Shown: positions 1-64,000 of the stretch, one piece after another
Position numbering within the stretch: the stretch's first letter is position 1
Layout of the letters: every line of letters starts with the position of its first letter
NCBI GenBank assembly: GCA_964457085.1
Contig: CAYWDM010000006.1
Coordinates: forward strand, 4,302 to 68,301
Reading direction: 5' to 3'
Length of the DNA: 64,000 bases
Source of the DNA: an uncultured Pseudomonadales bacterium
Lineage (GTDB): Bacteria; Patescibacteriota; Microgenomatia; UBA1400; PJMF01
Notes under the pieces: model-generated
What the model was told of the DNA's origin: nothing
The model's input: only the letters and a program-made list of their open reading frames with translations
Database searches by the model: none
Position numbers and translations under genes: made by a program

Positions 1-932
1 TTAGCTTCACGGTCTGACAAAGCTCCCAACACTTCCTCGATATTTTCGCGAAGCATTTGGCGACTAGTCGAATCGTATGGTGAAACTTGCTTGTCATCTG
101 CAATGAAGTCACCCAAAATACTATCGTCTTCTCCATCACCCACTGGTGTCTCCAAAGAAGTGGTATTCTGTGAAATCTTCAAAATCTCACGCACTTTCTC
201 TGGCTCCATGTGCATTTTCTTACCAATTTCCTCAGGTGTTGGCTCGCGGCCAAGATCCTGCATTAACCGACGCGAGGTTCTCATCAACTTATTGATGGTC
301 TCAACCATGTGCACTGGAATACGAATAGTACGTGCTTGATCAGCGATTGAGCGAGTAATGGCTTGACGAATCCACCAAGTAGCATAGGTAGAAAACTTAA
401 AGCCCTTGGTCCAGTCGTATTTCTCAACTGCACGAATCAAACCCTTATTGCCTTCTTGAATCAAATCCAAGAAAGTCATACCGCGACCAATATATTTCTT
501 GGCAATAGAAACCACCAACCGCAAGTTAGCGTCGATGAGTTTCTTTTTGGCCTCAGGATCAAGCGCCTCAACCTCTTGTGCCAAACGAATCTCTTGCTCA
601 CGATCGAGTAATGGAATTCTACCAATCTCTTTGAGGTACATTCGGACTGGATCTGAAACGCCCAAGTTACCCAAACTAGCTAAAACGTCTAATTCTTGTT
701 GGAGAACGTCGTCGCCTTCATCCTGTTTTTCTTCTGATACTGACTCAAAGATATCAACCTCAGCTTTCATCAACCTGTCAAAAACATCATCGAGTTCATC
801 GATATGATTTTCGGGTTCGACAAACACCTCAAGAATCTCATCTTGAGTAGTAAAACCTTGTTTAACAGCACGTTTGTAGAGTTGCTCGATTTGCTCGAGT
901 AATACCTTGTTGGAAGCAGCTTTTGGGGACAT
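1..932 (-). CDS. rpoD: RNA polymerase primary sigma-70 factor, C-terminus truncated by the window edge
   Basis: Minus-strand translation from ATG at 932-930 gives [14 protein letters not shown]...[16 protein letters not shown]...[58 protein letters not shown]...EREKVREIL, with sigma-70 regions 1.2, 2, 3 and the start of 4. The frame runs off position 1, so it is absent from the ORF track. GGAGGG RBS upstream. Confidence 0.85.
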
Positions 933-1199
933 AAATTCTTTCACCATCCCTCCGTAAACAATCGCTTCATGTGAAGCTGCGGTGGGGCCAGTTTAGATAG
1001 CCGACATTATAAAATAATCTCCCTCCAGATACTAGCGGCATTAGCTAAGCGGCCAATTTAACACAAAAATCTGTACGTTTCTGGAAAATATAGACCATTC
1101 TGATATACTATAGGATAGGTTTGAAGTGCAAGTGTAGGCTACGCGTCTGCACATACTCGCTTCAAGCAAACTTAACGTTTTGATGGAGACATAAATAAG

Positions 1200-1562
1200 A
1201 TGGACCAGACTAGTTTTGATTTACTGAGAGGCTTTTTAGGGTTTACGAACCCCCTAGGCGAAAATATTGACGATGCCTGTTATACCGCAGCAAACCTGCT
1301 GCAAAAGGTTGATCAAGTTGAAGACTTCATGAATCGCAATGTGCCTCACTTCATGGAAACCAAGAAAGATGTTCGGGCAATGGAGCGACTGGAGCAAATC
1401 GCCCAGCCACTTCGAGATGGTGCTGATGACAAAGACAGTCGGTATAAACTCGCCAATGCACTGTCCTGGTGCATGCAAGCATACGGCAATGCTGCCCAAT
1501 ATCCGAATGATCGACAAATGAGAAAAGGTGCAATGGAGGATGCAGTCCACATGATGCAATAA
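1200..1562 (+). CDS. hypothetical protein (120 aa)
   Basis: Complete ORF followed by a hairpin terminator; no recognisable domain. Confidence 0.4.
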   Translation: MDQTSFDLLRGFLGFTNPLGENIDDACYTAANLLQKVDQVEDFMNRNVPHFMETKKDVRAMERLEQIAQPLRDGADDKDSRYKLANALSWCMQAYGNAAQYPNDRQMRKGAMEDAVHMMQ

Positions 1563-1580
1563 TTTCTCCGTCACTTTGCA

Positions 1581-1607
1581 AACAACCCGGCTCAATGCTG
1601 GGTTGTT
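1581..1607 (+). terminator. intrinsic terminator hairpin between convergent genes
   Basis: AACAACCC-GGCTCAATGCT-GGGTTGTT stem-loop immediately after the 1200..1562 stop. Confidence 0.55.
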
Positions 1608-1636
1608 CTCGTTTAAAATCAATTTATATCAAAATA

Positions 1637-2419
1637 TTACCCTGTCACCACTGGCCAATCCCAAGTCTTAGTCAAGAAAGTTGGTTGTCGCTTGCCGACC
1701 ACCACCATATATTCAAACATAGCAGCTTTGCCGCCATCAACCGTCTTGATTGTCCAGCCATCCTCAAGTTGATAAATCTCATCGCTGCCAGCCACAATTT
1801 GAGCTTCAACACAGATTACCATACCTTCTTGTAACACTTCGCCCTTACCTTTTTTTCCATATGCAGGAATCTGTGGCTCATCATGCAGTGTGGCACCAAT
1901 TCCATGTCCCACAAACTCCTTAACCACATCAAAACCAGAGTCCCAAGCCGTACTGGCCATAGCATACCCGAGATCACCAACACGTCGACCAGCGATCGCA
2001 AGTTTGGCAGCAGATTGGATGGCTTTCCGAGCTGTTTTTACCAATTTTTCATCGGCCTCATTTAAAAAACCACCCACCGCCACGGTAAAACAGTGATCAG
2101 TGTTCAAACCTTGATAATTAAATCCAAAATCAACCTTGATTATGTCGCCATGCTGCAACGGAACCTCATCAGGAATGCCATGCAAAATCGTGTCATTAAC
2201 CGAGATACAGGTCGCATGTGTATAGAGATTGTTTTTAGAACCAACACCTACAAAATTGGGTTTGCCACCATTTTTAGCACAGAGTTCAAAAGCCAGCTCA
2301 TCGATTGCCAGTGGAGTCACGCCAATTCTGACACTTTCACGTAATTGACCCAAAATCTCAGTTGAGACATCAGCAATTCGCTGATATTTTGCCAAATCTG
2401 ATGGTGTACGCACAAACAT
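1637..2419 (-). CDS. map: methionine aminopeptidase type I
   Basis: MetAP-I hallmark segments GDIIKVDFG, FVGHGIG and HDEPQIP. Start set at MFVRTPSDL; the ORF track extends to 2446. Confidence 0.85.
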   Translation of the reverse strand: MFVRTPSDLAKYQRIADVSTEILGQLRESVRIGVTPLAIDELAFELCAKNGGKPNFVGVGSKNNLYTHATCISVNDTILHGIPDEVPLQHGDIIKVDFGFNYQGLNTDHCFTVAVGGFLNEADEKLVKTARKAIQSAAKLAIAGRRVGDLGYAMASTAWDSGFDVVKEFVGHGIGATLHDEPQIPAYGKKGKGEVLQEGMVICVEAQIVAGSDEIYQLEDGWTIKTVDGGKAAMFEYMVVVGKRQPTFLTKTWDWPVVTG

Positions 2420-2473
2420 AGCCGTATTGTACCGCGTAAATTGCAAAATCGCTCAAATTTACAGTGCTAGAAG

Positions 2474-3697
2474 CTACACTTGAAATTGACCATCAGCATA
2501 GATGACTTTTTCACTACCATCGGCCATGTATGCGGTCACCGTGCGATCGGTGGTTGAGATAATGTCGGTATGCTCTGGTGAGTCGTTATAGCCCAAACGC
2601 TTCCAATCAGCCTTTTTGAGCTTGGTGGGATCACCTTTGTAACAGTCCTGATAGGCCATGCCGATTGCTAAGTGGGTGTTACCAAATGGTCCACCAATAT
2701 TTTCATCAAACAATGTCTCGGCCATCACATGTGTGATGTGTGACATTCTCTTATCAGTCAAACTATACTCACCAATTTTGTCAGCATTCTTACTCTTTAA
2801 CATTTGCTGCAGCAATGAATTTCCCACTTCAGCAGAAGCATGAACCACTTTTCCTTTTCGTAGCTCTAACTCCACACCCTTGACCATGTTGCCATATCGA
2901 TATAAAGGTTGATTAAATTTAATCCAACCTTCCACACCACGCCAATCTGGTGAAGTGAAGATCTCGAAACTAGGAACGTTGCGACCGCCACCGCCTTTCC
3001 AAGTTCGATCAGCACCAATTTTGACTATCAAATCCATATCTGGTCCTTGAGCTTTTACATACTCAATTTTCATGGAATCCAGAGCTATCTTGATGTGATC
3101 TTGCAACTTACTCACTCGTTGCCACTCCGCCACTGGATTTTCATGATCCAAGAAACAGGCTTTAATGATTTGATCCCAATACTCCTTGAGCGACAAACCA
3201 ACCTCATCGGCTTTGGCTTGCATACCCCAAAGTGCAATGGTCCAAGTGAACTTATTAGCATTTTCCTTGGCAGTTAACCATTCACGGTAGGCTTTCTTAG
3301 AATCTCGTGACTTGAAAATCTTCTGAGGATCAACCTCACTCAGTTCCTTAGGATCTGGGTCAGCAATGATGCCAATTTGATGATCAATTAATTTTGCCCG
3401 TGCCTGCAAAAACTGCTTCGGAAAAAAAGTTAATTGCTGATCATTAGCTAAATTGAAAAACTGTTTATCAAAACCAGTGGGCAATAATCGCAACATCGGA
3501 ATACCACCAGCTAACAAAATCTCGGTTTGTAGTGCAAATGCTAGAGGCTTGGCCACGTCAGGCACTGCCAAATCAACCACCTCACCAGCTTTTAAACCAG
3601 TACCGGAATTCAATGCGAAATTGACCAATACTTGAGCATATTTTTTCAATAACTCAGCTGAGGGTTCAAAATCTGGGGTGATAGATGTTTGTTTCAT
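2474..3697 (-). CDS. aminopeptidase, M29 (AmpS/PepS) family
   Basis: 407 aa. Overall length and motifs (GIIADPDPKEL, WTIALWGMQ, GNTHLAIG) are consistent with thermophilic-type M29 aminopeptidases. Confidence 0.65.
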   Translation of the reverse strand: MKQTSITPDFEPSAELLKKYAQVLVNFALNSGTGLKAGEVVDLAVPDVAKPLAFALQTEILLAGGIPMLRLLPTGFDKQFFNLANDQQLTFFPKQFLQARAKLIDHQIGIIADPDPKELSEVDPQKIFKSRDSKKAYREWLTAKENANKFTWTIALWGMQAKADEVGLSLKEYWDQIIKACFLDHENPVAEWQRVSKLQDHIKIALDSMKIEYVKAQGPDMDLIVKIGADRTWKGGGGRNVPSFEIFTSPDWRGVEGWIKFNQPLYRYGNMVKGVELELRKGKVVHASAEVGNSLLQQMLKSKNADKIGEYSLTDKRMSHITHVMAETLFDENIGGPFGNTHLAIGMAYQDCYKGDPTKLKKADWKRLGYNDSPEHTDIISTTDRTVTAYMADGSEKVIYADGQFQV

Positions 3698-3771
3698 ATT
3701 GCTATCCTATAGGTGTAAGTGTAAATGCTCGTTATAATATACACTGTCATACAAATTACCAACCAACAATT

Positions 3772-4386
3772 ATGTCCTATACCGCATATCAACCCACCGA
3801 AGAATTAAAAATTACTGATGGTCTGTATCGTACTAAATTCGACGGCTTATTTTATGTCACTTATCCTAGATTTGCAGACAATCGAGGTGTTTTTTCTGAT
3901 TTTTTCAAGATTCCTAAATTAAATCCCCTCATTGGTTTGAATTTTACTGCCAAACAGGTTAATTTTTCCTATTCGTATACTGGGGTGATTCGTGGCATGC
4001 ATGCTGAAGGTTGGAATAAAATGGTCACCATTTTAAATGGTAAAGCACTATGTGTGGAAGCAGATATTCGTCCTGAGTCTCCAACATTTGGTCAGACCGA
4101 GTATTTTGAGATTGGTTTTGACCCAGAAAGCAAACAGGGAGCTGGCCTGATTGTCAAAAAAGGCATTGCCAATTCTATCTGTGCACTCGAGGGACCAGTG
4201 AGTTATTTGTACGTAGTTGATTCGTTGTACGAAGATAGAGATATCGCTGGCGATCAAGCAGTTTCCATCTATGATCCAGACCTAAATATCTCCTGGCCAT
4301 TCACTCCAGAACAGACAATTATTTCAGATCGAGACAAACAAGCAGTAACTTTGCGCGAAAAATTTCCCCAAAAGTTTCAAAAATAG
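3772..4386 (+). CDS. dTDP-sugar 3,5-epimerase (RmlC)-like cupin
   Basis: DNRGVFSDFF, IRGMHAE, SPTFG and DPDLNISWP match the RmlC/cupin pattern. Start moved to MSYTAYQ (ATG 3772). No other rhamnose genes nearby. Confidence 0.55.
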   Translation: MSYTAYQPTEELKITDGLYRTKFDGLFYVTYPRFADNRGVFSDFFKIPKLNPLIGLNFTAKQVNFSYSYTGVIRGMHAEGWNKMVTILNGKALCVEADIRPESPTFGQTEYFEIGFDPESKQGAGLIVKKGIANSICALEGPVSYLYVVDSLYEDRDIAGDQAVSIYDPDLNISWPFTPEQTIISDRDKQAVTLREKFPQKFQK

Positions 4387-4405
4387 CCATAGATAGAGAT
4401 AATTC

Positions 4406-4435
4406 TTGTTTTTTGCCTGGTTGATTTGGTATAAT
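4406..4435 (+). promoter_or_regulatory. sigma-70-like promoter with extended -10 (TTGTTT-18-TGGTATAAT)
   Basis: Sequence match 30 nt upstream of the 4465 ATG. Confidence 0.4.
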
Positions 4436-4464
4436 AGATACTTATTCTGTTTTGGTGCCAAAAA

Positions 4465-5160
4465 ATGCATTATCGGGAGTTACAAAAGCAGCAAATGGAT
4501 GAACTGGAAACTCACAAGTGTTCGAGTGATTTTCCTGCGTCTATTGTTGCCCCTGTCGAGGACTATGCAAACGACCAGCGCAAATACCTCACCATTGTCG
4601 CTCACCCAACCAAGAAATTAATCTCAAAAATCACCAATGAATTCGTGAGAGATTTAAAAAAAGCTGATCCCAGCCAATACTACTGCGAGCCTGATTCACT
4701 TCACTTCACCATTTTGAGTATCAAACTTTTTGAAGATGGTGGTAATTTTAGTCCTGAAATAATAGCTGAAATTATTAAAGTCACTAATGCAGTTTTTAGT
4801 TCGCATCATCCATTCATTTTCAAAATGCAGGGATCATTAGCTCTTCCAACTAGCATAGGAGTCCGCTGCTACAGTTCAATCAAATTGAGAAAGCTTGTTT
4901 GTGACCTAAAGTCTGCTCTGAATAAAATAGGTATTACTTCCGATAAGAAACTGTATTCAGAAAATGTCCTCTTTGGAAATATAACTCTCTGTAGATTCAA
5001 GCCTGAATATCATCCAACAGATGAATTATTTGCTGTAGTTGAAAAATACAGAAACTTCGAGTTCGGCAACATGAAACTACTAAAAACTAAACTGGTGCAC
5101 GCCAACGCAGTAGTTAGTCCAAACCATACTAAAGTATTTGTAGAATTTAGCCTCAGCTGA
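4465..5160 (+). CDS. 2H phosphoesterase (LigT-like) superfamily protein with degenerate second motif
   Basis: First H-x-T motif LHFTIL is present. The second motif reads GNITLCR, with Asn in place of His. Confidence 0.4.
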   Translation: MHYRELQKQQMDELETHKCSSDFPASIVAPVEDYANDQRKYLTIVAHPTKKLISKITNEFVRDLKKADPSQYYCEPDSLHFTILSIKLFEDGGNFSPEIIAEIIKVTNAVFSSHHPFIFKMQGSLALPTSIGVRCYSSIKLRKLVCDLKSALNKIGITSDKKLYSENVLFGNITLCRFKPEYHPTDELFAVVEKYRNFEFGNMKLLKTKLVHANAVVSPNHTKVFVEFSLS

Positions 5161-5186
5161 GTTATTTTGGATTATAATCCAAAAAA

Positions 5187-5777
5187 TTAAATTAGATTGC
5201 TCTCTTGATATTCCTCGTTTGAAGACATGTCGCTCTCAATCAAGTTACGCAAGTAGACTGAACGAGGCACTTTCTTGTGCTTGGAAATCCAATCAAGATA
5301 TCCCTGATGCTTGGGTGAAATAAAGAAGTTGAAACGAGTGTCTTGCTGTTCAGATGCAAAATTTACTAACATTGGTAGCTCATTCTCAAGATCCGCCTGA
5401 TCTTTATATCCATAAAGAGTGAAATTCTGATTCAACTCTAAGGTTGAAAGCAAGTGATATTTCAAGCCATTTTTTGACAAAGCCACCACTGGACGACCAG
5501 CTTCGAGTGCCAATGAAATCCAATAGCCCAAACTCAATCGCTGTTGAGATACCTCAACCACAAACACATCACATTTACGAATATCTTCGGTTATCTTCTT
5601 ATGAAACTTGAGTAATTCTTGTGAATCTTTCCAATCTTCAAAACGATTAGAATCCATGTCAAAAAGATATTCAGAAGTAATTTTATGACCAAGTTTTTCC
5701 AGACGCTCTTTAATGAACCAGAAAGGCTCTTTCATCTGGCCTTTACCTTGAATGGGGATTAATAGAAAAATCTTCAT
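5187..5777 (-). CDS. nucleoside 2-deoxyribosyltransferase-like protein (weak call)
   Basis: CDVFVVEVSQQRLSLGYWISLALEAGRPVVAL resembles the NDT/YtoQ-family core. Confidence 0.3.
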   Translation of the reverse strand: MKIFLLIPIQGKGQMKEPFWFIKERLEKLGHKITSEYLFDMDSNRFEDWKDSQELLKFHKKITEDIRKCDVFVVEVSQQRLSLGYWISLALEAGRPVVALSKNGLKYHLLSTLELNQNFTLYGYKDQADLENELPMLVNFASEQQDTRFNFFISPKHQGYLDWISKHKKVPRSVYLRNLIESDMSSNEEYQESNLI

Positions 5778-5868
5778 GGAAGGATTATATCATGTCAATC
5801 AATTCTAATTTACCTATCGCACTTTTTTTAAGTGTATAACGCCACTCAGTTGTGATCTGTAATATGCA

Positions 5869-8800
5869 CTACAGCAACTTCAAAAACTCCAAATCTCTAA
5901 TTTCTTGAACCACTTCTTTAATTAAATCTTCCAACTGTGCAACCTCATCGTCGAGTAATTCAAACTCTCGAGTAATAATTTTTCCGGATTGTTTATCAGC
6001 TTGCACAAACTCAAACCTGCCACCAACTACTTGATGAGTGAAAGTCTTATCATATTTTGCTAGTAACTTATAAAACAACAACTGTCGTTTATACGCACCT
6101 CTAATCGATTCAGGCAATACTAGCTCTCGCTCGGATAAATCACTGCTTTTGGTTAACCCACAAATTTGATTTACTGTTTTTGGTTGTCCCGTTTTGTAGT
6201 CAATTACCACTACTTTTTTCTGGTCACCTTGCCAACGATCTACACGATCAACTCGACCACTTAAACCAATATCTCCAAATCTCACCGGACGATATTTACT
6301 TCCTAGTTGTCGCTCTAAAAACACAATGTGTGGCAACACTGATGCCTGAGTTGGAAGATATGACTGCAAGATCTCTTTGCCTTGCTCTAGTCGACGCAAG
6401 TGAGCATCAGGCAATAACACTTCCGCAGCCAGTGCAGTCTCAAAATGTGTGATCGCTGTCTCAATTGCTGGTGGCTGACTTGTATCAAGCCCAGACTTAA
6501 AATACATCTCCAAAGTACTATGAATCGCAGTTCCAAACGCCATTGGCTCTGCTTTGGCTCTGGGAACTCTCAGCAAATGCTGCATCACGAATTCTTTGGG
6601 ATCTTTGAGATAGGTATTCAAGCCGGTGATTGATAACACATATGAGTCAACGAGGTGTTTAAAAAACTCACGCTGACGTTGTGTATACAGTTCGTCATAC
6701 GCTACTTCTGAAACTGATGGTGCTAATAGTCTTGTAGTGTATTCGCTACTATTTGCCATCAGTGAATCATCAACGATTGTCTGTAAGTGTTCACTCCCCA
6801 GTTCGGCCAGAAATTGACTGGCGATACGTTCATCGCTTCGACCAGCTTTGATTATTTTCTCTGGATGCGTTACCCACAGGGTTTTTTTACTCCGAGTGAT
6901 GGCAACATAAAACAATCTCCGCTCATCTTCGTTGGGATCTTTAGCTGCCAATTGGGTATGTGCCAGCAACTGTGCTGGCAGCTGCAGCTTTGCTCGCTTG
7001 ACAGTGTTCCCCCATTTTTTATCCACCAAACCAGTGACAAATACATGATCCCACTCCCGACCCTTGGCTTTGTGTGCTGTTGAAAGGCAAACCACATTCG
7101 GTCTCACCAGTTGCCCGTCAACCATCAGTCGCAAATCATGAGTTTTAAATGTTGCGATCACCTTCATCAAATCTGCCAATCGCATTCCATGATTATTTTG
7201 CACCATGGATTTAATCTCATCAAAAAGTGCATTGACCGCAAACAGCTGTTGCTGCTGATCAATTCTATTTTGCAATGCGGTCAAAAATCCAGACTCCGCA
7301 ATCACTCGACTGAACCATTCAGTGAACAATAGCTCACTATCAAGTGCACTCCATGCAGACATTTTTTTAAAGACTGCCATAACTTCATCGAATTTTGCTT
7401 GATCTGGGAGTAACTCGTCTTGCCATTCTTTTGATAGCTTTTCATATTGATCAAGTAAAGTCACAAAATTAATTTTTTTCCGACTCGATAGACGGGAAAG
7501 CTGCAATAAGGTGAGCACATCAAGCTGTAACCACGAAAACTGCAGAGCTTGAAAAATAGACTCGCCGGGTGTGTCACTGCGGAGCTCTAGAAGTGCAGTA
7601 AAAAAAGTCAATAATTGTGTGACTGCATCCGCGTCCAAAATATTTGTCCCCCCCTCAATTCCAAAGGGTATTTGCCACTTTTCCATTGCCATCGCAATAT
7701 CAAAACGGTCTGCATTGTTTCGATATAACACTGCAATACTCGCTGGAGCTGCCCCTGTATCGATAAGTTCGGCTATTTTTTTCGCCACGAACACTGCTTC
7801 TAATTGTTGAGTCGGAGCTTCTAGTGAACACAACTCTGTCATCGATTTATTAGAGCTAGTTAACTGAGGCGACAGTGAAAAAGCAGCAGTATCGAGTTGT
7901 AAATTGTTATGTGAAATCAAAGTTTGAGCCAAATTATAAAAAGACTGTGGACAACGATACCCCTGTTCAAGCGTAATTACCTTTGCCTGAGGAAATCGCT
8001 CCACAAAACCGAGCATGTTTTCCACTGAGGCACCCTGAAATCTAAAAATTGCCTGATTGGGATCACCAACCACAAAAACATTTGCCTGGTCACCCCAATA
8101 TTCACTCAGTTTTCTCAACAACTCATCTTGTGCGGAGTTGGTGTCTTGATACTCATCAACCAGAAAATACTGTAAGTTCTCCTGATATTCAATTAATAGT
8201 TCTTCATTTTCTTGTAAAGCTGTCACCACCATCGAAATCATGTCATCGAAGTCAAATCGCTTGGCAACTTGTAATTTTTGTTGGAAGTCACTAAAAAGCA
8301 ATGCAAGTTCGGCGTTTTTTTCAGCATTTCTCAGCGAATCAAATACCAACTTCTTTGTCGAAGCTCCTTTGACTCTTTTGGTGCCATTGGCAGTCATTTC
8401 TTGCCACTCTACAAACTGTTTTTGTGCAGTTTCGTATTCAATTGCAGTTAACTCTGTAAATTTTTCAACAGACACACCTTCTCGTTTTAAATCAGAAATG
8501 GCTCGAATTATGTCCTTGAGATAACAATAGGGATCACCAACAGGCCGCAACCGTTTGAGCGGTAAAGTAATAATGCTCTGTTGTAGTAGATCATATCGTT
8601 CTAGATCTGTAATAGCATCGCCACCCCGAGCTAATGGGAAAAACTCTCCGTGTGTGGCGATCACTTCACTACAAAAAGCATGGAAGGTACTGACTCTGAC
8701 TGCGTATGCGGTATTACCAATCAACTGCACCAACCGTTGACGCATGTTTTTGGCAGCTGAATCTGTAAACGTCAACGCCAATATTGAACTGGGATTGGTG

Positions 8801-8961
8801 TCAGTATTTTGCAAAATATAGGCAATTCTACCGACCAACACTTGAGTTTTTCCGGTTCCCGGACCTGCTACCACCAATACCGGTCCCTCAGTTGTTGACA
8901 CCGCAACTTGCTGTGCCTGATTGAGCTTTGAAAAAAACTGTTGAAATTCTGTGGTTTGCAT
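5869..8961 (-). CDS. UvrD/PcrA-family helicase fused to a C-terminal PD-(D/E)XK RecB-like nuclease domain
   Basis: Walker A VLVVAGPGTGKTQVL and UvrD helicase motifs. C-terminus has GRVDRVDRW...VVIDYKTG, a RecB/Cas4-like nuclease signature. 1030 aa. Confidence 0.8.
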   Translation of the reverse strand: MQTTEFQQFFSKLNQAQQVAVSTTEGPVLVVAGPGTGKTQVLVGRIAYILQNTDTNPSSILALTFTDSAAKNMRQRLVQLIGNTAYAVRVSTFHAFCSEVIATHGEFFPLARGGDAITDLERYDLLQQSIITLPLKRLRPVGDPYCYLKDIIRAISDLKREGVSVEKFTELTAIEYETAQKQFVEWQEMTANGTKRVKGASTKKLVFDSLRNAEKNAELALLFSDFQQKLQVAKRFDFDDMISMVVTALQENEELLIEYQENLQYFLVDEYQDTNSAQDELLRKLSEYWGDQANVFVVGDPNQAIFRFQGASVENMLGFVERFPQAKVITLEQGYRCPQSFYNLAQTLISHNNLQLDTAAFSLSPQLTSSNKSMTELCSLEAPTQQLEAVFVAKKIAELIDTGAAPASIAVLYRNNADRFDIAMAMEKWQIPFGIEGGTNILDADAVTQLLTFFTALLELRSDTPGESIFQALQFSWLQLDVLTLLQLSRLSSRKKINFVTLLDQYEKLSKEWQDELLPDQAKFDEVMAVFKKMSAWSALDSELLFTEWFSRVIAESGFLTALQNRIDQQQQLFAVNALFDEIKSMVQNNHGMRLADLMKVIATFKTHDLRLMVDGQLVRPNVVCLSTAHKAKGREWDHVFVTGLVDKKWGNTVKRAKLQLPAQLLAHTQLAAKDPNEDERRLFYVAITRSKKTLWVTHPEKIIKAGRSDERIASQFLAELGSEHLQTIVDDSLMANSSEYTTRLLAPSVSEVAYDELYTQRQREFFKHLVDSYVLSITGLNTYLKDPKEFVMQHLLRVPRAKAEPMAFGTAIHSTLEMYFKSGLDTSQPPAIETAITHFETALAAEVLLPDAHLRRLEQGKEILQSYLPTQASVLPHIVFLERQLGSKYRPVRFGDIGLSGRVDRVDRWQGDQKKVVVIDYKTGQPKTVNQICGLTKSSDLSERELVLPESIRGAYKRQLLFYKLLAKYDKTFTHQVVGGRFEFVQADKQSGKIITREFELLDDEVAQLEDLIKEVVQEIRDLEFLKLL

Positions 8962-8996
8962 TTTTTAAGTAAGTTGCATGCAACGCTGTGAAAAAA

Positions 8997-10052
8997 CTAG
9001 ATCAGGTCAAACCTCTGTAGTATCTCGATAACTTCTTGACTTGAATTAGTCATCACCAAACGTGCTCTAATATCACTCGCTTGTGGCATACCTTTTATAT
9101 ACCAAGCCAAATGCTTACGCATTGGCAGAAATGAATATTTAGCATCTGCTTGATAGGTCTGCTCATACAACTGAGCATGTTCCAATGCCACTGCTGCATT
9201 GGTGGGTGGTTTCTGTGTCCCAAATACCCAGGGGTTACCAAAACTCGCCCGGCCAATAAGCACTCCATCAACACCATATATGCTAACTTTGTCGAGTGCA
9301 TCCACTCGACTGTGAACATCTCCATTACCGATAACTTTGATGGAGGGATTGATTGCTTTTACAATTTGTACTGCTGTACCGATCGCCTCCCAGTTGGCCA
9401 AACCAGTGTATCCTTGTCTGAGCGTACGACCATGTACTGTAATTGCTGTTGGTTCAGCCTCAGATAACTCAGCCACCCATCTTTCAACCACAATCTCATC
9501 AAAACCGATTCTAGTTTTTACACTTATCGGTCGATACAGATGATCGGGAACTATACCAAGCAGCTCAGCTTGCGTCTCAATCAATTGTTTAATTTCAGTC
9601 GTTAAATTTTCACAGTTTTGCACTGTCTGACCTGTCATCCAATCGGCAACTCCTTGTTTGGCAGCACGAAGTATCTGCAAAGCCAACTCAGGAGTTTGAA
9701 TTAATGCTGCACCTGCACCAGAATGGGCTACATTCTTGGCAGGACAACCCATATTGATATCGATACCATCAAAACCCAACTGACAAAGTGCAATCGACAT
9801 CTGACGAAAAAACTCGGGAGTGGTGCCATAGATTTGAGCAACCAACGGTCGTTGATCAGTAGTGTAACGAAACTCCTTTATTAACTCGCGAGCACCACGA
9901 CAAAGTCCTTCCACACTACTAAACTCCGTAAACATTACATCCGGATGTCCGTATTTTTTAGTGATAGTGCGAAATGGTAAATCAGTCACCCCATCCATCG
10001 GCGATAACCCCACGAATGGCTGCGGCAGTGATTGCCAAAAACTAGCTTGCAT
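8997..10052 (-). CDS. dus: tRNA-dihydrouridine synthase
   Basis: LSPMDGVTDLPFR, IDINMGCP and a FMN-binding TIM-barrel pattern. Confidence 0.8.
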   Translation of the reverse strand: MQASFWQSLPQPFVGLSPMDGVTDLPFRTITKKYGHPDVMFTEFSSVEGLCRGARELIKEFRYTTDQRPLVAQIYGTTPEFFRQMSIALCQLGFDGIDINMGCPAKNVAHSGAGAALIQTPELALQILRAAKQGVADWMTGQTVQNCENLTTEIKQLIETQAELLGIVPDHLYRPISVKTRIGFDEIVVERWVAELSEAEPTAITVHGRTLRQGYTGLANWEAIGTAVQIVKAINPSIKVIGNGDVHSRVDALDKVSIYGVDGVLIGRASFGNPWVFGTQKPPTNAAVALEHAQLYEQTYQADAKYSFLPMRKHLAWYIKGMPQASDIRARLVMTNSSQEVIEILQRFDLI

Positions 10053-10078
10053 ACCCGGTATTATACTTTGAGCAATAA

Positions 10079-11880
10079 CTAAAAGCTCCCCGTTAGTGGT
10101 AGTCGACTCAATAACTCCTGCAACAGCAAACTTTCTGACTGAGATCGGTAGAAATTGACTGTTTTCTCTAAAAAACTACGATAGCGATCATCACCCTGCG
10201 TCGAAATGCTGGCTGAACTGAACAACAAGTACCTAATTCGTATCCAAGCTTCAGCATCTTGAGTGCCAAGCGAGCCAAGATGTTCTTGCCACCACTCCGC
10301 TAACTCCACCCAATTCCAAGCTAAACCCTGTTGATTCAGCCATGTAATTCCATCCTCCCCAACTACAAATTGACGGTCAAATTCGAGTTCCAAACCACCA
10401 AATATATTTTTACGTACTGTGTCGTCTTTAAAGTATTCGTACCAAACAACCTGCGGTGGTTGACTTTGATCTCGAGACAACACTCTCAATTGATATTTTC
10501 CCTGATTTCTTGAGGGTATCCACCATACTTGCCAATTAGTTGCAGAGTCATCTTCAGACTCTCCCCGCTCAGGACCGTCAACAACTTGCCAATCAGTGGC
10601 AAGCACACCGCTCTCATTAATCAATTCTGGTGATCCTCCATTCTCTATTGCTAGCAGCCAACCAGTGACAACCGAAGACTGTGCAGTTACGGGCTCTATT
10701 AACCGCAGTGAGATTGGTATCCTATTCGCTGCCAAATGCTGCCCCAGCAAACTAATCTGATACCAAGGATCTTTTATTTGGATATCTTGGGCACCTCCAA
10801 GCAAACCATCAGCTACAAAAAAATGGTTAGAGAGAGCTGCAATCACCGGTCGCCCTACAACCAACTCACTTGCAATTTTTGTAATCACAGATGACTGACC
10901 GACAATTGGCCACCAACTACTAAATTTGAGTGAATTAAAACCAGGATATTTTTGTGCGACTAGTTGTCTAGTTAGTCGTGCTGCAGCTAACCAATTTACC
11001 CATCCATCAGCAATATACCCATCAGGTTGTGCAGCTAACCACTGATTTAAACTCCCCGGATCAATCTCAACAGCATCAGTAAATTGAGTAAACCCATGTT
11101 TACGCAAAATCATCACCAAAGAGGTGAGTGCACAACCCCATCTTTCAATCGTTGGTTGATTTGACCACGACATTGCGTGGTCATAGATATCATTGGCCCA
11201 CCGACTGTCAGTCTGCATCAGTGCTTCTACCTCTGTTGCAGAGTTGTCGACTTCAGGCAATAACTCTACCCTCACGTTATCAAACCAAACCTCTGTTGGA
11301 GCAATTGCACCAGTACCCACCTTGAGAGCGATTGATCCTTGCCGACCATCAGCGAACCAGTCCATCACATCGGCCACCAGCCAGCCATCAACCCACAATT
11401 TCATTTTCTGTTCTTGCACTTCAACCACCAGATGATGCCAAGTCAGAGGTGTCATAAAAAACTGATGTCCAGAAACAAAACCTGTTTGACCCTCACGCAA
11501 TCGATACAGCTCAACCATATTTCCAACAAAATGAGCTTCATACCAATTTCTGGGATCCTGATAATTCCAGCCAAGATTGCGATCGGCACCACTAACCGGC
11601 ATCATATCGACTGAAAAACGATAATCACCCCAACCCTCATACCAAAACTCAGGTCTGGGAATCAACTCACTGACACTACTAGAACTCACTATTTTCCCCA
11701 CCAGAATGCCATCGGACACTGTCCAACTTGAGCTATTAGTCTTAGTAATCTGCCATTTTTCAATCTCACCGCTACTGAAATCATCTGCAAATACCATCGT
11801 TGCCTCTACTAAACTAACCGGAAAACAGAGTGCAATAACACCCAAAAACAAAGTGAGTATGATCACAAAAAAACATTTCA
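10079..11880 (-). CDS. secreted LamG/concanavalin-like lectin domain plus C39-like (papain-fold) cysteine peptidase domain protein
   Basis: Signal peptide MKCFFVIILTLFLGVIALCF (start moved to ATG 11880). VWFDNVRVELLP jelly-roll segment. NQPTIERWGCALTSLVMILRKHGF matches the Peptidase_C39_2 catalytic Cys region. Confidence 0.5.
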
Positions 11881-11931
11881 TAAACACTATATAAACACCA
11901 ATTCCTAACAAGAAACTGATACAATGACTAC

Positions 11932-12678
11932 ATGGATAAAACCAGAGGTGATAGCAATTTTTACGATCAATACCATCAAAAAAATCAGCCATTTAGTGGA
12001 GTAATTGGAGAAAATAATTTCACGTATTATTATTGGTTGAAGATTCTGGCCAAACATCTCCCAACACTTTCAGAAATTACTGTCCTTGATGTTGGCTGTG
12101 GAGTAGGCTCACTCAGTTTATACTGTGCAAGCAAAGGAGCGTATGTCACTGGTATTGACATTTCCAAGCGAGCCATTGCGATCGCAACCAATGCTGCATC
12201 AGCAAGCACATTTGCACACACCCCAACTTTCTATAGTCAAATACTCACAGAATCACTAGGTACCTTTGATTTAATTATCTGTAGCGAAGTAATTGAACAT
12301 GTTCCAGATGAAAAAATATTTCTGAAACAGCTTTTAGCAAATCTAAAACCAAATGGACTATTAATTCTCTCAACTCCGAACTCAGAAAATTGGTTGCGTA
12401 GATCTGGAAACTTAGCCAAATTTGATGATTCTGTCGGTCATGTCAGGTTATTTAACCCCAACAGTCTCAAAGCACTAATAGCTGCATACAATACCACGCT
12501 CATTGATTTTCAACTTACCGAAGGACCAATGCGGATGGTGCTGTTTAGCTCAATGCTCGGCCACCTGATCAGACTAATCAAAGGTCCACTAGTACCACTT
12601 TTCCATATGTTTGATCATAGTTTAACAACAATCTTTGGTTGGCACGACCAATTTGTAGTACTCAAAAAAAATGGATAA
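11932..12678 (+). CDS. class I SAM-dependent methyltransferase
   Basis: Motif I VLDVGCGVGSLS. Its stop overlaps the next gene's start (12671), which suggests translational coupling. Confidence 0.75.
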   Translation: MDKTRGDSNFYDQYHQKNQPFSGVIGENNFTYYYWLKILAKHLPTLSEITVLDVGCGVGSLSLYCASKGAYVTGIDISKRAIAIATNAASASTFAHTPTFYSQILTESLGTFDLIICSEVIEHVPDEKIFLKQLLANLKPNGLLILSTPNSENWLRRSGNLAKFDDSVGHVRLFNPNSLKALIAAYNTTLIDFQLTEGPMRMVLFSSMLGHLIRLIKGPLVPLFHMFDHSLTTIFGWHDQFVVLKKNG

Positions 12679-15600
12679 GCAGCTGCGTCTCTACAGATCA
12701 AAGTTAAGTAAAGGTCTAAAAAATAACTTTGGATTGGTGATCCTGTCGTTCTTTTTATGTATGGTGACGCTTGCAAACCTGCCCCAACCTAATCACTGGT
12801 TAGCAGGTTGGGACAACTTTAGTGTCAGCTTAGATCTACCTCTCAACTTTGCCCGAACCGTATTTGCCACATGGAGAGAATATCGTGGGTTTGGAGTTCC
12901 TAGTGATTCTGAAGTTGTGGACATCTTCCGCCAACTACCACTACTAATCTTAGGGCTACTGGTTCCAAGCTGGACACTCGAATGGATTTACTATTTTGGC
13001 ATGTATTGGCTTGGTGCCATCGGAGTTTTCTACCTCACCAAATCAGTGGTATCAAACTTGATCAAGCATACATTTGCCAACTTTGCACTACAGATGGCTG
13101 GACTCATTGGAGCCATCGCCTATGCTACGAATTTATACACCATAGATGTTTTCTACTTCCCAATCACACTCTATATTGTCAGACATGGATTTTTACCCTG
13201 GATTATCTGGTGTACGCATCAATTGCTGATCCAGGCACAACCGAGTCGCCGACTTTGGCTTTGGTTCACTATTTGTATACTTTTTGCCTCTCCAGGAGCA
13301 CTCACTGCCACCGTATTTTTTGTAACTGCGATGATTATTGGCTGCTTACTGATATTCCAAGGAACAGTAAAACGAAAGATGCAAGTGGGCCTGCTACTTA
13401 TTTCCCTACAACTATTCTGGTTACTACCATTTGGTAATTATTTTCTTCAAAAATCGAGTCAAATTACCCACGCAAATACCTTTGTACCAATCAACGAAAT
13501 GCTGCTCAACCAACCATTCGAACGATTTAGTCTTGACCGAATACTCACCTTTTCAGCAGACTTTACCTCTGGTGCACCATTTAAAGATGTAACACGCAAA
13601 CCAATCGTGGTACACCCTGGCTTGAGTTATGCACCTATCGGCGAGCAGCCACCGTTGGGGTACTGGTCACTTTGGGCACCAACCATAGTAGGTGTGCTCA
13701 TACTAGTATTCTGGCAACTCAAAAAAAGACAAGCAAACTATCTCTGGATTCCACTATTGATGGGAATTGGCGTTTTTCTACTTCGTAAAGAATATGGTTT
13801 CGCTGGCCAAGTATTTGATTGGTTAATTGACGCTGTGCCTATACTCAAAGTTATATTCCGATTCGGAGGTGCCAAACTAAATCCGCTGCTGATACTTGGA
13901 GCAAGCGTTCTCAGTGGTTTGGCAACAACAGGACTACTCATAGCTGCGAATAACTGTAAACAAAAAATACTAAAAGCCAGTCTTCAATTCGGTATTGTGA
14001 CCCTGTCACTTGCTGCCGTGGGCTGGATGGGCTGGTATCCACTGACCGGCTCACTGTATTTTCGAGTTATGAGTGTTGAATTCCCGACCGCCTACTTCCA
14101 AGCAGCCAAACAAATTAATGATGACTCCTCCTATGGCAGAGTATTACATCTCCCGTATGGACTACATAGTTACTGGCGTTCGCACACTTTTGGCTACTAT
14201 GGCTCAAGCTTTATGGCTTTTCTTCTGAAGAAACCACTCCAAGACAAAACCTTCAATCCTGGAAATCTCGACCACAACAGTTACGACACCTCTCTGATGC
14301 AGTTAATCTCAAACTCAAGCAAGCTGACCCCTGAGGCACTAAATAGCAGATCTGCAGAATTTGCTCAATTCCTGGCTCACACCAACACAACCTACATCCT
14401 TTGGGACCCAACTGTTGGCACTCAGATTCGCATTCAAGGGCTCATCACTTGGGAGCTCGTCCATACAGTTGACACCAATACTCTGATCCAATCATTGCTT
14501 GACTCTAATCGAGCAACCATTGTTGGAGAATATCCGCTACCTGGCTGGGCACAACCAACACTCGCAACCGAGTCATCAATCAAAATAGTCAAACTAAACA
14601 CAACCCAACCAGTTGTTACCAGTCAAACCACTGCAATAGTAATCGATCCAACCCAAACCAATCTACTGAGTCCTTCTTTTACTTCACTCAACACTACTTT
14701 ACTTCAAAGCAACCAGCTGCCAGCACGGTCTTACCCATGGTGGGGTCAAAACAATTCTCTTACCCACGATAGCCGTTTCTTGCAGCTCACCTACAATCAA
14801 TCTGACTTAACTGACAACATCTTGAGTCTAAAAGCTCCCGAAATTAAAACACACACCGGAAATGAATATGTAGGTGTCGACGTGCTCGCAGCGTATGTTG
14901 GTGAACAACTTGAAATTTACTTTCGACCCACACCATTACCATTCACCACCCAACTGAGCTCAACACCCACCCCAAGTTTCAGCATGCCAATCACCAAACA
15001 GGCATGGGAAAACACCACACTCAACACGAGTTTTAGTAACTACCTTAACAACTGGCATATACTTGGCAATCACCAAACAAATCAATATCGTTTAGCAATC
15101 AGTGATCAAGTGATTCCACTTCCCGCCAATCTAGCCAACCAACCCGAATATCTCACCTCTCTGTTATTACCAATTTCAGATTTGTCGCAATTGCCAATCA
15201 GCATCCTCATTGCAGACACGATTGCTGATGAACAACTACGACGTTTTTCAGGCAACTACTTTAGCCTCACCCCCGAAGTAAACTGTTGGAATGATACATT
15301 CACTGGCTTTAGTAGTACCTTTAAAACCTCACCAGACACCATTTCTGCAACCACAACTCATGGAACGCTGTGCTTTGGGGCCTCTATTGATCTAGAAGCA
15401 CCCACACAAGAAATCACCACCAGTAGTACTAAAACTTCAGATCAACGTCGTTACTTCGAACTTGAATTTTCACCAAAGTTTTTCAGTACTGCCGATACAG
15501 CGTCACACACTGAATTCCCACTGACTACACAGCAAGAATTACAATCACTCCACACATCACAACCGGTTATTTCCGAACTATTTGTCTGTCTAATGTCCAC

Positions 15601-16813
15601 ACCAACTGGTGACTGCCTTAACAAGCAGCGATTTCTTAAAGTTTCTGACTCTGACAAGGTACGAGTCACTTCACAGCGTCTGTTTTCTGAACCAAACCTG
15701 CACATCCTGATGACTCTACCAACATTCGGGTCTGAAACCCAACATGCTGAAATTTCTGAGATGGCATTAATCGGTTTTAGCCCTATAAAAAGTAGCTATG
15801 CGTCACTCAATCTTGAGGAATATCTCAATCCACCCTCTGCCACAATTTCTAATAACCAACTAGCCATCCCCTATTTCCTGTCGAGTAGTTCACTGTACAC
15901 AAACCCAAAAACACATGGCATTCAAGTTGAAAATCGAGGACTCTGTCAACTAAACCAAACAGACAGACGTAAAAATGGCATTCAACATATCTCAACCGCT
16001 GACACTGGCAAATTACAAATATATCTTGATAACTGTGCTACAAATGTGAGCTATTATTTACCGTATTTTCCAACCAATGCCTATTGGTGGTCAATTGACT
16101 ACAAACGAATTGCTGGCGGCCAACCACAATTTCTTGCCAACACCAACTTGCTCATTGCCGATGAACTGCTTGGTCTCAACCAAGGCTATCCATTTTCAGC
16201 CACAGCTCCCGCAACCGCGTCGATAACGATACCACCCCAAGGCAAATTTAAAACTAATCCATTTGAAATCTTCAGCATCACCCAATACACCGCAAACCAG
16301 TCAGCCTTTGAGCTGGATACTATCACCATTTTCCCCATTCCATTTAACTGGCAAAATAGCTACGTCGAGTCTGCCAACACCGCACTCGATTTTGCACCGC
16401 TCGCCATCACTGAGCTAAAACAACTACTCCCTTCACTTTGGTCAGTAAGACTCACTAAGCCAATCAACGAGAACCCATCCAACCAAGATTTTCTACTCAC
16501 ATTTAATCAAGGATACGATAGCCAATGGGTATTACTTCGCGGCGTACAAAAAGTCCCAGCTCACCACCTCAAAGTTAATGGTTGGGCCAACGGTTGGATT
16601 ATTACCACAGACATGATCCCAGCCGATGACACTTACTACCTCCTGTACCTACCAGAATTGCTCAGCCTGGCAGGCTGGATAGCAACTCTAATAGCAATCA
16701 CTAGCGTGATGTTTATTAATTTAAAACGGGTTGTCACTTCGCCAAACCTCACTCCACGAAAAGAGCGGCTCACCAAAATGGTAATCGCCGCTCTTCAAAA
16801 ATCTAATAAATAG
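12671..16813 (+). CDS. large polytopic membrane protein (1380 aa), GT-C/YfhO-like topology with Thr/Ser-rich extracytoplasmic C-terminal domain and C-terminal TM
   Basis: Twelve or more predicted N-terminal TM helices, a long low-complexity beta-rich C-terminal region, and a final TM (LSLAGWIATLIAITSVMFINL). Sits in a glycosylation cluster. Confidence 0.5.
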   Translation: MDKQLRLYRSKLSKGLKNNFGLVILSFFLCMVTLANLPQPNHWLAGWDNFSVSLDLPLNFARTVFATWREYRGFGVPSDSEVVDIFRQLPLLILGLLVPSWTLEWIYYFGMYWLGAIGVFYLTKSVVSNLIKHTFANFALQMAGLIGAIAYATNLYTIDVFYFPITLYIVRHGFLPWIIWCTHQLLIQAQPSRRLWLWFTICILFASPGALTATVFFVTAMIIGCLLIFQGTVKRKMQVGLLLISLQLFWLLPFGNYFLQKSSQITHANTFVPINEMLLNQPFERFSLDRILTFSADFTSGAPFKDVTRKPIVVHPGLSYAPIGEQPPLGYWSLWAPTIVGVLILVFWQLKKRQANYLWIPLLMGIGVFLLRKEYGFAGQVFDWLIDAVPILKVIFRFGGAKLNPLLILGASVLSGLATTGLLIAANNCKQKILKASLQFGIVTLSLAAVGWMGWYPLTGSLYFRVMSVEFPTAYFQAAKQINDDSSYGRVLHLPYGLHSYWRSHTFGYYGSSFMAFLLKKPLQDKTFNPGNLDHNSYDTSLMQLISNSSKLTPEALNSRSAEFAQFLAHTNTTYILWDPTVGTQIRIQGLITWELVHTVDTNTLIQSLLDSNRATIVGEYPLPGWAQPTLATESSIKIVKLNTTQPVVTSQTTAIVIDPTQTNLLSPSFTSLNTTLLQSNQLPARSYPWWGQNNSLTHDSRFLQLTYNQSDLTDNILSLKAPEIKTHTGNEYVGVDVLAAYVGEQLEIYFRPTPLPFTTQLSSTPTPSFSMPITKQAWENTTLNTSFSNYLNNWHILGNHQTNQYRLAISDQVIPLPANLANQPEYLTSLLLPISDLSQLPISILIADTIADEQLRRFSGNYFSLTPEVNCWNDTFTGFSSTFKTSPDTISATTTHGTLCFGASIDLEAPTQEITTSSTKTSDQRRYFELEFSPKFFSTADTASHTEFPLTTQQELQSLHTSQPVISELFVCLMSTPTGDCLNKQRFLKVSDSDKVRVTSQRLFSEPNLHILMTLPTFGSETQHAEISEMALIGFSPIKSSYASLNLEEYLNPPSATISNNQLAIPYFLSSSSLYTNPKTHGIQVENRGLCQLNQTDRRKNGIQHISTADTGKLQIYLDNCATNVSYYLPYFPTNAYWWSIDYKRIAGGQPQFLANTNLLIADELLGLNQGYPFSATAPATASITIPPQGKFKTNPFEIFSITQYTANQSAFELDTITIFPIPFNWQNSYVESANTALDFAPLAITELKQLLPSLWSVRLTKPINENPSNQDFLLTFNQGYDSQWVLLRGVQKVPAHHLKVNGWANGWIITTDMIPADDTYYLLYLPELLSLAGWIATLIAITSVMFINLKRVVTSPNLTPRKERLTKMVIAALQKSNK

Positions 16814-16817
16814 CTTG

Positions 16818-17717
16818 TTATGCCTTGCTCAAACTAGGTGTAGCCAAAAATAAGTTCTTTTGGCTTAACCAAGCGGCCTGTAGCTTACGCATATACCGGT
16901 AAATAGTCCAATTCAAGGTTGGTGAGGAAAAGTATCCTGCCAACAATTCTGCTACCCAGAATGCAATTTCATGTAGTTTTGGAGAGCGAATTGTCTCGGC
17001 TGCCCACCAGTGCACAGCCCAAGTTTTCATCATTTGACGTCTGTGACTGCGAATTGAACCACAATCGTTGTGCCATCTAACTCTAGTCAAGACATCAGGT
17101 AAATTAGCTAACTTGCCAACCATACCTAGTTGATACCACATGTGCACATCATCAGCTGGCCAGAAAAATTGATTATATCCATCTGTCTTCTTCCAGGCAC
17201 TAATGCGATACATCACGGTCGGATCTGAGTATGGGCTGAACATGAACCACTGAGCCCGAATTTGTTCATCAGTTTGTGGGAAACGAATCTTATCAAAATC
17301 AGGGTTTTCGTTAGTAAACATGTCTATCTGACCGCCAACTACAACATGGTCTGTATTGGCTTGTAAAAATGCCACCTGTTTTGAGATACGATCAGGAGTC
17401 ATGATGTCGTCTTGGTTAATACGAGCAATGAATTCACCTTTTGCACGTCTAATTCCATAGTTTAAACATCGAGTCATGCCTTTGTTTTTTACAAAACCGT
17501 ACGAGTGTACGTTCTTGTATTTTCTGGCATAGCGGAGACATTTCTCTTTACTTTTATCAGTACTGCCATCATCAACTAAAATGATCTCGATATTTGGATA
17601 GGTACTCTTCAAAACTGATTGAATAGCTTCATCCAAGTACTGAGTACCGTTGTAAACTGGTATCAAGACTGATACCAATGGAGTGACGCTTTTTGTGTGG
17701 TTTGTTTTCATAAGCAT
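16818..17717 (-). CDS. glycosyltransferase family 2
   Basis: VSVLIPVYNGTQYLDEAIQSVL...IEIILVDDGSTD GT2 signature. Confidence 0.8.
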   Translation of the reverse strand: MLMKTNHTKSVTPLVSVLIPVYNGTQYLDEAIQSVLKSTYPNIEIILVDDGSTDKSKEKCLRYARKYKNVHSYGFVKNKGMTRCLNYGIRRAKGEFIARINQDDIMTPDRISKQVAFLQANTDHVVVGGQIDMFTNENPDFDKIRFPQTDEQIRAQWFMFSPYSDPTVMYRISAWKKTDGYNQFFWPADDVHMWYQLGMVGKLANLPDVLTRVRWHNDCGSIRSHRRQMMKTWAVHWWAAETIRSPKLHEIAFWVAELLAGYFSSPTLNWTIYRYMRKLQAAWLSQKNLFLATPSLSKA

Positions 17718-17890
17718 TTGTAGTTACGACTTGTCGTAGCTACTTTTTTTGACTTAACTTGGCAACCAATTCATATATTTTTTAAGTATTAATCTGTTGC
17801 CAAAACTCCAGCTTTCGCTGGAGTCATCAAGTCACTCAAAGCTCAAATTTTGCTGATCATCTCAGTCTATTTTTAAGCTTTCAGTGTCTT

Positions 17891-17918
17891 GCCCGACCCC
17901 CTGTGAGGAGGGTCGGGC
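17891..17918. other. GC-rich stem-loop (GCCCGACC/GGTCGGGC) at the left boundary of the GC-rich island
   Basis: 8-bp perfect GC stem immediately downstream of the 17936 stop. No clean U-tract. Confidence 0.4.
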
Positions 17919-17935
17919 AGACATACGTGCAGGAA

Positions 17936-18772
17936 TTACTTGATGAGAGTCACGGGTTCAAACGTGTAGTCGGTGTCGTTTGGAACGAACACCAAACCGG
18001 TAGTGAGGTGAATGGTCTTGAGGTTTTTACCCTCAGCCAGGAACATTCCCCAGCGTCCCATGGTCGATCCGTCGTAAAACGGCTCAACAGAGATACTGGA
18101 GTTGTCCACTCTGCTATCATTCAACTCCGCCATGATAAACGCTCCGCCATCCTTGATGGTCAGGTCGAGTCCCTTGCAGGACTCGAGATTGGCGTTGTAC
18201 CAGGTTCCACCCTCGGTGACGACTTTGCATTGCCCGGCGCCGTTACGTTCAACGGCAAAAATCCAGACAACAACATTGTCGGTGACCTCATACAGCGAGG
18301 TCTGCTTGCCCATGCCCTTGCGGGCTTTGCTGTACTGATTGATATAATCTCTCAGCCAGTCGAAGGCGTCGCCTTGCATCTTCAGCGTCGGCACAGTTGG
18401 GGCATCCGTAACGAACGGGCCAGCTCCGGGAACCGGAGTGGCTTTGGTGCGTTCGTATTTCAGCATTTCGAAAACCTGCGGTGAAACACCGAGGTCGTTC
18501 GGAGTAGCTGTGGGATTACCGACTTGTGGCTGAGGTTGGCTGGTCGGCAGTTTTGGCATCGAGATGCCATTACTTTTGACAAACCACACGGCGAGAGCAA
18601 TGAATGCCACACAGGCGAAAATTCCGAGACCGATCCAAAGAGGGGTCCAGTTCCGGCGCTTTTTGGGGGCACGGAAAGTGGGTTCTTCAGAAGCGGGTTC
18701 AGATTCGAAAGCGGCGGGCACGTCAACATCGGGGAGTACTTCAGGTTCAGGGGTAGAGCTCGAGGTAGGCAT
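17936..18772 (-). CDS. membrane-anchored, Pro-rich secreted protein of unknown function on a GC-rich island
   Basis: 278 aa. N-terminal PEP-rich region, then TM LWIGLGIFACVAFIALAVWFV. GC3-rich codon usage unlike its neighbours. Strong SD (AGAAGGAGA) upstream. Confidence 0.55.
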   Translation of the reverse strand: MPTSSSTPEPEVLPDVDVPAAFESEPASEEPTFRAPKKRRNWTPLWIGLGIFACVAFIALAVWFVKSNGISMPKLPTSQPQPQVGNPTATPNDLGVSPQVFEMLKYERTKATPVPGAGPFVTDAPTVPTLKMQGDAFDWLRDYINQYSKARKGMGKQTSLYEVTDNVVVWIFAVERNGAGQCKVVTEGGTWYNANLESCKGLDLTIKDGGAFIMAELNDSRVDNSSISVEPFYDGSTMGRWGMFLAEGKNLKTIHLTTGLVFVPNDTDYTFEPVTLIK

Positions 18773-19311
18773 AATATTTTCTCCTTCTGGGAAAGTTGAT
18801 TATTTACCATGAGCCCTACCAGAGCTCACGGTAAATTGTTTGGATTAGGCCGTGAGCACTCCTACGGCCAACAGTGGGTTTTAGGCCATTGCTGGCCGAA
18901 AAACCTTGCCCTAGCGGGCAGAGGGGAGGCTCACGCTTACCACCAAAAAATGATGATAACGGTGAGCCTCCAATCAAACTGTTGGACGATTCTTCAGTAA
19001 TTCAATTACGTATGTCTTTTAAAGTGCATCCCTTACGGGATACGTGCTGTCGAAAACGGTCGCACAGTAAATCGCATATAGTGATTTGCGTGCAACTTGT
19101 CATCTCCAGCTTGATCAAAACCCTGCCCTGATTTCGATCAAGCTATAGATGAATGAGTGAAAAAGTTTCGTGCTTATTAGGCTTCACTCGATGTATTTAT
19201 TTGTTAACAGTATCAATGTAGCACAAAACAGTACTGATGTCAACACTATAGGACTCTATACCTGGTTGAAATACAGATTTTGGTGAAAAATAAAGAATAA
19301 CTGAGGAGAAT

Positions 19312-20712
19312 TTACTTACGACTGACCTGATAGCTATCGAGGTGCTTAATGAAAATTGCTGGAGGATCTTCTTGTAAAAATTGCTGAAATTCTTGATAAA
19401 TTGCCTTGCGTTCTTCTTGATCAATCGTTTGTCTGCCTTTTTCAAGTAAGCTGTCGATTCGAGTATTTTTGTAGCGTGTAAAGTTTGTAGGCTGACCTGA
19501 ATGCCAAAGAAAATATTGATCGGGATCACTGGGTGATTGATGGCCAATCAGCAACATCTGAAAGCTACTGGTATCTGGAAAATTTGAGATTTTCAAACTA
19601 ACCTTGATTTCTAAATTGGGACACAGTGCTTTATCAGTATCTTTATTGCTCTTGCAAGCCTCAACTGCTTGTCTACCCAGTTCCTCCCATTCTCGCTGGT
19701 ATTGTTCGGCTTCAGTCACAAAAAGTGTGGTTGTAGTTAGCTCAAGAGTTAATGGTGTTTGTGGAATACCATCGAGTAGTCTCTCGATTGCACGTGGGAC
19801 ATCTTTTCGATAGACCTTGCCACCATCTAAAAATGCCCAGGATTTTGAATCGATTGGGCCAACCGCTCTCGACACACTGTCAGGAATATCAATTGCGTAG
19901 GCTAAAGCTTGACGAACATTTTTTGGAAACAGCGGACTCTCAGTGTTGAAGAAAACTGCTAAATATCTATTTGTGGCAATTTCTCTGGTAACTTGAACTG
20001 ATTTCCAATCAACTAAGTCTCGAGGAGATGAAAGGTCAGGCAAGATGTCTATCTGACCTTTTTTGAGAGCTAGAATTGCCTCATTTTCTGTTAAATAGAA
20101 TCGATAAATAAATCTTTTGTTTGGCCCATCAACTGTCAACTCGGTAATTTTATTGCCAACTTGTACATAATCAACAATGTGATATTCGCCAATGCCTATC
20201 AGTGTGGGCCGAGTAAAAAACAACCAATACTTCTCCACCCCTTGTCTAAACAGTGGCTCAGAGACCACTCCCGGAAATGGTGAAAAAAGATCTGGTAATT
20301 TAAAAACAACGTCTCCTGGCGTATGTACAGTTTCGACATCGGAAAAATTATAATTGATATCCTGTGGCACTAAATCTTTACCATCCTGCCAGTTAATCTT
20401 CTTTTTTAATAAGAAACGATATCGTTTACCTTCATCTTCAACCACCCACCGCTCTGCCAATAACGGTTTAACTGATCCATCTGGTCCCACTTGGGTCAAA
20501 CCAACTGATAATTGCTCTTTAATACTCTGTGGCAACGAATTGAGGGTATACTCGCCAATAATGCCCACGTATTCTCTGGGTTTACTGACTAATACTCGTA
20601 GTAAAACGGGCACTAGGAACGCAAACAACACCACCGCAAATAGAAAGGATGTTAGAAACCACAGCCCATGCTTCTTGATGTAAGCCATCAAGTACCAATA
20701 GAACTTACGCAT
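19312..20712 (-). CDS. ABC transporter substrate-binding protein, family 5 (peptide/nickel)-like, N-terminal membrane anchor
   Basis: 466 aa with a TM anchor and segments typical of SBP_bac_5 (NENEAILALKKGQIDIL). No cognate permease or ATPase nearby. Confidence 0.5.
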   Translation of the reverse strand: MRKFYWYLMAYIKKHGLWFLTSFLFAVVLFAFLVPVLLRVLVSKPREYVGIIGEYTLNSLPQSIKEQLSVGLTQVGPDGSVKPLLAERWVVEDEGKRYRFLLKKKINWQDGKDLVPQDINYNFSDVETVHTPGDVVFKLPDLFSPFPGVVSEPLFRQGVEKYWLFFTRPTLIGIGEYHIVDYVQVGNKITELTVDGPNKRFIYRFYLTENEAILALKKGQIDILPDLSSPRDLVDWKSVQVTREIATNRYLAVFFNTESPLFPKNVRQALAYAIDIPDSVSRAVGPIDSKSWAFLDGGKVYRKDVPRAIERLLDGIPQTPLTLELTTTTLFVTEAEQYQREWEELGRQAVEACKSNKDTDKALCPNLEIKVSLKISNFPDTSSFQMLLIGHQSPSDPDQYFLWHSGQPTNFTRYKNTRIDSLLEKGRQTIDQEERKAIYQEFQQFLQEDPPAIFIKHLDSYQVSRK

Positions 20713-20716
20713 GTTT

Positions 20717-20932
20717 TTAGATTGCTACTACTGCCAACGAGACACCTGCGAAAAGAATCATAGAGACGATAGTTACCATAAACACCATTTTCTCAACACC
20801 TCTTCTCGTATGATAAGTCTCACCACCACCGCCCCAGGCAGCACCAAAACCATTGCCTTGAGCCTGCAATAAAATCGAGGCCACAATAATAACTGCTAAG
20901 ATAATTTGACAAATAAGTAGAGCTGTTTGCAT
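20717..20932 (-). CDS. secG: preprotein translocase subunit SecG
   Basis: 71 aa with two TM helices and the Gly-rich loop GNGFGAAWGGGGETYHTRRGVEK. Confidence 0.8.
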   Translation of the reverse strand: MQTALLICQIILAVIIVASILLQAQGNGFGAAWGGGGETYHTRRGVEKMVFMVTIVSMILFAGVSLAVVAI

Positions 20933-20954
20933 ATCAACACTTTCTGATTATCCT

Positions 20955-20975
20955 TGACGAAACTGTGTTCGTCAA
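20955..20975. other. intergenic stem-loop between rny and secG
   Basis: TTGACGAA-ACTGTG-TTCGTCAA 8-bp inverted repeat with no U-tract. Possible processing site or weak terminator. Confidence 0.3.
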
Positions 20976-20993
20976 AACCAGTATTAGTCTATA

Positions 20994-22610
20994 TTACTTG
21001 GCGACCTCTGTAGCACGGTTCTCACGAACTACTGTGACTTTAACACTACCGGGCACCACTACTTTCTCTTGAATCTCATCTCTGATTTTGACCGCTAATA
21101 TAGCAACATCATCGTCTTTGGACTTTTCTGGCTCAAGTAGTACACGGACCTCTCGTCCTGCCTGAACTGCATAGGCTTCACGCACTTCTGGATATGAAGT
21201 AGCAATTTTCTCGAGACTCGATAATCTCTCAATGTATTCTTCAAGATTTTCATAGCGAGCACCAGGTCGAGCTCCAGAGATAGCATCAGCAATATACACT
21301 GCCATTTGCTCAGGACCTGAAAATGATTCATCCTCATGATGCTGGGCGATACAGTCAATAACTGGCTGAGGCATGCCAAACTTCTTGGCAATTTTGACAC
21401 CGAGAGCGATGTGATTGTCGTCCTGCTCTTCAGATACTTTACCAATATCATGTAGCAGACAACCAAGTTTAACTATATTAACGTTGATACCAAGTTCGTG
21501 AGCGAGTTTAGTGCCGATCTTGGTCTCTTCAATTGTATGAGTAATCATGTTTTGGCCGTAGGAAAAACGGTATTTAAAGCGACCCAACATCTGGATCAAG
21601 CCAGAAGGGATGTTATACACACCCACGGTGTGACAGAGATTTTTACCGGCTTCAAAGGTAAGTTTTTCGATTTCACCTTTAACCTTATCAACCACCTCTT
21701 CAATACGAGCGGGTTGAATACGACCATCTTTAATCAACCGTTCTAGTGAAACACGGGCGATTTCTCGGCGAACAGGATCAAAACAAGAAAGCTTAACCTC
21801 TGTTGGCGAGGCATCAAGATCGATATCAACTCCAGTGGCACGTTCAAATGAATGGATGTTGCGACCATTTTTACCAATGATTTTGCCTTTAATCTCTTCG
21901 CTTGGAATGTCGACAACTGAAACAGTGTACTCAGCAACGTGATCAGTAGCACCATGTTGCATGGCGTCCATTAAGATCTCGCGAACTTTATCATCTGCCT
22001 CTTGTTTGGTTTCTTCTTGAATTTGACGAATCATTTGTGCTGATTCAGAACGAATTTTTTTCTCGAGACCTTCAAGTAAAATTTGACGTGCTTCATTGCG
22101 GGTCAATCCTGAAACTCCTTCGAGTTTCTCCATGACCTGATTGCGTGCCTCTTCTACACCAAGCTTGAGTTTGTCGAGTTCAGCCTTTTCGCGCTGAACC
22201 TGATCCTCTTTACTAGAAATTTGACCTAAACGTTCATCTAATTTGTCAAGTTTTACCTCTAAGAAACGCTGCTGTTCACCAAGTTGTTGCTCGATTTGAC
22301 GTGCTTTGCGCTCTGCATCGGTGCGAATCATCAAGGCTTCATCCTTAGCCTCAACGATGATTTCTCGAGCTCTTGCTTGGGCTTCACGAGCTGCAACCTC
22401 AGCATCTTGTCTGATTTTCAACAGTTCAGCTGTTGGTTTAGCTGGCTGTTGTGGGACAACGACTACGGGTTTAACAACAATTGGTTGTGGTTTAACAGGT
22501 GTTTGACCAGGCTTAGCAATCACTGGCTTATGAGCAACTGGCTTTACTGACTGACTTTTTTGCTTGCCCTGTGCTGCAAATAGTCCTGATAAATTACTAA
22601 AAAATGACAT
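20994..22610 (-). CDS. rny: ribonuclease Y
   Basis: Coiled-coil region, KH domain (GKIIGKNGRNIHSFERATGVDIDLD) and HD domain (HTIEETKIGTKLAHE...LLHDIGK). The N-terminus is Pro/Lys-rich and has no TM. Confidence 0.85.
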   Translation of the reverse strand: MSFFSNLSGLFAAQGKQKSQSVKPVAHKPVIAKPGQTPVKPQPIVVKPVVVVPQQPAKPTAELLKIRQDAEVAAREAQARAREIIVEAKDEALMIRTDAERKARQIEQQLGEQQRFLEVKLDKLDERLGQISSKEDQVQREKAELDKLKLGVEEARNQVMEKLEGVSGLTRNEARQILLEGLEKKIRSESAQMIRQIQEETKQEADDKVREILMDAMQHGATDHVAEYTVSVVDIPSEEIKGKIIGKNGRNIHSFERATGVDIDLDASPTEVKLSCFDPVRREIARVSLERLIKDGRIQPARIEEVVDKVKGEIEKLTFEAGKNLCHTVGVYNIPSGLIQMLGRFKYRFSYGQNMITHTIEETKIGTKLAHELGINVNIVKLGCLLHDIGKVSEEQDDNHIALGVKIAKKFGMPQPVIDCIAQHHEDESFSGPEQMAVYIADAISGARPGARYENLEEYIERLSSLEKIATSYPEVREAYAVQAGREVRVLLEPEKSKDDDVAILAVKIRDEIQEKVVVPGSVKVTVVRENRATEVAK

Positions 22611-22885
22611 ACGTCCTCCAAATTATTTTTCTGTGGACGCTAATCGTGGAGATAATGCAAAATAGTGGCTGTTGCCACTTTGGAAACAGGTTACTTCAGA
22701 TACCCCTTAGGTGGTGATATGTGTATTGCCTGTGATTGCATGGGTTAATTACTAGAATTGTCCAATATTCTAAGATCTATCTCGACGTTGTAGCGTCAAT
22801 TGCTGATTATACGTCAGACATTGCTCACAGTCAATGATTTTTACAAGTAAGGTAAAGAGTAAAAAAGATTGATAGAAGAACAAAA

Positions 22886-22919
22886 AAGCTGCTAATTTTA
22901 ATAAAAAAATCAGCAGCTT
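22886..22919 (-). terminator. recA intrinsic terminator
   Basis: AAGCTGCT...AGCAGCTT stem followed by a U-run on the minus strand, just 3' of the recA stop. Confidence 0.6.
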
Positions 22920-22957
22920 TTAAAATCTTTCGTACCTAAATTTAATTCAGACTCTGG

Positions 22958-24046
22958 CTAATGAACAGCATTTTTTGCGGCTTTGATGTCCTTAATATCC
23001 TCAGCTTCTTGAATTTTTTTCCAGATCTCACGTTCAATCTCTTTAATAATTTCTGGATTCTCAAGCAATTTCTCTTTGGTGGACTCTCTGCCTTGAGCCA
23101 ATACTTCACCTTTATATTTGTAGAAACTGCCACTCTTTTCGATAATGCCTTTTTCTGTACCAATATCTACTACATCACCGACTCGGGAAATACCATTGGC
23201 ATCCATGTCAAATTCTGCAATCTTAAATGGAGGAGCAACCTTATTTTTCTTGACTTTAACACGATGACGACTACCCACCACTTCATCTCCTTCTTGAATG
23301 TTGCCAATGCGACGGATATCAAGACGAAGTGTGGCATAAAACTTCAAAGCATTACCACCAGTAGTGGTTTCTGGACTTCCAAACATAACTCCCAACTTCA
23401 TACGCAGTTGGTTGGTGAAGATAATCAAGGTTTTGGTTTTACTGAGTGCGGCAGTAAGCTTACGCATAGCTTGTGACATTAATCGAGCCTGAGCACCCAT
23501 TTGTGAATCACCCATGTCGCCTTCAATCTCAGCCTTTGGAACTAATGCGGCCACTGAATCAACAACTACGATGTCTACGCCACCAGACCTAATCAGAGTC
23601 TCAGCTATCTCGAGTGCCTGTTCACCATAATCTGGTTGTGAAATCAACAAATTATCTAGGTTAACACCGATTTTTTGGGCACGAACTGGATCAAGTGCAT
23701 GTTCGACATCAATGATTGCTGCCACACCACCAGTGTGCTGGACCTCAGCGATAGCATGCAAACAAAGTGTAGTTTTACCAGATGCTTCAGGACCATATAT
23801 TTCAACGATTCTACCTCTGGGAAAACCACCAACACCAAGTGCCATATTAAGTGCCAATGAACCAGTGGAAACCACTGGAATCTTCGGCATATCTCGAAGT
23901 GACTCGCCCATACGCATGATTGAGCCTTTGCCGAATTGTTTCTCGATCTGCTGCATCGCAACAGATACAGCTTCATTGCGTGAATCTTGCATATCTCCAG
24001 AAGTGTTTTTGGATTCTTTTTCTGGTTTTGAACTAGTTTTAGGCAT
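22958..24046 (-). CDS. recA: recombinase RecA
   Basis: [16 protein letters not shown] Walker A, L1/L2 loops and [13 protein letters not shown]. Full length, 362 aa. Confidence 0.95.
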
Positions 24047-24252
24047 ATTGTCTCCTTTTTTTGCAGTTGTGACTACTTTTTGTATACCCTCACCAAAATG
24101 AAAAGTAAACCCGAAGAAGGTGAAGGTGATGTTGCAACAATTGTCAATCTAGCAAATCTAACCGACAAATACCTAGCAAAATACTAAAATCAGGATACAA
24201 TTACGCTGTGGTTTTTGGTGTTTTGGATTGCCAAACCATCAGATAGAAACAC

Positions 24253-24326
24253 CGGGGAGTAGTTCAGATGGCTAGAACGCGCGCATGGGGTGCGCGAGGT
24301 CGCAGGTTCGAGTCCTGTCTCCCCGA
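24253..24326 (+). tRNA. tRNA-Pro (anticodon GGG)
   Basis: Manual fold: acceptor CGGGGAG/CTCCCCG, D-arm GTTC/GAAC, anticodon stem CGCGC/GCGCG with loop AUGGGGU, T-arm GCAGG-TTCGAGT-CCTGT, discriminator A. Canonical G18G19 and T-loop. Confidence 0.85.
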
Positions 24327-24335
24327 CAAATAAAG

Positions 24336-24358
24336 AAACGGCTTTTGCCGTTTTTTTT
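24336..24358 (+). terminator. intrinsic terminator after tRNA-Pro
   Basis: AAACGGC-TTTT-GCCGTTT followed by T8. Confidence 0.7.
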
Positions 24359-24490
24359 ATTTGCCGAGAGATAGTTTGATGAAAACCTCTTTGGTTCCGC
24401 CGGAGAGTACAGAGTACCCTCCTAGTGCCCAATCAAGCGAAATCAATTTGCAACAAAATCATGAGCGTGATGAGGCTAATCCTGTCTCCC

Positions 24491-25024
24491 CTATTTTCCC
24501 TCAAAGTAATAACGATCAATCTTCCAATCTCTGTAAAATTCAGCAGTGCATTTTCCATCATCTGCAGAAGTGAGGATTATTGAATCAACCTCAAGTTTTT
24601 GAGGAATAATTATTTCTTTTGAAAGCGTTTCTCTGGTATTAAATGGAAGGTCGTGTTTATATATCAAGCTAACGTGTGGTTTAAATACAAAAGACAAATG
24701 AAGCTTATTATCCATTAACTCATAAATTCTCTTTAATTCAGGATGTGGCATGACATTTATGAACAATGTTTTTGAATTTTTCTCTTCAAACCCAATTACA
24801 CTCAGCTCAACTGAAAAAGATTTTGTCGTAGTTACAATCTCTGAAACAATTTCCTGAACAACTGTATCTGGTAGTGTGGTCAACGCATAAAAAGTCAGGT
24901 GAGGTAAGAAAATGCTTCCATCTTGAAATCTCTCGCTGAGAGATTTGATGATATCTGAAATCATTGCTTCACTAGCCGGACTAAATGCAAATGACCAATC
25001 ACCAGAAATTATTTTTTGACTCAT
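24491..25024 (-). CDS. 2H phosphoesterase (LigT-like 2'-5' RNA ligase / cyclic phosphodiesterase) family protein
   Basis: Two canonical motifs, PHLTFYAL and PHVSLIY, at the spacing expected for the LigT fold. Confidence 0.6.
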   Translation of the reverse strand: MSQKIISGDWSFAFSPASEAMISDIIKSLSERFQDGSIFLPHLTFYALTTLPDTVVQEIVSEIVTTTKSFSVELSVIGFEEKNSKTLFINVMPHPELKRIYELMDNKLHLSFVFKPHVSLIYKHDLPFNTRETLSKEIIIPQKLEVDSIILTSADDGKCTAEFYRDWKIDRYYFEGK

Positions 25025-25034
25025 ACTCGACTCC

Positions 25035-25739
25035 TTATTGCTTCAACGTAAAAAACTCACTCGTCCATGTACTGTTATCCAGAAAATGTTTAAAAGTAGT
25101 CCCCTGCCAGGGCAGTAACTTAAATTGACTACGATGTGCCGATAACGCCAAGAATTTCAACCAAACCTGCCACCACCCCAATTTTAACTGAATCTGAGCT
25201 GCTAATGGCTGAATTATGGCCTTTTTTGCCATATGTCGAGCTGTTGGGAACCCATACCATGGGGCAACCGTTAAAAACCAAAGATTCTGAGGTTTTTTGA
25301 CACATGCGATAACTGCTTCAGTCAGTGCAATATGGTCTGGATGTCCATAGATTCCGTCTGGTTCAAGACAAAAAATATCTGTTGGCTGATATTCCGAAAG
25401 CTCATCTGCAACCATTTTCTTGAGTTTTGAAAGCCTCTTCTCCAAGCCACCGTCTGGAAAATTCCAGATTGACCATGACTTGACGCGCAGAATCTGCAGT
25501 GCTGTGATTAGCTCACGCTTCCGAACATCAGCCAGATCATCTGTTTCAACTAAACCATGTCGTAGGGTACTGCCTTCCCCAACTGTGCACGTCACCACTC
25601 TCAGCGATATCCCTCGATGTGTGCACCCAGAAATCAAACCACTTGCAAAAACTGCTTCATCATCTGGGTGAGGCATAATAACCAGCACTCGACTGCCAGT
25701 ACCAAGACCCAATTCAGAAACAGATCGAATAATCTCCAT
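25035..25739 (-). CDS. PIG-L/LmbE family N-acetylglucosaminyl deacetylase
   Basis: VLVIMPHPDDEA and GHPDH motifs. Confidence 0.8.
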   Translation of the reverse strand: MEIIRSVSELGLGTGSRVLVIMPHPDDEAVFASGLISGCTHRGISLRVVTCTVGEGSTLRHGLVETDDLADVRKRELITALQILRVKSWSIWNFPDGGLEKRLSKLKKMVADELSEYQPTDIFCLEPDGIYGHPDHIALTEAVIACVKKPQNLWFLTVAPWYGFPTARHMAKKAIIQPLAAQIQLKLGWWQVWLKFLALSAHRSQFKLLPWQGTTFKHFLDNSTWTSEFFTLKQ

Positions 25740-25742
25740 AAT

Positions 25743-26123
25743 TTATTTCAGACCAATGAGTTGTACCAAATTGCCATCAAGATCATAAAAAGTAACAAAA
25801 TATTTATCAAAGGTTGGTGCTTTAAATGGTGCTGCTAGAAACTTCACTTTCTTAGCCAGTAAAAAATCATACGCTTCCTGTACCGAGTCAACATTGATGT
25901 TAAACATATGACGATGTGGGTCAGGATTTTGGCCATGAACTTCGGAATGTTGTCCAACCCAAAGCCAGGAATCACCTTCAGGAAATGCAAATAAAACACC
26001 GGTATCTTGAGGATGTGATATCTCTTCGACCACTTTTAAATCAAAGGTTTGTTGATACCAATTCGCCAAGCGACGAAAATCATCTGACCAAATAATTACA
26101 GTGGAGATTTTTTGGAACTGCAT
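25743..26123 (-). CDS. VOC (glyoxalase/bleomycin-resistance) family protein
   Basis: 126 aa with the beta-alpha-beta-beta-beta pattern and a His/Glu metal-ligand arrangement (HSEVH...NLVQL). Confidence 0.55.
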   Translation of the reverse strand: MQFQKISTVIIWSDDFRRLANWYQQTFDLKVVEEISHPQDTGVLFAFPEGDSWLWVGQHSEVHGQNPDPHRHMFNINVDSVQEAYDFLLAKKVKFLAAPFKAPTFDKYFVTFYDLDGNLVQLIGLK

Positions 26124-26162
26124 ATATTTTTATAATACCATTGTAAAATCAATCCACTTGTT

Positions 26163-26873
26163 ATGAATATTGAAGAATTACTACATAAAATCTACTCTCA
26201 TAAAAAATTTGAGCATTACTTTCCAATTTCAATTAATTTTCATCAAGGAAGTTACCTAAGAAAACTCATCAACCAGCTCAAGCCAAAAACTATTATTGAA
26301 CTTGGTTGCGGACATGGTGTGAGCACTCTTTGGATTCAGAGTGCAAGTCATACTCCAAAGCAACATCACACCGTGGATCCAACAGTACAAAGCAAGCAAT
26401 TAGCTGGACATGCATATTTTAAGACAAACCATCAGATCATCACAAATCTAACATCGCAACAGTATTTGGCAATGCTCGATAAAAAGAAACACTCCGCAGA
26501 CTTTATATTTATGGATGCAGACGAAAGATTTGATGGCTGTATGACTGACTGTTATTTTGCATTTAGGGTACTTGAGCAGAATGGGCATTTGGTGATTCGC
26601 AATTTATGGAATCCATCAGTAAGAAACGTATGTAAGTTTTTAATTATGAATCTTCCTGTCCGACCAATTGGACTTCCTACTTGGTACACAAGGCTAATTG
26701 CACATTCCCCCGCACCAGTGCTGGGAACTTTGTTATATTTTTCAACTAAAATGTACAGTGCTGAGTTCTTAATACTCAAAAAAATTGCCACTGATCAGCG
26801 AAACTGGAATCATTTTATTAAGTTTTATCTAACCATATTCACAGTTTTTAATTTTGAGTTGCTCTATACTTAG
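26163..26873 (+). CDS. class I SAM-dependent O-methyltransferase (family 3-like)
   Basis: IIELGCGHGVSTLWI motif I and FIFMDAD. Confidence 0.65.
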   Translation: MNIEELLHKIYSHKKFEHYFPISINFHQGSYLRKLINQLKPKTIIELGCGHGVSTLWIQSASHTPKQHHTVDPTVQSKQLAGHAYFKTNHQIITNLTSQQYLAMLDKKKHSADFIFMDADERFDGCMTDCYFAFRVLEQNGHLVIRNLWNPSVRNVCKFLIMNLPVRPIGLPTWYTRLIAHSPAPVLGTLLYFSTKMYSAEFLILKKIATDQRNWNHFIKFYLTIFTVFNFELLYT

Positions 26874-26876
26874 GTT

Positions 26877-27353
26877 ATGCTCAAACCGTCACAATTGGCA
26901 CCACTCGATATCGAGGTTTTAGATGAGGCAGATCAGCCAATCACGCTAAGCTCCCAACTAGGCAACTGGGTTGTCGTCTATTTCTACCCTAAAGATGATA
27001 CTCCAGGCTGTACTGTTGAAGCCTGCAGTCTACGTGACAATCATGTTGTCTTAAAACGAATGGGTGTGAATGTTATTGGTATTAGTCGAGACAATAGCAA
27101 AAGTCATCAAAAATTCACCGAAAAATATCAGCTACAATTCTCGCTTTGGTCTGATCCTGAACACAAACTTCTTGAGGCATTTGGTGCCTGGGGTGAGAAA
27201 AAATTCATGGGAAAGTTATTTATGGGCATTAATCGTTCAACGTTCATCATTAACCCAGATGGCTTCATCGTAAAAACGTTTGAAAAAGTTACACCAAAAA
27301 ATCACGGGGGTGAAATTGTAGAATTCTTAAAAACCCAGATTGCAGAAGGTTAA
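26877..27353 (+). CDS. bcp: thiol peroxidase Bcp (peroxiredoxin, AhpC/TSA family)
   Basis: VVVYFYPKDDTPGCTVEAC peroxidatic-Cys motif. 158 aa. Confidence 0.85.
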   Translation: MLKPSQLAPLDIEVLDEADQPITLSSQLGNWVVVYFYPKDDTPGCTVEACSLRDNHVVLKRMGVNVIGISRDNSKSHQKFTEKYQLQFSLWSDPEHKLLEAFGAWGEKKFMGKLFMGINRSTFIINPDGFIVKTFEKVTPKNHGGEIVEFLKTQIAEG

Positions 27354-28036
27354 TCAACATCGAGTGGCAAACGTTTTTCTAACCACTTTGCGACTTTTTC
27401 ATACTGGGTAAGTGGTGGTCGCTCAAACATTAGTACTTCAGACAAAATATCTTTGATCTGCTTCTTAGTGACGTCCCCGAGAACTAAGGAAATTCTGCCT
27501 GGGAAACGCATCGTTTCGATCACAACTTGCGGTTGGCCCATTTTATCCTCGAACCAAAATCTGCCAAATTCCTGCCAATAATACATCTCAGTATCAATCT
27601 TAATTCCATACGTGGTAATCAAGTGATTAATCTCAATTGGGGGTACCACTGATTGGACGTACACCAAAAAGACAGCCGAGATCACCACCGCAATTGGCAA
27701 ATACTGGCCAGCAAAAAATAGAATTAAGCTGATTAACAAGGCAATGATTAAAATTGTAGTGAAATATCGTTGATGTCTTTTCTTGAATGGACGGGTTAAT
27801 GCCCTCCACTCAATCACTTGCATCTCTGGAACAGGTCGATACATGCCTGGTGCAATTTTTGATTCCTGCAAGCTCGTATTTGGCATCACTGGTCTCAAAC
27901 CGGTTCGTTCGGTATCGACATCTCTAATTTGTTCTTCTAGGCCGCCAACTTGGTCGTCGCCAATTGGTCGAGTCTTCTTGAGATATTCAGTTGAAGTAAG
28001 GTTGACATTGTCTGCGTGAGTGGATTGCATTACCAT
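27350..28036 (-). CDS. hypothetical membrane protein
   Basis: Two central TM helices; no recognisable domain. Confidence 0.4.
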   Translation of the reverse strand: MVMQSTHADNVNLTSTEYLKKTRPIGDDQVGGLEEQIRDVDTERTGLRPVMPNTSLQESKIAPGMYRPVPEMQVIEWRALTRPFKKRHQRYFTTILIIALLISLILFFAGQYLPIAVVISAVFLVYVQSVVPPIEINHLITTYGIKIDTEMYYWQEFGRFWFEDKMGQPQVVIETMRFPGRISLVLGDVTKKQIKDILSEVLMFERPPLTQYEKVAKWLEKRLPLDVD

Positions 28037-28155
28037 CTATCATACACAAAAAATGCTCCCGATCAAAGCCAAGCGATGATACAATATCCCTCGTTAACAA
28101 CTGAACAGTTTACAAACCGTCAGTGTCGACGATAATTAGCTCGTTTACATTGAAA

Positions 28156-28240
28156 TGGAAGGATCGCATAGCGGTTTATTGCACAGGTCTTGAAAACCTG
28201 CGGCCTCACGGCCATCGCGGGTTCGAATCCCGCTCCTTCC
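28156..28240 (+). tRNA. tRNA-Ser (anticodon UGA)
   Basis: Acceptor GGAAGGA/TCCTTCC, anticodon stem CAGGT/ACCTG with loop CUUGAAA, long variable arm GCGGCCTCACGGCC, T-arm GCGGG-TTCGAAT-CCCGC, discriminator G. Confidence 0.85.
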
Positions 28241-28242
28241 GC

Positions 28243-28541
28243 ATCAGTCAGCATCCTTGCTAGTAAGCAAGGATTGATGAATGACGTGGAGGTGTGGTGA
28301 ATGAGAAATCGCTGGGTTCGTGACGGAGAGTGCAAAGCACCCTCCTAATGCATGCGAGCAAAGCGAGTCGTAAATCCCGCTCCTTCCGCATTGTTCGAAA
28401 ATCTCGGCTTGCCGAGTATTTGCGGACAACATGAAGTGGGATGAGAAGCAAGGTGCCTCGCCAAGCGAAAACAAAATCAATTGTAATCATGAGCCTGGAA
28501 AGGTGAATCCCGCCTACTACATCGACTGAAATCTCGGCTTG
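28243..28541 (+). repeat. two tandem degenerate repeat units downstream of tRNA-Ser(UGA), each ending in a copy of the tRNA 3' end (putative integration scars)
   Basis: AATCCCGCTCCTTCCGCA occurs at 28225-28242 (the tRNA) and again at 28373-28390. A degenerate third copy GAATCCCGCCTACTACA lies near 28506-28522. AAATCTCGGCTTGC occurs at 28399-28412 and 28526-28539. A perfect hairpin ATCCTTGCT-AGTA-AGCAAGGAT sits at 28252-28273. Confidence 0.6.
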
Positions 28542-28559
28542 CTAAACTACTCCAATTCC

Positions 28560-29384
28560 ATGCATCAACTTGCAAAAATCCTCCTCCAACTTCACAACTG
28601 GTTTTTAGCTCGACCACAATTTAAGTCAATAAATCTACACTTACTAAAGCTCAACCTGCGATCACTCGGAGTTCTCAACAGCGACACGGCAACAGTAACT
28701 GGTGAACCATATTGGCTAAGTAAACTTGCACAATCCGGACAAATTAACACCATTATTGATGTTGGTGCTAATGATGCGGCGTATGGAGCCACCGAATTAC
28801 CTAATGCACAGATATTTGCCTTCGAGCCACACCCAGCCAGTTATCAGAGATTAAAACAGCATGCACCTGCAAACGTCACTCCTGTCCACGCGGCAGTCGG
28901 AGATAGTGATGGCAAAACCACATTATGGGATTTTGCAGATAGTGCACCCAAAAAATCAGATCAACCAACTTCTCAACTCGCCTCACTATATAAAGAAGTA
29001 ATCACTAACCTACATGGACAACCAGCAAAAAAATACACAGTGCCACTGGTGAGTCTAGATGTTTTTGCCAAACAGCAACACATCAAACATATTGACCTCC
29101 TGAAAATCGATGCAGAAGGTCACGAACTAGTAGTACTGCGCGGTGCTAAAAAATTACTAGAAAATCAACAAATCAGCATCATTCAATTTGAATTCAATGA
29201 AATGATGGCGTATAGCCACACACATTTTTTTGATTTTGTGCAGCTGTTGCCAGATTTCACATTTTATCGATTATTGCCAACTGGCCTCTTGCCACTTGGG
29301 GCATATCGCCCACTCACCCACGAGATTTTTGGATTTCAAAATGTAGTTGCAATTAGTGGTCGCTTCCGGCTCAAAATAGAGTAA
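28560..29384 (+). CDS. FkbM-family methyltransferase
   Basis: IDVGANDAAYG, FAFEPHP and IDLLKIDAEGHELVVLRGA (Methyltransf_21 pattern). The ORF track starts at 28539; the start is moved to MHQLAKILL. Confidence 0.75.
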   Translation: MHQLAKILLQLHNWFLARPQFKSINLHLLKLNLRSLGVLNSDTATVTGEPYWLSKLAQSGQINTIIDVGANDAAYGATELPNAQIFAFEPHPASYQRLKQHAPANVTPVHAAVGDSDGKTTLWDFADSAPKKSDQPTSQLASLYKEVITNLHGQPAKKYTVPLVSLDVFAKQQHIKHIDLLKIDAEGHELVVLRGAKKLLENQQISIIQFEFNEMMAYSHTHFFDFVQLLPDFTFYRLLPTGLLPLGAYRPLTHEIFGFQNVVAISGRFRLKIE

Positions 29385-29399
29385 AATCGGCTGCTAGAT

Positions 29400-30248
29400 A
29401 TGGCAGAGCAACAGATAACCAGCTTTCCCCAATCAATTACTGCACATCCCGTAGAGGTATACCGGGAGATTGTGCATCCTCAAATTAGTCGCGTTACAGG
29501 ATCTCGAATTTATACACCAGGACCAATCACAAGTGGCTGGGCATTCAATCTCACTAGGGAGATGGCAGACGTTATCGCACTTAATCGAGAGTTTGCAACA
29601 AAATTTGTAGGCAATGTACTACTTAATAAGCAAAGACCAGTCATCGCACAACTACCAAATCTCACCATTCCACTTGACCAAACTCACATCACCCTACCTC
29701 ATGCACTTGGAGCTTGTGATTTTCCTCGGAATGGTAGTAGTGAAACTAAACGATGGGGCGAATTTAATTATTACGTTGTCTGGATGATGACGATGATGGG
29801 ACTTGAACCTGGTTTGGCAGGTGCCTTTTCTATAGCACTTGAAAAAGATGTTGATGTAAATATCGTCAATGATCGACATGGCATCAGAACCACACGAGTA
29901 GCTGAAGTGCAAAAAGTCTTCCATAACGCGGTGCGTTTTATGTCAGAACATAGAAAAGCAACTAGTCCTGCCACCGCCATCATTGCTCTACCTGAACCAG
30001 CACAAGATCACCATGAAGTCTCGGTTGGCACTGAGTTCGAAGCTCAAAGTGCTACAGCGTTTGGAATTCCATTAGCACAATTTGCAGTCAATGCGCAAAA
30101 TGTGATTGAGGCGAAAAGCGATCCTGATCCAGTCTGGGACGGACCAGTCGCTAGTTGGATGCTTTCTCAACTAGCTAATGCACCAGCTCAGGCTGAGTCA
30201 GATCAACTGGTCGATGTGGTGGCATATCGTCAAATGCAACCATGGTAA
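29400..30248 (+). CDS. hypothetical protein (282 aa)
   Basis: No recognisable motif. Lies between FkbM methyltransferase and LCP genes. Confidence 0.35.
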   Translation: MAEQQITSFPQSITAHPVEVYREIVHPQISRVTGSRIYTPGPITSGWAFNLTREMADVIALNREFATKFVGNVLLNKQRPVIAQLPNLTIPLDQTHITLPHALGACDFPRNGSSETKRWGEFNYYVVWMMTMMGLEPGLAGAFSIALEKDVDVNIVNDRHGIRTTRVAEVQKVFHNAVRFMSEHRKATSPATAIIALPEPAQDHHEVSVGTEFEAQSATAFGIPLAQFAVNAQNVIEAKSDPDPVWDGPVASWMLSQLANAPAQAESDQLVDVVAYRQMQPW

Positions 30249-30258
30249 ACTAAACTCT

Positions 30259-31419
30259 ATGTCCAGGCGAATTATTATTGCTGTAGTTGTCGGTCTCATT
30301 TTGGCCATTACTGCGATTATAACGATCATCTTAACTGTACCTCAAATAAAAAATTGGCTTGAACAAAGCGTCCTTTTTATCTCAAGCACACCAAAAATTC
30401 CAGAAGTTAACTTGCCTGAACCAACCCCAACTCCTGATCCATTGGCACCGATCACCGTTGCTTTACTTGGCTATGGTGGTGGCGGACATGAAGGTGGCAA
30501 ACTGACTGACTCAATCATTGTCGCCAAAATTCAGCCAAAAGATTCGATAGTTACCCTAATAAGTATCCCAAGAGACCTGTGGATAGATTTGCCGATTTCA
30601 CAAGATCAACTGAAGCCCTTTAAGATCAATGCAGCCTATGCGATCGGTAGCGACACCAAACAGTATCTATCTCGACCTACTGAGTTTCAGGGTCAACATG
30701 GTGGTGGTAATTTGGCCAAGAAATCCCTTGAACAAGTTGTGGGACTGCCAATTAATTATTACATTGCGGTTAGTTTTTCAAATTTTCAATCAAGTGTGGC
30801 AGCCCTTGGTGGAGTTGACGTAGAGGTACCATTTAGTTTTAGTGATGAGTTTTACCCAGTTGAGGGCAAAGAAAAAGAAGCCTGCGGTCGTACTGATGAA
30901 GATATCGCCGCACTAACTGCCACCATGTCTGGTTATAAACTTGAGCAGCAATTCCCCTGCCGGTACGAGACCATAACGTACGCAAAAGGTCAACAGCATA
31001 TGGACGCTGAGACCGCATTAAAATTTGTGAGATCTAGGCACTCTGGTTCAAATGGTTCTGATTTTGGACGCAGTCTCAGACAACAAGCATTTATAAAAGC
31101 GGCAAAACAAAAAATCCTGTCATTTAGCTTCATTCCCAAATTGCTACCGTTTGTTGAAAAAAATCTCAAAGGCATCGCAACTGATATTGATATTGAGTTA
31201 ATTTCAAAGTTACTCACCACCTATCAAAACCCTGGAGATTTTAAAATGCAATCGATTTCATTGTCAGACCAAAATGTGCTTAAAGCTGGTAGAAGTAGTG
31301 ATGGACAGTATATTTTATTGCCAAAAGATGAAGCTCAAAGTTGGCAAAGTGTGATCGAATTTATTGAAAAAAGTGAAATTCAACTAGCAACTAGTTCATC
31401 AGGTATACTAACACCATGA
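30259..31419 (+). CDS. LytR-CpsA-Psr (LCP) family cell-envelope glycopolymer transferase
   Basis: TM anchor, then ITVALLGYGGGGHEGGKLTDSIIVAKIQPKDSIVTLISIPRDLWIDLP, the LCP core. Start set at ATG 30259 (MSRRIII). Confidence 0.8.
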   Translation: MSRRIIIAVVVGLILAITAIITIILTVPQIKNWLEQSVLFISSTPKIPEVNLPEPTPTPDPLAPITVALLGYGGGGHEGGKLTDSIIVAKIQPKDSIVTLISIPRDLWIDLPISQDQLKPFKINAAYAIGSDTKQYLSRPTEFQGQHGGGNLAKKSLEQVVGLPINYYIAVSFSNFQSSVAALGGVDVEVPFSFSDEFYPVEGKEKEACGRTDEDIAALTATMSGYKLEQQFPCRYETITYAKGQQHMDAETALKFVRSRHSGSNGSDFGRSLRQQAFIKAAKQKILSFSFIPKLLPFVEKNLKGIATDIDIELISKLLTTYQNPGDFKMQSISLSDQNVLKAGRSSDGQYILLPKDEAQSWQSVIEFIEKSEIQLATSSSGILTP

Positions 31420-32081
31420 AATCGACGACTGCTACCGACGAGCAGAACTGCATCGAGCAGTTCTTCAGTAACTACAAAGCATATCGTTACAAACGAAACT
31501 TTATACTCATTAAACCTGATGAGGTTTTTGACCAAATTTATTACATTAAATCTGGTTTCATTAAACAAACCACTTTTTCCAAAATTGGTGAGGAATTCAC
31601 AGTTAATATATATAAACCAGGATCTTTCTTTGCCATTTCGTTAGCGATGCACAATAAGGTGAGCAACTACACTTTTGAAACCATGACAGAAGCTGAGTTG
31701 ATCAAAGCCCCAGTAAGCGAAATTTTAAAATTAATCAACTCAGAACCAACACTTGCCAGAGACCTGCTGTTTAGAATCACCTCTGGTTTAAATAGTATGG
31801 TTGGCAGAATGGAAAGCTTGGTGTTTGGATCGGCACAACAAAAAGTGGCCGCTGCGGTATTGCAAAATGCCCGCAGGTTTGGCAAAAAAACTGGCCAGAG
31901 TATTGTGATTTCATTGCCACTAACTCACCAACAGTTAGCCTCGCTCACTGGTTTGACACGAGAGACAGTTAGTCTTGAAATGGCAAAGTTTAAAAAAGCT
32001 GCAGTACTCGATTACAAAGGGAAAACAATTACCATCTTCAATTACAACACATTGAGAGACCTTTCACCTGGAAGCATTTAG
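31416..32081 (+). CDS. Crp/Fnr-family transcriptional regulator
   Basis: cNMP-binding beta-roll plus C-terminal HTH QQLASLTGLTRETVSLEMAKFKK. Confidence 0.75.
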   Translation: MKSTTATDEQNCIEQFFSNYKAYRYKRNFILIKPDEVFDQIYYIKSGFIKQTTFSKIGEEFTVNIYKPGSFFAISLAMHNKVSNYTFETMTEAELIKAPVSEILKLINSEPTLARDLLFRITSGLNSMVGRMESLVFGSAQQKVAAAVLQNARRFGKKTGQSIVISLPLTHQQLASLTGLTRETVSLEMAKFKKAAVLDYKGKTITIFNYNTLRDLSPGSI

Positions 32082-32112
32082 TCTATTACAACAATGTTGT
32101 TCTAGTTAACTA

Positions 32113-32139
32113 AAAAAGCCGCATTTCTGCGGCTTTTTG
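32113..32139 (+). terminator. bidirectional intrinsic terminator
   Basis: AGCCGCA-TTTC-TGCGGCT flanked by an A-run and a T-run. Confidence 0.7.
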
Positions 32140-32159
32140 TGATTTTCAATTAATGTCTA

Positions 32160-32504
32160 TTATTTTCGTGCAGCTGCGAATACGACTGCTGAGCTGAGTG
32201 TTAACAACATTCCTGCAAATAACAGTACTTGTGAATCAACACCAGTATCAACAACCTTATGCATTGGAACAACTCTGCCATCGCGGTACACTACTGCACG
32301 ATCAATGACGGCTTTTTGGTTCTGTTCTTGAGTACCTTTTGCACGACAGTTGACTGCTTGGCCATATGAGCCAACTTCACAAACCACTTCCAGTTCTTGT
32401 TTCTGATTTTGCTCAACTGTGGTAGCTGCTGACACAACACTAGTGAATCGAGTAAAGACGATTCCTGCGAGTATTACAGCCAAAAAAAGTTTCATTGTTT
32501 TCAT
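32160..32504 (-). CDS. small secreted protein with C-terminal TM plus basic tail
   Basis: Signal peptide, Cys pair, and C-terminus VDTGVDSQVLLFAGMLLTLSSAVVFAAARK. Confidence 0.4.
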   Translation of the reverse strand: MKTMKLFLAVILAGIVFTRFTSVVSAATTVEQNQKQELEVVCEVGSYGQAVNCRAKGTQEQNQKAVIDRAVVYRDGRVVPMHKVVDTGVDSQVLLFAGMLLTLSSAVVFAAARK

Positions 32505-32737
32505 TGTTTCCTTACTCTCGGTTTTGTTTTATTCTGATACGTTTTTATATACTTATCAGCTTGGAGAGGCATTTTAAAGCAAGTCACGTCTTTTGTCAAT
32601 AGTTATTAGGACTAATAAATTAGCGGGACAGTGTCATTTACATCACACGATACTCGATCAAGTAGAAAAATTACAAATCATGCAATTGAAAATTATGGGA
32701 TCACTTTTTATACCATAGAAGCTCAGTGAACAAATCT

Positions 32738-33976
32738 TTAATAGTTCACATGGAGATAATAGGTGGAGACAGGCTCGTCTTTATGCTCAACTTTGACGTA
32801 TCTTAAGTAGCCACCACCACATTTGATACTACCCCGGTACATTGCACCAGCCTTTACTGCCTTAACTGAAACGTTTGAACCAGTTTTGCTCAACATATCT
32901 ATCCCAGTATGAGGTTGACCACCATAAGCCCTTTTTACTCGTGCGTAATAAGACATACCATATCCCTGCGTAATTCTAGCTGGGTCGTTAAGGGGCCATT
33001 CCCAGCCACCTCCGAAGCCAAAACTACCATCTGGATCATTATTCCAAACAATATCTGCACCTCGTAAATAATCTGCTGGATTATGATTTACCCCATTTTT
33101 TACTACTTCGAAGTGAAGGTGGGTGCCAGTAGAACAAGCTGATGGTCCCACGATAATTGAGGCAATCTGGTCGCCAGCACCTACATCCTTCACCTTGGAC
33201 TCGTCACCCTTTCCAGCCAAGATGGACTGAATAGCCTCAAGTTCGCTGAGAGTCTTGGCAAGTTCTTTTTGGAACCTAGCTTCGTTATTTTGTGTTTCAG
33301 TCAATAAAAACTGTTGTTCTTTTTTTTGTCTTTGTTGCTGTGATTGTTGCTTAACTAGCTTAGCTTTTTTTTCAGCTAGCTGTTGTTGCTTCTTTTCTTT
33401 GAGTTGTTTTTGTTCGTCAAAAACCAAACGTCTCGATTCAGTCATCTGCATCGTTTGTGCAGTTTGATGTTGAGTAATTGAAAAATACTTTAATCGTTCC
33501 ACCAGATCTGTGAAACTATCGGAGAGCACAAATGAAAACTCAGATACTTGACGACTATGTTTGTACTGAGCTCTAATACGCTCGATTAAGACACTAGTCA
33601 TTCGATCAAGCGACATACTGAGCCCATTAATGACATCAGTGAGCTGATTAACCTCATCCTCCAAGCTTTGAATTTCCTCGAGAGTTTGATCAATCTGAAG
33701 TTGTTGCAACTTAATTTGACCATTTAGGATACTGATAATATTCTTTAAAGAGTTAGCACTTGATTGAGCCTCTCTAATACTTTCCTCCCAACAGGATTGT
33801 TTTTTCTTGTTGCAGTCCAAATTATCGGTAGATGATTGGGTACTTTTGTTACAGGTAATTTCCTCGCAGTTCATGACCGCAAGTGTTTTTGTAGGCGATA
33901 CAATCTGAGCACCGAAAAAGACTAGAGAGATAACCCCTGTTAAAAGCCAACGATTGAAGCGAAAAATTACCATCAT
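32738..33976 (-). CDS. EnvC-like murein hydrolase activator / M23 peptidase with N-terminal coiled coil
   Basis: Signal/TM, long Q/K/E coiled coil, then M23 motifs in the order STGTHLHFE, HTGIDM, YYLHV (permuted relative to LytM). Immediately upstream of ftsX and ftsE. Confidence 0.7.
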   Translation of the reverse strand: MMVIFRFNRWLLTGVISLVFFGAQIVSPTKTLAVMNCEEITCNKSTQSSTDNLDCNKKKQSCWEESIREAQSSANSLKNIISILNGQIKLQQLQIDQTLEEIQSLEDEVNQLTDVINGLSMSLDRMTSVLIERIRAQYKHSRQVSEFSFVLSDSFTDLVERLKYFSITQHQTAQTMQMTESRRLVFDEQKQLKEKKQQQLAEKKAKLVKQQSQQQRQKKEQQFLLTETQNNEARFQKELAKTLSELEAIQSILAGKGDESKVKDVGAGDQIASIIVGPSACSTGTHLHFEVVKNGVNHNPADYLRGADIVWNNDPDGSFGFGGGWEWPLNDPARITQGYGMSYYARVKRAYGGQPHTGIDMLSKTGSNVSVKAVKAGAMYRGSIKCGGGYLRYVKVEHKDEPVSTYYLHVNY

Positions 33977-33979
33977 GTG

Positions 33980-34849
33980 TTACCTACGGATCATTCGTCT
34001 AACCGCAACTAAACTTGCAAAAAATCCGAGCAGCCAACCAACGACAACGCCAACACCTGCCTGACTCGCCAAAAACCTCCAGTCAATTGGCAGAGAAATG
34101 ACATCCCCTAAAAAGCCTTTAAGCCAGGGAGTGAGATATAACAGAACACCGTACATCAATCCAAATCCAATTAATGATCCAAAAACGCCATAAATAATAC
34201 CCTCGTTCACAAAGGGGGAAATGATATACCAATTGGTAGCTCCAATAATCTTCATAATATTTATGGCATTTTTCTTTGAAACCACCTTCATGCCAATCAA
34301 TATGACTATGGTTAAAAATGAGGTTAATGCCAAAATTCCAACTACAAAAACACCGACTAATCTCAACGAATTAGTCCAGCGTGACAGAGACGACACTACA
34401 TCATCTTGGAAAACTACTTCCTCGATAGAATTTATTGATTCCAGATCCTTTTTTATTGAGGGCAGGGCATCAATCGACTTTGCAGAAACCTCTAAACTAG
34501 CTGGCAAAATGTCAGAAGTCACCAACTCAAGCAATAATGGGTTGTTCTGATTATCTTTTTGATACAAGCCAAGTGCGTCTTTTTTAGAGACCACAGTCAC
34601 CGTGTCTACATATTGTTTAGCTTTAATATCTGCCACCGCTAAATCGACATCATTGTCGGTTGATTGTAGTCTGAAAAAAGCAATCACTTGAGGTCTTGAT
34701 TCAAAAAACCTCAATATATTTTCAGCTCCAAGTAAGGTGATTGCAAAAGTATGTGCCACAAAAAAAGTAATAGAAATCAACATGATTGCCAACATGCTCT
34801 GATATGGCGATCGCCTTATGTTGACTAGACTTGAATTAATTGCACTCAT
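33980..34849 (-). CDS. ftsX: cell-division ABC transporter permease FtsX
   Basis: Four TM helices with a large periplasmic loop, between ftsE and the M23 gene. 4-nt start/stop overlap with ftsE. Confidence 0.75.
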   Translation of the reverse strand: MSAINSSLVNIRRSPYQSMLAIMLISITFFVAHTFAITLLGAENILRFFESRPQVIAFFRLQSTDNDVDLAVADIKAKQYVDTVTVVSKKDALGLYQKDNQNNPLLLELVTSDILPASLEVSAKSIDALPSIKKDLESINSIEEVVFQDDVVSSLSRWTNSLRLVGVFVVGILALTSFLTIVILIGMKVVSKKNAINIMKIIGATNWYIISPFVNEGIIYGVFGSLIGFGLMYGVLLYLTPWLKGFLGDVISLPIDWRFLASQAGVGVVVGWLLGFFASLVAVRRMIRR

Positions 34850-35829
34850 GACTTCGTTTCGCTTGTATGCTTACTTTTTTTGGTTATTTCTTCTGGTTTT
34901 GTTTTTTTTGATTTATGTGACTTGTCTGCTGCAAGCTTTTTATTTTCTGTTGCCGAGTGACTTGATTTGTGATGGTGTATCGAGATTTCCACAGCATCAT
35001 CATCAAGATCTTCAACCTCAGTAACCAAATCATCGGACTGCTCATTTGGTAAATTCTCGACCTGAATCTGTGCAGCTTCTTCCTTGTCTGTGTCATCAGG
35101 GTTTGATGCTGCAGACTTGGCATTCTTATCAGTTAGCTGTAACTCAGTTACCTGACTGGCTGCTTTTGGATGACTATCATAGTCTAACTTACCCTTATGT
35201 AGACTTATACGACGCTCACTAGAAAGCAACGCCAATACCTCATTGTCATGCGTTGCGAGTAATAGGGTAGTGCCTAGTCGATTGATTTGACGTAGCAGTC
35301 TGGCAATACTCAAACTGGTTTCTGGGTCTAGATTTCCGGTTGGCTCATCTGCAAAAATTATCCCTGGACCAGTAGCTAAAGCTCTGGCAATACTCACCCG
35401 CTGTGCTTCACCGCCAGATAACTGACTGGGAAACAGCATAGCTTTTTCCGTCAGACCAACTAATTTCAGTAAATCAGTGACGCGTGATTCGGTCTCTGCC
35501 TGACTTTTGCCTACGATTGAAAGTGGCAATGCGATATTTTCCCAAACATTTAACTCTGGCAACAATTTGTAATCCTGAAAAACGACACCAATACGGCGAC
35601 GATGATGTGCAATTGCCCCGCCTCTGACTCGAGTCAGCGGCTCCCCATCGAATAGTATCTCTCCACTCGTGGGTTCGTACTCCTTGATCAATAGCCGCAT
35701 CAATGATGTCTTACCACTGCCTGACGGACCAGTGATTAATACCAATTCACCTTTATCAATCTGAAAACTGACCTCGCTCAGAGCCTCAGTCTCGCCAAAC
35801 TTTCTGGTAACATTAGTGAAAGTAATCAT
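34846..35829 (-). CDS. ftsE: cell-division ABC ATPase FtsE with C-terminal extension of about 100 aa
   Basis: Walker A GPSGSGKTS, ABC signature LSGGEAQRVSIARA, Walker B and H-loop. Tail rich in D/E/K/S/H. Confidence 0.8.
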   Translation of the reverse strand: MITFTNVTRKFGETEALSEVSFQIDKGELVLITGPSGSGKTSLMRLLIKEYEPTSGEILFDGEPLTRVRGGAIAHHRRRIGVVFQDYKLLPELNVWENIALPLSIVGKSQAETESRVTDLLKLVGLTEKAMLFPSQLSGGEAQRVSIARALATGPGIIFADEPTGNLDPETSLSIARLLRQINRLGTTLLLATHDNEVLALLSSERRISLHKGKLDYDSHPKAASQVTELQLTDKNAKSAASNPDDTDKEEAAQIQVENLPNEQSDDLVTEVEDLDDDAVEISIHHHKSSHSATENKKLAADKSHKSKKTKPEEITKKSKHTSETKS

Positions 35830-35882
35830 GCTCTATCATTAAAGCATTGCTCACTCTTCTGAGCAACCCGAAATGATACGAA

Positions 35883-36545
35883 TTACTCTTCGGTTGCGGG
35901 TACTTTAGCTTCTGGATTTACCACTTCAATTCTACCAACATCCATTAACCAACCTGCTTTTTGTGCCTTAAAGGTTTCTCCCCAAACTTTAACTTGCATA
36001 CCTGTAAATTTCGAGAGATCGGTGACCGATGATGTCAGCACCACGGTTTGATTGACGCCACCCTCACGTAGTAGTTTGTGTGAACCCTCACCACCAATAC
36101 CACCGTCTTCCAGATATCCCTCAGCACTATCTTTGAATGTCGAGGCGTCTTGCATACCAAAAACATCTCCTGCCTTGACTGCACCACTAGCAACTTGCTG
36201 AATAGGTGTCGGGTTGCTTGAACCACTAATTAAACTACCACCATTTTTTGATTTCAATCGAAAACCGCCGTATCCAGTAGCTGTACCAGCAATCAGAGCA
36301 ACAACAACTAATAAGATAATTGGCATTAACATCGGTTTTTTCATAGGAGACTTTACTGCTGTAAATACTTGAGCTTGAGATGACTGCTGTGGCATTTGTG
36401 CACTGTCAGCATCACTAACTGCATCACGATTCTCGCCGATTGAGTTTACTGAGTCAACTGGTGTTTGGCCATCTGACTGCTCTGCAACTTGAGCCTGGGG
36501 AACGGACTCAATTATCAATGAATCATCCAAGGTAATTTTCTGCAT
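35883..36545 (-). CDS. hypothetical membrane-anchored protein
   Basis: Acidic N-terminus, one TM (MLMPIILLVVVALIAGTA), Gly-rich C-terminal domain. Confidence 0.4.
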   Translation of the reverse strand: MQKITLDDSLIIESVPQAQVAEQSDGQTPVDSVNSIGENRDAVSDADSAQMPQQSSQAQVFTAVKSPMKKPMLMPIILLVVVALIAGTATGYGGFRLKSKNGGSLISGSSNPTPIQQVASGAVKAGDVFGMQDASTFKDSAEGYLEDGGIGGEGSHKLLREGGVNQTVVLTSSVTDLSKFTGMQVKVWGETFKAQKAGWLMDVGRIEVVNPEAKVPATEE

Positions 36546-36599
36546 GTGTCTATGATACTACGACTTGAAAGCAGAAATCTAATGCTCAAATAACCTGTA

Positions 36600-37715
36600 T
36601 TAGAGTTTTTTTGTCAATTTAAGTCTAATTTCAGCCATGATGAAAGCATCCAAATCACCATCGAGTACTCCAGTGGTATCAGAGGTCTCGACTTGGGTTC
36701 GAGTGTCTTTCACCAATTGATAGGGATGTAATACATAATTGCGTATCTGAGTGCCCCAACTGGCATGTTGATAGGTACCTTTTTCTTTGGCTAAAACCGC
36801 TTCTTGTTTTTCTTCTTCAAGAATTGCTAATTTTGCCCGCAAAATTTGGTAAGCTTGTTCTTTATTTTGTGTCTGACTACGCTCTCCCCTGCATTTCACC
36901 ACAATTCCAGTTGGAATGTGTGTCAGCTCCACTGCAGTGTTAACTTTGTTCACATTCTGACCGCCTGCTCCACCAGCTCTAGTAAAATGCCAACTTAAAT
37001 CGGCGTCTTTCACTTCTAATACTGCCTGATCCTCAAGCAGGGGCAAGACTTCAACTAGTGCAAATGAGGTTTGTCGCAAGCTGTCAGCGTTAAAGGGGCT
37101 CAGTCGCACTAAGCGATGGGTACCCGATTCACCGCGGAGATAACCATACGCATATGGTGCTTTCACTTCATAACTAGCCTCTTTAATTCCAGCGTCTTCA
37201 CCTCGAGATTCAGAGAGCAACTCGAATTTCCAACCCTTGCGCTCAAAATACCTAACAAACATTCGTCGCAACATATCTGCCCAGTCCATTGCTTCAGTTC
37301 CACCCTGACCAGAGTGAATTGAGAAGATCACTCCTGAGCGATCGTAGGGACCAGAGAGATATCTCTTTAACTGTAGTGAGTCTGCAATTGTTTGCAGTGA
37401 CTTGAGGCATTGATGATATTCAACTAGATCCGTCTCTTGAGCGGTTTCATCCGTAGAATTCAGCGACAAGAGTTCTTGCCATGACTTAACATCTTCGATC
37501 AGTTGGGTAAGGGTTTTTATTTCAGCAATGTCTCCCTCAATACTTGCAGCCTGGGTCACAATCTGCTGTGCATCGGCTCGACTCCAAAAACCTTCTAAAT
37601 TAAGCTGTGATTGTAATTGAGAAAGCTTGTCTTGTAATTCAACTGGTTTACTATCAGCCACCAACTGTGTTGCTTTTTCGAGTAATTCAGTGATTGTTTC
37701 GCTAGTCCAATGCAT
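36600..37715 (-). CDS. prfB: peptide chain release factor 2
   Basis: SPF tripeptide (RLSPFNAD) and GGQ motif ([12 protein letters not shown]). Single continuous ORF with no programmed frameshift. Confidence 0.85.
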
Positions 37716-37751
37716 GGTGCTATTGTACGCTATGATCTATTTTTTTGACTT

Positions 37752-40616
37752 CTATAGATCGAGTGATATGTCCTGCGTGAGCTGCCATTGTTTTACAGCG
37801 GTTGGTGTTTGTAAAATATAGGTTGAGTCTGGTAACCCTGACTGACGCTGGATAATCATCCTCTTTTTTGTTAGATCTATTGGAACAGTATTTTTAGCAT
37901 CTACTGCAGGCAAAACTACCAAAGAAACTAATGCTGTCTTCTCCTGACCCTGTGGTACTGGAAAAACGAAGCCAATTTGATTAAAAACCTCACCAGCCTC
38001 AGTGGTAATGAGTTGCTCGTGCCAAGTTGACAATTTTTTACCCTCAATCTCGATCGACTGAACACCAACGTCTTTAGAAACATATAGTCGCTGGTAATTT
38101 ACATATCCCATGCCATTTACGGCTTCCTCGCTACTCACGTTCTCCGCAGACATATTGTTGTTTTTAATACGGATCTGAACCAATAGCTGCTCTGGTTTGA
38201 CATCGGCAAGAACTGAGCGTTGAATCGACCGATTGGCTTTGTTGATGCCAACATTTGACTCAATCAGCATCAAATACAGTGGCTGTTCTTGTTGATTATT
38301 TATAACAGTCGTATCCAACCCCAAACTGGCGTTCAAGATAGCAGATTGTCTGCCACTCCAACCGAGATCATCAATTATCTGTTGTTGTTGACCCTCAACT
38401 TGATACACCTGAATTTCTCTTCGTTTCAACCCTGAAAACAGAATCTGAATTAGTGAAAGTTGCTGTTTCCGATTCAGATTTAGTGCTGCGAGTTTTACTT
38501 GATTAGTTAGGGTTTGTAGGAAATGCTGTTTTTGAACACTACCAGGGAAGAAATGCTGTCGATCAGCTCGAGCCACGTCTGCCAAATTAGCTGCAGTAAC
38601 TTGAATTTTGTAATCAGGTAAATACACTGGTCCAATTACTTTTAAAATCTCTTCCATCAACGACATATTTATAGCGATAACACCATCGAGTCCACGCTTA
38701 TTACCAAAAGCAAAATACTGCAGAATCGTCTGAGCACTAGTTGGAAAATCTGGTTGCCAGTTTGCATCCGGCAATCTCATGCCTTTACCAGAGCTCAAAA
38801 ACTCATCAACACCCGCCGGAGCATTTACAAAACCTTTAAATTGCCCATCTGGTTCATAAATATCCCCAATTGCATAAGTCGGTAGAGTTTGACCACTAAA
38901 ATCAACCATGGCATAGGAACCCATAAACCCACCAGTAGCTCGTAGTTCTTGAGTGTTTTGGAGCAATACCAACAGTTTTCGCTCACCGCCAAACCAATAT
39001 GACGCCAGCTGGCTGAGTTGTGACCAATTATTTTTGACCTCACTCGTAACTGCACAAAAATCTTTGATCTCTGAAGAAAAAAATAAACCTGAGTGTTGTC
39101 CACAAAGTTCCTGATCGATTTCGCCAACTTGTGTGAGTATTTGCGTTAGCGATGACGACAACTGTTGGTATGTATCATGCTGAGGTTTATCAGGTTCCGC
39201 TGCTAGTTTTGTAACACTGTCATACGCAAATCCACCATCAGCTACGAGTAAAAAACCAGATTTAAGTGATCGAATTAACGACACTTTTTGGAATGTGAGT
39301 ATATTGGCAACTTTTGATGCAACTAATCCAGTCTTAACATGTCGCTGTAGTTCTCGGGAATTAAAGGTGGCAAAATCACCCTTGATCTGACTACCTGCCA
39401 GTAACATAACTCCAAGTGAAATGGCCAACACTCCAAAATATGTCGCAAGTATTCCAGCCAGTAATAATGCTAAATGATGATATGACCAACGTATATGTGA
39501 TAGTCGCTTTTTAAAACGTTGTACTAGTGGTTCGCTAGCAAGCTCTTGATACCAGTTTGCATAATTAACAGAGATACCGCCCCAAGTGTATTGCTTGGCT
39601 AGTTCAATGCCATGCAAAATTCGTTCCTGTAATTCTACTTTCGATAATTGCGAGAGCAGTCGCAGTGTTTTTTCTAACTCATCTGCATTGGCAACAATTA
39701 CTACATTGGCTGCAAAAGGTGCTAGATGAAAATAATCCTGTTTTAATTGATTATCAGCAACTGCAACTACTAATTTACCTGCAGCCAAACACTCCCAAAC
39801 AGATAGGTAGCCACTGGCTATCACTATATCCGCAGTTTGCAGCCATTTTCGCTGAGCTGACCAGCCCATCACTTCACCAACCAAGTCCGCTTGGTCTCTA
39901 AGTTCGCCATCACCATAAAATTGCCATCGAATATCGTGCCTAGCTCTTGCAGCTGACAAAACTGCAATGAATCCAGTATCTGGGGCCAGTCTTCCTGCAT
40001 ACGCAACCGTCAGCCTAGAATTTGGCATCGCTGCAACCTGTGACAATTGCTGCTGATTAACTGCTCCATAAGTGATGGCATCACCAATAACCTGGTAGTA
40101 TTTAGAAATAAATTCACCAACTAGTAACAACCGATCCGCACAAATTGCTGAAAATTGTTTCAAAAACTTCAGCTTAGTTGGGATTGGATATTTACCCTCC
40201 CAACCATGCATGGTCAACACTATTCGAGAAAAAGGTAGTAACAAACGAATTGGTAACAACCAAATCATCACATCGTGAACATGAATGATAGAAGCTTGAG
40301 AAAATGTCGATAGTTTTGCCAATAATTTGAACCAAACTACCAATAATCCGACGATGGGAATTCGAGGAAAAACAACCGTGGTAACTTGGACGATGTGATG
40401 TTTGAGCGTAATCTCTTGGGTTTGATCTTCCTTGCCAGCTGAAAAAACCTCCACGGAATACCCTTGTTCCAGCAAATCAGTTACTGTCTCCAACACATGG
40501 GTCTCTACTCCGCCAATTGCAGGTAGAAAACTTGGGGTCACCACCACAATTCTTTGAGCTGTTCGATCTGCATCTCCAGTTGTTTTTTTGTCTTGAGCGA
40601 AACTCATTGAGCTCAT
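37752..40616 (-). CDS. fusion of GT4 glycosyltransferase (N-terminal) and DUF4012-like extracytoplasmic domain
   Basis: RIVVVTPSFLPAIGGVETHV GT-B start. Central TM helices. QNTQELRATGGFMGSYAMVDFSG resembles the DUF4012 core. Confidence 0.55.
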   Translation of the reverse strand: MSSMSFAQDKKTTGDADRTAQRIVVVTPSFLPAIGGVETHVLETVTDLLEQGYSVEVFSAGKEDQTQEITLKHHIVQVTTVVFPRIPIVGLLVVWFKLLAKLSTFSQASIIHVHDVMIWLLPIRLLLPFSRIVLTMHGWEGKYPIPTKLKFLKQFSAICADRLLLVGEFISKYYQVIGDAITYGAVNQQQLSQVAAMPNSRLTVAYAGRLAPDTGFIAVLSAARARHDIRWQFYGDGELRDQADLVGEVMGWSAQRKWLQTADIVIASGYLSVWECLAAGKLVVAVADNQLKQDYFHLAPFAANVVIVANADELEKTLRLLSQLSKVELQERILHGIELAKQYTWGGISVNYANWYQELASEPLVQRFKKRLSHIRWSYHHLALLLAGILATYFGVLAISLGVMLLAGSQIKGDFATFNSRELQRHVKTGLVASKVANILTFQKVSLIRSLKSGFLLVADGGFAYDSVTKLAAEPDKPQHDTYQQLSSSLTQILTQVGEIDQELCGQHSGLFFSSEIKDFCAVTSEVKNNWSQLSQLASYWFGGERKLLVLLQNTQELRATGGFMGSYAMVDFSGQTLPTYAIGDIYEPDGQFKGFVNAPAGVDEFLSSGKGMRLPDANWQPDFPTSAQTILQYFAFGNKRGLDGVIAINMSLMEEILKVIGPVYLPDYKIQVTAANLADVARADRQHFFPGSVQKQHFLQTLTNQVKLAALNLNRKQQLSLIQILFSGLKRREIQVYQVEGQQQQIIDDLGWSGRQSAILNASLGLDTTVINNQQEQPLYLMLIESNVGINKANRSIQRSVLADVKPEQLLVQIRIKNNNMSAENVSSEEAVNGMGYVNYQRLYVSKDVGVQSIEIEGKKLSTWHEQLITTEAGEVFNQIGFVFPVPQGQEKTALVSLVVLPAVDAKNTVPIDLTKKRMIIQRQSGLPDSTYILQTPTAVKQWQLTQDISLDL

Positions 40617-40631
40617 TATATAATCGATTAA

Positions 40632-41597
40632 ATGCGAATTTCTCTGGTAATTACTGTCTTGAATGAAGCTGGGACTATTGAATTACTTGCCCAGTCACTA
40701 GCAAACCAAACTCACTTGCCAACTGAAGTAGTTGTGGTTGATGGCGGTTCAACTGATGACACCATTGGCAAGTTAATAGCAATTCAAAAAAAATACCCCA
40801 AATTAAAATTAAAAATTCTCACCAAAAAAGGCAATCGAAGCGTTGGCAGAAATGCCGCCATTGATCAAGCTGTCTCAGAATTAATTGCCATTACCGACGC
40901 AGGCTGCATTCCAAAACACGATTGGCTAGAAAAACTAGCAGCCACCTATCGTGACTCCAAAGCTCCAGTTATTGCCGGCTATTACCGCGGCATCCCACTC
41001 TCCAACTTTGGCGAGGCTGTAATTCCTTATGCACTAGTCATGCCAGATAAAGTAAACCCTAAGACTTTTTTGCCAGCAACCAGGTCAATGTTGTTAGAAA
41101 AAAATGTTTGGAAAAAACTAGGTGGTTTCGACGAATCACTATCACACAATGAAGATTATGCTTTTGCAAGAAAAATTGCCTCCGCCAAAATTTCAATATA
41201 TTTTTGTCAACAAGCTCTAGTCTTTTGGCAACCTCGTGAAACTTGGCGGCAATTCTGGAAAATGATTTATCGCTTCGCAGTAGGCGATGTTGAGTCACAA
41301 AGTTGGCGACCAAAAGTTGCTTTAATTTTTATTAGATATGGATTGTTTATTGCGTTGGCAATCTGGCTATCTAGACAACAACCATTCTCATTTATCACTG
41401 GATATCTCGGACTCAGTTGTCTGCTGCTCGGATACATACTGTGGGCAATCAAAAAAAATTACCGGTATGTCCAAAATGGTTGGTACTATTTACCGCTACT
41501 GCAAATTATCTCTGACTTTGCCGTAATGTCAGGAACTTTGGTGGGATTCGTGCATTTAGCGAACAGCCGAATTACTCAGATTTTTTCAAAATCGTAA
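40632..41597 (+). CDS. glycosyltransferase family 2 with C-terminal TM helices
   Basis: ISLVITVLNEAGTIELLAQSL...VVVVDGGSTDDT. Confidence 0.75.
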   Translation: MRISLVITVLNEAGTIELLAQSLANQTHLPTEVVVVDGGSTDDTIGKLIAIQKKYPKLKLKILTKKGNRSVGRNAAIDQAVSELIAITDAGCIPKHDWLEKLAATYRDSKAPVIAGYYRGIPLSNFGEAVIPYALVMPDKVNPKTFLPATRSMLLEKNVWKKLGGFDESLSHNEDYAFARKIASAKISIYFCQQALVFWQPRETWRQFWKMIYRFAVGDVESQSWRPKVALIFIRYGLFIALAIWLSRQQPFSFITGYLGLSCLLLGYILWAIKKNYRYVQNGWYYLPLLQIISDFAVMSGTLVGFVHLANSRITQIFSKS

Positions 41598-42582
41598 TTT
41601 GATAGAGCTGTAGTGCGACTGCCCCTAAATCAAATTTATATCGTTCACTTCCTCTCAGAAAGTCATAGACTGCAATACCTTGTTCAATCGCATGTTGTAA
41701 GTGATGTGCCTTGAGACCAAACCCTACTCCTAGTGCTGCATACTGCGGATCATAGCCTGAGTTATAGAGCAAAATTGAGTGCTGATCTTTCAAAAAATAA
41801 GCGATTGCTGCCACCCTCTCACCCTCGTAGATGCAAAAAGCAAAACGCCACTGCCAACCATTTTCATAATCAGCGACTGATAAATCTGTAAAAAATGCTG
41901 CCATTTGCTCCGACATAAATTGTTGCTTCAGAGGATCAGAAAGTTTATGTAGTCGCAAAAAATCTGCAACTATTTCTGGTGTTGCAGATAAATCCCACTC
42001 ATACGTTGGGCTCACCTGCTCAAGTCGTTTCAGTTTTCGCTTCAATTCATCACGGTGTTTTTTCTTTTGCGACTGCACATATTCTTCCCAGGTAGTTGGC
42101 AACTTAATGTAAGGTGATTCAGCTTGCGGAGTGATTTGTACTACATCATTTGTTTGATTTGTAGCCTCTGATGCAAAAAATCTGTAACTGGCACTGTCTG
42201 ATCGAACATAATCTAATTGAATTTTATTTACACCATTGGAAAACAACCAGTTAAGTAGTGAATTCCAAATATCAGTTACTACCACATCACCTACAACACC
42301 AAATAATCGTAAATCCCCATAATCCGTGACTTCTTCATTCCCAAGAACTGGAGGCATGCCAATGAAAAAAACTTCAGTACCAATTCTTTGCAGTCCGATT
42401 GTTGCCAGCAGCACACCAGCATCAAAAACACCTAGATGTAGAACTTCACCACCAGCTCCAAAATGTGACAGGAACACTCTTTGATAGGCAAAGTTATTAA
42501 ATGGAAAAATATCAGTAGAACTCATGAACTCAGCAGTAGCTACTGCGAGCTCTTCAACTGTCAAATTCTTCACTTCCAACAT
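41572..42582 (-). CDS. FemAB/CelD-like GNAT acyltransferase
   Basis: Size and C-terminal GNAT-like core (AIAYFLKDQHSILLYNSGYDPQYAALGVG) resemble BioF2/CelD-like acetyltransferases. Confidence 0.45.
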   Translation of the reverse strand: MLEVKNLTVEELAVATAEFMSSTDIFPFNNFAYQRVFLSHFGAGGEVLHLGVFDAGVLLATIGLQRIGTEVFFIGMPPVLGNEEVTDYGDLRLFGVVGDVVVTDIWNSLLNWLFSNGVNKIQLDYVRSDSASYRFFASEATNQTNDVVQITPQAESPYIKLPTTWEEYVQSQKKKHRDELKRKLKRLEQVSPTYEWDLSATPEIVADFLRLHKLSDPLKQQFMSEQMAAFFTDLSVADYENGWQWRFAFCIYEGERVAAIAYFLKDQHSILLYNSGYDPQYAALGVGFGLKAHHLQHAIEQGIAVYDFLRGSERYKFDLGAVALQLYQITILKKSE

Positions 42583-43338
42583 TTACGCCTCTCCAAATAA
42601 CAACATCAACAACATTATAAGCACACCCGCTACGAATGCTGCAATTTGAAAAATACCTTTTCGGCTTGGCTGCTCTTTGTGCAATTCGGGAATTAAATCA
42701 GAACCAGCAATATAAATAAAGGTTCCCGCAGCAAACGGTATTAGATACTGTTCTAAATGAATGGATTGAGCCCCAAATAATGCCACCACACCAACTCCAC
42801 CCAGTGCAGTCAACGCAGTCAAAAAGTTTAGAAACAAAGCCCGAGCTCTTGAGATACCACTATGCACAATCACTGCAAAATCACCTATTTCTTGAGGAAT
42901 TTCATGCAAGAACACCGCCACAGTAGTAGCAATACCAACCTCAGTGCTCACTAAGAAACTTGCCGCAATAATTAACCCATCAATAAAATTATGCACTGCG
43001 TCCGCAAACAGATTCATCCAAGCAAAGTGATGTACATGATGACTAGTAATTGGTAAATGACAATGTTGCCAATGGATGACTTTTTCCAATAACAGTGAAA
43101 AAGTGATACCGCCCAAAATTAACAAGGAACTTTGCAATTCAAAGCCATGTGTCTCAACTAACTCAGGCAGTAAATGAATGAAGACATCACCTAGTAATGA
43201 TCCAGCTGCAAAACTAATAAAATATAAAATCAGAGATTTAAATTTTGCATCTGAAATCTTCAGGCTCACCATGCCAATCAATGACACTAAACTAATAGCT
43301 ATTACCGAGAGACTTGCTTGAATTAATTGTATTTCCAT
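42583..43338 (-). CDS. zupT: ZIP-family metal (zinc) transporter
   Basis: HEIPQEIGDFAVIVHSG and eight TM helices. Confidence 0.75.
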   Translation of the reverse strand: MEIQLIQASLSVIAISLVSLIGMVSLKISDAKFKSLILYFISFAAGSLLGDVFIHLLPELVETHGFELQSSLLILGGITFSLLLEKVIHWQHCHLPITSHHVHHFAWMNLFADAVHNFIDGLIIAASFLVSTEVGIATTVAVFLHEIPQEIGDFAVIVHSGISRARALFLNFLTALTALGGVGVVALFGAQSIHLEQYLIPFAAGTFIYIAGSDLIPELHKEQPSRKGIFQIAAFVAGVLIMLLMLLFGEA

Positions 43339-43390
43339 AATACCGAGATTCTACTGCATCTTCTCAGCAAATGCAACAAAGTTGCTATTG

Positions 43391-45256
43391 CTATTTTATT
43401 ACAGTTGGTTTTTCAACCACATCAAACGTTGTAGCACTTACCGAAGCTTGTGGTTGATAGACTGTGAAACCAACACTGCCATCGTCATATTTTGCTTCAA
43501 AGACTTTTTGTAATAAACCGGTTCGCTGACATCGATTATGAAGTGTGAAGAAAATATAATAATCGTATGGCTCTTTTGCTAATTCCGAAGAAGCACATAA
43601 ATCGCTTACAAAATGTCGCTGACCAATCCAGAAATCTTTGGCATTCAAAAAATATTTACCAGGTTTTTTAATTGGCAATGTACGCAAATCTTCCTGTGCA
43701 AAAAGATAAGGATAAAAGAACACACCCTCAACGTGCTCCTCAATAATCTTTGAGTCATGGGCATTGGCGTTAATCCATTTTACTAGCTCTTCTCCAGCAC
43801 GACTGCGGTTAAACGGTCGTTCAAAGGGCGTTTGGGCCACATATCCAAACCAGAAACTGAGCAGGTTTGGTGCTGACAACAGTAAAATAGTGCTAACAAT
43901 CACTACCGGAGAAAATAAAAACTGTTGCCAATTTGTAGATACTTTAATTTGAGTAAACAAAGATTTGATTGTCACAAACCAACCAAGTGCTGATGCAAGT
44001 TGTAACCATGGCACCATGATTACTGCCCGCTGTAGATTTGGAAAATCATCTTGAGTTAGGGCCGATGGAATGGCAGCAATAAACAAGAAACCCAAACTCA
44101 AAGCCACTAAAGGTCGCAGATTCTGCTGACTGGTCTCAAGTGATTTAGCCGATTTAGACATCGAAAAATCCATACCCAAAACTAAAAATGCCATAGCTAA
44201 CACCACTCCCAAGTACTCAAAAACCGTAACTGAGACTCCATTTGGAACCGCATATCTAATTGGTGGACCGTTCTGAAAAAGTAAAACCGATGGTGACAAT
44301 AACCCTACATATTGTCGCCAAAATGCCGAGAAATTTTCCGTAACTTTGTTGTATCTAAACCGAGTGATTAGTGGTGGGATCCCAGCTTGTCCTGACTGAG
44401 CGATATGTGAGGTCAACGCTCCCTTGACTGTATCGCTACCAAGAATTGCCGTCTCCTGATACCTGCCTTGTGCATACGGAGTCTGCAATAACACGCCAAA
44501 AGGAAAAATGAGATAGGTTGCAATTACAGCTACAATTCCAATCGTCAGTTGACGTGACCAATCCCCTCGATGATGCCACCAGGTGTATGCCGCAATTAAT
44601 ACTAAAAATGGTGGAATCAACAACCTAGAAGTGAAATAGGTCACATAACAAATAATTGTGAGTGTATAAATTGCTACTAATCCAAAAATAAACTGACGCA
44701 AATCTGCTGTTCGCTGAAGCTTACTCTGAGCTGCATTCCAAAAAACAGTTGTGGCCACCAACACTAACAAAGCCAGTACCATCGAATCCACGATCACACT
44801 TGAAGAAGCTCGTGACATCACAATGCTCCATGGAGATACCGCCCAAAGTACTGCAGCAATGAGCACCAATAATTTATTGCGAGTTTGTCGATATAACCAC
44901 CACAATGCCAAACCTGCAGCGATCAAACCAGTGACAATAATGCCTGCACGATATGATGTTACTTGCGATCCAAAAAATGCAATAAATGGCACCAGCACAT
45001 ACGAATGAATTGCTGAAACATGATCCCCCCACATATCTACAGTGAGTGGCCATTTCTCTCCATAAATATTGCTGCCAGATTTCAACAATAACCATCCATT
45101 GTAGGCAAACCAGGCCTCATCTTGATGCATTCCAGCTGGAAAATCAGCCAAACGCCAAAACCGACCAGCAATTGCTAATACGGCAATTGCCAGACCTGAA
45201 AGCCACCATCCAAATGAGGTTTTTAGTTGTTTCAAAAGATGATTGAATATGTGCAC
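43391..45256 (-). CDS. GT-C family glycosyltransferase (ArnT/PMT, GT39/83-like)
   Basis: Polytopic, with a first-loop DE motif (GMHQDEAWFAYNGW) typical of ArnT/PMT enzymes. Confidence 0.65.
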   Translation of the reverse strand: MHIFNHLLKQLKTSFGWWLSGLAIAVLAIAGRFWRLADFPAGMHQDEAWFAYNGWLLLKSGSNIYGEKWPLTVDMWGDHVSAIHSYVLVPFIAFFGSQVTSYRAGIIVTGLIAAGLALWWLYRQTRNKLLVLIAAVLWAVSPWSIVMSRASSSVIVDSMVLALLVLVATTVFWNAAQSKLQRTADLRQFIFGLVAIYTLTIICYVTYFTSRLLIPPFLVLIAAYTWWHHRGDWSRQLTIGIVAVIATYLIFPFGVLLQTPYAQGRYQETAILGSDTVKGALTSHIAQSGQAGIPPLITRFRYNKVTENFSAFWRQYVGLLSPSVLLFQNGPPIRYAVPNGVSVTVFEYLGVVLAMAFLVLGMDFSMSKSAKSLETSQQNLRPLVALSLGFLFIAAIPSALTQDDFPNLQRAVIMVPWLQLASALGWFVTIKSLFTQIKVSTNWQQFLFSPVVIVSTILLLSAPNLLSFWFGYVAQTPFERPFNRSRAGEELVKWINANAHDSKIIEEHVEGVFFYPYLFAQEDLRTLPIKKPGKYFLNAKDFWIGQRHFVSDLCASSELAKEPYDYYIFFTLHNRCQRTGLLQKVFEAKYDDGSVGFTVYQPQASVSATTFDVVEKPTVIK

Positions 45257-45291
45257 TCAAGCATTTTATCATCAGGCCAGACTCACCACAG

Positions 45292-46659
45292 TCACAATTT
45301 AAACTGCAGTAAAATTGTTTGATCTCTTTTAGGCCCGGTCGTAATTATAGAAATCGGCACACCAATGCTCTGACTCATGAATTTCAAAAACTTACGAGCC
45401 GCTGCCGGCAATTCTTTGAGATTTCTTGCGGCTGCCAATTTACTAGCATCCCAAGATGGCATCTCAATATATGTTGGAGCCACTGTATTTAAAAATTCCT
45501 GATCTGGTCGATACTCAACATTTTTACCCGCAACAGTATAGCCGGTACAAATTTTGATTGGAAAATCAGAATAACTGATGTCCATGTGGGTTAAAACTAA
45601 ACTATTTAGTCGACCAACTTTACAAAAAAATTTAAGTGCCGGAATATCCAAATAGGCAATGTCGCGTGGTCTCTTAGTTGTAGCACCATACTCATGTGCA
45701 TCCTCTCGAATTCGATCCGCAAGTTCACCGGTCATGATACTGGGTAACTGTCGCACCCCCACACTAGACATATAGGTGGCCTTGATTACGCCAGCTTTGA
45801 ACTTAATTTTATCTGGATCAATGACACCTTCTGTAGCAGAAAAAATTCCGTCAAACGTGGTATCAGAAGCAGTGATGTCTGGATATACACCCCACCGATA
45901 ATCCAAACCAATTGCTTGAGATTTCTCAAATACAAAACCGCATTTTTTATCTTGCCATTTTTCACTTAACCAATCATGTAAATCATAAGTTACCGCTGCT
46001 AGTTTTAATCCTTGGGCTTTCAATCTGCGTAAAAATTCTGCTTCTGAGCCGACAGCGAGCGTAGCTCCATTTAAGCTTGGTACCAGTACAGATGACATGT
46101 CGTGTCCAAGTCCTTTAATGAGTGCACTGTACATTTGATAATGCTGTTTAATTTTTTGGTCATTAAATACAACAATATCTTTCATCCTCAGTGGATGTCG
46201 CAGTAACACATCCGAATATGCAGGGGAAATACCACGGCCAGTAGCACCTTTTCCACCTGTTTGCCATTGCTTCAGCACATTTTCATACGCTCGGTGGGTG
46301 TCGAGTGATAATAACGCATAACGATCAATCTTCACTTTTGCACGATCCTTTGTTGACTTCACCGCTTTAATATTCACCAACTCTTCAAGCAGATCTCCAG
46401 GATGCAGTACCATCTCCTTGCCTAGAACAATCACTGCTCCTTTAATAAATGCACCAGAGGGAAGTTGATGTAAGGCAATACGGTGACCATCGGCAAACTC
46501 AACCGTATGTCCTGCATTTGCCCCGCCATTATCTCGGTAAACAATTACTTCACCTTTCTGACTCAGTTGATGCACCAACATATCAACAATTCTGCCTTTA
46601 CCTTCATCACCAAATGCACCTCCACAGCATGCAAATGTTTTTGGGCGAAAACTAGTCAT
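45292..46659 (-). CDS. purA: adenylosuccinate synthetase
   Basis: GDEGKGRIVD, GGANAGHTV, GATGRGI and EYGATTKRPRDIAYLD motifs. Confidence 0.85.
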   Translation of the reverse strand: MTSFRPKTFACCGGAFGDEGKGRIVDMLVHQLSQKGEVIVYRDNGGANAGHTVEFADGHRIALHQLPSGAFIKGAVIVLGKEMVLHPGDLLEELVNIKAVKSTKDRAKVKIDRYALLSLDTHRAYENVLKQWQTGGKGATGRGISPAYSDVLLRHPLRMKDIVVFNDQKIKQHYQMYSALIKGLGHDMSSVLVPSLNGATLAVGSEAEFLRRLKAQGLKLAAVTYDLHDWLSEKWQDKKCGFVFEKSQAIGLDYRWGVYPDITASDTTFDGIFSATEGVIDPDKIKFKAGVIKATYMSSVGVRQLPSIMTGELADRIREDAHEYGATTKRPRDIAYLDIPALKFFCKVGRLNSLVLTHMDISYSDFPIKICTGYTVAGKNVEYRPDQEFLNTVAPTYIEMPSWDASKLAAARNLKELPAAARKFLKFMSQSIGVPISIITTGPKRDQTILLQFKL

Positions 46660-48052
46660 TATTTCCTTTCGATTTCAGATAACTACGGATATTTCGATGC
46701 ACGGTGGCTGCAATTTCAGCTGATAAACCCAAATAATTTGTTGGGGATAGCTGTAATAATTGCTGTTTTATCTCATCTGAAATCTGTAACTGGGCAACAA
46801 ACTGATTTAGAATTTTTTTCGTGACTTTTTTTCCTTGTGTTTGCTCTTGCAGTTTTTGATATCCCAGCACATCACCATGCATGCGTAAAATAACCTGATA
46901 TGCTTCAGCAACTACCTCCCAGTGATCATTTAATTCTTGATTTACTTTTATGGTATCAACTGATATTTTCTGCAACCCTTTTATGAGTGAAGTGTAAGCT
47001 AAAACGCACTGTCCAATGGCAACTCCAAAATTGCGTTTTACAGTGCTATCTGAAAGGTCTCGTTGCAATCGAGAAATCGGCAATTTTTGAATAAAATGGA
47101 TCAGCATACTATTCGCCATTCCCAAATTGCCCTCGCTATTTTCAAAATCTATGGGATTAACCTTGTGCGGCATTGTCGATGATCCAACTTGGCCAGTTGC
47201 TAGTTTTTGAACCAAATATCCGTCACTAATGTAACGCCATGCATCCTGATTAAGGTCAAGTAAAATTCCATTTATCCGAATCAAACTACTAAATAATTGA
47301 CTGTAACTTTCTGGAGATAAAATCTGCGTTGCAATCACAGATGGTGCCAAACCTAATGAAGCAACAAATTCTTTGCTTATTTTTAGCCAATCAACATCTG
47401 GAAAAATGGTGAGGTGAGCATTAAAATTTCCAACTGCACCAGAAACCTTTCCTTCGATTTGTAACTGATCAAGTACTAATAATTCTTGAAGTAGACGCTG
47501 TGCAAAAACCGCGAATTCTTTACCAATGGTTGTAGGAACTGCTACCTGACCATGTGTCCGTGCCAGCATTGGCGTGTCTGCATAGTCATTGATAATTTTG
47601 CCGAGCGTTTTGAGAAGTAACTGAAGCATCGGAATAACAAGTTGTTCTTTTGCTTCCATCAACATTTGAGAATATGCAAGTGAATTAACATCCTCACTCG
47701 TTAAAGCGATATGAACATATGCTGCTAGTGGTGAATTTATTTTTTGCAGCTTTGCTGTTAAAAAATACTCAACTGCTTTAACATCGTGTCTAGTAATGAG
47801 TTCTATTTTTTTAACTTCTTCCGCATCAGTAGTACTGAAGTCATGCTGCAGTTGGAGTAAAAAGATTTCTTCATCTGAGGTAATTTTAGGAATCAATCGG
47901 TGTTTCGATAAAAAGAAAAGATACTGAATTTCAATTTTGACTCTATGGGTAATTAATGCAAACTCAGAAAAAATATTCGAAACTTCTGTTAGCTGTGTGT
48001 GATAGCGTCCATCCAAAGGAGATATTGCAGTTAGACGTGAGTCCGTTGCCAT
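46652..48052 (-). CDS. purB: adenylosuccinate lyase
   Basis: SPLDGRY N-terminal signature and fumarate-lyase fold. Start set at MATDSRL; the ORF track extends to 48130. Overlaps the purA start. Confidence 0.8.
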   Translation of the reverse strand: MATDSRLTAISPLDGRYHTQLTEVSNIFSEFALITHRVKIEIQYLFFLSKHRLIPKITSDEEIFLLQLQHDFSTTDAEEVKKIELITRHDVKAVEYFLTAKLQKINSPLAAYVHIALTSEDVNSLAYSQMLMEAKEQLVIPMLQLLLKTLGKIINDYADTPMLARTHGQVAVPTTIGKEFAVFAQRLLQELLVLDQLQIEGKVSGAVGNFNAHLTIFPDVDWLKISKEFVASLGLAPSVIATQILSPESYSQLFSSLIRINGILLDLNQDAWRYISDGYLVQKLATGQVGSSTMPHKVNPIDFENSEGNLGMANSMLIHFIQKLPISRLQRDLSDSTVKRNFGVAIGQCVLAYTSLIKGLQKISVDTIKVNQELNDHWEVVAEAYQVILRMHGDVLGYQKLQEQTQGKKVTKKILNQFVAQLQISDEIKQQLLQLSPTNYLGLSAEIAATVHRNIRSYLKSKGNND

Positions 48053-48137
48053 TAATCCAATTGTACAGCAATTTAGCCATTTGCAGAGAGAAAATTTGGA
48101 ACTGTTTAATTCTATTTCGTGTTTCTGCAACCAGCAT

Positions 48138-48848
48138 CTATCTCGGGTCTGTCATCCACACTGCAGTTTTTTTTAAAAAAAGATATTTTAAAAATGTAAC
48201 CAAATATGAGTTAGCACCCGCAAAAAAACCAAATCTGAATCTTCTTCCTGCAGCCAACACAGGTGTGTTGCTCAAAAAGATAATTTTCCCAATTTTACTT
48301 ACTTTGAATGATAGGTCGATATCTTCGATTGCATTTAAATCAGCACTGAATCCACCTGATTTTTTATAAGCCTCGTTGAAAATTGCAAAATTGAACCCGC
48401 TAAGCCAATAATGTCCAAAAATCACTCGATAAATTCTCATCCCTAAGGGCTGCAATACATTGACGATTTTGTTTGTGTTGGCAGTACAATCGTCAATTCT
48501 ACAGGTGCCAGTCACAGCAACGCCAATATTTTCAGTAAGTGCATTTGAAAGTGTTTCGACCCAATTTGAGGGAAGAATTGTGTCAGCATCAGTTGACAAT
48601 ATAATTTCGTCAGTTGAGTATTCAAAACCAGCTTTTCGTGCTGCTCCCCGTCCTTTTCGTTTCTCATAAAGAACCGTTATGTGTAAATTCTTTGAAAAAC
48701 TTCTAGCTTCTTTTACAGTGTCATCTGTAGAATTGTTGTCAACAACGATGATCCTAAAATTTTTGCCAGTCTGTTGTGCAACAAGGCTATTTAGACAATT
48801 ACCAATATTTTTCTCTTCATTGTAAGCAGGGATTACAATCGAAATCAT
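48138..48848 (-). CDS. glycosyltransferase family 2
   Basis: MISIVIPAYNEEKNIGNCLNSLVAQ...IIVVDNNSTDDT. Confidence 0.8.
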   Translation of the reverse strand: MISIVIPAYNEEKNIGNCLNSLVAQQTGKNFRIIVVDNNSTDDTVKEARSFSKNLHITVLYEKRKGRGAARKAGFEYSTDEIILSTDADTILPSNWVETLSNALTENIGVAVTGTCRIDDCTANTNKIVNVLQPLGMRIYRVIFGHYWLSGFNFAIFNEAYKKSGGFSADLNAIEDIDLSFKVSKIGKIIFLSNTPVLAAGRRFRFGFFAGANSYLVTFLKYLFLKKTAVWMTDPR

Positions 48849-48896
48849 AGATTAAAAATTGCTGTTTATTTACAAAGTTCTATTCTATACTTTGGT

Positions 48897-49961
48897 ATGG
48901 CTGAAAAAAAGATCACTGTTGATGTGTCACATGAAGTTTTTAAAGATAGGAAATCAAAAGACTTTTTTGATCGTCAATTCCCACTAAAAAGTGCTGAAGA
49001 AACACAAATTAAACTCAGGACAGAACTTGTGGAACAAGTATTTGCTTGGAATGAATCCCTGAATGTTGACTCTGATTTCGTACCCCCCAGTGATTTCACA
49101 GTTACTTGGATAGGAGTAAATAATTGGGATGAATTAAAAAATCAAAGTACTTGCCAAAATTGTAGTGCAGAAGTCAAATATGGAGAATCAAATTGTCAAT
49201 CATGCCTAACAGCAAAGCCACATTTTATTCTCACCATCAAAGAAACAGAGTCCACAAGACAATTGTTGAACAGTCCGATCGTAAATCAAAGCTCCATCCC
49301 AACAATTCTGCCTGAGGGATGTGCATACGATATTATTGGAGTTTCAAATCAAACAGAATTAAATAAATTTAGAAATTGTGTGTATTGTGGAGCTCCAGTT
49401 TTGTTTACTTTTCCTGCCTGCACTCACTGTGGAATGAGTAAACCATATGTGCGTCTCACAAATACTGATGATCAAAACTCATCAGCACCAACATGGAAAG
49501 TTGGTGACCTTAAAACAACTGTTAGCCAGGGCGATATGCCGGGATATTTTGAAGATGGAGAGGTTTCCGTCTCATCTGGATGCACGGCTGGAATATGCAA
49601 GGCCACCAAAGTTACTGTATCAGAAAATGCTTCAATCGTGGCTGCTAATGCCATAGAAGTTACCTTAAAAACGAACTCAAAAGCGCATGAAATAGCTGCG
49701 AGATATGTAACCATTCACGCGAATAGCACAGTTCATTCAGTGACAGTATATGACAGTGGCACCTTAATTCTAGACGAAAGCTCAAATATCGATGAATTAT
49801 TTTTAGGTGAAGGTGTGAAAATTGAAGTCAGAGGGATGCCAGAGTTAAGACTACTCCAAAAAATACTCAATGTCTTCCGAACCAGAAAAAAAGGTGTTAG
49901 AAGTGATGTTGCATGTGCACTGCCAAGAGGCATGGAAAAAAGATTGCAAGCAGGACAGTGA
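48897..49961 (+). CDS. hypothetical protein with two zinc-ribbon motifs and a repetitive beta-rich C-terminal region
   Basis: CQNCSAEVKYGESNCQSC and CVYCGAPVLFTFPACTHCG. C-terminal V/T/S-rich repeats may form a bactofilin-like beta-helix. Confidence 0.4.
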   Translation: MAEKKITVDVSHEVFKDRKSKDFFDRQFPLKSAEETQIKLRTELVEQVFAWNESLNVDSDFVPPSDFTVTWIGVNNWDELKNQSTCQNCSAEVKYGESNCQSCLTAKPHFILTIKETESTRQLLNSPIVNQSSIPTILPEGCAYDIIGVSNQTELNKFRNCVYCGAPVLFTFPACTHCGMSKPYVRLTNTDDQNSSAPTWKVGDLKTTVSQGDMPGYFEDGEVSVSSGCTAGICKATKVTVSENASIVAANAIEVTLKTNSKAHEIAARYVTIHANSTVHSVTVYDSGTLILDESSNIDELFLGEGVKIEVRGMPELRLLQKILNVFRTRKKGVRSDVACALPRGMEKRLQAGQ

Positions 49962-49987
49962 TTGTTATTCTCTCAGAGAGACCCAAT

Positions 49988-50956
49988 TTAAATCGAAAAT
50001 AGAATTCTTAGGATCATGGTGTGAGATAAATATATCTGATACGAGTTTTTTCCAAGAGATAGTAAAAACTGAGCGATATTTTTCGCAAACCTTTTTTCCT
50101 GAATAAACAAGTACAGTGCGAAGTAAAACAATGTGGCATACAACATAGTATCTACATGTGTGAATCGTAGTGCAGTAATTGGATTGATTCCATTCAACAT
50201 ATCGTTTCTTGCTCTATAAATTACAACCACCAAAAAAAACAGACAAAGAAGTTTTGTGACTAGAATACATTTTTTCCTAGATTGTATCCAGTGAATTATT
50301 CTTGAAGCATGCATGCCGAGAATAAAATAAAAAATCCAAGTGATACACCAAAAATATTGTTGTTGATCAGTAAACAAATATTTTGAAATAAGACTCGGTG
50401 GTGCAGTAGTGCTGTACAACATATATAGAAATATCTGAAAAATAAATGCTACTAGCAAACTAATCCAGGGAAATTTTTTAACTATCGAACTCACTATAGG
50501 AAACAATATATATAACTGAAAAATCATTGGCACAAAATACAAATGATAATCAGCCTTGCCCAGTAATAACTGTAGTAAAAATGATTTAGTTTTGAGTGGA
50601 TCTTGCCAATGTGGGTTAAATAAAAATATGAGATAACTTACAGCACTAATCAAAATGTATGCTGGCAGCAATTTTTTTGCCTGACTCCACCAAAATTCAA
50701 AATAATGAAGTTTTTTTTGTTGGTATTTTTCCCAAAAACCATACCCTGACAAAATTACAAATAGTGGTACTGAAAACCTGCCTATTTGGTCAATAATCAA
50801 TAATAGTTGCCAACTTGAAGTTTGCAAATCAAAACCATTGGGAATATTTGTCAGAACATGAGCTGTGACCACCGCGACAATGGCAATCCCGCGAAGCAAA
50901 GCATTTGTTTCAAGCACATAACTTGAGTGCGGCTCAACTTCATGCTGTTTTTTCAT
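49988..50956 (-). CDS. acyltransferase family 3 (membrane O-acyltransferase)
   Basis: LRGIAIVAVVTAHV, SVPLFVILSGYG and ten TM helices. Confidence 0.7.
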   Translation of the reverse strand: MKKQHEVEPHSSYVLETNALLRGIAIVAVVTAHVLTNIPNGFDLQTSSWQLLLIIDQIGRFSVPLFVILSGYGFWEKYQQKKLHYFEFWWSQAKKLLPAYILISAVSYLIFLFNPHWQDPLKTKSFLLQLLLGKADYHLYFVPMIFQLYILFPIVSSIVKKFPWISLLVAFIFQIFLYMLYSTTAPPSLISKYLFTDQQQYFWCITWIFYFILGMHASRIIHWIQSRKKCILVTKLLCLFFLVVVIYRARNDMLNGINPITALRFTHVDTMLYATLFYFALYLFIQEKRFAKNIAQFLLSLGKNSYQIYLSHTMILRILFSI

Positions 50957-50970
50957 AAGTGGCTAAAAAA

Positions 50971-51249
50971 TTAGACGGTTTTTCGCTTCTCAAGTTCTGC
51001 TAAAACCATATCCAGTGTAACACCGCGTGCTGCCAACATCACTAAAGTGTGAAACAACAAATCAGCAGTTTCAGAAACTAATCGTCGTTTGTTACTATTT
51101 TTAGCAGCAATCACCACTTCAACAGCTTCTTCACCAACTTTTTGAATAATTCGGTCGTCATTATCTCTGAAGAGCGAAGCAACATATGAATTATCTGGCA
51201 TGTTCTCTTTACGAGCAATGATTATTTTGTAGAGTGCTTGTAATGTCAT
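50971..51249 (-). CDS. hisE: phosphoribosyl-ATP pyrophosphatase
   Basis: 92 aa, [13 protein letters not shown]...[17 protein letters not shown]. Confidence 0.85.
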
Positions 51250-51575
51250 ATCTTCCGTTCAATTAATTTGGTATAAAAACAACTACGAGAGCCAGTGTGA
51301 CAAACTGCCACTCCCTGCAATTCAACTGTGACTAATACAGTATCGGCATCACAGTCTTGATACAACGAGAGAACTTTTAGCTGATTACCCGACTGTTCAC
51401 CCTTTAGCCAAAGTTTTTTTCGACTTCGACTCCAGAAATAAACAAAGCCAGTTTGCTGTGTTTTTTCGAGTGCCTGAGCGTTCATATATCCCAGCATCAA
51501 AACTTCACCAGTAGTTCCATCTTGAATAATGGCTGGCACCAATCCTGAATTTTTATTGAAATCAATTTTTTTCAT
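51246..51575 (-). CDS. hisI: phosphoribosyl-AMP cyclohydrolase
   Basis: GLVPAIIQD...[16 protein letters not shown]...CDADTVL...CHTG. Confidence 0.85.
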
Positions 51576-52332
51576 AGACGTTTCTATTTGGGATTTTTTT
51601 TAATTGCATATATTTTTTTAAATCAGAAATCGTCAACTCACCAAAGTGGAATAGTGAAGCAGCTAATGCACCGTCAGCGACTCCTTCTTCAAATACATCG
51701 GCAAAGTCTGTAATGCTTCCAGCACCTCCAGAAGCAATCACCGGGACAGTGACACTTTGAGAAATAATTCTAGTCAGCTCTAAATCAAATCCCTTCTTGG
51801 TGCCGTCAGCATCCATGCTAGTCAACAAAATCTCACCAGCTCCAAGTCCGACTCCTTCTTTTGCCCAGGATAGAGCGTTAAGCCCTGTTGCAGCAGTACC
51901 ACCATTAATCACTACCTCCCAACCAGTTTTATTTTTTTTAACATCGATCGCCAATACGATACATTGACTACCAAATACCCTTGCAGCTTCGGTAATGAGA
52001 CTGGGTTTTTTAACTGCTGCAGTATTGAGTGAAACCTTATCAGCACCAGCCAATAATACGGTTCTAATATCTTCAATTGAACTAATACCACCTCCGACTG
52101 TAAATGGAATAAAAATAGTTTCAGCAACTTTTTTAACCATCTCGATTATTGTTTTACGTCGATCATTAGTAGCGGTAATGTCTAGGAATACCAACTCGTC
52201 AGCACCTTGGTCATTGTAGAATTTTGCCAATTGCACCGGATCACCAGCATCCTGCAAATTCACAAAATTAACCCCTTTAACCACTCGGCCGTTAGCAATA
52301 TCAAGACAGGGAATAATTCGTTTAGTTAACAT
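51562..52332 (-). CDS. hisF: imidazole glycerol phosphate synthase cyclase subunit
   Basis: [15 protein letters not shown]...[10 protein letters not shown]. Confidence 0.9.
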
Positions 52333-53044
52333 TGTTGACCTCCTGAATTGAGATTTTGCCTTCTAATACTGCTTTGCCAATAATTACTCCTGCTACTTTG
52401 AGAACTGAGAGTGCAATGACATCTGCTTTTGAGGACACTCCACCAGCAACAATGAGTGGCACTGAAAGTAACGACTGTAACTTTTTAACCTCTTCAAAAT
52501 TGGGTTGAGTTAGTGTGCCGTCTCTACTCACATCAGTATAAATAAATGTTTTCACTCCCCATTTTTCTAGCTGTATAGCAGTTTCAAGTAAATCTTGATC
52601 ACTGTTTTCCAACCAACCACGTTTGGCTAATTTGCCATTTTTACTGTCGAGCGAAACAATAATCCTGTCACCGTATTTGTCTAGCATTTGTTTTATCAGT
52701 GATTCGTTCTCTAAAGCCACCGTGCCAATAATTACTTTTGTGTCTCCAATTTTTAAAAGCTTCTCGACACTAGCAAGAGACTGAATGCCGCCACCAACTT
52801 GAACAGGAATGGTAACCGCGGTAATGATTTTTTTTATGATGACTAGATTGATTGATCGACCAACTTTGGCACCATCAAGATCCACGATGTGTAGTGCTCT
52901 AGCTCCTGCAGTTTGCAAGCGTAGAGCCATTGCCACAGGATCTTGGCCATAGATTGTTTCCAAAGCATAATCACCTTGTTGTAAGCGGACACAATTGCCA
53001 GCTCTAATATCAATAGCGGGAATAACTAGCATAATAGCCTCCAA
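52322..53044 (-). CDS. hisA: ProFAR isomerase
   Basis: [15 protein letters not shown]...LHIVDLDGA. Confidence 0.85.
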
Positions 53045-53625
53045 AAGTTTTCTAATACCTGGAGACCTGCCTCACCACTTTTCTCTGGGTGAAACTGTAC
53101 TCCATAGATATTTTTTGACTCAATCACACTGCAAAAGTCTTGACCATAATTAGTTACGCCAGTAACGTTTTTGGTGTCAATCGGATTGCAGTAATATGAG
53201 TGTACAAAGTAAAAATACGAATTATTTGTAATACCCTGCAACAACTGCGAATTTAATGCATTGACTTGGTTCCAGCCGACTTGGGGCACCTTTAAATTAG
53301 TTTTCAATTTTTGAACCTCACCATTAATCAAATCGAGACAATTGACACCACCTTCTTCACTAAATGAAAAAAATAATTGCATCCCCAAACAAATTCCTAG
53401 TAATGGTTTACCACTAGCAACTTGCTCAGTTATCACAACATCAAGATTTCGCTGTCGCAGATTTTTCATACCTGCACCTGCGGCACCCACTCCTGGCAAA
53501 ATTAAACCTGTTGCCTGCTGAATATCGCCAGTTTGATTCGATATTTTGAAAGGAATGCTGAGTCGAGAAAGTGCATTTGCCACACTCGCCAAATTTCCCA
53601 ATCCATAATCAATAATTACTATCAT
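53026..53625 (-). CDS. hisH: imidazole glycerol phosphate synthase glutaminase subunit
   Basis: IVIIDYGLGNLASV, GICLGMQ catalytic Cys, HPEKS. Confidence 0.9.
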   Translation of the reverse strand: MIVIIDYGLGNLASVANALSRLSIPFKISNQTGDIQQATGLILPGVGAAGAGMKNLRQRNLDVVITEQVASGKPLLGICLGMQLFFSFSEEGGVNCLDLINGEVQKLKTNLKVPQVGWNQVNALNSQLLQGITNNSYFYFVHSYYCNPIDTKNVTGVTNYGQDFCSVIESKNIYGVQFHPEKSGEAGLQVLENFWRLLC

Positions 53626-54215
53626 AATGAACCCTTCGTCGATGGTATTTGTGTCAGTGCTCTCTGGTCATATTCACAAGCAGCTCGAATTGCTCGAGCC
53701 ATTGCTTTGAATATGCCTTCGATTTTGTGGTGATCATTGCGACCATTTTCAACCTTAATGAAAACATTGGCTTTGGCGTTTTGGGCAAAACCATCCCAAA
53801 AGTCGTAAACCAGCTCAGTGCTAAGATCTCCAACCTTGTCACGGTTAAAGTCACAATCGAGAGCGAAGGCATACCGTCCAGAAAAATCTATGGCTACCGT
53901 CACTAGTACCTCATCCATTGGCAATACAAAGAATCCATAACGATTAATGCCACGCTTCTCTCCAAGTGACTGCGCGAATGCCTGGCCTAAAACAATACCG
54001 ATATCTTCTACTGTGTGGTGCTCATCAATAAAAATATCTCCCTGAGCTACCAGTGCTAGATCAAATAAGCCGTGTTTGGCAAATAATTCCAGCATGTGTG
54101 ATAAAAAACCTACTGGCACAGTGATTTGTCGCTGTCCGGTTCCATCAACACTAAGTGATAACTCAATTTGAGTTTCAGTGGTAATGCGGGTAATTACGGC
54201 GGAACGTTTTTTCAT
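53622..54215 (-). CDS. hisB: imidazoleglycerol-phosphate dehydratase (monofunctional)
   Basis: RITTETQIELSL...DEHHTVEDIGI...AMARAIR. Confidence 0.9.
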   Translation of the reverse strand: MKKRSAVITRITTETQIELSLSVDGTGQRQITVPVGFLSHMLELFAKHGLFDLALVAQGDIFIDEHHTVEDIGIVLGQAFAQSLGEKRGINRYGFFVLPMDEVLVTVAIDFSGRYAFALDCDFNRDKVGDLSTELVYDFWDGFAQNAKANVFIKVENGRNDHHKIEGIFKAMARAIRAACEYDQRALTQIPSTKGSL

Positions 54216-56053
54216 AACAGGAGTCTTTCGATTTCGTTGGTGCCTGCAACTTCAAACTCAGCTGCACTACCAGTGCCGACAAAGATACATGGCATCTGAG
54301 CTGACTTCGCAGCCAATACATCATTAATACTGTCGCCAACATAGATTGGCCGATTACTATCAAGCAGTGCAGCAGCTTGTAATAATGGATCTGGAAATGG
54401 TTTTTCTCGCAAAGTGTCCTCTTTACCAACTACAAATTTTTCTTGAATTAGTGCCGGTGATATCTTTAGATTTCTCAGTGCAAACAATGCCTCAAACTTT
54501 GGTCTCCCCGTAGCAACTCCAACCTTGTATTTATTAGCAATCTTTTTCAGGACTGCTAAATCTATCAACAGTATTTCATTAGCAATCAGTCCCGATTGCT
54601 CACTAATTGGAGCTAGTCGTTGATATATCTCAAAAAATAACTCAGAGCCTAAATAAAAACTCTGAAAAATATCTTTTATTTTTTGGTACTCTGAACTATT
54701 TTTTATTTGATCACTAAGAGCTGTGATTTTTTTCTTAAATTGAGTACGATAGATTTTTTTTGAGAGTAATTGTATGAGTGCAAACGACAGATCCCAATCA
54801 TTATTGAATCCTGGAATCAACTTCATGGACTCAACATCTTCGGCGGCTATAACTGTGTGCAAACCATAATTATTTTGTAGCACGTACTCAACCGTTAATT
54901 TGATTGCCTGGCGATATGACTGCGAGACATCTATCAGTACACCATCCATATCAAAAATAACGCTATCTAACTTTGGTTTAGAATATTCCCTGAGTGCTGC
55001 CAACAACTTGTCATTCTGGCGACGAGTGCCGATACTGATGCGAATTGCACTGTAAGCTGTGTAGTAGCGAACCACAATTTTTCGCTTCTCCAGAATTTCC
55101 TGTAACTGCGAGAGTCGATCCATCACAATAAACAGCGAGTTTGCTGCTGATGGATACACCGTAAAGCAGGACAATTTTTCAAGTTCATTATTTAAACGAG
55201 TTCGCTCTGCAACAATTGTCGCCAGCATTTTTTCTCTCCAAGTGGTATCAGAGAGAGCAGCGATTCCTGCCTCATTTGCAGCCAAGTTAACATTGTATGG
55301 TGGTTTAATCTTAAACAGCTGCTGCACAAAAAACTCATTCATCACCCCATATCCCAATCGCAAACCTGCCAATCCCGCCCATTTACTCAGAGTTCGTAGC
55401 ACGATTAAGTTGGGATACTGCTCCAGTAGTGAGATTACACTCTTACCAGAAAACTCAAAATAGGCTTCGTCCACAATGACCAGCTTACCGGTTTTTAATA
55501 ACGTAATGATTTCTTCCTCGCCACTGACAGTCCCGGTAGGATTATTTGGCGAACAAATTACGATTGCCTTGGTACGAGCTGTGACTGCTTTTCTAATCCC
55601 TATCAGATCCAATGAAAAATCAGCATTTCTGGCAACCGCAACTACCACACCACGATTCAACTGTACCGACACACAGTACATGCCAAATGTTGGCGGACAG
55701 TTGATTACTTCGTCGCCATTATTCAGGATCAATCGGAATAGTAAATCCAACAGTTCGTCTGACCCTGAACCAACCATGATATTTTTAACAGCGGCACCAG
55801 TATATTCAGCCAGTGCAAAGCGTAACTGCATATATTCAGGATCAGGATAAAAATTATATTTTGGTTGTCCTCGTAGTGCTTTCTGCACTAATGGTGAGTA
55901 GCCAAATTGATTTTCACCCGCGTCAAGTTTAATAACATCTTCAGAATTTTGACCAAACTTCTCTGCCAAATCCCACAGCGATGCTACCGGCAGATAGGCC
56001 GACATCGCTGCGATATCCTTTCGGATCATATTTTGTATAGTATTTTTTTTCAT
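54212..56053 (-). CDS. hisC: histidinol-phosphate aminotransferase fused to a C-terminal HAD-family phosphatase
   Basis: N-terminal aminotransferase class I/II with PLP-Lys region LRTLSKWAGLAGLRLGY. C-terminal HAD motifs FDMDGVLID (I), VATGRP (II) and VGDSINDVLAAK (IV). Start set at MKKNTIQ. Confidence 0.8.
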   Translation of the reverse strand: MKKNTIQNMIRKDIAAMSAYLPVASLWDLAEKFGQNSEDVIKLDAGENQFGYSPLVQKALRGQPKYNFYPDPEYMQLRFALAEYTGAAVKNIMVGSGSDELLDLLFRLILNNGDEVINCPPTFGMYCVSVQLNRGVVVAVARNADFSLDLIGIRKAVTARTKAIVICSPNNPTGTVSGEEEIITLLKTGKLVIVDEAYFEFSGKSVISLLEQYPNLIVLRTLSKWAGLAGLRLGYGVMNEFFVQQLFKIKPPYNVNLAANEAGIAALSDTTWREKMLATIVAERTRLNNELEKLSCFTVYPSAANSLFIVMDRLSQLQEILEKRKIVVRYYTAYSAIRISIGTRRQNDKLLAALREYSKPKLDSVIFDMDGVLIDVSQSYRQAIKLTVEYVLQNNYGLHTVIAAEDVESMKLIPGFNNDWDLSFALIQLLSKKIYRTQFKKKITALSDQIKNSSEYQKIKDIFQSFYLGSELFFEIYQRLAPISEQSGLIANEILLIDLAVLKKIANKYKVGVATGRPKFEALFALRNLKISPALIQEKFVVGKEDTLREKPFPDPLLQAAALLDSNRPIYVGDSINDVLAAKSAQMPCIFVGTGSAAEFEVAGTNEIERLLL

Positions 56054-56060
56054 ATTTTTT

Positions 56061-57353
56061 TTAATTTCTAAATCGAATCTCGCAGGCAACTTTGTGAGCG
56101 GGTAGCTCCTCTATCTCAGCTAAGGTTTCGATGGTTTTTCGTAAATTATTTAGTCCTGTTTTGCTACAGCGCTGTACCTGCATCCATTTGCCATAACAAT
56201 CAACTCCTAGAGGTGGGTACATCTTAGCCATGCCCCCAGTTGGTAGTACGTGGTTGGCACCTGTTGCATAATCCCCTGCTGATTTGGCTGTCCAATTTCC
56301 TAAGAAAATTGAACCTGCATTTACAATCTCACTGACCACTGCTTCAGGATCTTTAGTCATGATCTCTAAGTGCTCAGGAGCGTATTCATTGGTAAAAGCA
56401 ATTGCTTCTTCCAGTGAATCAACTACAGCTACTAAACCAAACTTAACTAATGATTCAGTTAGACGCTCGGCAGTTGCCAACAGTGGCACTTGTTTCTCGA
56501 TTTCAGCAATTGTTTGCTCAGCAATCTCCAGCGAAGTAGTGACTAAAACACATGCTGAATCATTACCGTGTTCACCATCTGCCAAGAGATCGGCAGCAAT
56601 GAACGCTGGGTTAGCAGTCTCATCAGCGATTACAAATACTTCAGAAGGACCAGCTGGCATATCGATACTAATTGATTCAAGTGCCAGCATCTTTGCAGCA
56701 GTTACCGCAGCACCACCAGCACCAAAGATCTTAGAGACTTTTGGTACAGATTCTGTGCCATAGGTCATAGCTGCGATTGCCAGTGGTCCACCCAGTTTAA
56801 AAATCTCGGTCAATCCAATCATGTCAGCAGCCACCAATGTTGGTGCTGGAATCTGACCAGTGCCTCGTGCCGGTGAACAGAGCACAATCTGTGTACAACC
56901 AGCAATCTGTGCTGGAATCGCACTCATCAATACTGATGAAGGATAAATAGCTTTGCCACCAGGAATATATAATCCAACTTTCTCGATTGCTCGCCACTCA
57001 CGCCAAACTGCCACTCCAACTTCTGGTCGCACTACAGTATCCAGTTTGGTGGGTAACTGTGCGGAGTGCACGGCAGTAATATTGCGAATCATTTGACGAA
57101 TTGACTCAATAAAGTCTTGATTAACTTCTCGGTAAGCCTGATTAATCTCCTCAGAAGTAACTTTAATTGAAGTGAAATTCTGACCTGCAAAACGCTTGGC
57201 AGCATCAGCATATAGTGCTCTGTCGCCATCCTGTTTCACCGACTCCATGATTTGTTTCACTTGAGGCATGATTTGAGAATCATCGCCTGCACTGCGAGCC
57301 ATAATTCTTTGATAATCACTGGCCGATAAATCTTTAAGTTTAATAACTTGCAT
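56061..57353 (-). CDS. hisD: histidinol dehydrogenase
   Basis: Conserved HisD segments (CSPARGTGQ, GEHGNDS, DYATGANHVLPTGG). Confidence 0.9.
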   Translation of the reverse strand: MQVIKLKDLSASDYQRIMARSAGDDSQIMPQVKQIMESVKQDGDRALYADAAKRFAGQNFTSIKVTSEEINQAYREVNQDFIESIRQMIRNITAVHSAQLPTKLDTVVRPEVGVAVWREWRAIEKVGLYIPGGKAIYPSSVLMSAIPAQIAGCTQIVLCSPARGTGQIPAPTLVAADMIGLTEIFKLGGPLAIAAMTYGTESVPKVSKIFGAGGAAVTAAKMLALESISIDMPAGPSEVFVIADETANPAFIAADLLADGEHGNDSACVLVTTSLEIAEQTIAEIEKQVPLLATAERLTESLVKFGLVAVVDSLEEAIAFTNEYAPEHLEIMTKDPEAVVSEIVNAGSIFLGNWTAKSAGDYATGANHVLPTGGMAKMYPPLGVDCYGKWMQVQRCSKTGLNNLRKTIETLAEIEELPAHKVACEIRFRN

Positions 57354-57362
57354 ATAATTCCT

Positions 57363-58244
57363 TTACAAAATAATTTTTTCGATTGGTAAGACAATAATTC
57401 CAGTGGCACCAGCAGCTTTGAGTTTTTCAATGGTTTCCCAAAACACATCCTCTTTAATTACAGTTTGGATCGAGACCCAACCGTCCTGAGCTAGTGGTGA
57501 AACTGTCGGCGATTTAAGTCCGGGAGTAATTTTCTGCAAATTTGACAAAATATCTTCTGGAGCATTCATCATCACGTATTTATAGGTTTTGGCTGAAAGT
57601 ACGGCTTTGAAACGAACCAACAATCTTTTTATTAATCGCAGTTTGGCTGCATCCACCATGCTGGTGCCATTGGCAATACAAACCGCTTCACAGTCATAGA
57701 TTTTTGCCAGTTGTCGCAAATCATTAAGTGCCATAGTGCTGCCAGTAGCAGTGAGGTCAGCGATGGCGTCAGCAACTCCCAACATCGGTGCTATCTCCAC
57801 CGAACCGCTAATCTTGATTGTCTCCACCGACATGCCACTTTTCTTAAAAAAATTCTTGGTTGAGTTCGGGTAGGAAGTGGCAATCGTTTTTCCGTCTAAA
57901 TCTACTAATTCAACGACAGGCGATTCTTTGGGGACCGCCAATGTCAGAGCACAAAATCCATACCGCAGATTTAAAAGTTTCTTGACGTTTTTTGGTCGTT
58001 CTTCGTACAGTAAATTTTGACCCACAATACCCATATCCACACTACCAGAAGCTACATAATCGGGAATATCGTCGTCACGCATGTAGATAATTTCTAAAGG
58101 AAAATTGCGACAAGTAGAAAACAACTTAGATTTATAACTGGCAAATTCCAGTCCAGCACTTCGCAAAAAACTAATGGTTTCGTCAGTCAGACGACCACTT
58201 TTTTGAATAGCTAATTTTAGATTTTTTTGATTCATGTTTTGCAT
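57363..58244 (-). CDS. hisG: ATP phosphoribosyltransferase, long form with regulatory domain
   Basis: LKLAIQKSGRL...DIPDYVASGSVDMGIVG. About 290 aa, so it includes the C-terminal regulatory domain. Start at ATG 58244 or 58235; the ORF track uses TTG at 58256. Confidence 0.85.
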   Translation of the reverse strand: MQNMNQKNLKLAIQKSGRLTDETISFLRSAGLEFASYKSKLFSTCRNFPLEIIYMRDDDIPDYVASGSVDMGIVGQNLLYEERPKNVKKLLNLRYGFCALTLAVPKESPVVELVDLDGKTIATSYPNSTKNFFKKSGMSVETIKISGSVEIAPMLGVADAIADLTATGSTMALNDLRQLAKIYDCEAVCIANGTSMVDAAKLRLIKRLLVRFKAVLSAKTYKYVMMNAPEDILSNLQKITPGLKSPTVSPLAQDGWVSIQTVIKEDVFWETIEKLKAAGATGIIVLPIEKIIL

Positions 58245-58259
58245 AATTACTTTCAATTT

Positions 58260-58332
58260 GGGTGGCTGAGGGGAGTTGCACCCCCGGCCTTCTCCTCCAC
58301 AAGGAGATGCTCTACGGTTGAGCTACAGCCAC
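58260..58332 (-). tRNA. tRNA-His (anticodon GUG)-like gene with G-1 and C73, non-canonical D- and T-loops
   Basis: Manual fold of minus-strand GGTGGCTGTAGCTCAACCGTAGAGCATCTCCTTGTGGAGGAGAAGGCCGGGGGTGCAACTCCCCTCAGCCACC. Eight-bp acceptor including the His-specific G-1:C73 pair, anticodon loop UUGUGGA. D-loop AACCGUA lacks GG; T-loop is UGCAACU (G at position 55). Confidence 0.6.
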
Positions 58333-58354
58333 CATCTTTTAAACGAGTGGTTAA

Positions 58355-58422
58355 TAAAAAACCTCCCGTTCATTTCTCACCAACACCAGCAAAACCAGTG
58401 GTTGGTAAAAAAGGAACGAGAG
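58355..58422 (-). terminator. second leader hairpin: 10-bp stem (CCUCUCGUUC/GAACGGGAGG) with an internal nested hairpin, followed by U6
   Basis: Seen in the minus-strand transcript between the T-box-like terminator and the tRNA-His-like gene. Confidence 0.4.
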
Positions 58423-58426
58423 GCAA

Positions 58427-58610
58427 TAAAAAAGGACCTCCCGCGGTCCCATCCTTCATTCTCTGAGGTATTTCTCCTCAAAGCTCTCAGGCCGGCTCCG
58501 CACGTGCGACATCGGCTGTTGTATTTAACGGTTCAACTTCCGTAAGACATTTTGGCCTTCAGCTCATGGATCGTGACTCCACTCAAACGCTTTATTGGTA
58601 TTAACTTGTA
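58427..58610 (-). promoter_or_regulatory. candidate T-box riboswitch leader (His-specific) with terminator
   Basis: Minus-strand RNA has AAGGA-UGGGACCGCGG (58440-58450), matching the T-box core UGGNACCGCGG, with N=G complementary to the tRNA-His discriminator C73. Terminator GGACC-GCGGGA-GGUCC plus U6 at 58427-58448. CAC codon within GUCGCACGUGCG at 58503-58505. Confidence 0.45.
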
Positions 58611-58616
58611 TGCGAG

Positions 58617-58645
58617 TATTTTAATTGAGGAAGTAACAAATGTCA
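58617..58645 (-). promoter_or_regulatory. sigma-70 promoter of the his leader (TTGACA-17-TAAAAT)
   Basis: -35 at 58640-58645 and -10 at 58617-58622 on the minus strand, with 17-nt spacing. Confidence 0.6.
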
Positions 58646-58666
58646 ACATGTTAACGCGTTAACATG
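58645..58666. promoter_or_regulatory. perfect 22-bp palindrome ACATGTTAACGCGTTAACATGT abutting the -35 (candidate operator)
   Basis: Perfect inverted repeat between the yerC-like gene stop and the his promoter. Confidence 0.5.
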
Positions 58667-58701
58667 TATTTATAGAGGAATATTGATGAATTAATGTAAT
58701 A

Positions 58702-59004
58702 TTATGTGCGCTTCGAATCACCGTACAGTCTCTGCAAAATAATCGAATAGCCATGCCATGATTCTTTATACAGCCACTGAGCCACCCGAGTTACAGTGGT
58801 GGTGCTTGTACCGACTTTCTCTGCAATCTCTAAGTAAGAAAGTTTAGTTGACCACAATAGTTTAGCGATGTGAAAGCGACGAGAAAACTCTTCAATTTCT
58901 GCTGGAGTCAACAAATCACGAAGAAAGCCAGTGACTTCTTTCGGGCCACACAGTGTGGAGATGGCGGCGATGAGTTCTTTGTCAGATTTAGTGGGATAAG
59001 ACAT
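58702..59004 (-). CDS. yerC: YerC/YecD (TrpR-related) family DNA-binding protein
   Basis: 100 aa with LSYLEIAEKVGTSTTTVTRV HTH and overall TrpR_YerC pattern. Confidence 0.6.
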   Translation of the reverse strand: MSYPTKSDKELIAAISTLCGPKEVTGFLRDLLTPAEIEEFSRRFHIAKLLWSTKLSYLEIAEKVGTSTTTVTRVAQWLYKESWHGYSIILQRLYGDSKRT

Positions 59005-59020
59005 AGGTGTAGTTTAGCAC

Positions 59021-59506
59021 TCAGATAAAATCTGAATTAATTTTTTTTATGAAAGTAAAAAATGTTTTTAAAATTGCTATTTCTGGATCACTGGGATTTT
59101 TATTCGCTGTGACTATGGTGCTCACCTCAGTTTCACTAATCCAACGATAGGAATCAATTTCACTTTCCTGAATTTTAATATCATCTAATGGTGTGGTCGG
59201 AGTAGCTAAGTAAATATTCTCGATCACCGTTTTGCCATTATAAACATATGTAAAAGAGTCAAACAAATTACCAACCAAAATTTCAAGATTAAGTTCTTCT
59301 CTAATCTCTCTGACCAAACCAGCTTGATCAGTTTCACCTGATTCAATGTGTCCACCGGGCAATTCATAGACTCCGGGAAGAAATGAGGACTGCAATGATC
59401 GTTTGGTCATCAAACACTGATGTGTGTTAGCAACTTTTCGGTAGATCAAGGCACAAGCAGTAGGGATCATTTCCATATATATCCAGTTACTTACTAAACG
59501 CCACAT
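59021..59506 (-). CDS. NUDIX hydrolase
   Basis: Nudix box GGHIESGETDQAGLVREIREELNLEI. Confidence 0.8.
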   Translation of the reverse strand: MWRLVSNWIYMEMIPTACALIYRKVANTHQCLMTKRSLQSSFLPGVYELPGGHIESGETDQAGLVREIREELNLEILVGNLFDSFTYVYNGKTVIENIYLATPTTPLDDIKIQESEIDSYRWISETEVSTIVTANKNPSDPEIAILKTFFTFIKKINSDFI

Positions 59507-60299
59507 CCAGAATCATCATCACCACGAATCCTAACATGGCACCAATTGTAGAGAAATCACTCTCACCTTCTGTTTGTGATTCTGGAATGATTTGTTCTAT
59601 CGTGACGTAGATCATGGCACCTGCTGCAAATGCCAACGCATAGGGCAAAATCTCTCGCATATTGATGACCAGCAAGGCACCACAAACTGCAGCTATTGGT
59701 TCCACAATAGCGGAAGCTTGACCATACATAAAGCTCTGCCATTTACTTTTGCCTTCTCGACGAAATGGTGTTGAGACAGCAAACCCTTCTGGAAAGTTTT
59801 GGATACCAATGCCGATGGCTAAAGCGATAGCTCCAGCCAAGGTCGCACCTGGTATGCCTGCACCCACAGCTCCAAAAGCCACACCAACTGCCAAACCTTC
59901 TGGAATATTATGTAGCGTAATTGAAGTAAACAGCAAAATAGTCTTATGCCAACTAGTAGGAATTCCTTCTTTTTTTGCCAGAGGCATACCTAAGTGCAAG
60001 TGTGGCACTAGCTTATCTAGCAACCAAAGAAAAGCTCCACCCATAATAAAACCAATTGCCGGCGAAATCCAAGCTTGCTGACCTAACTCATGGCTGAGGC
60101 TGATTGCAGGTTGCAGTAGTGACCAAAAACTAGCGGCCAACATGATCCCTGCAGTAAATCCCAACAAGGCATTAAAAATCTTTTTATTTCCTGAGGGCAA
60201 AATAAAAATGCCGGCTGCACCCAAAGCCGTTAGACCCCAGGTAAAGATAGTGGCCAGCAAGGCCTGAAGAACTGGATTGAGTGTGGAGAAAAAATGCAT
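59487..60299 (-). CDS. ZIP-family metal transporter (second copy)
   Basis: HNIPEGLAVGVAFGAVGAG and eight TM helices. Confidence 0.7.
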   Translation of the reverse strand: MHFFSTLNPVLQALLATIFTWGLTALGAAGIFILPSGNKKIFNALLGFTAGIMLAASFWSLLQPAISLSHELGQQAWISPAIGFIMGGAFLWLLDKLVPHLHLGMPLAKKEGIPTSWHKTILLFTSITLHNIPEGLAVGVAFGAVGAGIPGATLAGAIALAIGIGIQNFPEGFAVSTPFRREGKSKWQSFMYGQASAIVEPIAAVCGALLVINMREILPYALAFAAGAMIYVTIEQIIPESQTEGESDFSTIGAMLGFVVMMILDVAFSK

Positions 60300-60376
60300 T
60301 GTAGCTTTGATTGTAAGCTCAGCAGCCAGGATTGTGATTGGGAAATGAGTACACCAACGAACAGTTTCTAGATGTG

Positions 60377-61234
60377 CTACTCCGCAATCTTTTTCCTCAG
60401 CATTAGGTAGACGCGACCGTGATCGCGTGAAAAAGATGCTATCAGCTCATAGCCATCTTTTTCCCAATTAAAAATGTGATGCTGGGTATTTATGACAAAT
60501 TTTTGTTCGTTTTGATACAGGTCTTGGTACTTTTTTTCTAAAATGGCAAATTCATCTACATCATCGGTACCGTCTTTATTCTGATCACCGCTATCTGCGA
60601 CAGTGAAGTATTTGGTGAACTCCAGTTCACCACCTTTTTGATTCAATAATCCAAATGACTTCTCCTGTTCAGTTAGTAGTGGGTCGGTGGTAAATAGTTC
60701 AGGATAGTCAGCGAAATAACTATTGATCATTTCGTCGTCATAAGTTGGTAGATGCACCTGCACGTATCCTGTATCCATCGAACCGTAGTGAGTTGCAGAG
60801 ACACGATACCTACCGATGGTGCCCTTGACTGTTTCGGGATTGCTGAATTCCTCGATAACTTCTTTTTCGAAGAGATCTTGATAATATTTGAGAAACTCGA
60901 CTTGAGTGGCTTCAGATTCAAAAACCACATTGAAGTAGGCAAAATTAGTGTCGTCGAACATCGACAGATCTTTGGGATTAGTATTGACGAAGATTTTATT
61001 GGAGCTGACTTTCTTAAGTTTATACAATGGGACATCTTTGATTGGATAGCCGTCTAAGAGGAAAGTGTTTTGCTGAGTTTTGGCAGTTGGGTCGGTTTTA
61101 TTGGCTTGACCGGAGGTTTTTTGATCTGTATTTTTTTGGGTAGTCTTGCCCATGCCCAGTCGTGATCCTAGAAAAACTAAGGCGATGAGTATTAAGAAAG
61201 CGATAGCTATTAGTAAGGGTTTTTTATTTTTCAT
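60377..61234 (-). CDS. hypothetical secreted protein or lipoprotein
   Basis: N-terminal signal anchor, Thr/Lys-rich linker, no known domain. Confidence 0.4.
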   Translation of the reverse strand: MKNKKPLLIAIAFLILIALVFLGSRLGMGKTTQKNTDQKTSGQANKTDPTAKTQQNTFLLDGYPIKDVPLYKLKKVSSNKIFVNTNPKDLSMFDDTNFAYFNVVFESEATQVEFLKYYQDLFEKEVIEEFSNPETVKGTIGRYRVSATHYGSMDTGYVQVHLPTYDDEMINSYFADYPELFTTDPLLTEQEKSFGLLNQKGGELEFTKYFTVADSGDQNKDGTDDVDEFAILEKKYQDLYQNEQKFVINTQHHIFNWEKDGYELIASFSRDHGRVYLMLRKKIAE

Positions 61235-61343
61235 GGTGGTGATTAGTTAGTTTCTGGATCAGGTAAATCCAAATCAGATCATTATGAAGCTACTCCAGAT
61301 ATAGTAGAAATTATACCCTCAGTCAGTGCAAAATTGCTCACAA

Positions 61344-61562
61344 CTACTCATACCTCAATGCATCAAGTGCACTAATCTTAGTGGCGCGACTTGCGGGATA
61401 AATACCAGTCAAAACACCAACCAATAATGATAATACAAAAATAAAGGTCACAAAGCTCATTGGCAAATATGCCACATCAATAAATCCAAATCCATGGTGA
61501 CACATTTTTTCGGAGTTATCTAGAGGAAATTCTCCATTTTTACAGATCGATTTGAAAACCAA
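61344..61562 (-). pseudogene. remnant of an FtsX/MacB-family ABC permease (C-terminal fragment only)
   Basis: Encodes only ...FVLSLLVGVLTGIYPASRATKISALDALRYE, the characteristic C-terminal TM4 and tail of FtsX-like permeases. No upstream coding continuation. Confidence 0.55.
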
Positions 61563-61599
61563 ACTTAATATCTCATGTAACCATTTCAGTATATTTTTT

Positions 61600-61870
61600 G
61601 CTTTTCATATGTGGAAGTGGTGGCCACTTTGCGGCATTAGGCGTGAGCTTCGCTCTCGCCGGCGGGGTCAAATAACTCCCAACCCCAATCAACTCATAAA
61701 AAAATCCCGCCTACAGCGGGTTTTCTTGTACTTGCGGAAGTGGTGGGGTTCACCTTTCCACGCTCATACACAATAAATTAAATTTTCGTATTCGCTTGGC
61801 GAGGTACCTTGCTTTCTCACCCACTCTCATAAGTACAAAAAAGCCCGCCTACAGCGGGTTTTCTTGTACT
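61600..61870 (-). repeat. two tandem repeat units downstream of tRNA-Ser(GGA), each ending in a copy of the tRNA 3' end plus a terminator hairpin
   Basis: CCCGCCTACAGCGGGTTTTCTTGTACTTGCGGAAGTGGTGGGGTTC at 61706-61751 duplicates 61846-61889. A degenerate third copy GTGGAAGTGGTGGCC lies near 61603-61620. Confidence 0.6.
61838..61870 (-). terminator. intrinsic terminator after tRNA-Ser(GGA)
   Basis: CCCGCUGUAGGCGGG followed by U6 on the minus strand. Confidence 0.7.
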
Positions 61871-61872
61871 TG

Positions 61873-61957
61873 CGGAAGTGGTGGGGTTCGAACCCACGAA
61901 GCCCTTTCGAGCTCACGCTTTCCAGGCGTGTGCAATAGACCACTATGCGACACTTCC
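61873..61957 (-). tRNA. tRNA-Ser (anticodon GGA)
   Basis: Acceptor GGAAGTG/CACTTCC, anticodon stem CACGC/GCGTG with loop CUGGAAA, long variable arm, T-arm GTGGG-TTCGAAC-CCCAC, discriminator G. Confidence 0.85.
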
Positions 61958-62110
61958 AATCCAGATACTAACTCATCCACAAACGTCAGCATTGTATCAA
62001 GACAGCCTGCTGGGCACAATTGATGATTATTTATACTAAATCGGTATCTTGAGAGCTAGGAGCGTCTGTTGTCTGAGACTTACCACTGCTTATATCTGCT
62101 GAATTTGTCA

Positions 62111-63256
62111 CTAATGCCCCGCTGTCTTCGGTGTCTCAGACATCTCCGACCTAGAGACTGATTCAGATTCCAACTCAACTTCTTCTTTCGACAGGTCCTG
62201 ATTTAATTTTGGATTGTGCTTAGCCTGTTGTTTCAAAACCTCTGCATCTGGCATACCATACGCTTCGGCCGCGGCACTAGTTGCAGCCTGAGCTTCTGCA
62301 GAATACGTTGCGAAGGCGGACTCTTCATCTGCCTCAGCCATTGCAAGCATTTGATCCTCACTCACTGCCTCTACTGAACTAACATCAAAAACGGGAGCTG
62401 AACCTGTTCCAGTAGCATCCTGATGTCCATAAGTTGGTACTGCAATCGTTTCAGCAACTGCTGCAGCAGTCTCTCGTTGGCGATTGATCTGAACCGTTTC
62501 CTGCATCAGTCGAGCTATCTCTTCGTTTCGCTGAGTTCTAATAGTGTTGCGAACCGCAAGCACAGCTTGAACCACCAGGACTACTGCCACAATCACCCCT
62601 AGTGCAACTATTGCCAATTTTGGATTAGCTAGTACAGCTGTATAAAATTGAACTGCAAATTTCACCACTTCATTGGGGTATTTAAGAAACAGTTCTTGTT
62701 CAGCGGTGGTTTTGTCGAGTTCATCTGCAGCTGCAAGCACTGTATCACTGTCATATTCTGCCACCATGTTGCGTTCTGATCTGGGTTTCATTTTCTCAAA
62801 GACAACTGGCCGCTTTTGAGCATTAACCACAAACACCCAACCTTTACTCGGAAATCCAAGCACCCGCTCATTCTCGGTATTTTGTAAAATTATTTCTGGC
62901 TTACCTGCTTGCTCCAGTTTTTGAGTGTATTCAGCCAAGTGAGCCTGATCAATATAGACTGCGGTGTGCACCACTTGGCCACTCTCCAAATCAACGAAGT
63001 GTGGATACACAAAGTTGCCTGACAAATAGTAGTAAGTCTGTTTCTGGCCTCGTTTATCAACAGATTCTGCACTAGAAATCAGTGGCGGTGGGAATGGTTG
63101 GTTGAGTTGTAGTCCTTCAATTTGAGCAAATAGACCGTTGTTTTGTGCTAAGACCAATGCTGGCTTGAGAACAATAATCACCAAAAAAAACACCCCGATC
63201 ATCGTCAACACCTGACGCCAGTATTTGAGATAGATGTTACCTAGCACAACGCTCAA
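62111..63256 (-). CDS. hypothetical membrane protein (two TM, Ala/Glu-rich C-terminus)
   Basis: Complete ORF; no recognisable domain. Confidence 0.4.
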   Translation of the reverse strand: MSVVLGNIYLKYWRQVLTMIGVFFLVIIVLKPALVLAQNNGLFAQIEGLQLNQPFPPPLISSAESVDKRGQKQTYYYLSGNFVYPHFVDLESGQVVHTAVYIDQAHLAEYTQKLEQAGKPEIILQNTENERVLGFPSKGWVFVVNAQKRPVVFEKMKPRSERNMVAEYDSDTVLAAADELDKTTAEQELFLKYPNEVVKFAVQFYTAVLANPKLAIVALGVIVAVVLVVQAVLAVRNTIRTQRNEEIARLMQETVQINRQRETAAAVAETIAVPTYGHQDATGTGSAPVFDVSSVEAVSEDQMLAMAEADEESAFATYSAEAQAATSAAAEAYGMPDAEVLKQQAKHNPKLNQDLSKEEVELESESVSRSEMSETPKTAGH

Positions 63257-64000
63257 CGCCTTTAAATAGTGATTCCAAGCTACTCATCCAGCGATATTGA
63301 ATCGGGAAAATTTCCTTCATCCTACAGGGCTCTTCTAGATACATAGCCACCGCTTCCGCAAATGCTTCAGAGCAATCTTTTCTGCCAAGGGCACTAACTG
63401 GTTGCTCTTTACCAAAAACATACAACACTCCAACGGAGCTATTCTGCCTTCTACAACCCACAGCCTCACTATATCCAGGAACCACCGCACCTGAAAATCC
63501 ATGTTGCATTGCCCAGACTTTAGCTGCCTCGTGTCTAGCACTGTGAGCAATGGTATTAATAGATGATCCCGAATTACATAGGAATCGCACGAAACCAGAC
63601 TTAGTAGTGGTATCTAATTGACAAGCATTTGCAAGTGACGCTGCAGAAAGATTAAAAATACTAGCCTGTGTAGAACAATCAATTACCAGGTTATTGATGC
63701 CTGAAATTAGATCTACGGCATCATTTAAGCCAGCCAAATACAACCCTGCTTTTTGGACATTACAGCCAACAACACTTACTTTTTGACCATTAAAGAGTTG
63801 CTGCCAACCGCCATTCACACAAATGAACTTTTGCTGTTCACTATTAGTACAGTAACTCCCAGCAGTATTACATGAACTTGAAGTGGAACAGGTGGGAATT
63901 GAGTCAATAGTACAGGCACCATCTTTGCACACTGTCGATGAACTACAATTCTCAGTTTTCCACGACATGCCGTCACTGCTACAAATCTTGCGATTATTTT
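63237..64000 (-). CDS. Cys-rich secreted hypothetical protein (N-terminus may extend beyond the window)
   Basis: No in-frame stop upstream of the listed Met before the window end. Many Cys residues. Confidence 0.35.
   Translation of the reverse strand, partial: NNRKICSSDGMSWKTENCSSSTVCKDGACTIDSIPTCSTSSSCNTAGSYCTNSEQQKFICVNGGWQQLFNGQKVSVVGCNVQKAGLYLAGLNDAVDLISGINNLVIDCSTQASIFNLSAASLANACQLDTTTKSGFVRFLCNSGSSINTIAHSARHEAAKVWAMQHGFSGAVVPGYSEAVGCRRQNSSVGVLYVFGKEQPVSALGRKDCSEAFAEAVAMYLEEPCRMKEIFPIQYRWMSSLESLFKGVERCAR

Follow-up and report, generated by a model that had tools for sequence, protein, structure and literature searches.

The sequence downstream of the tRNA-Ser(UGA) gene in a 64-kb stretch of patescibacterial DNA (hereafter the window) is best explained as an array of tRNA-linked repeats (TLRs), the units of which are probably read-through trailer RNAs. 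TLRs were described in 1978 and are annotated in E. coli as rttR/TLR, and the literature searched deals only with E. coli and related enteric bacteria. Here the TLR architecture is found in a patescibacterium, behind three different tRNAs of the window. The sources on the E. coli repeats are Egan and Landy (1978), Bosl and Kersten (1991) and Rudd (1999), as cited in PMC8144298.

Such units stand behind three of the window's four tRNAs, with tails that fit each tRNA, and the arrays contain two units plus a partial period, one unit, and two units (Table 1).

Table 1. Coordinates of the arrays and their parts in the window
Feature	Position	Strand	Remarks
Promoter-like site TTTACA-16-GATAAT	28109..28136	+	about 20 nt 5′ of tRNA-Ser(UGA)
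tRNA-Ser(UGA)	28157-28242	+	ARAGORN and Rfam; CCA not encoded
Repeat copy 1	28226-28244	+	final 19 nt of tRNA-Ser(UGA) plus trailer
Unit X (first TLR unit)	28245..28391	+	19-nt tRNA 3′ end repeated exactly at its terminus, 28373-28391
Unit X, 5′ hairpin	28253-28274	+	
Unit X, hairpin module GGAGAGTGC-AAA-GCACCCTCC-TAATGC	28325-28351	+	
Unit Y (second unit)	28392..28521	+	orthologous units in L002 and L003
Unit Y, terminator-like hairpin CTCGGC-TT-GCCGAG	28403-28416	+	followed by UAUUU
Unit Y, helix P1 5′ strand GTGGGAT	28436-28442	+	with GAGAAG
Unit Y, tail	28506-28521	+	decayed copy of the tRNA 3′ end
Truncated third period	28522..28542	+	repeats 5′ arm of unit Y hairpin; second 14-nt motif at 28529-28542
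Second array, same family	24253..24496	+	tRNA-Pro(GGG) 24253-24327, terminator-like hairpin ~24338-24358, one unit
Third array	61609..61957	-	tRNA-Ser(GGA) 61957-61872, then units 1 and 2
tRNA-Ser(GGA) unit 1	61871-61733	-	short Y-type, closely resembles unit Y; ends with exact copy of its own tRNA 3′ end
tRNA-Ser(GGA) unit 2	61732 to ~61609	-	terminal CCACCACTTCCAC

Anatomy of the arrays

The array at tRNA-Ser(UGA) comprises about 2.1 periods, and where it is best preserved a period runs from about 19 nt of tRNA end through a hairpin to a structured body, the latter some 85-110 nt long. Units begin 1-3 nt 3′ of the tRNA gene and on the same (+) strand, and they do likewise at the tRNA-Pro and tRNA-Ser(GGA) genes. 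The first-pass annotation had recognized the tRNA, which both ARAGORN and Rfam detect, and an exact downstream repeat of its 3′ end; the repeat stands, yet it is 19 nt long rather than 18 (AATCCCGCTCCTTCCGCAT, at 28226-28244 and 28373-28391), with a start-to-start spacing of 147 nt rather than 148. With up to three mismatches allowed, AATCCCGCTCCTTCCGCAT has only these two matches in the 64 kb (28226 and 28373), against 0.02 expected in a shuffle control where two matches were reached in none of 100 shuffles. The 14-nt motif said to occur twice, AAATCTCGGCTTGC, is exact at 28399 and 28529. The degenerate third copy reported 133 nt further on, AATCCCGCCTACTACA at 28506-28521, is exact in its first 8 nt and decayed in the remainder; since the syntenic relative L002 carries an exact copy of its own tRNA 3′ end at this position, the third copy is real by homology, and a covariance model aligns 28433-28521 from end to end. 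The tandem units that had been noticed are homologous to each other.

In a three-way alignment of the window with the related loci L002 and L003, the window has a clean extra segment of 147 nt with the repeat at its bounds, and the unit boundaries are sound. These closest relatives are without unit X; unit Y is ancestral, being common to L002 and L003, and unit X is a later addition between the tRNA and unit Y. Unit X includes the segment GUGGAGGUGUGG..GAAUGAGAAA and, in its interior, a T-arm-like GGGTTCG that corresponds to the 5′ half of a T-arm; its predicted fold has an energy of -60 kcal/mol (z = -5.2). Its fit to models of Y-type units is poor (10.5-12.7 bits), and its hairpin module recurs in the tRNA-Pro unit of the window and in the second unit of locus L017 with a compensatory change from G-C to A-U. 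In unit Y, helices P2 and P3 flank CCAAGCGA...GAGCCTGG. Model R2, which was trained on units of relatives only, recognizes unit Y at 23.8 bits (E = 8e-4), and model R1, whose training set includes unit Y itself, does so at 92.8 bits. The truncated third period extends into the start region of the FkbM gene, and no canonical terminator was found between tRNA-Ser(UGA) and that gene, in keeping with read-through. The layout of a 3′-end copy followed by a duplicated hairpin is intact at tRNA-Ser(GGA) of the window and at the tRNA-Thr of locus L154.

The unit behind tRNA-Pro combines the X-type hairpin module with a Y-type CAAGCGA..GAGCGTG helix, and its tail is an exact 12-nt copy of the tRNA-Pro 3′ strand (24480-24491). 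Although outside the training set, it is recognized by model R1 over 24425-24478 at 25.3 bits (E = 7e-5). At tRNA-Ser(GGA), unit 1 is followed by a duplicated terminator (terminators at 61858-61844 and 61720-61706). The direct repeat of 3′ end and terminator is 53 nt long (98% identity, period 138); the unit, likewise outside the training set of model R2, scores 23.7 bits with it (E = 8e-4).

Predicted structure and proposed transcription and processing of the units

The units are predicted to fold into structures more stable than those of shuffled sequences (z = -5.2, -4.3 and -4.1). Among 18 units, 90% of cells are paired, while shuffles give 81% and controls slid out of register 20-45%, and double changes are found at 9 of 15 pairs against 3.5 expected, a level reached in none of 500 shuffles, these counts being taken from an alignment that had been fitted to the model. 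Compensatory changes occur in the hairpins and in the P3 helix. The P1 helix calls for a more cautious reading: its 5′ strand may be no more than a duplicate of the 5′ strand of the tRNA T-stem, and covariation in P1 alone is therefore no proof of selection on RNA structure. The unit of locus L067 retains in P1 the U-U mismatch of its own tRNA.

A coding role was also considered. The minus-strand ORFs of 76-78 aa that run across the units are without support; the AUG within the core motif GGAUGAGAAG opens short frames of inconsistent length, and close relatives differ by 1-nt indels (GAGAAG versus GAGAAAG). The units are treated as non-coding. A hammerhead-like reading of GAUGAG...CGAA was rejected, as the core nucleotides and the position of stem II misfit and Rfam gave no match.

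The promoter-like site upstream of tRNA-Ser(UGA), the surroundings of which are kept in L002 and L003, is the likely start of a transcript that would contain the tRNA and the units. Transcription from the tRNA promoter would read through the weak hairpins into the units. There, a segment on the 5′ side (in Y-type units, G(Y)GGGAU) would pair with AUCCC(R)C of the tRNA-identical tail to form P1, which would close a junction of helices P2 and P3. The tail, together with the trailing hairpin where one is present, would mimic the sequence context of a genuine tRNA 3′ end; with this context recreated, it is proposed that the machineries of maturation and termination act there too, and processing would be expected to yield one discrete small RNA per unit. 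Our best guess for the released RNA is either a small RNA whose level is tied to transcription of the tRNA or a buffer for 3′-end processing.

Arrays of this kind would grow and shrink by unequal recombination between segments composed of a 3′ end and a hairpin, and units would be copied from one tRNA locus to another, after which their tails would be fitted to the local tRNA through gene conversion or selection. These dynamics are partly supported by the 147-nt indel, by the 53-nt repeat at tRNA-Ser(GGA) and by a unit copied within locus L046. Here, the unit behind tRNA-Ser(UGA) is a copy of the unit behind tRNA-Ser(CGA), CGA tail included, and the two lie 3.5 kb apart in the same genome.

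Distribution among relatives and alternative origins

Copies of tRNA 3′ ends were counted in the window and 83 related loci, a copy being defined as the last 12 nt of the tRNA with at most one mismatch within 400 nt downstream. Locus L001 is identical to the window and was of no use for comparison. A copy of the tRNA's own 3′ end lies downstream of 15 of the 154 tRNAs and upstream of none (0/154), and the first copies are found 86-140 nt downstream of the tRNA. About 75% of the related loci are without a unit and roughly a quarter have units. In relatives and metagenomes the units follow tRNA-Ser genes (all anticodons), tRNA-Thr and tRNA-Arg, and in most cases the tail fits the local tRNA. A pattern scan of metagenomes gave 85 matches, mostly chance matches in coding regions, with about ten true units, among them ones behind tRNA-Ser(GGA), tRNA-Ser(GCU), tRNA-Arg and, with an exact Thr tail, tRNA-Thr(CGU). 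The bodies are modular, with X-, Y- and Z-type modules in varied combinations. Exact look-ups of the 228-aa protein encoded upstream and of protein P0001 returned no record; the assignment to Patescibacteria is based on homologues named Woesebacteria, Pacebacteria and Patescibacteria.

Duplicated tRNA 3′ ends are the classical signature of att sites, and the first-pass annotation had read this locus accordingly, as attL/attR footprints of tyrosine or serine integrases, from repeated integration and excision, with the downstream genes as residual cargo. On such a reading the 3′-end copies would be the attL/attR cores of elements targeting tRNA-Ser, left by tandem accretion and later deletion. 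Besides the signature itself, this would suit the precise insertion of unit X within a 19-nt repeat, with an "empty" state in relatives, as well as the tail of the L046 unit, which mismatches its tRNA as a foreign attP might. An origin of this kind is nevertheless very improbable. By the ORF list and Pfam, some 8 kb to the left and to the right of the locus are free of genes for integrases, excisionases and phage proteins; what lies there are genes for an FkbM methyltransferase, an unknown protein, LCP, Crp and a peroxiredoxin, and others of housekeeping type. The supposed cargo stands in the same order in L002, which has only one unit and whose syntenic genes belong to ordinary families throughout, and the G+C content is uniform. 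Bodies homologous to one another are found behind tRNAs for Pro, Ser (all anticodons), Thr and Arg with mostly local tails, a pattern that misfits one integrase with one attB. The sizes of the units, judged by the distance of the first copy, cluster tightly, as they would not after random decay of kilobase-sized elements, and copies lie downstream only. The bodies have conserved helices with compensatory changes, and the duplicated segment often spans the terminator (up to 53 nt), unlike a crossover core. The foreign tail in L046 matches another tRNA of the same genome rather than any outside element. On viral contigs, a scan for the Y-type pattern gave three matches, all by chance in coding sequence, and one for the X module gave none, so that no true unit body was found there.

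The first-pass annotation had held that its reading would fail if the units were unique to the locus and had no link to an integrase in relatives; no relative shows such a link, whereas units are found elsewhere. Its second suggestion, a family of miniature elements targeting tRNAs, fares better in that a family tied to tRNA 3′ ends does exist. A related alternative is that the units are selfish or neutral DNA repeats, which arose either as by-products when a tRNA gene and its terminator were partly duplicated in tandem or as a miniature, non-autonomous element with tRNA 3′ ends as its target. They would then spread through recombination and be free to decay, and their RNA would have no role. 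The decayed tail of unit Y and the many related loci without a unit indicate that a unit is dispensable, and the patchy distribution, the truncated unit of L003 and the copying of units between loci (L046) are all in keeping with neutrality. So are the period, which resembles a tandem duplication in which the body replaces the 5′ two-thirds of the tRNA, and locus L082, where a plain partial tRNA duplicate carries an insertion in the T-loop. Furthermore, no function is known for the TLRs of E. coli (PMC8144298). We regard neutrality as unlikely all the same: body motifs are kept across genomes that share just 45-55% identity in the flanking protein, and apparently even in E. coli, and neutral DNA would not be expected to retain motifs over such distances. 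The compensatory changes in the stems, and folds that surpass those of shuffled sequences, also weigh against it.

It might further be supposed that the units are decayed tRNA-Ser pseudogenes or tmRNA-like pieces that have kept the T-arm and the 3′ strand of the acceptor stem. The GGGTTCG in unit X would fit this, as would short Y-type units in which UGGAAAGG lies beside GAAUCCC.., as if the 5′ strand of an acceptor stem were fused to a T-loop. Some stretches of the units presumably resemble the 3′ region of E. coli tmRNA (ssrA), a resemblance that ARAGORN and Rfam do not support. There is very little chance that this accounts for the units, as ARAGORN detects neither tRNA nor tmRNA within them, Rfam gives no tRNA or tmRNA match there at E <= 10, and one and the same body is found behind tRNAs of differing identity and so did not arise through the decay of any one of them. 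An array of tRNA-linked repeats remains the preferred explanation. The core motif apparently shared with the E. coli repeats, the presence of units behind several tRNA species, the compensatory changes and the copying between loci argue together that the unit is an evolutionarily maintained RNA module and no local accident.

Relation to tRNA-linked repeats of E. coli and to other known systems

In E. coli, 22 TLR units are distributed over 10 loci with one to five units per locus, and each matches the tRNA or rRNA before it exactly over the 18-19 bp at its 3′ end; some units are flanked by dual terminators and owe their transcription to read-through (PMC8144298). The TLR at tyrT is a 178-bp repeat, known as rtT RNA or rttR and represented in Rfam by the family RtT, RF00391 (PMC8144298). 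The 3′ terminus of E. coli RttR falls exactly at the CCA of the copy.

The two groups may have in common a sequence core and a P1 helix between the 5′ GGAUGAGAA region and the tRNA-like tail; motif and helix align in register. The best relative in a search with Rfam RtT is the L067 unit, at 26.4 bits and thus below the gathering score of 45, in a match that aligns GGAUGAGAA, CGACCAAG and GCGAAGCG plus the P1 helix; over 28050-28650, which contains units X and Y, the same model gave no match at E <= 10. In the reverse search, model R2 recovers all four of the tyrT units from E. coli in register, ranked 3, 4, 7 and 8; with the models built here, units from E. coli reach just 11-15 bits (E = 0.13-0.94 in 66 kb). 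The top local alignment of the bodies with E. coli, GGATGAGAAG--TCGACCAAG, was equalled in none of 1000 shuffles. A search of 1 Mb of loci by nhmmer with a profile of the E. coli units returned nothing significant.

The similarities extend to the overall layout. In both groups the units lie directly 3′ of a tRNA gene and on its strand, in tandem sets of one to five. A unit measures about 100-180 nt, and its final 18-19 nt are identical to the 3′ end of the upstream tRNA (19/19 in unit X). Both have a fractional final period ("3.14 repeats" in E. coli versus about 2.1 at tRNA-Ser(UGA)), and both occupy several loci per genome behind different tRNAs. They also appear to share the core GGAUGAGAAG(..)CGACCAAG and a helix that joins the core region to AUCC and the T-stem 3′ strand, and in both the 5′ half of the T-arm recurs inside the unit (GGGTTCG in unit X, AAGGTTCGA in E. 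coli). They differ in phylum (Patescibacteria versus Enterobacterales), and the units described here fall under the Rfam gathering score and are not connected to those of E. coli by an HMM search. Their bodies are modular and shorter, they stand mostly behind tRNA-Ser genes with no encoded CCA, and they contain no counterpart of the tpr reading frame.

It is possible, and is put forward here only tentatively, that TLRs are ancient and widespread modular structured RNAs, extending from Enterobacterales to the candidate phyla radiation, in which a conserved body (the GGAUGAGAAG core and its helices) is fused with T-arm and acceptor 3′-strand sequence copied from the tRNA that it follows. Such RNAs would have taken over the machinery of tRNA 3′-end processing and termination, with bodies mobile between tRNA loci and tails re-adapted at each. 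If this is true, comparative data would permit a structure-based attack on the function of TLRs, a problem unsolved since 1978; the units of the window provide divergent sequences that can be used for structure modelling. For genome annotation, the locus is a warning that an integrated element need not be behind a short duplicate of a tRNA 3′ end that lies 90-180 nt downstream of the tRNA.

Other systems resemble the arrays in part. The E. coli repeats RrA, RrB and RrF, located in rrnA, rrnB and rrnD between the terminators T1 and T2, also have a body between two terminator hairpins, yet the gene upstream of them is that of 5S rRNA (PMC8144298). Their RNAs bind Hfq and CsrA via GGA motifs (PMC8144298), whereas nothing suggests CsrA or Hfq for the units of the window. 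The 3′ external transcribed spacer RNAs of tRNA operons, of which 3′ETS-leuZ is an example (mentioned in PMC8144298), are likewise functional or stable RNAs that come from the trailer of a tRNA transcript, though 3′ETS-leuZ is not a repeat and lacks a copy of the tRNA 3′ end. In the attL/attR sites of tRNA-integrating islands and prophages, as in the arrays, a 3′ segment of a tRNA is directly repeated, the presence or absence of the intervening DNA is polymorphic with the repeat as its boundary, and tandem arrangement occurs occasionally. The arrays differ from them in that the window locus is without integrase and cargo, that the repeat often takes in the terminator, and that a conserved, structured module, about 130 nt in length and serving many tRNAs, separates the repeats.

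Repeats and units behind the tRNA genes of the window

The tRNA-Ser(UGA) gene is followed by two repeat units, X (28245-28391) and Y (28392-28521), and the repeats of the tRNA 3′ end and of a 14-nt motif that the first-pass annotation had noted here are confirmed. The longer repeat is exact over 19 nt, and it has just two matches in 64 kb with three mismatches allowed, where shuffles expect 0.02. The degenerate third copy is, by homology, judged genuine because the orthologous position in L002, one of the two closest relatives' loci, holds an exact copy of L002's tRNA 3′ end. The 14-nt motif is explained by the period, which in the best-preserved arrays runs tRNA 3′ end, hairpin, body, so that the start of the next hairpin recurs after the last tail. 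The intact layout, a tail and then the repeated hairpin, is present at tRNA-Ser(GGA) in the window and at the related locus L154. A canonical terminator was not found between 27950 and 28650.

Features of the tRNA-linked arrays and nearby reading frames
Feature	Position	Strand	Remarks
tRNA-Pro(GGG)	24253-24327	+	terminator-like hairpin, then one unit (array 24328-24496)
exact 12-nt copy of tRNA-Pro 3′ strand	24480-24491		end of tRNA-Pro unit
ORFs	24361-24573 and 24425-24583		spurious; overlap tRNA-Pro unit
promoter-like site	28109-28136		upstream of tRNA-Ser(UGA)
tRNA-Ser(UGA)	28157-28242	+	ARAGORN and Rfam
exact 19-nt direct repeat AATCCCGCTCCTTCCGCAT	28226-28244 and 28373-28391		spacing 147; repeat finder
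14-nt motif AAATCTCGGCTTGC	28399 and 28529		exact at both
third 3′-end copy	28506-28521		only AATCCCGC and scattered positions kept
282-aa protein	29400-30248	+	no Pfam match
tRNA-Ser(GGA)	61957-61872	-	two units (array 61609-61871, -)
terminator-like hairpins	61858-61844 and 61720-61706	-	flank first unit of tRNA-Ser(GGA) array

Among the tRNAs of the window only tRNA-His is without a unit. The first unit behind tRNA-Ser(GGA) is much like unit Y and ends in an exact tRNA 3′-end copy with a duplicated terminator next to it; this array contains a 53-nt direct repeat (3′ end and terminator) with 98% identity and a period of 138.

Units of the Y type begin with a hairpin, which in many loci is a true terminator with a U-tract and many compensatory changes. 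This is followed by G(Y)GGGAU-GAGAAG, then by a helix CCAAGC/GCCUGG, flanked by GA..GA and enclosing a variable hairpin, and in long forms there is an extra arm, UACUG..CAGUA. The unit ends in (A)AAUCCC, the T-stem 3′ strand and the acceptor 3′ strand of the local tRNA. The sequence GYGGGAU has the potential to pair with AUCCCRC of the tail, forming the closing helix P1. The pair adjoining GGG/CCC varies by unit (U-A, C-G, G-C or U-G), and in the tRNA-Ser(GGA) unit of the window an A-U pair of P1 is replaced by G-C alongside the unusual AACCCC T-loop of that tRNA.

Unit X is built unlike the Y type. Its hairpin is without a U-tract, its segment GUGGAGGUGUGG is able to pair with the whole tail, and it contains GAAUGAGAAA and an internal GGGTTCG (the 5′ half of the T-arm). 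The hairpin module, GGAGAGUGC-AAA-GCACCCUCC-UAAUGC, is also found in the tRNA-Pro unit of the window and in the second unit of L017, with a compensatory G-C to A-U change. The predicted fold of unit X has an energy of -60 kcal/mol (z = -5.2). A reading of the units as tRNA pseudogenes or tmRNA is unsupported by ARAGORN and Rfam.

Gene neighbourhood and closest relatives

The repeats had been read as integrase scars, that is, as tRNA 3′ ends left behind by integrative elements, with the downstream genes as residual cargo. The genes before tRNA-Ser(UGA) encode RNase Y, RecA, tRNA-Pro, a 2′-5′ RNA ligase-like protein, a PIG-L protein, a glyoxalase, a methyltransferase, a peroxiredoxin and a 228-aa membrane protein, whose homologues bear the names Woesebacteria, Pacebacteria or Patescibacteria; the window is from a Patescibacterium of the Microgenomates type. 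Those after it encode an FkbM methyltransferase, the 282-aa protein without a Pfam match, LCP, Crp, an M23 peptidase and FtsX/FtsE. No integrase was found among these neighbours (ORF list and Pfam), and G+C content is flat across the window. In L002, where the flanking 228-aa protein is 70% identical, gene order is entirely conserved from FtsX to PIG-L, so that what was taken for cargo is ordinary chromosome in syntenic order. Gene calling in L002 splits the counterpart of the 282-aa protein into two short genes (146 and 66 aa), and the gene may therefore be in decay or evolving quickly.

L002 and L003, the other closest relative, have just one unit behind the tRNA, a homologue of unit Y. A three-way alignment leaves one clean, repeat-bounded extra segment of 147 nt in the window, comprising unit X and its 3′-end copy. 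The copy ending unit Y in L002 is exact and equals L002's own tRNA (AATCCCGCCCCTTCCGCA), differing at one position from the window tRNA. Since both relatives share unit Y and the L002 copy matches its own tRNA, unit Y is, on this comparison, ancestral and the tail of a unit tracks the local tRNA; unit X reads as a later addition or as lost in L002 and L003. For the empty-site comparison advised in the first-pass annotation, about 40 loci without a unit provide the empty sites.

A family of units behind several tRNA species

Through the flanking 228-aa protein 80 further loci were retrieved, in most of which tRNA-Ser(UGA) lies divergently adjacent to the gene for this protein. In about a dozen loci there are units, one or two each, whose end copies the 3′ end of the local tRNA. 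The 154 tRNAs of the window and L002-L084 were scanned over 400 nt on each side for their own last 12 nt (at most one mismatch); a copy was present downstream in 15 and upstream in none (0/154), and in the 15 carriers the first copy always lies 86-140 nt from the tRNA. The carriers comprise tRNA-Ser(UGA), Ser(CGA), Ser(GGA), Ser(ACU) as called by ARAGORN, and Arg(GCG). A pattern scan of metagenomes added units after tRNA-Ser(GGA) and Ser(GCU), as well as one behind tRNA-Thr(CGU), whose Thr tail is exact, and one behind tRNA-Arg(GCG), whose Arg tail is degenerate. Integrase scars are thus very unlikely: no integrase lies among the neighbouring genes, whose order is that of L002, units stand behind several tRNA species, with copies downstream only and at a narrow distance, the window holds two further arrays behind tRNA-Pro(GGG) and tRNA-Ser(GGA), and unit bodies were not found in the viral contigs scanned. 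The secondary idea of that annotation, a family of tRNA-associated units, holds.

Two covariance models recover units of the window. Model R2, trained on the relatives' long-form units only, scores unit Y at 23.8 bits (E = 8e-4) and the tRNA-Ser(GGA) unit at 23.7 bits; R1, trained on short forms, scores the tRNA-Pro unit at 25.3 bits (E = 7e-5) and also detects units in L057, L017, L003, L012, L068, L151, L135, L121 and L137. In an alignment of 18 units 90% of cells are paired, compared with 81% for shuffles and 20-45% for slid controls, and two-sided changes occur in 9 of 15 pairs, against 3.5 ± 1.2 when shuffled (0/500 shuffles reach 9), figures that lean towards structure because the alignment was fitted to it.

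Units are also copied between tRNA loci, for which L046 gives direct evidence. Here the unit after tRNA-Ser(UGA) is near-identical to that after tRNA-Ser(CGA), 3.5 kb away (669-754 and 4319-4408, each with its downstream 150 nt); the CGA tail is kept, and mismatches its own tRNA at three positions behind tRNA-Ser(UGA).

Several other arrangements were encountered. L135 (about 900-1300) and L155 (about 480-680) carry arrays of several unit modules without an intact tRNA upstream, and in L155 a seemingly decayed tRNA lies ahead of the unit. About 100 nt past tRNA-Arg(GCG) in L082 (3483-3555, minus strand) is a partial copy of that tRNA's own 3′ half, which runs from the anticodon stem to the acceptor 3′ strand and is interrupted by a 20-nt insertion within the T-loop; this copy may represent an early stage in unit birth. 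A conserved element of about 55 nt, GAAAAGTTCTGAnAGACCCGTCTAATA(n6-8)AATGGGTTGATGG, follows the tRNA or unit in several relatives, directly after tRNA-Ser(UGA) in L029, L054, L050, L007 and L033 and after the unit of tRNA-Ser(CGA) in L024. Rfam gives nothing for it at E <= 5, and it may be a further small RNA or the terminal part of an opposite-strand gene.

Possible processing and comparison with E. coli tRNA-linked repeats

Transcription would start at the promoter-like site and continue through hairpins that are without good U-tracts, and the units would fold into a P1-closed structure. The tRNA 3′-end machinery may then recognise the tail, with the hairpin after it if there is one, freeing one RNA per unit, for which E. 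coli RttR is a precedent. Arrays would grow and shrink by unequal recombination between the repeated segments of up to 53 nt. Because of the conservation and the compensatory changes, we favour for the released RNA a role as a small RNA tied to transcription of the tRNA, or as a buffer of 3′-end processing, over pure junk. A neutral or selfish repeat is a serious alternative for the function of the element, not for its identity, and the element is dispensable, as its patchy distribution and the decay of tails show.

The tRNA-linked repeat (TLR, or RtT) of E. coli was first seen at tyrT as a 178-bp unit repeated 3.14 times (Egan & Landy 1978, cited in PMC8144298). In E. coli, ten loci in tRNA or rRNA operons carry one to five units each, 22 in all, and the units are recognised by their last 18-19 bp, which are identical to the 3′ end of the gene directly preceding them (PMC8144298). 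They are without known function, since a claim made early on was withdrawn. Three are situated between the dual terminators of rRNA operons; read-through yields their transcripts, which bind Hfq and CsrA in vitro, and the repeated 3′ end has been proposed as a processing signal (PMC8144298). In the tyrT region of E. coli K-12 the units have the form ...GGGGAAGGATGAGAAGCTTCGACCAAGGTTCGA...GCGAAGCGCGCAGCGCTGAGTAATCCTTCCCCCACCACCA, and the CCA of the copy is exactly where the annotated rttR RNA ends.

A possible resemblance extends to the unit bodies. The Rfam RtT model (RF00391) matches the unit of L067 at 26.4 bits, below the gathering score of 45 (E = 0.003 in a 286-nt search, 0.43 in 39 kb), aligning GGAUGAGAA, CGACCAAG, GCGAAGCG and a helix formed between the 5′ region and AUCC plus tail. 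In the reciprocal direction R2 ranks all four tyrT units 3, 4, 7 and 8, in register, at 10.9-14.6 bits. Local alignment of the bodies with tails removed gives a best match of GGATGAGAAG--TCGACCAAG, with a score of 31 that 0/1000 dinucleotide shuffles reach. The RtT model does not match the window's own units, however, and a search of the loci with an HMM built on the E. coli units gives no significant hit. Given in-register reciprocal matches against sub-threshold scores and these nulls, the tRNA-Ser(UGA) locus is filed as a TLR by architecture, and shared RNA-family descent with RtT is probable, not proven.

A second sub-threshold match is to sX4, a Xanthomonas sRNA (RF02223; gathering score 70), at 28149-28302 in the window (24.1 bits) and 186-338 in L067 (30.7 bits), spanning the tRNA and the start of the first unit. 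The end of the sX4 consensus, UUGGGGGGUGAGA, pairs with the tRNA's CCCCCC and resembles the 5′ strand of P1 in a TLR-type unit, a hint of such units in Xanthomonas also.

All the defining features of the E. coli TLR that can be read from sequence are present in the window arrays, and both families contain an internal copy of the 5′ half of the cognate T-arm; the element is of a known but neglected kind, the TLR/RtT repeat, for which both the phylum and the tRNAs are new.

Follow-up and report, generated by a model that had tools for sequence, protein, structure and literature searches.

A circularly permuted M23 domain in a probable FtsEX partner of Microgenomates bacteria

Introduction

How a peptidase whose catalytic motifs stand in swapped order along its chain might fold, and what it might do beside the genes of a cell-division complex, is the question raised by a gene near the middle of the window (the whole stretch of 64,000 nucleotides analysed here). 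Few peptidoglycan hydrolases or antimicrobial enzymes have been studied as closely as M23/LytM domains, of which lysostaphin is an example. No description of a permuted M23/LytM domain was found in the literature searched, where the only mention of 'circularly permuted' refers to NlpC/P60. Taken as a whole, the locus is best explained by a permuted M23 protein that is controlled by FtsEX and cuts peptidoglycan directly, a reading considered likely.

Gene and neighbourhood

The protein and its neighbours comprise the following features, with positions given in the window.

32738-33976, minus strand: whole M23 gene, encoding a secreted coiled-coil protein of 412 aa whose M23 domain is circularly permuted (ORF, Pfam, AlphaFold)
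33878-33976, minus strand: hydrophobic N-terminus (residues 1-33), probably a signal peptide or an anchor
33293-33832, minus strand: antiparallel coiled-coil hairpin, in which helix 155-228 pairs with helices 49-72 and 77-151 (AlphaFold DSSP)
33218-33283, minus strand: third helix, residues 232-253, after a conserved T228/E232 junction motif and running straight into the permuted domain
33059-33205, minus strand: M23 'C-part', placed first, residues 258-306, a beta-hairpin and CSTGTHLHFE (Pfam positions 61-96 of 96, HMM positions 84-131)
33002-33058, minus strand: new linker, residues 307-325, between the ancestral C- and N-termini
32741-33001, minus strand: M23 'N-part', placed last, residues 326-412, with WP...ITQGYG, H356-T-G-I-D360, C386 and YYLH409VNY-stop (HMM positions 1-83, PDB alignments)
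33980-34849, minus strand: ftsX, 289 aa, extracellular and permease domains (Pfam PF18075, PF02687)
34846-35829, minus strand: ftsE, 327 aa, ABC ATPase (Pfam PF00005, E 1.8e-37)
35883-36545, minus strand: conserved 220-aa membrane protein, between prfB and ftsE in the conserved gene string

The hydrophobic start of the M23 protein has a similar counterpart in 13 of 13 sampled homologs, and L225, T228, E232, L239 and E245, around the third helix, are near-invariant in the homolog alignment. A four-cysteine motif near the N-terminus (C37, C42, C55, C62) is confined to a subclade and was set aside. The ftsE gene overlaps the start of ftsX by 4 nt (ATGA), and 3 nt separate the ftsX stop codon from the start codon of the M23 gene, a spacing that suggests translational coupling with ftsX. 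The membrane protein is syntenic in most loci and has no match in Pfam, NCBIfam or PDB.

Order of the M23 motifs

In the native chain CSTGTHLHFE (C281, H286, H288) comes first, WEWPLNDPARITQGYG...GQPHTGIDM (H356, D360) follows, and YYLHVNY-stop closes the protein, with H409 of the YxHL motif three residues before the stop. Re-reading of the ORF placed STGTHLHFE, GQPHTGIDM and YYLHVNY at the positions given by an earlier, sequence-only reading of this DNA, whose claim that the M23 motifs are permuted is borne out by Pfam, PDB and HMM coordinates and by de-permutation. Pfam PF01551 scores 39.2 bits over the whole protein against a cut-off of 28.7, and in native order residues 263-300 correspond to profile positions 61-96 of 96. 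Residues 38-91 of PDB chain 9gy1 align with residues 352-410 of the query and its residues 101-131 with 264-296; likewise, positions 84-131 of a canonical-order HMM match residues 259-306 and positions 1-83 match residues 327-413 (coordinates of the stop-to-stop ORF, +1 relative to the protein numbering). The native order thus gives no colinear whole-domain PF01551 match, yielding two half-domain stretches that are swapped. Because the stretches are swapped and the score lies above the Pfam cut-off, the gene product can be taken as an M23 homolog with altered connectivity.

Re-ordered in silico (residues 326-412, then 258-306), the sequence gives a single uninterrupted match to PF01551, positions 2-96 of 96 (E 1.5e-13), and is colinear with 16 solved M23 chains. 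The de-permuted family profile matches 41 PDB M23 sequences across the whole domain (best E 1e-17), including lysostaphin 4qp5 (residues 17-138) and LytM 2b0p (residues 22-133). On this alignment evidence, the M23 domain sequence is circularly permuted, and once its halves are re-ordered it aligns colinearly over the full length. The chain starts in what is usually the loop after the YxHL strand and passes through a hairpin and then the HxH strand until it reaches the ancestral C-terminus. From there a linker of ~19 residues takes it to WP...ITQGYG...HxxxD at the ancestral N-terminus, and the chain ends three residues past the YxHL histidine.

Catalytic residues

Seven residues (G284, H286, H288, H356, D360, G377 and H409) are invariant among 78 full-length homologs, whose mean column identity is 28%. 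The HxxxD motif is present as H356-T-G-I-D360, with two predicted zinc ligands, and the HxH motif, H286-L-H288, is assigned by motif the catalytic histidine H286 and the third zinc ligand H288, while the second catalytic histidine, in the YxHL strand, is H409 (Y407-L-H409). The initial observation of a full set of zinc ligands and catalytic histidines therefore extends to every one of these homologs.

Such conservation bears on the possibility of a regulatory 'LytM factor', comparable to EnvC, NlpD or DipM, that would not cut but would bind and activate an amidase or autolysin under FtsEX. EnvC is the closest overall architectural and structural match, and FtsEX-EnvC-amidase is the best-studied paradigm. 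When the full-length AlphaFold model (pLDDT 89.7, pTM 0.78) was searched with Foldseek, the best PDB match was EnvC chain 8tzl_E from the V. cholerae FtsEX complex (E 3e-4), further matches being the RipA N-terminal domain, PcsB 4cgk, RipC 8idc_E and EnvC 6tpi_A. However, all five catalytic residues are invariant in sequences as divergent as these, and the zinc ligands that EnvC and DipM are without (PMC11627006) are kept here. The nearest solved relatives of the domain itself are active peptidases, with EnvC among the weakest PDB matches, and the NCBIfam EnvC equivalog NF008644 reaches 16.1 bits, far short of its cut-off of 270. A purely regulatory role is considered unlikely, and the original label 'EnvC-like' suits the architecture, for which 8tzl_E is the best match, but not the catalytic domain, which is nearer to active M23 peptidases. 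The gene product is most likely a catalytically active endopeptidase under FtsEX control.

Assembly of the swapped halves

In the AlphaFold model the domain is compact and undivided, and every motif coincides with a strand (pLDDT 93, pTM 0.89). A Foldseek search of this model against PDB/BFVD, with a sequential aligner, returned no M23 match among the 50 listed, and the 87-residue N-part alone, aligned sequentially too, likewise returned none among its listed matches; since the aligner is sequential and the 3Di states used by Foldseek depend on sequence separation, these results count neither for nor against the fold. The matches of the domain model include a viral protein, A0A510E7V3_3 (prob 0.98). 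As sequential Foldseek gave no M23 match among those listed, the M23 fold of the domain model rests on sequence homology and on the order of secondary-structure elements; both swapped segments probably fold as one ordinary M23 domain.

The positions of two cysteines, one in each half, co-vary among homologs: both sites (C281/C386) carry Cys in 161 domains, neither does in 16 and one only in 10 (Fisher p = 6e-15). A C281-C386 disulfide probably staples the swapped halves together. A different arrangement would have the swapped segments pair between chains, in a domain-swapped dimer or oligomer whose active sites need oligomerization. Swapped dimers are possible for circular permutants and half-domains, the dimer formed by PcsB in crystals (PMC11627006) offers a precedent, and the linker, in which G323 is near-invariant, ranges from 2 to 27 residues across homologs, the shortest of which might preclude intramolecular closure. 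Against this, the AlphaFold monomer is a confident single domain, the co-varying cysteine pair is explained most simply as intramolecular, and EnvC is monomeric when bound to FtsX, in a 1:2 stoichiometry (PMC7668044). Complementation between chains is thus regarded as improbable.

Association with FtsEX and proposed mechanism

The gene string of prfB, membrane protein, ftsE, ftsX and M23 gene recurs in about 70 of the 80 loci, and two divergent members have it too, which upholds the tie to ftsEX drawn by the sequence-only reading. That reading also set the gene immediately upstream of ftsX-ftsE; the adjacency stands, but the direction does not, the gene lying downstream in transcription after the 3-nt gap. 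Synteny with ftsEX is retained down to about 30% identity, and ftsEX does not adjoin the M23 gene in 4 of the 80 loci (those with enough flanking sequence). These exceptions, together with the occurrence of the permuted module in unrelated architectures (P0144, 1256 aa; P0161, 894 aa), would suit a general autolysin that is encoded beside ftsEX and not controlled by FtsEX. Such independence is nevertheless very improbable, given the persistence of synteny to so low an identity, the gene spacing that suggests translational coupling, and a coiled-coil hairpin such as all known FtsEX partners use.

The preferred reading of an FtsEX-controlled, directly cutting protein would proceed as follows, with the mechanisms described for other FtsEX partners as reference (PMC7668044, PMC11627006). 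The M23 gene directly follows ftsE-ftsX and is read as co-transcribed with both. In this Microgenomates-type bacterium (Patescibacteria), its product would act outside the cytoplasm as the partner of FtsEX, the ABC complex of cell division. The hairpin, presumed to be the FtsX-binding module, would dock the coiled coil onto the extracellular domains of FtsX; ATP-driven movement of FtsEX would then free the M23 domain from an autoinhibited state, and the freed domain would itself cut peptidoglycan peptides at the septum. The restraining-arm mechanism of EnvC (PMC7668044) provides a model for the role of the third helix, and helix 232-253 of the modelled protein lies at the place of that arm, whose role it may share by analogy.

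The permutation might instead create a new coupling between FtsEX and catalysis, in which the zinc site is mechanically gated and not merely uncovered by a restraining arm. No linker separates the final helix of the coiled coil from the hairpin before the HxH strand, and H409 lies three residues from the free C-terminus, so coil movement could assemble or distort the active site, with the conserved disulfide perhaps setting the pivot. This proposal is doubtful.

Distribution and origin of the permutation

Searches of GTDB genomes detected 402 relatives. Of the 80 GTDB loci retrieved, 79 carry the permuted order in a single ORF, in agreement with the order for which a survey of homologs had earlier been proposed, and a full permuted domain with YxH at most eight residues from the end is present in 187 of about 275 collected proteins. 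At E < 1e-30 there are 104 representatives (50% identity), mostly of 380-420 aa with a single colinear match, and hundreds of metagenome proteins have the same swapped order. By these sequence counts, the swapped order is kept in hundreds of genomes of Microgenomates (candidate phyla radiation). The possibility that the permutation is only apparent, produced by a frameshift, by an assembly join or by wrong assignment of the motifs, all of which had been named at the outset as what could undo the finding, is negligible and refuted, since the junction is in frame within one uninterrupted ORF followed by AT-rich intergenic DNA with no continuation of the gene, the order is identical in 79 of 80 independent assemblies and in the metagenome proteins, HMM coordinates confirm the motif assignment, and no point in its support was found.

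Most likely the permutation arose when an M23 domain was duplicated in tandem and the outer halves were then lost. The tandem M23 proteins P0169, P0183, P0196 and P0168 match the permuted profile over the junction between domain 1 and domain 2. Among the coiled-coil members (200 proteins searched), no C-N-C duplication intermediate was found.

Implications

A natural and widespread M23 permutant indicates that new termini placed directly behind the YxHL strand are compatible with the fold, which is useful for enzyme engineering. It also affects annotation: profiles catch half of the domain, and sequential structure search returned no M23 among the matches listed. For Microgenomates, a large uncultured class, a probable FtsEX effector is identified, and its apparent nature as a direct zinc endopeptidase would make it a type of partner absent from the FtsEX literature searched (EnvC, PcsB, CwlO, RipC).

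Comparison with known systems

Circular permutation has a precedent within a peptidoglycan-hydrolase superfamily, in the NlpC/P60 proteins of the YaeF/poxvirus G6R, LRAT-like group, where catalytic residues are swapped (PMC6403190); those proteins, unlike the family described here, use a papain-like Cys-His triad and thus differ in fold and chemistry. Among M23 proteins, the re-ordered profile retrieves the permuted family as its top matches, and the first canonical-order matches follow near E 1e-21 to 1e-16; of these, P0260, P0262 and P0272 have a short coil and the others are not coiled-coil proteins. The three coil-bearing proteins resemble the permuted family in having a PcsB-type coil followed by an active-type M23 domain, and the WP...ITS.YG motif is common to both; P0272 has 39% identity to the re-ordered domain of the window protein over 99% of its length. 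In contrast to the permuted family, their PF01551 match is unbroken (positions 2-96 of 96, 119 bits), their coil joins at WP and they are without the cysteine pair, and in the locus read for P0272 no ftsEX adjoins the gene.

The nearest relatives of the catalytic domain are the active M23 peptidases 9gy1, 3slu, lysostaphin and LytM. With LytM, lysostaphin and ShyA (2B0P, 4QPB, 6UE4) the domain is homologous, sharing the HxxxD, YxHL and HxH residues, and the re-ordered profile matches them over the whole domain (E about 1e-11 for LytM and lysostaphin, 1e-8 for ShyA). It differs from them in connectivity, in termini that lie beside active-site strands, in the family-specific cysteine pair and in its fusion to a coiled coil.

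PcsB of S. pneumoniae, CwlO of B. subtilis and RipC of M. tuberculosis come from hosts without an outer membrane and have structurally similar coils (4cgk, 8idc_E), and one homolog of the window protein, P0195, gives a weak CC_PcsB Pfam match. By analogy, the window protein would share with them a coil held on FtsX and a catalytic domain that does its own cutting, although those proteins cut with CHAP or NlpC/P60 cysteine peptidase domains, whereas the domain here is that of an M23 zinc peptidase. Its direct action would resemble that of PcsB, CwlO and RipC rather than that of the catalytically dead activator EnvC.

EnvC (6TPI, 8TZL) is likewise a secreted protein with an antiparallel hairpin, a further helix, a C-terminal LytM/M23-type domain and a tie to FtsEX, but its LytM domain is in normal order and has lost the zinc ligands, whereas the domain here is permuted with invariant catalytic residues. 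EnvC activates amidases rather than cutting (PMC7668044, PMC11627006), and its restraining arm is about 50 residues long, compared with 22 for the third helix of the window protein. Because the coil joins the catalytic domain at a different place than in EnvC, comparison of the two could show which features of mechanotransmission by FtsEX are essential.

Swapped motif order in the M23 domain

The 412-aa M23 protein (32738-33976, - strand) begins with a hydrophobic N-terminus and ~190 residues of helix-forming sequence, after which the two halves of its M23/LytM domain follow in an order opposite to the canonical one (HxxxD, YxHL His, HxH). The C-part comes first and reads ...VGAGDQIASIIVGPSAC281STGTH286LH288FEVV...NPADYL, next ADIVWNNDPDGSFGFGGG; the N-part then continues as WEWPLNDPARITQGYG...GQPH356TGID360M...C386GGGYLRYVKVEH...STYYLH409VNY-stop. 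This permuted order, proposed in the sequence-only reading, is borne out by profile coordinates rather than by eye-matching. In the native protein, PF01551 positions 61-96 of 96 fall on residues 263-300 (Pfam), and a PDB sequence search places residues 38-91 of chain 9gy1 on query 352-410 and residues 101-131 on query 264-296, that is, swapped. The canonical-order HMM likewise matches residues 259-306 with positions 84-131 and residues 327-413 with positions 1-83 (ORF coordinates, +1 relative to protein numbering). Artificially re-ordered (residues 326-412, then 258-306), the sequence matches PF01551 in one stretch (positions 2-96 of 96; E 1.5e-13), as against two for the native domain, and is colinear with 16 M23 chains of solved structure, lysostaphin and LytM among them. 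A re-ordered family profile built from 27 members matches 41 distinct PDB M23 sequences over essentially the whole domain (best E 1.2e-17), spanning residues 17-138 of 140 in lysostaphin 4qp5 and 22-133 in LytM 2b0p; on those chains the native-order profile covers the N-terminal half alone or the C-terminal part alone. Judged from these alignments, the domain is circularly permuted in sequence, and its new termini fall in the loop found after the YxHL strand in ordinary M23 domains.

In a confident AlphaFold2 model based on the family alignment, residues 230-412 form one compact beta-rich unit (pLDDT 93.0, pTM 0.89), with strands at each motif: 287-293 (HLH), 359-361 (D360) and 403-408 (up to H409). 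In Foldseek searches with this domain model alone, M23 structures were absent among the 50 matches listed from PDB or BFVD, and the 87-residue N-part was also unmatched to M23 among the 50 listed each; a somewhat reduced sensitivity is to be expected from an aligner that works sequentially and a structural alphabet that uses sequence separation, yet the missing match for the N-part is notable. The only high-probability structure match among those listed was BFVD A0A510E7V3_3 (prob 0.98, TMq 0.45, 164 columns, E 0.019), a 1191-residue viral protein fragment, which on this model comparison might represent an M23 carried by a phage, in permuted or tandem form.

The full-length model (pLDDT 89.7, pTM 0.78) contains helices 49-72, 77-151, a turn, 155-228 and 232-253 ahead of the M23 domain, with a three-residue break between the last two at a conserved T228/E232 motif. 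Its top PDB match is EnvC of the V. cholerae FtsE/FtsX/EnvC complex (8tzl_E; E 3e-4, prob 1.00; Foldseek), followed by the RipA N-terminal coil, PcsB, RipC in an FtsEX complex and E. coli EnvC (6tpi). Four cysteines (C37, C42, C55 and C62) follow the signal peptide in residues 37-62 (33791-33868, - strand); only some of the homologs (13 of 78) have at least four cysteines in their first 90 residues.

Spread and conservation of the permuted order

A homolog search with the domain recovered 51 proteins in permuted order, whose sources carry a Microgenomates or Patescibacteria label, and those that are C-terminally complete end at YYLHVNY or a few residues off. When 1.84 billion cluster representatives were scanned with HMMER, 104 matched below E 1e-30, most of them 380-420 aa long with a single colinear C-terminal match to the whole permuted profile. 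Scanning one genome per GTDB species yielded 402 loci with relatives. Among the best 80 of these, the lineage-specific titles are Woesebacteria, Pacebacteria, Collierbacteria and Shapirobacteria (Patescibacteria/Microgenomates-type MAGs), while many others are generic or evidently unreliable. Loci L002, L006, L007, L009, L048 and others are titled 'uncultured Pseudomonadales', 'Limisphaerales', 'Vitreimonas' or 'Bathyarchaeia' despite a Patescibacteria-type operon; either such titles seem to be placeholders or taxonomically wrong, or the bins are contaminated.

In 79 of these 80 loci, HxH, HxGxD and YxH (the last at most 8 residues from the stop) succeed one another within one ORF (median 403 aa). 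The swapped order therefore recurs among homologs, and the doubt that it might reflect a frameshift or assembly join is cleared. The full permuted domain is present in 187 of ~275 collected proteins. Across 78 full-length members (mean column identity 28%), G284, H286, H288, H356, D360, G377 and H409 are invariant; this set includes all the M23 zinc ligands and catalytic histidines, whose presence in the window's protein had been noted from the sequence.

Two cysteines distinguish the permuted domains:

33134-33136, - strand: C281, C-part cysteine before HxH
32819-32821, - strand: C386, N-part hairpin cysteine

A cysteine 5-6 residues before HxH and one in the N-part hairpin are both present in 161 domains, both missing in 16 and found singly in 10 (Fisher p = 6e-15), and their spacings co-vary (-5 with -20/-21; -6 with -17/-18). 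No canonical-order domain of the collection has both. The pair probably forms a disulfide stapling the two swapped segments, which is plausible because the protein is secreted; a shared metal site with the same stapling role is less likely. The new linker measures 2-27 residues, usually 18-26, with a near-invariant glycine ahead of the WxWP motif.

Origin and other architectures

Duplication followed by terminal loss is the textbook route to circular permutation. Four natural proteins (P0169, P0183, P0196 and P0168) carry canonical M23 domains as tandem pairs or triplets and match the permuted profile in a single stretch, which starts in the C-part of a domain, crosses the linker between domains and ends in the N-part of the following domain. 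Such tandem proteins are a plausible precursor; a C-N-C intermediate was found in none of the coiled-coil members searched. Proteins of other architecture, outside the FtsEX context, have acquired the permuted module as well: it lies at the C-terminus of P0144 (locus L082, 6001-9771; 1256 aa, no other Pfam domain) and inside P0161, an 894-aa protein with an endonuclease/exonuclease/phosphatase (Exo_endo_phos) domain. At the locus of the canonical-order relative P0272 (L086, 4566-5693), a PcsB-type coil (143 aa) and an M23 part (230 aa) have been called as neighbouring genes with 3 nt between them, a call that may represent a split or frameshifted coil-M23 gene.

Genomic context

In the window, close-packed genes, all on the - strand, run from prfB to the permuted M23 gene:

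36600-37715, - strand: prfB (ORF call and Pfam)
35883-36545, - strand: membrane protein, 220 aa, between prfB and ftsE; no family match
34846-35829, - strand: ftsE (Pfam ABC_tran, E 1.8e-37)
33980-34849, - strand: ftsX (Pfam FtsX_ECD and FtsX permease domains)
32738-33976, - strand: permuted M23 gene (412-aa ORF)

An ATGA overlap joins ftsE and ftsX, and since only 3 nt separate the ftsX stop codon from the M23 start, the M23 gene is the final gene of the ftsEX string. In the direction of transcription it comes after ftsEX, which corrects the upstream position first described. AT-rich non-coding DNA follows its stop codon, and a canonical-order HMM search of all window ORFs detects one M23-type gene in the 64 kb. 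The string of prfB, small membrane protein, ftsE, ftsX and permuted M23 recurs in ~70 of the 80 GTDB loci, those lacking it in full being mostly truncated contigs; ftsEX is absent nearby in 4 loci with enough flank. The divergent members P0195 (~29% identical) and P0137 keep the order.

The 220-aa protein has one predicted membrane helix and no match in Pfam, NCBIfam or PDB sequences. It is kept between prfB and ftsE in most of the 80 loci and in the divergent loci L081 and L084, and might be a divisome protein, or one associated with FtsEX, that has so far gone unrecognised. Beyond the ABC domain, FtsE extends by ~100 residues into a charged C-terminal tail of low complexity (residues ~225-327; 34849-35157, - strand), which is variable, because tblastn matches in related loci mostly end at ~220-265 residues. 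Downstream of the M23 gene, a 114-aa ORF (32160-32504, - strand), with homologs so placed in ~20 related loci, combines a signal peptide with a hydrophobic C-terminal stretch that ends in ARK, reminiscent of a sortase sorting signal. The opposite-strand neighbours encode an LCP-family (LytR_cpsA_psr) cell-wall polymer ligase (30178-31419, +) and a Crp-family regulator (31416-32081, +).

Proposed function and comparison with known systems

Database labels for the family are 'hypothetical', 'murein DD-endopeptidase MepM / activator NlpD' and 'peptidoglycan DD-metalloendopeptidase family protein', and no NCBIfam model reaches its cut-off on the protein. The full-text literature searched, in which subscription journals are scarcely covered so that an earlier description is possible, held nothing relevant on a permuted M23, LytM or lysostaphin domain; its sole 'circularly permuted' mention concerns NlpC/P60. 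Literature on FtsEX in Patescibacteria or the candidate phyla radiation yielded nothing on a partner protein.

Co-location with ftsEX, coiled coil plus M23 architecture, permuted order and invariant catalytic residues are directly established. By analogy with FtsEX systems of studied mechanism (PMC7668044, PMC11627006), the coil hairpin would dock on both FtsX extracellular domains, which ATP binding by FtsE would compress; the change would travel along the coil and free the C-terminal domain from autoinhibition. Strong purifying selection acts on the zinc site, and the domain's nearest solved relatives are the active peptidases 9gy1, 3slu, TagE, lysostaphin and LytM, with EnvC among the weakest matches. 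On these two grounds, it is concluded that the protein most likely cuts peptidoglycan directly. Patescibacteria cells have no outer membrane, and a direct hydrolase would fit such a cell.

The observation and interpretation of the sequence-only reading both hold: the protein shows a familiar domain with a new connectivity, within a system of a familiar type, and is kept across a large uncultured lineage. The finding is solid and, for those who specialise in cell-wall hydrolases or protein evolution, moderately surprising; the kind of system is not new. Where the order is canonical, as in the coil-M23 protein P0272, the coil enters the domain at the WP...ITS.FG N-terminus, whereas in the permuted protein it enters at the hairpin ahead of the HxH strand, and a catalytic His lies three residues from the free C-terminus; that these features alter regulation is speculation. 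In EnvC the LytM domain is catalytically dead and recruits amidases, whereas the permuted protein keeps its zinc site; PcsB, CwlO and RipC would be functionally closer to it, although it differs from them in its M23 chemistry.

What the first reader, a model, noticed from the sequence alone, without database searches (positions are those of the whole stretch)
54212..56053. HisC fused to a HAD phosphatase, a candidate for the missing histidinol-phosphate phosphatase step
HisB here is monofunctional and contains only the IGP dehydratase domain. The only phosphatase-like module in the operon is a C-terminal HAD domain fused to the aminotransferase HisC, with motif I FDMDGVLID and motif IV GDSINDV. 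Fusion to the enzyme that produces histidinol-phosphate strongly suggests substrate channelling into dephosphorylation. Together with hisG, D, B, H, A, F, I and E this gives a complete pathway.
Basis: partly seen in the sequence, partly recalled or inferred. Interest (0 to 1): 0.55.

Follow-up and report, generated by a model that had tools for sequence, protein, structure and literature searches.

The report
HisC fused to histidinol-phosphate phosphatase
One gene in a compact histidine operon joins the aminotransferase HisC to a phosphatase domain from a family already shown to dephosphorylate histidinol phosphate, so it very probably supplies the "missing" eighth step; the fusion is real and widespread but appears not to have been described.

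Summary
Window 54212-56053 (-) is one 613-aa ORF. It holds a HisC domain (TIGR01141, above the curated cut-off) joined by about 5 residues to a complete HAD phosphatase domain. It sits in a hisG-D-[C-HAD]-B-H-A-F-I-E operon whose HisB is dehydratase-only.

The interpretation as the missing histidinol-phosphate phosphatase (HolPase) is supported:
- The HAD domain belongs to the TIGR01548-like family that includes the archaeal HolPases toHisN and nmHisN. Profile-profile probability against the Thermococcales his-operon phosphatases is 99.95%. The best solved structures by sequence and fold are 6IAH (Tt82) and the uncharacterised 1QYI.
- It keeps all four catalytic motifs and the Tyr/Lys/Asp substrate fingerprint. 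Arg replaces Asp at the fourth fingerprint position.
- In 37 of 80 related genome loci the homologue lies exactly between hisC and hisB, and in 12 of those it is fused.
- In sister CPR bacteria the same HisC position carries the unrelated E. coli-type HolPase domain (TIGR01261).

Substrate channelling is plausible but untested, and activity has not been measured. The family is known. The HisC-HolPase architecture is common in databases (41 of the top 150 cluster representatives), is annotated only as "transaminase", and was not described in any paper I could search.

In passing: a His-specific T-box-like leader and a tRNA-His gene precede hisG.

The parts
54212..56053 (-). hisC-HAD fusion gene (613 aa plus stop), predicted bifunctional histidinol-phosphate aminotransferase / histidinol-phosphate phosphatase
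   Evidence: Single ORF. Pfam and NCBIfam hit both domains. Full-length AlphaFold model has pLDDT 92.9. A 100% identical protein is in public data (P0001) and in independent assemblies.
54980..56053 (-). HisC domain (aa 1-358), PLP-dependent; Schiff-base Lys224 in the SKWAGLAG motif
   Evidence: TIGR01141 at 314.9 bits, above the 276.55 cut-off. S223, K224, N171, D195, Y198 and R232 are invariant among 38 fusion homologues.
54965..54979 (-). Very short inter-domain linker (aa 359-363, KPKLD)
   Evidence: In the full-length model the HisC C-terminal helix ends at residue 358 and the first HAD strand starts at 364. In split relatives the HAD start codon overlaps the hisC 3' end by 11-14 nt.
54215..54964 (-). 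HAD phosphatase domain (aa 364-613), TIGR01548-like, of the toHisN/nmHisN HolPase family
   Evidence: TIGR01548 is the best NCBIfam hit at 114.7 bits; the next best is 50.4. PDB sequence hit 6iah has E 6.8e-14. Foldseek to 6iah gives TM 0.72/0.76. hhalign against the Thermococcales his-operon phosphatases gives probability 99.95 and E 1e-38.
54935..54952 (-). HAD motif I, D368-M-D370-G-V-L (nucleophile Asp368, acid/base Asp370)
   Evidence: D368, D370 and G371 are each conserved at 97% across 303 family members.
54569..54928 (-). Single helical C1 cap (aa 376-495) carrying the substrate fingerprint Y380, R381, I384, K411, N417-N-D419-W-D421
   Evidence: The AlphaFold model (pLDDT 95.6) shows 7 helices between motifs I and II. 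Conservation: Y380 88%, R381 72%, K411 94% (+5% R), D419 97%. These map to the Kinateder fingerprint Y24/D25/K56/E64 through the Tt82 alignment.
54320..54511 (-). HAD motifs II (T515, R517), III (K551-P) and IV (G573-D574-x3-D578)
   Evidence: Conservation: T515 96%, R517 98%, K551 99%, G573/D574 99%, D578 98%.
57363..58256 (-). hisG, long form with the C-terminal regulatory domain (true start probably ATG 58243)
   Evidence: PF01634 plus PF08029, and TIGR00070/TIGR03455.
56061..57353 (-). hisD, histidinol dehydrogenase, which consumes the phosphatase product
   Evidence: TIGR00069 at 474 bits.
53622..54215 (-). hisB, monofunctional IGP dehydratase; its start overlaps the fusion gene's stop by 4 nt
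   Evidence: PF00475 only. It matches only positions 165-355 of the bifunctional HisB model.
50971..53625 (-). hisH (53026-53625), hisA (52322-53044), hisF (51562-52332), hisI (51246-51575), hisE (50971-51249)
   Evidence: The NCBIfam hits are TIGR01855, TIGR00007, TIGR00735, NF000768 and TIGR03188, all above their curated cut-offs.
58260..58332 (-). tRNA-His (GTG) immediately upstream of hisG on the same strand (context, noticed in passing)
   Evidence: ARAGORN and Rfam. The same arrangement occurs in L002.
58352..58596 (-). T-box-like leader with a CAC specifier loop, the T-box motif and a terminator (context, noticed in passing)
   Evidence: RF00230 scores 44.3 bits, below the gathering score of 93; E is 1e-8 for the small region searched. 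It is conserved in L002 and L004, with compensatory changes in the short Stem I.

Best explanation
The gene encodes a bifunctional enzyme for two consecutive steps of histidine synthesis. The N-terminal HisC domain (PLP on Lys224) transaminates imidazole-acetol phosphate to L-histidinol phosphate. The C-terminal HAD domain hydrolyses that product to L-histidinol, which HisD, encoded by the gene just upstream, oxidises to histidine.

Proposed phosphatase mechanism, inferred from the HAD superfamily:
- Mg2+ is held by D368, D574 and D578.
- D368 attacks the phosphate to form an aspartyl-phosphate.
- D370 acts as the general acid/base.
- T515 and K551 bind the phosphoryl group.
- The helical cap (aa 376-495) closes over the site and selects the imidazole/amino moiety through Y380, K411 and D419, with R381 and I384.

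What is shown: domain identities, intact motifs, family membership, operon context, and the recurrence of the fusion. What is inferred: HolP specificity, a dimeric quaternary structure through HisC, and any kinetic benefit from the 5-residue tether (fixed 1:1 stoichiometry or proximity).
For: 1. Both domains are intact. HisC passes the TIGR01141 equivalog cut-off, and all four HAD motifs are present.

2. Family membership.
- TIGR01548 is by far the best model, at 114.7 bits against 50.4 for the next.
- 6IAH/Tt82 is the closest PDB sequence match, E 6.8e-14. By fold it ranks second at E 4.4e-11, TM 0.72/0.76, just behind the uncharacterised 1QYI (E 1.4e-11).
[quoted passage not shown] They are therefore positional orthologues of toHisN, whose HolPase activity is reported (Lee 2008, as cited in PMC10804674).
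- BLASTP against the T. kodakarensis protein gives 29% identity, E 2e-22.
- Profile-profile comparison gives probability 99.95, E 1e-38, over 231 columns that include the cap.

3. Fingerprint. The fingerprint defined by alanine scanning of nmHisN is Y24, D25, K56, E64 plus I28 and I52 (PMC10804674). It maps to Y380, R381, K411, D419 plus I384 and V407. The resulting Y-R-K-D pattern is the one that paper reports for its euryarchaeal cluster II and its delta-proteobacterial sequences.

4. Gene order. Of 80 GTDB loci that encode a relative, 37 have hisC-HAD-hisB. Twelve of those are a single ORF, and fused forms fall in at least 4 separate clades. Split CPR relatives have the HAD gene in the same slot, overlapping hisC.

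5. Non-orthologous displacement. Daviesbacteria-type operons carry HisC fused to TIGR01261 hisB_Nterm, at 147.5 and 202.3 bits against a cut-off of 140, at the same position. A HAD-HisI fusion also exists (P0230).

6. No other phosphatase is present in the operon or the window.
Against: - No enzymatic or genetic test exists for this protein, or for any member with Arg at the D25-equivalent position. Kinateder et al. call HolPase function 'less reliable' for that subgroup.
- The TIGR01548 score is below the curated cut-off (114.7 against 140.2).
- The nmHisN sequence itself could not be obtained, so the fingerprint mapping goes through Tt82 and residue spacing.
- From memory, Tt82 was published as a phosphatase with broad substrate range.
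- Only 64 kb of the genome is visible, so a second HolPase (PHP or IMPase type) elsewhere cannot be excluded.
Confidence: 0.85

Rival explanations
1. The HAD domain is a phosphatase with a different physiological substrate, such as phosphoglycolate, a sugar phosphate, pyrophosphate, or PLP for cofactor homeostasis of HisC. Histidinol phosphate would then be hydrolysed by an unlinked PHP- or IMPase-type enzyme or by a promiscuous phosphatase.
For: - Weaker NCBIfam hits go to PGP, PpaX and beta-PGM-like models.
- The TIGR01548 score is below its cut-off.
- Arg381 replaces the Asp that mattered in nmHisN (D25A lowered kcat/KM about 200-fold, PMC10804674).
- The rest of the genome is unseen.
Against: - Those hits cover only the generic Rossmann core (aa 150-240 of the domain) and score no more than 50 bits.
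- The cap, which determines specificity, is homologous to that of the his-operon phosphatases.
- The conserved hisC-HAD-hisB position across phyla and the swap with a bona fide HisB-N domain are hard to explain otherwise.
- nmHisN did not hydrolyse PLP, phosphoserine or sugar phosphates (PMC10804674).
- Position 381 varies (R/D/L/Y) among members embedded in his operons.
Confidence: 0.08
2. The aminotransferase half is not HisC. It could be a CobD-like decarboxylase or a broad aromatic aminotransferase, and the fusion would then serve another pathway.
For: TIGR01140 (CobD) also hits at 201.5 bits.
Against: - The CobD score is below its cut-off of 290.55, whereas TIGR01141 hisC is above its own.
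- The gene sits between hisD and hisB in a complete his operon with no other hisC.
Confidence: 0.03
3. The fusion is an assembly or frameshift artefact that joins two overlapping genes, or the HAD half is a decaying inactive remnant.
For: Close relatives have separate hisC and HAD genes that overlap by 11-14 nt, so a single-base error could fuse them.
Against: - The identical fused gene occurs in two independent assemblies.
- More than 40 distinct fused clusters exist at 40-69% identity, and 41 of the top 150 cluster representatives are fusions.
- All catalytic residues are intact.
- Both domains are modelled with high confidence.
Confidence: 0.02

Closest known systems
toHisN (TON_0887, Thermococcus onnurineus) and its Thermococcales orthologues, including Tt82 (PDB 6IAH)
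   Same: - HAD core with one helical C1 cap of about 7 helices.
- Encoded directly after, and overlapping, hisC in the his operon.
- Homologous over the full length, hhalign probability 99.95.
- Fingerprint Tyr, a basic residue and Asp at equivalent positions.
   Different: - Only 26-29% identical.
- Standalone, not fused.
- Fingerprint Y-D-R-D there against Y-R-K-D here.
- Archaeal and hyperthermophilic.
nmHisN (Nmar_1556, Nitrosopumilus maritimus; Kinateder et al. 2024, PMC10804674)
   Same: - HAD HolPase encoded between hisC and hisB, the same slot as here.
- Mg2+-dependent and specific for HolP.
- Fingerprint Y24, K56 and an acidic residue at 64, plus I28, all matched here.
   Different: - Standalone monomer with a nine-helix cap.
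- Asp at position 25, where this protein has Arg.
E. coli HisB (HisNB), bifunctional HolPase / IGP dehydratase
   Same: A HAD-superfamily HolPase fused to another his enzyme inside the operon.
   Different: - A different HAD subfamily (IIIA/DDDD, TIGR01261, no helical cap). The window domain has no TIGR01261 hit.
- The fusion partner is HisB, so steps 6 and 8 are joined and are not consecutive. Here the partner is HisC, so steps 7 and 8 are joined and are consecutive.
HisC::HisB-N fusions of Daviesbacteria-type CPR bacteria (P0077, P0059)
   Same: The same architecture (HisC at the N-terminus, phosphatase at the C-terminus), the same operon position, and closely related HisC domains at 53-54% identity.
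   Different: The phosphatase is the unrelated E. coli-type TIGR01261 domain and the proteins are about 505-525 aa. This fusion also appears undescribed in the literature I searched.

Membership tests
toHisN/nmHisN-type HAD histidinol-phosphate phosphatases (TIGR01548-like) | HAD catalytic motifs I-IV (DxD, T/S, K, GDxxxD) | tested here: met
   D368/D370, T515, K551 and D574/D578 are present, and each is conserved at 96-99% in 303 homologues.
toHisN/nmHisN-type HAD histidinol-phosphate phosphatases (TIGR01548-like) | A single large all-helical cap inserted between motifs I and II | tested here: met
   The AlphaFold model (pLDDT 95.6) has 7 helices at aa 380-492 of the fusion. Foldseek to 6IAH gives TM 0.72/0.76.
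toHisN/nmHisN-type HAD histidinol-phosphate phosphatases (TIGR01548-like) | Full-length sequence homology to experimentally validated members | tested here: met
   hhalign against the Thermococcales/Thermoplasmata his-operon phosphatases gives probability 99.95 and E 1e-38. BLASTP against the T. kodakarensis orthologue gives E 2e-22. nmHisN and TON_0887 themselves were not available.
toHisN/nmHisN-type HAD histidinol-phosphate phosphatases (TIGR01548-like) | Substrate fingerprint Y24-D25-K56-E64 (nmHisN) or Y-D-R-D (toHisN) | tested here: inconclusive
   Y380, K411 and D419 match, but R381 replaces Asp. The same Y-R-K-D pattern occurs in the paper's cluster II and delta-proteobacterial groups, whose activity is untested (PMC10804674).
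toHisN/nmHisN-type HAD histidinol-phosphate phosphatases (TIGR01548-like) | Score above the curated TIGR01548 cut-off (140.2 bits) | tested here: not met
   The score is 111.8 bits for the whole protein and 114.7 bits for the domain alone. It is the best hit by a wide margin but is sub-threshold. TIGR01548 is a 'hypothetical equivalog' model that carries no functional name.
toHisN/nmHisN-type HAD histidinol-phosphate phosphatases (TIGR01548-like) | Genomic linkage to hisC within his operons | tested here: met
   The domain is fused to hisC here. The order hisC-HAD-hisB occurs in 37 of 80 related loci, and the same linkage is seen in Thermococcus.
toHisN/nmHisN-type HAD histidinol-phosphate phosphatases (TIGR01548-like) | Mg2+-dependent hydrolysis of L-histidinol phosphate | not testable with these tools
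   This needs an enzyme assay or complementation.
HisB-N / DDDD (HAD-IIIA) HolPase, TIGR01261 | Match to the hisB_Nterm equivalog domain; capless HAD-IIIA core | tested here: not met
   There is no TIGR01261 hit, and TIGR01656 scores 28 bits against a cut-off of 84. P0077 and P0059 do pass TIGR01261.
PHP-type (HisJ/HisK/His2) and IMPase-type (HisN of Actinobacteria and plants) HolPases | PHP domain or inositol-monophosphatase fold | tested here: not met
   Neither Pfam family hits the fusion protein or any other ORF of the window.
HisC (histidinol-phosphate aminotransferase, TIGR01141) | Score above the equivalog cut-off, PLP lysine present, his-operon context | tested here: met
   314.9 bits against a cut-off of 276.55. 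K224 is invariant. The gene lies between hisD and hisB.

The most novel reading that the evidence does not exclude
HisC::HolPase would be a previously unrecognised class of his-gene fusion. hisC is absent from the fusions catalogued by Fani et al. 2007. The fusion arose or was reshuffled repeatedly, with two unrelated HAD phosphatases as partners, in CPR bacteria, DPANN archaea, Melainabacteria, Aminicenantes and some Proteobacteria. In this reading the 5-residue tether places the phosphatase cap next to the aminotransferase exit, so that histidinol phosphate is handed over without equilibrating with the cytosol. That would be true channelling between consecutive steps. The Rosetta-stone link would also let the Y-R-K-D subgroup fill the hisN gap, which is the most frequent remaining hole in amino-acid pathway reconstruction.
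Probability: 0.2. Interest if true: 0.55.

Novelty: new variant of a known kind. Interest (0 to 1): 0.4.

Why it matters
HolPase is the one step of histidine biosynthesis carried out by several unrelated enzymes, and it is the step most often missing from genome reconstructions. According to the GapMind 2026 preprint (10.1101/2024.10.14.618325), hisN is unassigned in 42 of 208 prototrophs.

Current annotation names this protein only "histidinol-phosphate transaminase" and names its standalone relatives "TIGR01548 family HAD-type hydrolase". Three observations give strong comparative evidence that the whole TIGR01548-like clade has this function, including the Arg-25 subgroup left open by Kinateder et al.:
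- the fusion itself;
- its split counterparts in the same operon slot;
- the swap with the E. coli-type domain.

That would close the gap in Acidobacteriota, Aminicenantes, Melainabacteria, CPR, DPANN and others. It also shows that some CPR (Microgenomates) genomes keep a complete, compact and apparently regulated histidine pathway. This is an incremental gain for annotation and enzyme evolution, not a new biochemical principle.

Tried and rejected
- Source genome. Exact look-up of the NCBI-called 597-aa protein found nothing. The taxon is therefore inferred only from named relatives, which are Microgenomates/Patescibacteria.
- nmHisN and TON_0887. I could not obtain either sequence. I used Tt82 and the T. 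kodakarensis orthologue instead and confirmed their his-operon position.
- Literature. Searches for a described HisC-phosphatase fusion found none. The Fani 2007 review of his fusions never mentions hisC. The archaeal fusion survey (PMC11237513) does not list it in the text I read.
- Other HolPase types. HisB-N, PHP and IMPase types were considered and rejected on family scans.
- Channelling. The full-length AlphaFold model could not be used to measure the distance between active sites, because coordinates are not exposed and pTM is 0.69. Channelling stays untested.
- Riboswitches. Rfam at gathering threshold found only tRNAs. The T-box appeared only with the E-value threshold.
Full report
OBSERVATION

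On the minus strand a single ORF runs from ATG 56053 to a stop at 54212-54214 and encodes 613 aa. Pfam finds an aminotransferase class I/II domain at aa 39-354 (E 7e-58) and HAD domains at aa 363-592. NCBIfam places the N-terminal part in TIGR01141 hisC at 314.9 bits, above the curated cut-off of 276.55.

The surrounding genes, all on the same strand and mostly overlapping by a few bases, are:
- hisG, long form with HisG_C, 57363-58256
- hisD, 56061-57353
- the fusion gene, 54212-56053
- hisB, 53622-54215
- hisH, 53026-53625
- hisA, 52322-53044
- hisF, 51562-52332
- hisI, 51246-51575
- hisE, 50971-51249

HisB is 197 aa and matches only the dehydratase half of the bifunctional model. Scanning about 55 further ORFs of the window found no other HAD, PHP or inositol-monophosphatase family protein.

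THE FUSION IS REAL

- A 100% identical protein is in public data (P0001).
- The same fused gene is called in two independent read-set assemblies.
- More than 40 distinct fused homologues at 40-69% identity exist.
- In an exhaustive HMMER search with the HAD domain alone, 2110 cluster representatives matched at E <= 0.001 and 622 at E <= 1e-10. Of the best 150, 41 are HisC-HAD fusions.
- The PLP lysine (K224) and other HisC residues are invariant among 38 fusions.
- AlphaFold models are confident for the HAD domain (pLDDT 95.6, pTM 0.89) and for the whole protein (pLDDT 92.9, pTM 0.69).
- The two domains are joined by only about five residues (359-363).

WHAT THE HAD DOMAIN IS

The best NCBIfam model by far is TIGR01548, an uncharacterised "hypothetical equivalog". 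It scores 114.7 bits against 50.4 for the next model. That is below its cut-off of 140.2, and there is no hit to the E. coli-type TIGR01261.

The closest PDB sequence match is 6IAH at E 6.8e-14. By fold it is the second-ranked match, "Phosphatase Tt82 from Thermococcus thioreducens", with Foldseek E 4.4e-11, TM 0.72/0.76 and rmsd 3.8 Å. The top fold hit, at E 1.4e-11, is the uncharacterised structural-genomics protein 1QYI. [quoted passage not shown] They are thus positional orthologues of toHisN. Kinateder et al. 2024 (PMC10804674) cite toHisN as an experimentally verified HolPase (Lee 2008), with the enzymes of T. kodakarensis and P. furiosus also known.

That paper also shows that Nmar_1556 (nmHisN) is a specific Mg2+-dependent HolPase with kcat/KM about 1e4 M-1 s-1. 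Nmar_1556 is a HAD protein encoded between hisC and hisB of Nitrosopumilus, and it is related to toHisN.

Comparison with this family gives the following results:
- The window domain is 29% identical to the T. kodakarensis protein, E 2e-22.
- A profile of 64 bacterial relatives aligns to a profile of the Thermococcales/Thermoplasmata proteins with probability 99.95% and E 1e-38 over 231 columns. These columns include the entire cap, which determines specificity in HAD enzymes.

ACTIVE SITE AND FINGERPRINT

Across 303 family members the four HAD motifs are 96-99% conserved and are all present here: D368-x-D370, T515, K551, and G573-D574-x3-D578. The cap carries a striking family signature: S379-Y380-R381-x-A-I384, K411, and G-F-N417-N-D419-W-D421.

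Kinateder et al. defined a HolPase fingerprint by alanine scanning of nmHisN: Y24, D25, K56 and E64, with I28 and I52 as accessory residues. toHisN has Y-D-R-D. Using the Tt82 alignment (Tt82 shows Y18, D19, R48, D56) and the conserved spacings, these positions map to Y380, R381, I384, V407, K411 and D419.

Three of the four fingerprint residues therefore match. The fourth is Arg instead of Asp. The paper reports exactly this pattern for its euryarchaeal cluster II and its delta-proteobacterial sequences, and regards those as likely but less certain HolPases. In my sample, Nitrososphaerota has Y-D-R-D, while Bathyarchaeia and Desulfobacterales have Y-R-K-D. Members embedded in his operons have R, D, L or Y at this position. 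This suggests the position is not a strict determinant.

COMPARATIVE GENOMICS

This is the strongest evidence.

- Split relatives. In split CPR relatives (L001; L002, which is Gottesmanbacteria RBG_16_37_8) the standalone HAD gene occupies the same slot, and its ATG overlaps the 3' end of hisC by 11-14 nt.
- Gene order across phyla. A scan of species-representative genomes returned 80 loci from many phyla: Microgenomates, Micrarchaeota, Woesearchaeota, Bathyarchaeia, Methanosarcinales, Acidobacteriota, Aminicenantes, Gastranaerophilales, Desulfobacterales, Myxococcota, Brocadiaceae, Lysobacterales and others. In 37 of them the order is hisC-HAD-hisB, and in 12 of those hisC and HAD form one reading frame.
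- Repeated fusion or fission. A rough NJ tree puts the fused forms in at least four separate clades interleaved with split ones, and the window protein is sister to split CPR forms.
- Displacement by an unrelated HolPase. In Daviesbacteria-type operons the closely related HisC (53-54% identity) carries a different phosphatase at its C-terminus. This is the E. coli-type domain, which passes the TIGR01261 "histidinol-phosphatase" equivalog cut-off at 147.5 and 202.3 bits against 140. The operon position is identical.
- Other fusions. A TIGR01548-like HAD fused to HisI also exists (P0230).

Two unrelated phosphatases occupy the same fusion site on the enzyme that makes histidinol phosphate. This is hard to explain unless both hydrolyse it.

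MECHANISM

HisC, presumably a homodimer like other class-I aminotransferases, makes L-histidinol phosphate. The tethered HAD domain hydrolyses it through the standard aspartyl-phosphate mechanism. HisD then oxidises the histidinol. The fusion joins consecutive steps 7 and 8, unlike E. coli HisB, which joins steps 6 and 8.

The fusion guarantees 1:1 stoichiometry and proximity. Channelling in the strict sense is only a possibility, and I could not examine the inter-domain geometry. My confidence that the domain is the physiological HolPase is about 0.85.

The residual doubt comes from five points:
- there is no assay for this protein or its subgroup;
- Arg381 replaces the fingerprint Asp;
- the TIGR01548 score is sub-threshold;
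- from memory, Tt82 was reported to have broad substrate specificity;
- the rest of the genome is unseen.

NOVELTY

The phosphatase family is known. The HisC-HolPase architecture is abundant in databases but is annotated only as "histidinol-phosphate transaminase". I found no paper that describes it. The classical review of his-gene fusions lists hisA, B, D, E, F, H, I and N but never hisC.

HolPase remains the commonest gap in pathway reconstruction, unassigned in 42 of 208 prototrophs in the GapMind 2026 preprint. I rate this a new variant of a known kind, of moderate interest. Its value lies mainly in annotation and enzyme evolution.

SIDE OBSERVATION: T-BOX AND tRNA-His

Directly upstream of hisG lies a tRNA-His(GTG) gene at 58260-58332. 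Upstream of that, at 58409-58596, is a sub-threshold match to the T-box leader over the full model: 44.3 bits against a gathering score of 93, with E 1e-8 for the small region searched.

The element is conserved in L002, where it is followed by tRNA-His and then hisG, and in L004, where it lies directly before hisG. The alignment shows:
- a very short Stem I with compensatory changes;
- an invariant loop GUCACGA that contains the His codon CAC;
- an invariant T-box motif AAGGAUGGGACCGCGGGAGG, whose UGGG bulge matches the C73-CCA end of tRNA-His;
- an antiterminator/terminator pair followed by a run of U.

This looks like a His-specific T-box with an ultrashort Stem I that controls the his operon. 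In two of the three loci it would also control the gene for its own tRNA ligand. I did not pursue it further.

Noticed in passing
window 58352-58596 (-); L002 2452-2633; L004 3602-3788: A T-box-like leader lies upstream of the his operon. Rfam RF00230 scores 44.3, 45.8 and 28.8 bits in the three loci, all below the gathering score of 93. Stem I is ultrashort and shows compensatory changes. Its invariant loop GUCACGA contains the His codon CAC. The T-box motif is invariant, with a UGGG bulge that fits discriminator C73, and a terminator with a U-run follows. No paper in the searched library links T-boxes with CPR bacteria.
   Followed up: partly
window 58260-58332 (-); L002 2676-2748: A tRNA-His(GTG) gene sits between the T-box terminator and hisG, ending about 4 nt before the hisG ORF. 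The riboswitch would therefore gate transcription of its own ligand tRNA together with the his operon. The arrangement is conserved in a Gottesmanbacteria genome. It is absent from the Daviesbacteria locus L004; L006 was not scanned for tRNAs.
   Followed up: partly
L001, L002, L004, L005 (related CPR his operons): These operons have only one HisA/HisF-family (PF00977) gene between hisH and hisI, and it is closest to hisF. The window and L006 have both hisA and hisF. Either hisA lies elsewhere in those genomes or a single barrel does both jobs.
   Followed up: no
L004/L005 6001-7515 (P0077); P0059, P0066, P0074 and others: A second, apparently undescribed fusion joins HisC to the E. coli-type HisB-N histidinol-phosphatase domain (TIGR01261, above cut-off). 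It occurs in Daviesbacteria-like CPR bacteria and in a protein labelled Sulfotelmatobacter.
   Followed up: partly
P0230 (291 aa, ENA metagenome): A TIGR01548-like HAD domain is fused to HisI (PRA-CH). This is another his-pathway fusion of the same phosphatase family.
   Followed up: no
window 45292-48130 (-) and the whole his operon 50971-58256: The closest named relatives are Microgenomates/Patescibacteria (CPR), a group usually described as lacking amino-acid and nucleotide biosynthesis. Yet the window has a complete his operon plus purA and purB. The taxonomic assignment rests only on the names of homologues, because the source genome was not found.
   Followed up: partly
window 58702-59004 (-): A 100-aa Trp-repressor-family protein (PF01371, E 9e-18) is encoded just upstream of the T-box, tRNA-His and his operon region on the same strand.
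   Followed up: no
window 12671-16813 (+); also 43391-45256 (-): Large ORFs of 1380 aa and 621 aa have no Pfam hit at E <= 1e-5, set among many glycosyltransferase and cell-envelope genes.
   Followed up: no
L013, L018, L020, L021, L033, L050, L058 and others: Longer relatives of 330-350 aa (690 aa in L018) have an extra insertion in the cap. They occur in Desulfobacterales, Syntrophus, Spirochaetes and Bacillota and are usually not next to his genes. They keep the Y-R-K-D fingerprint, and their function is open.
   Followed up: no
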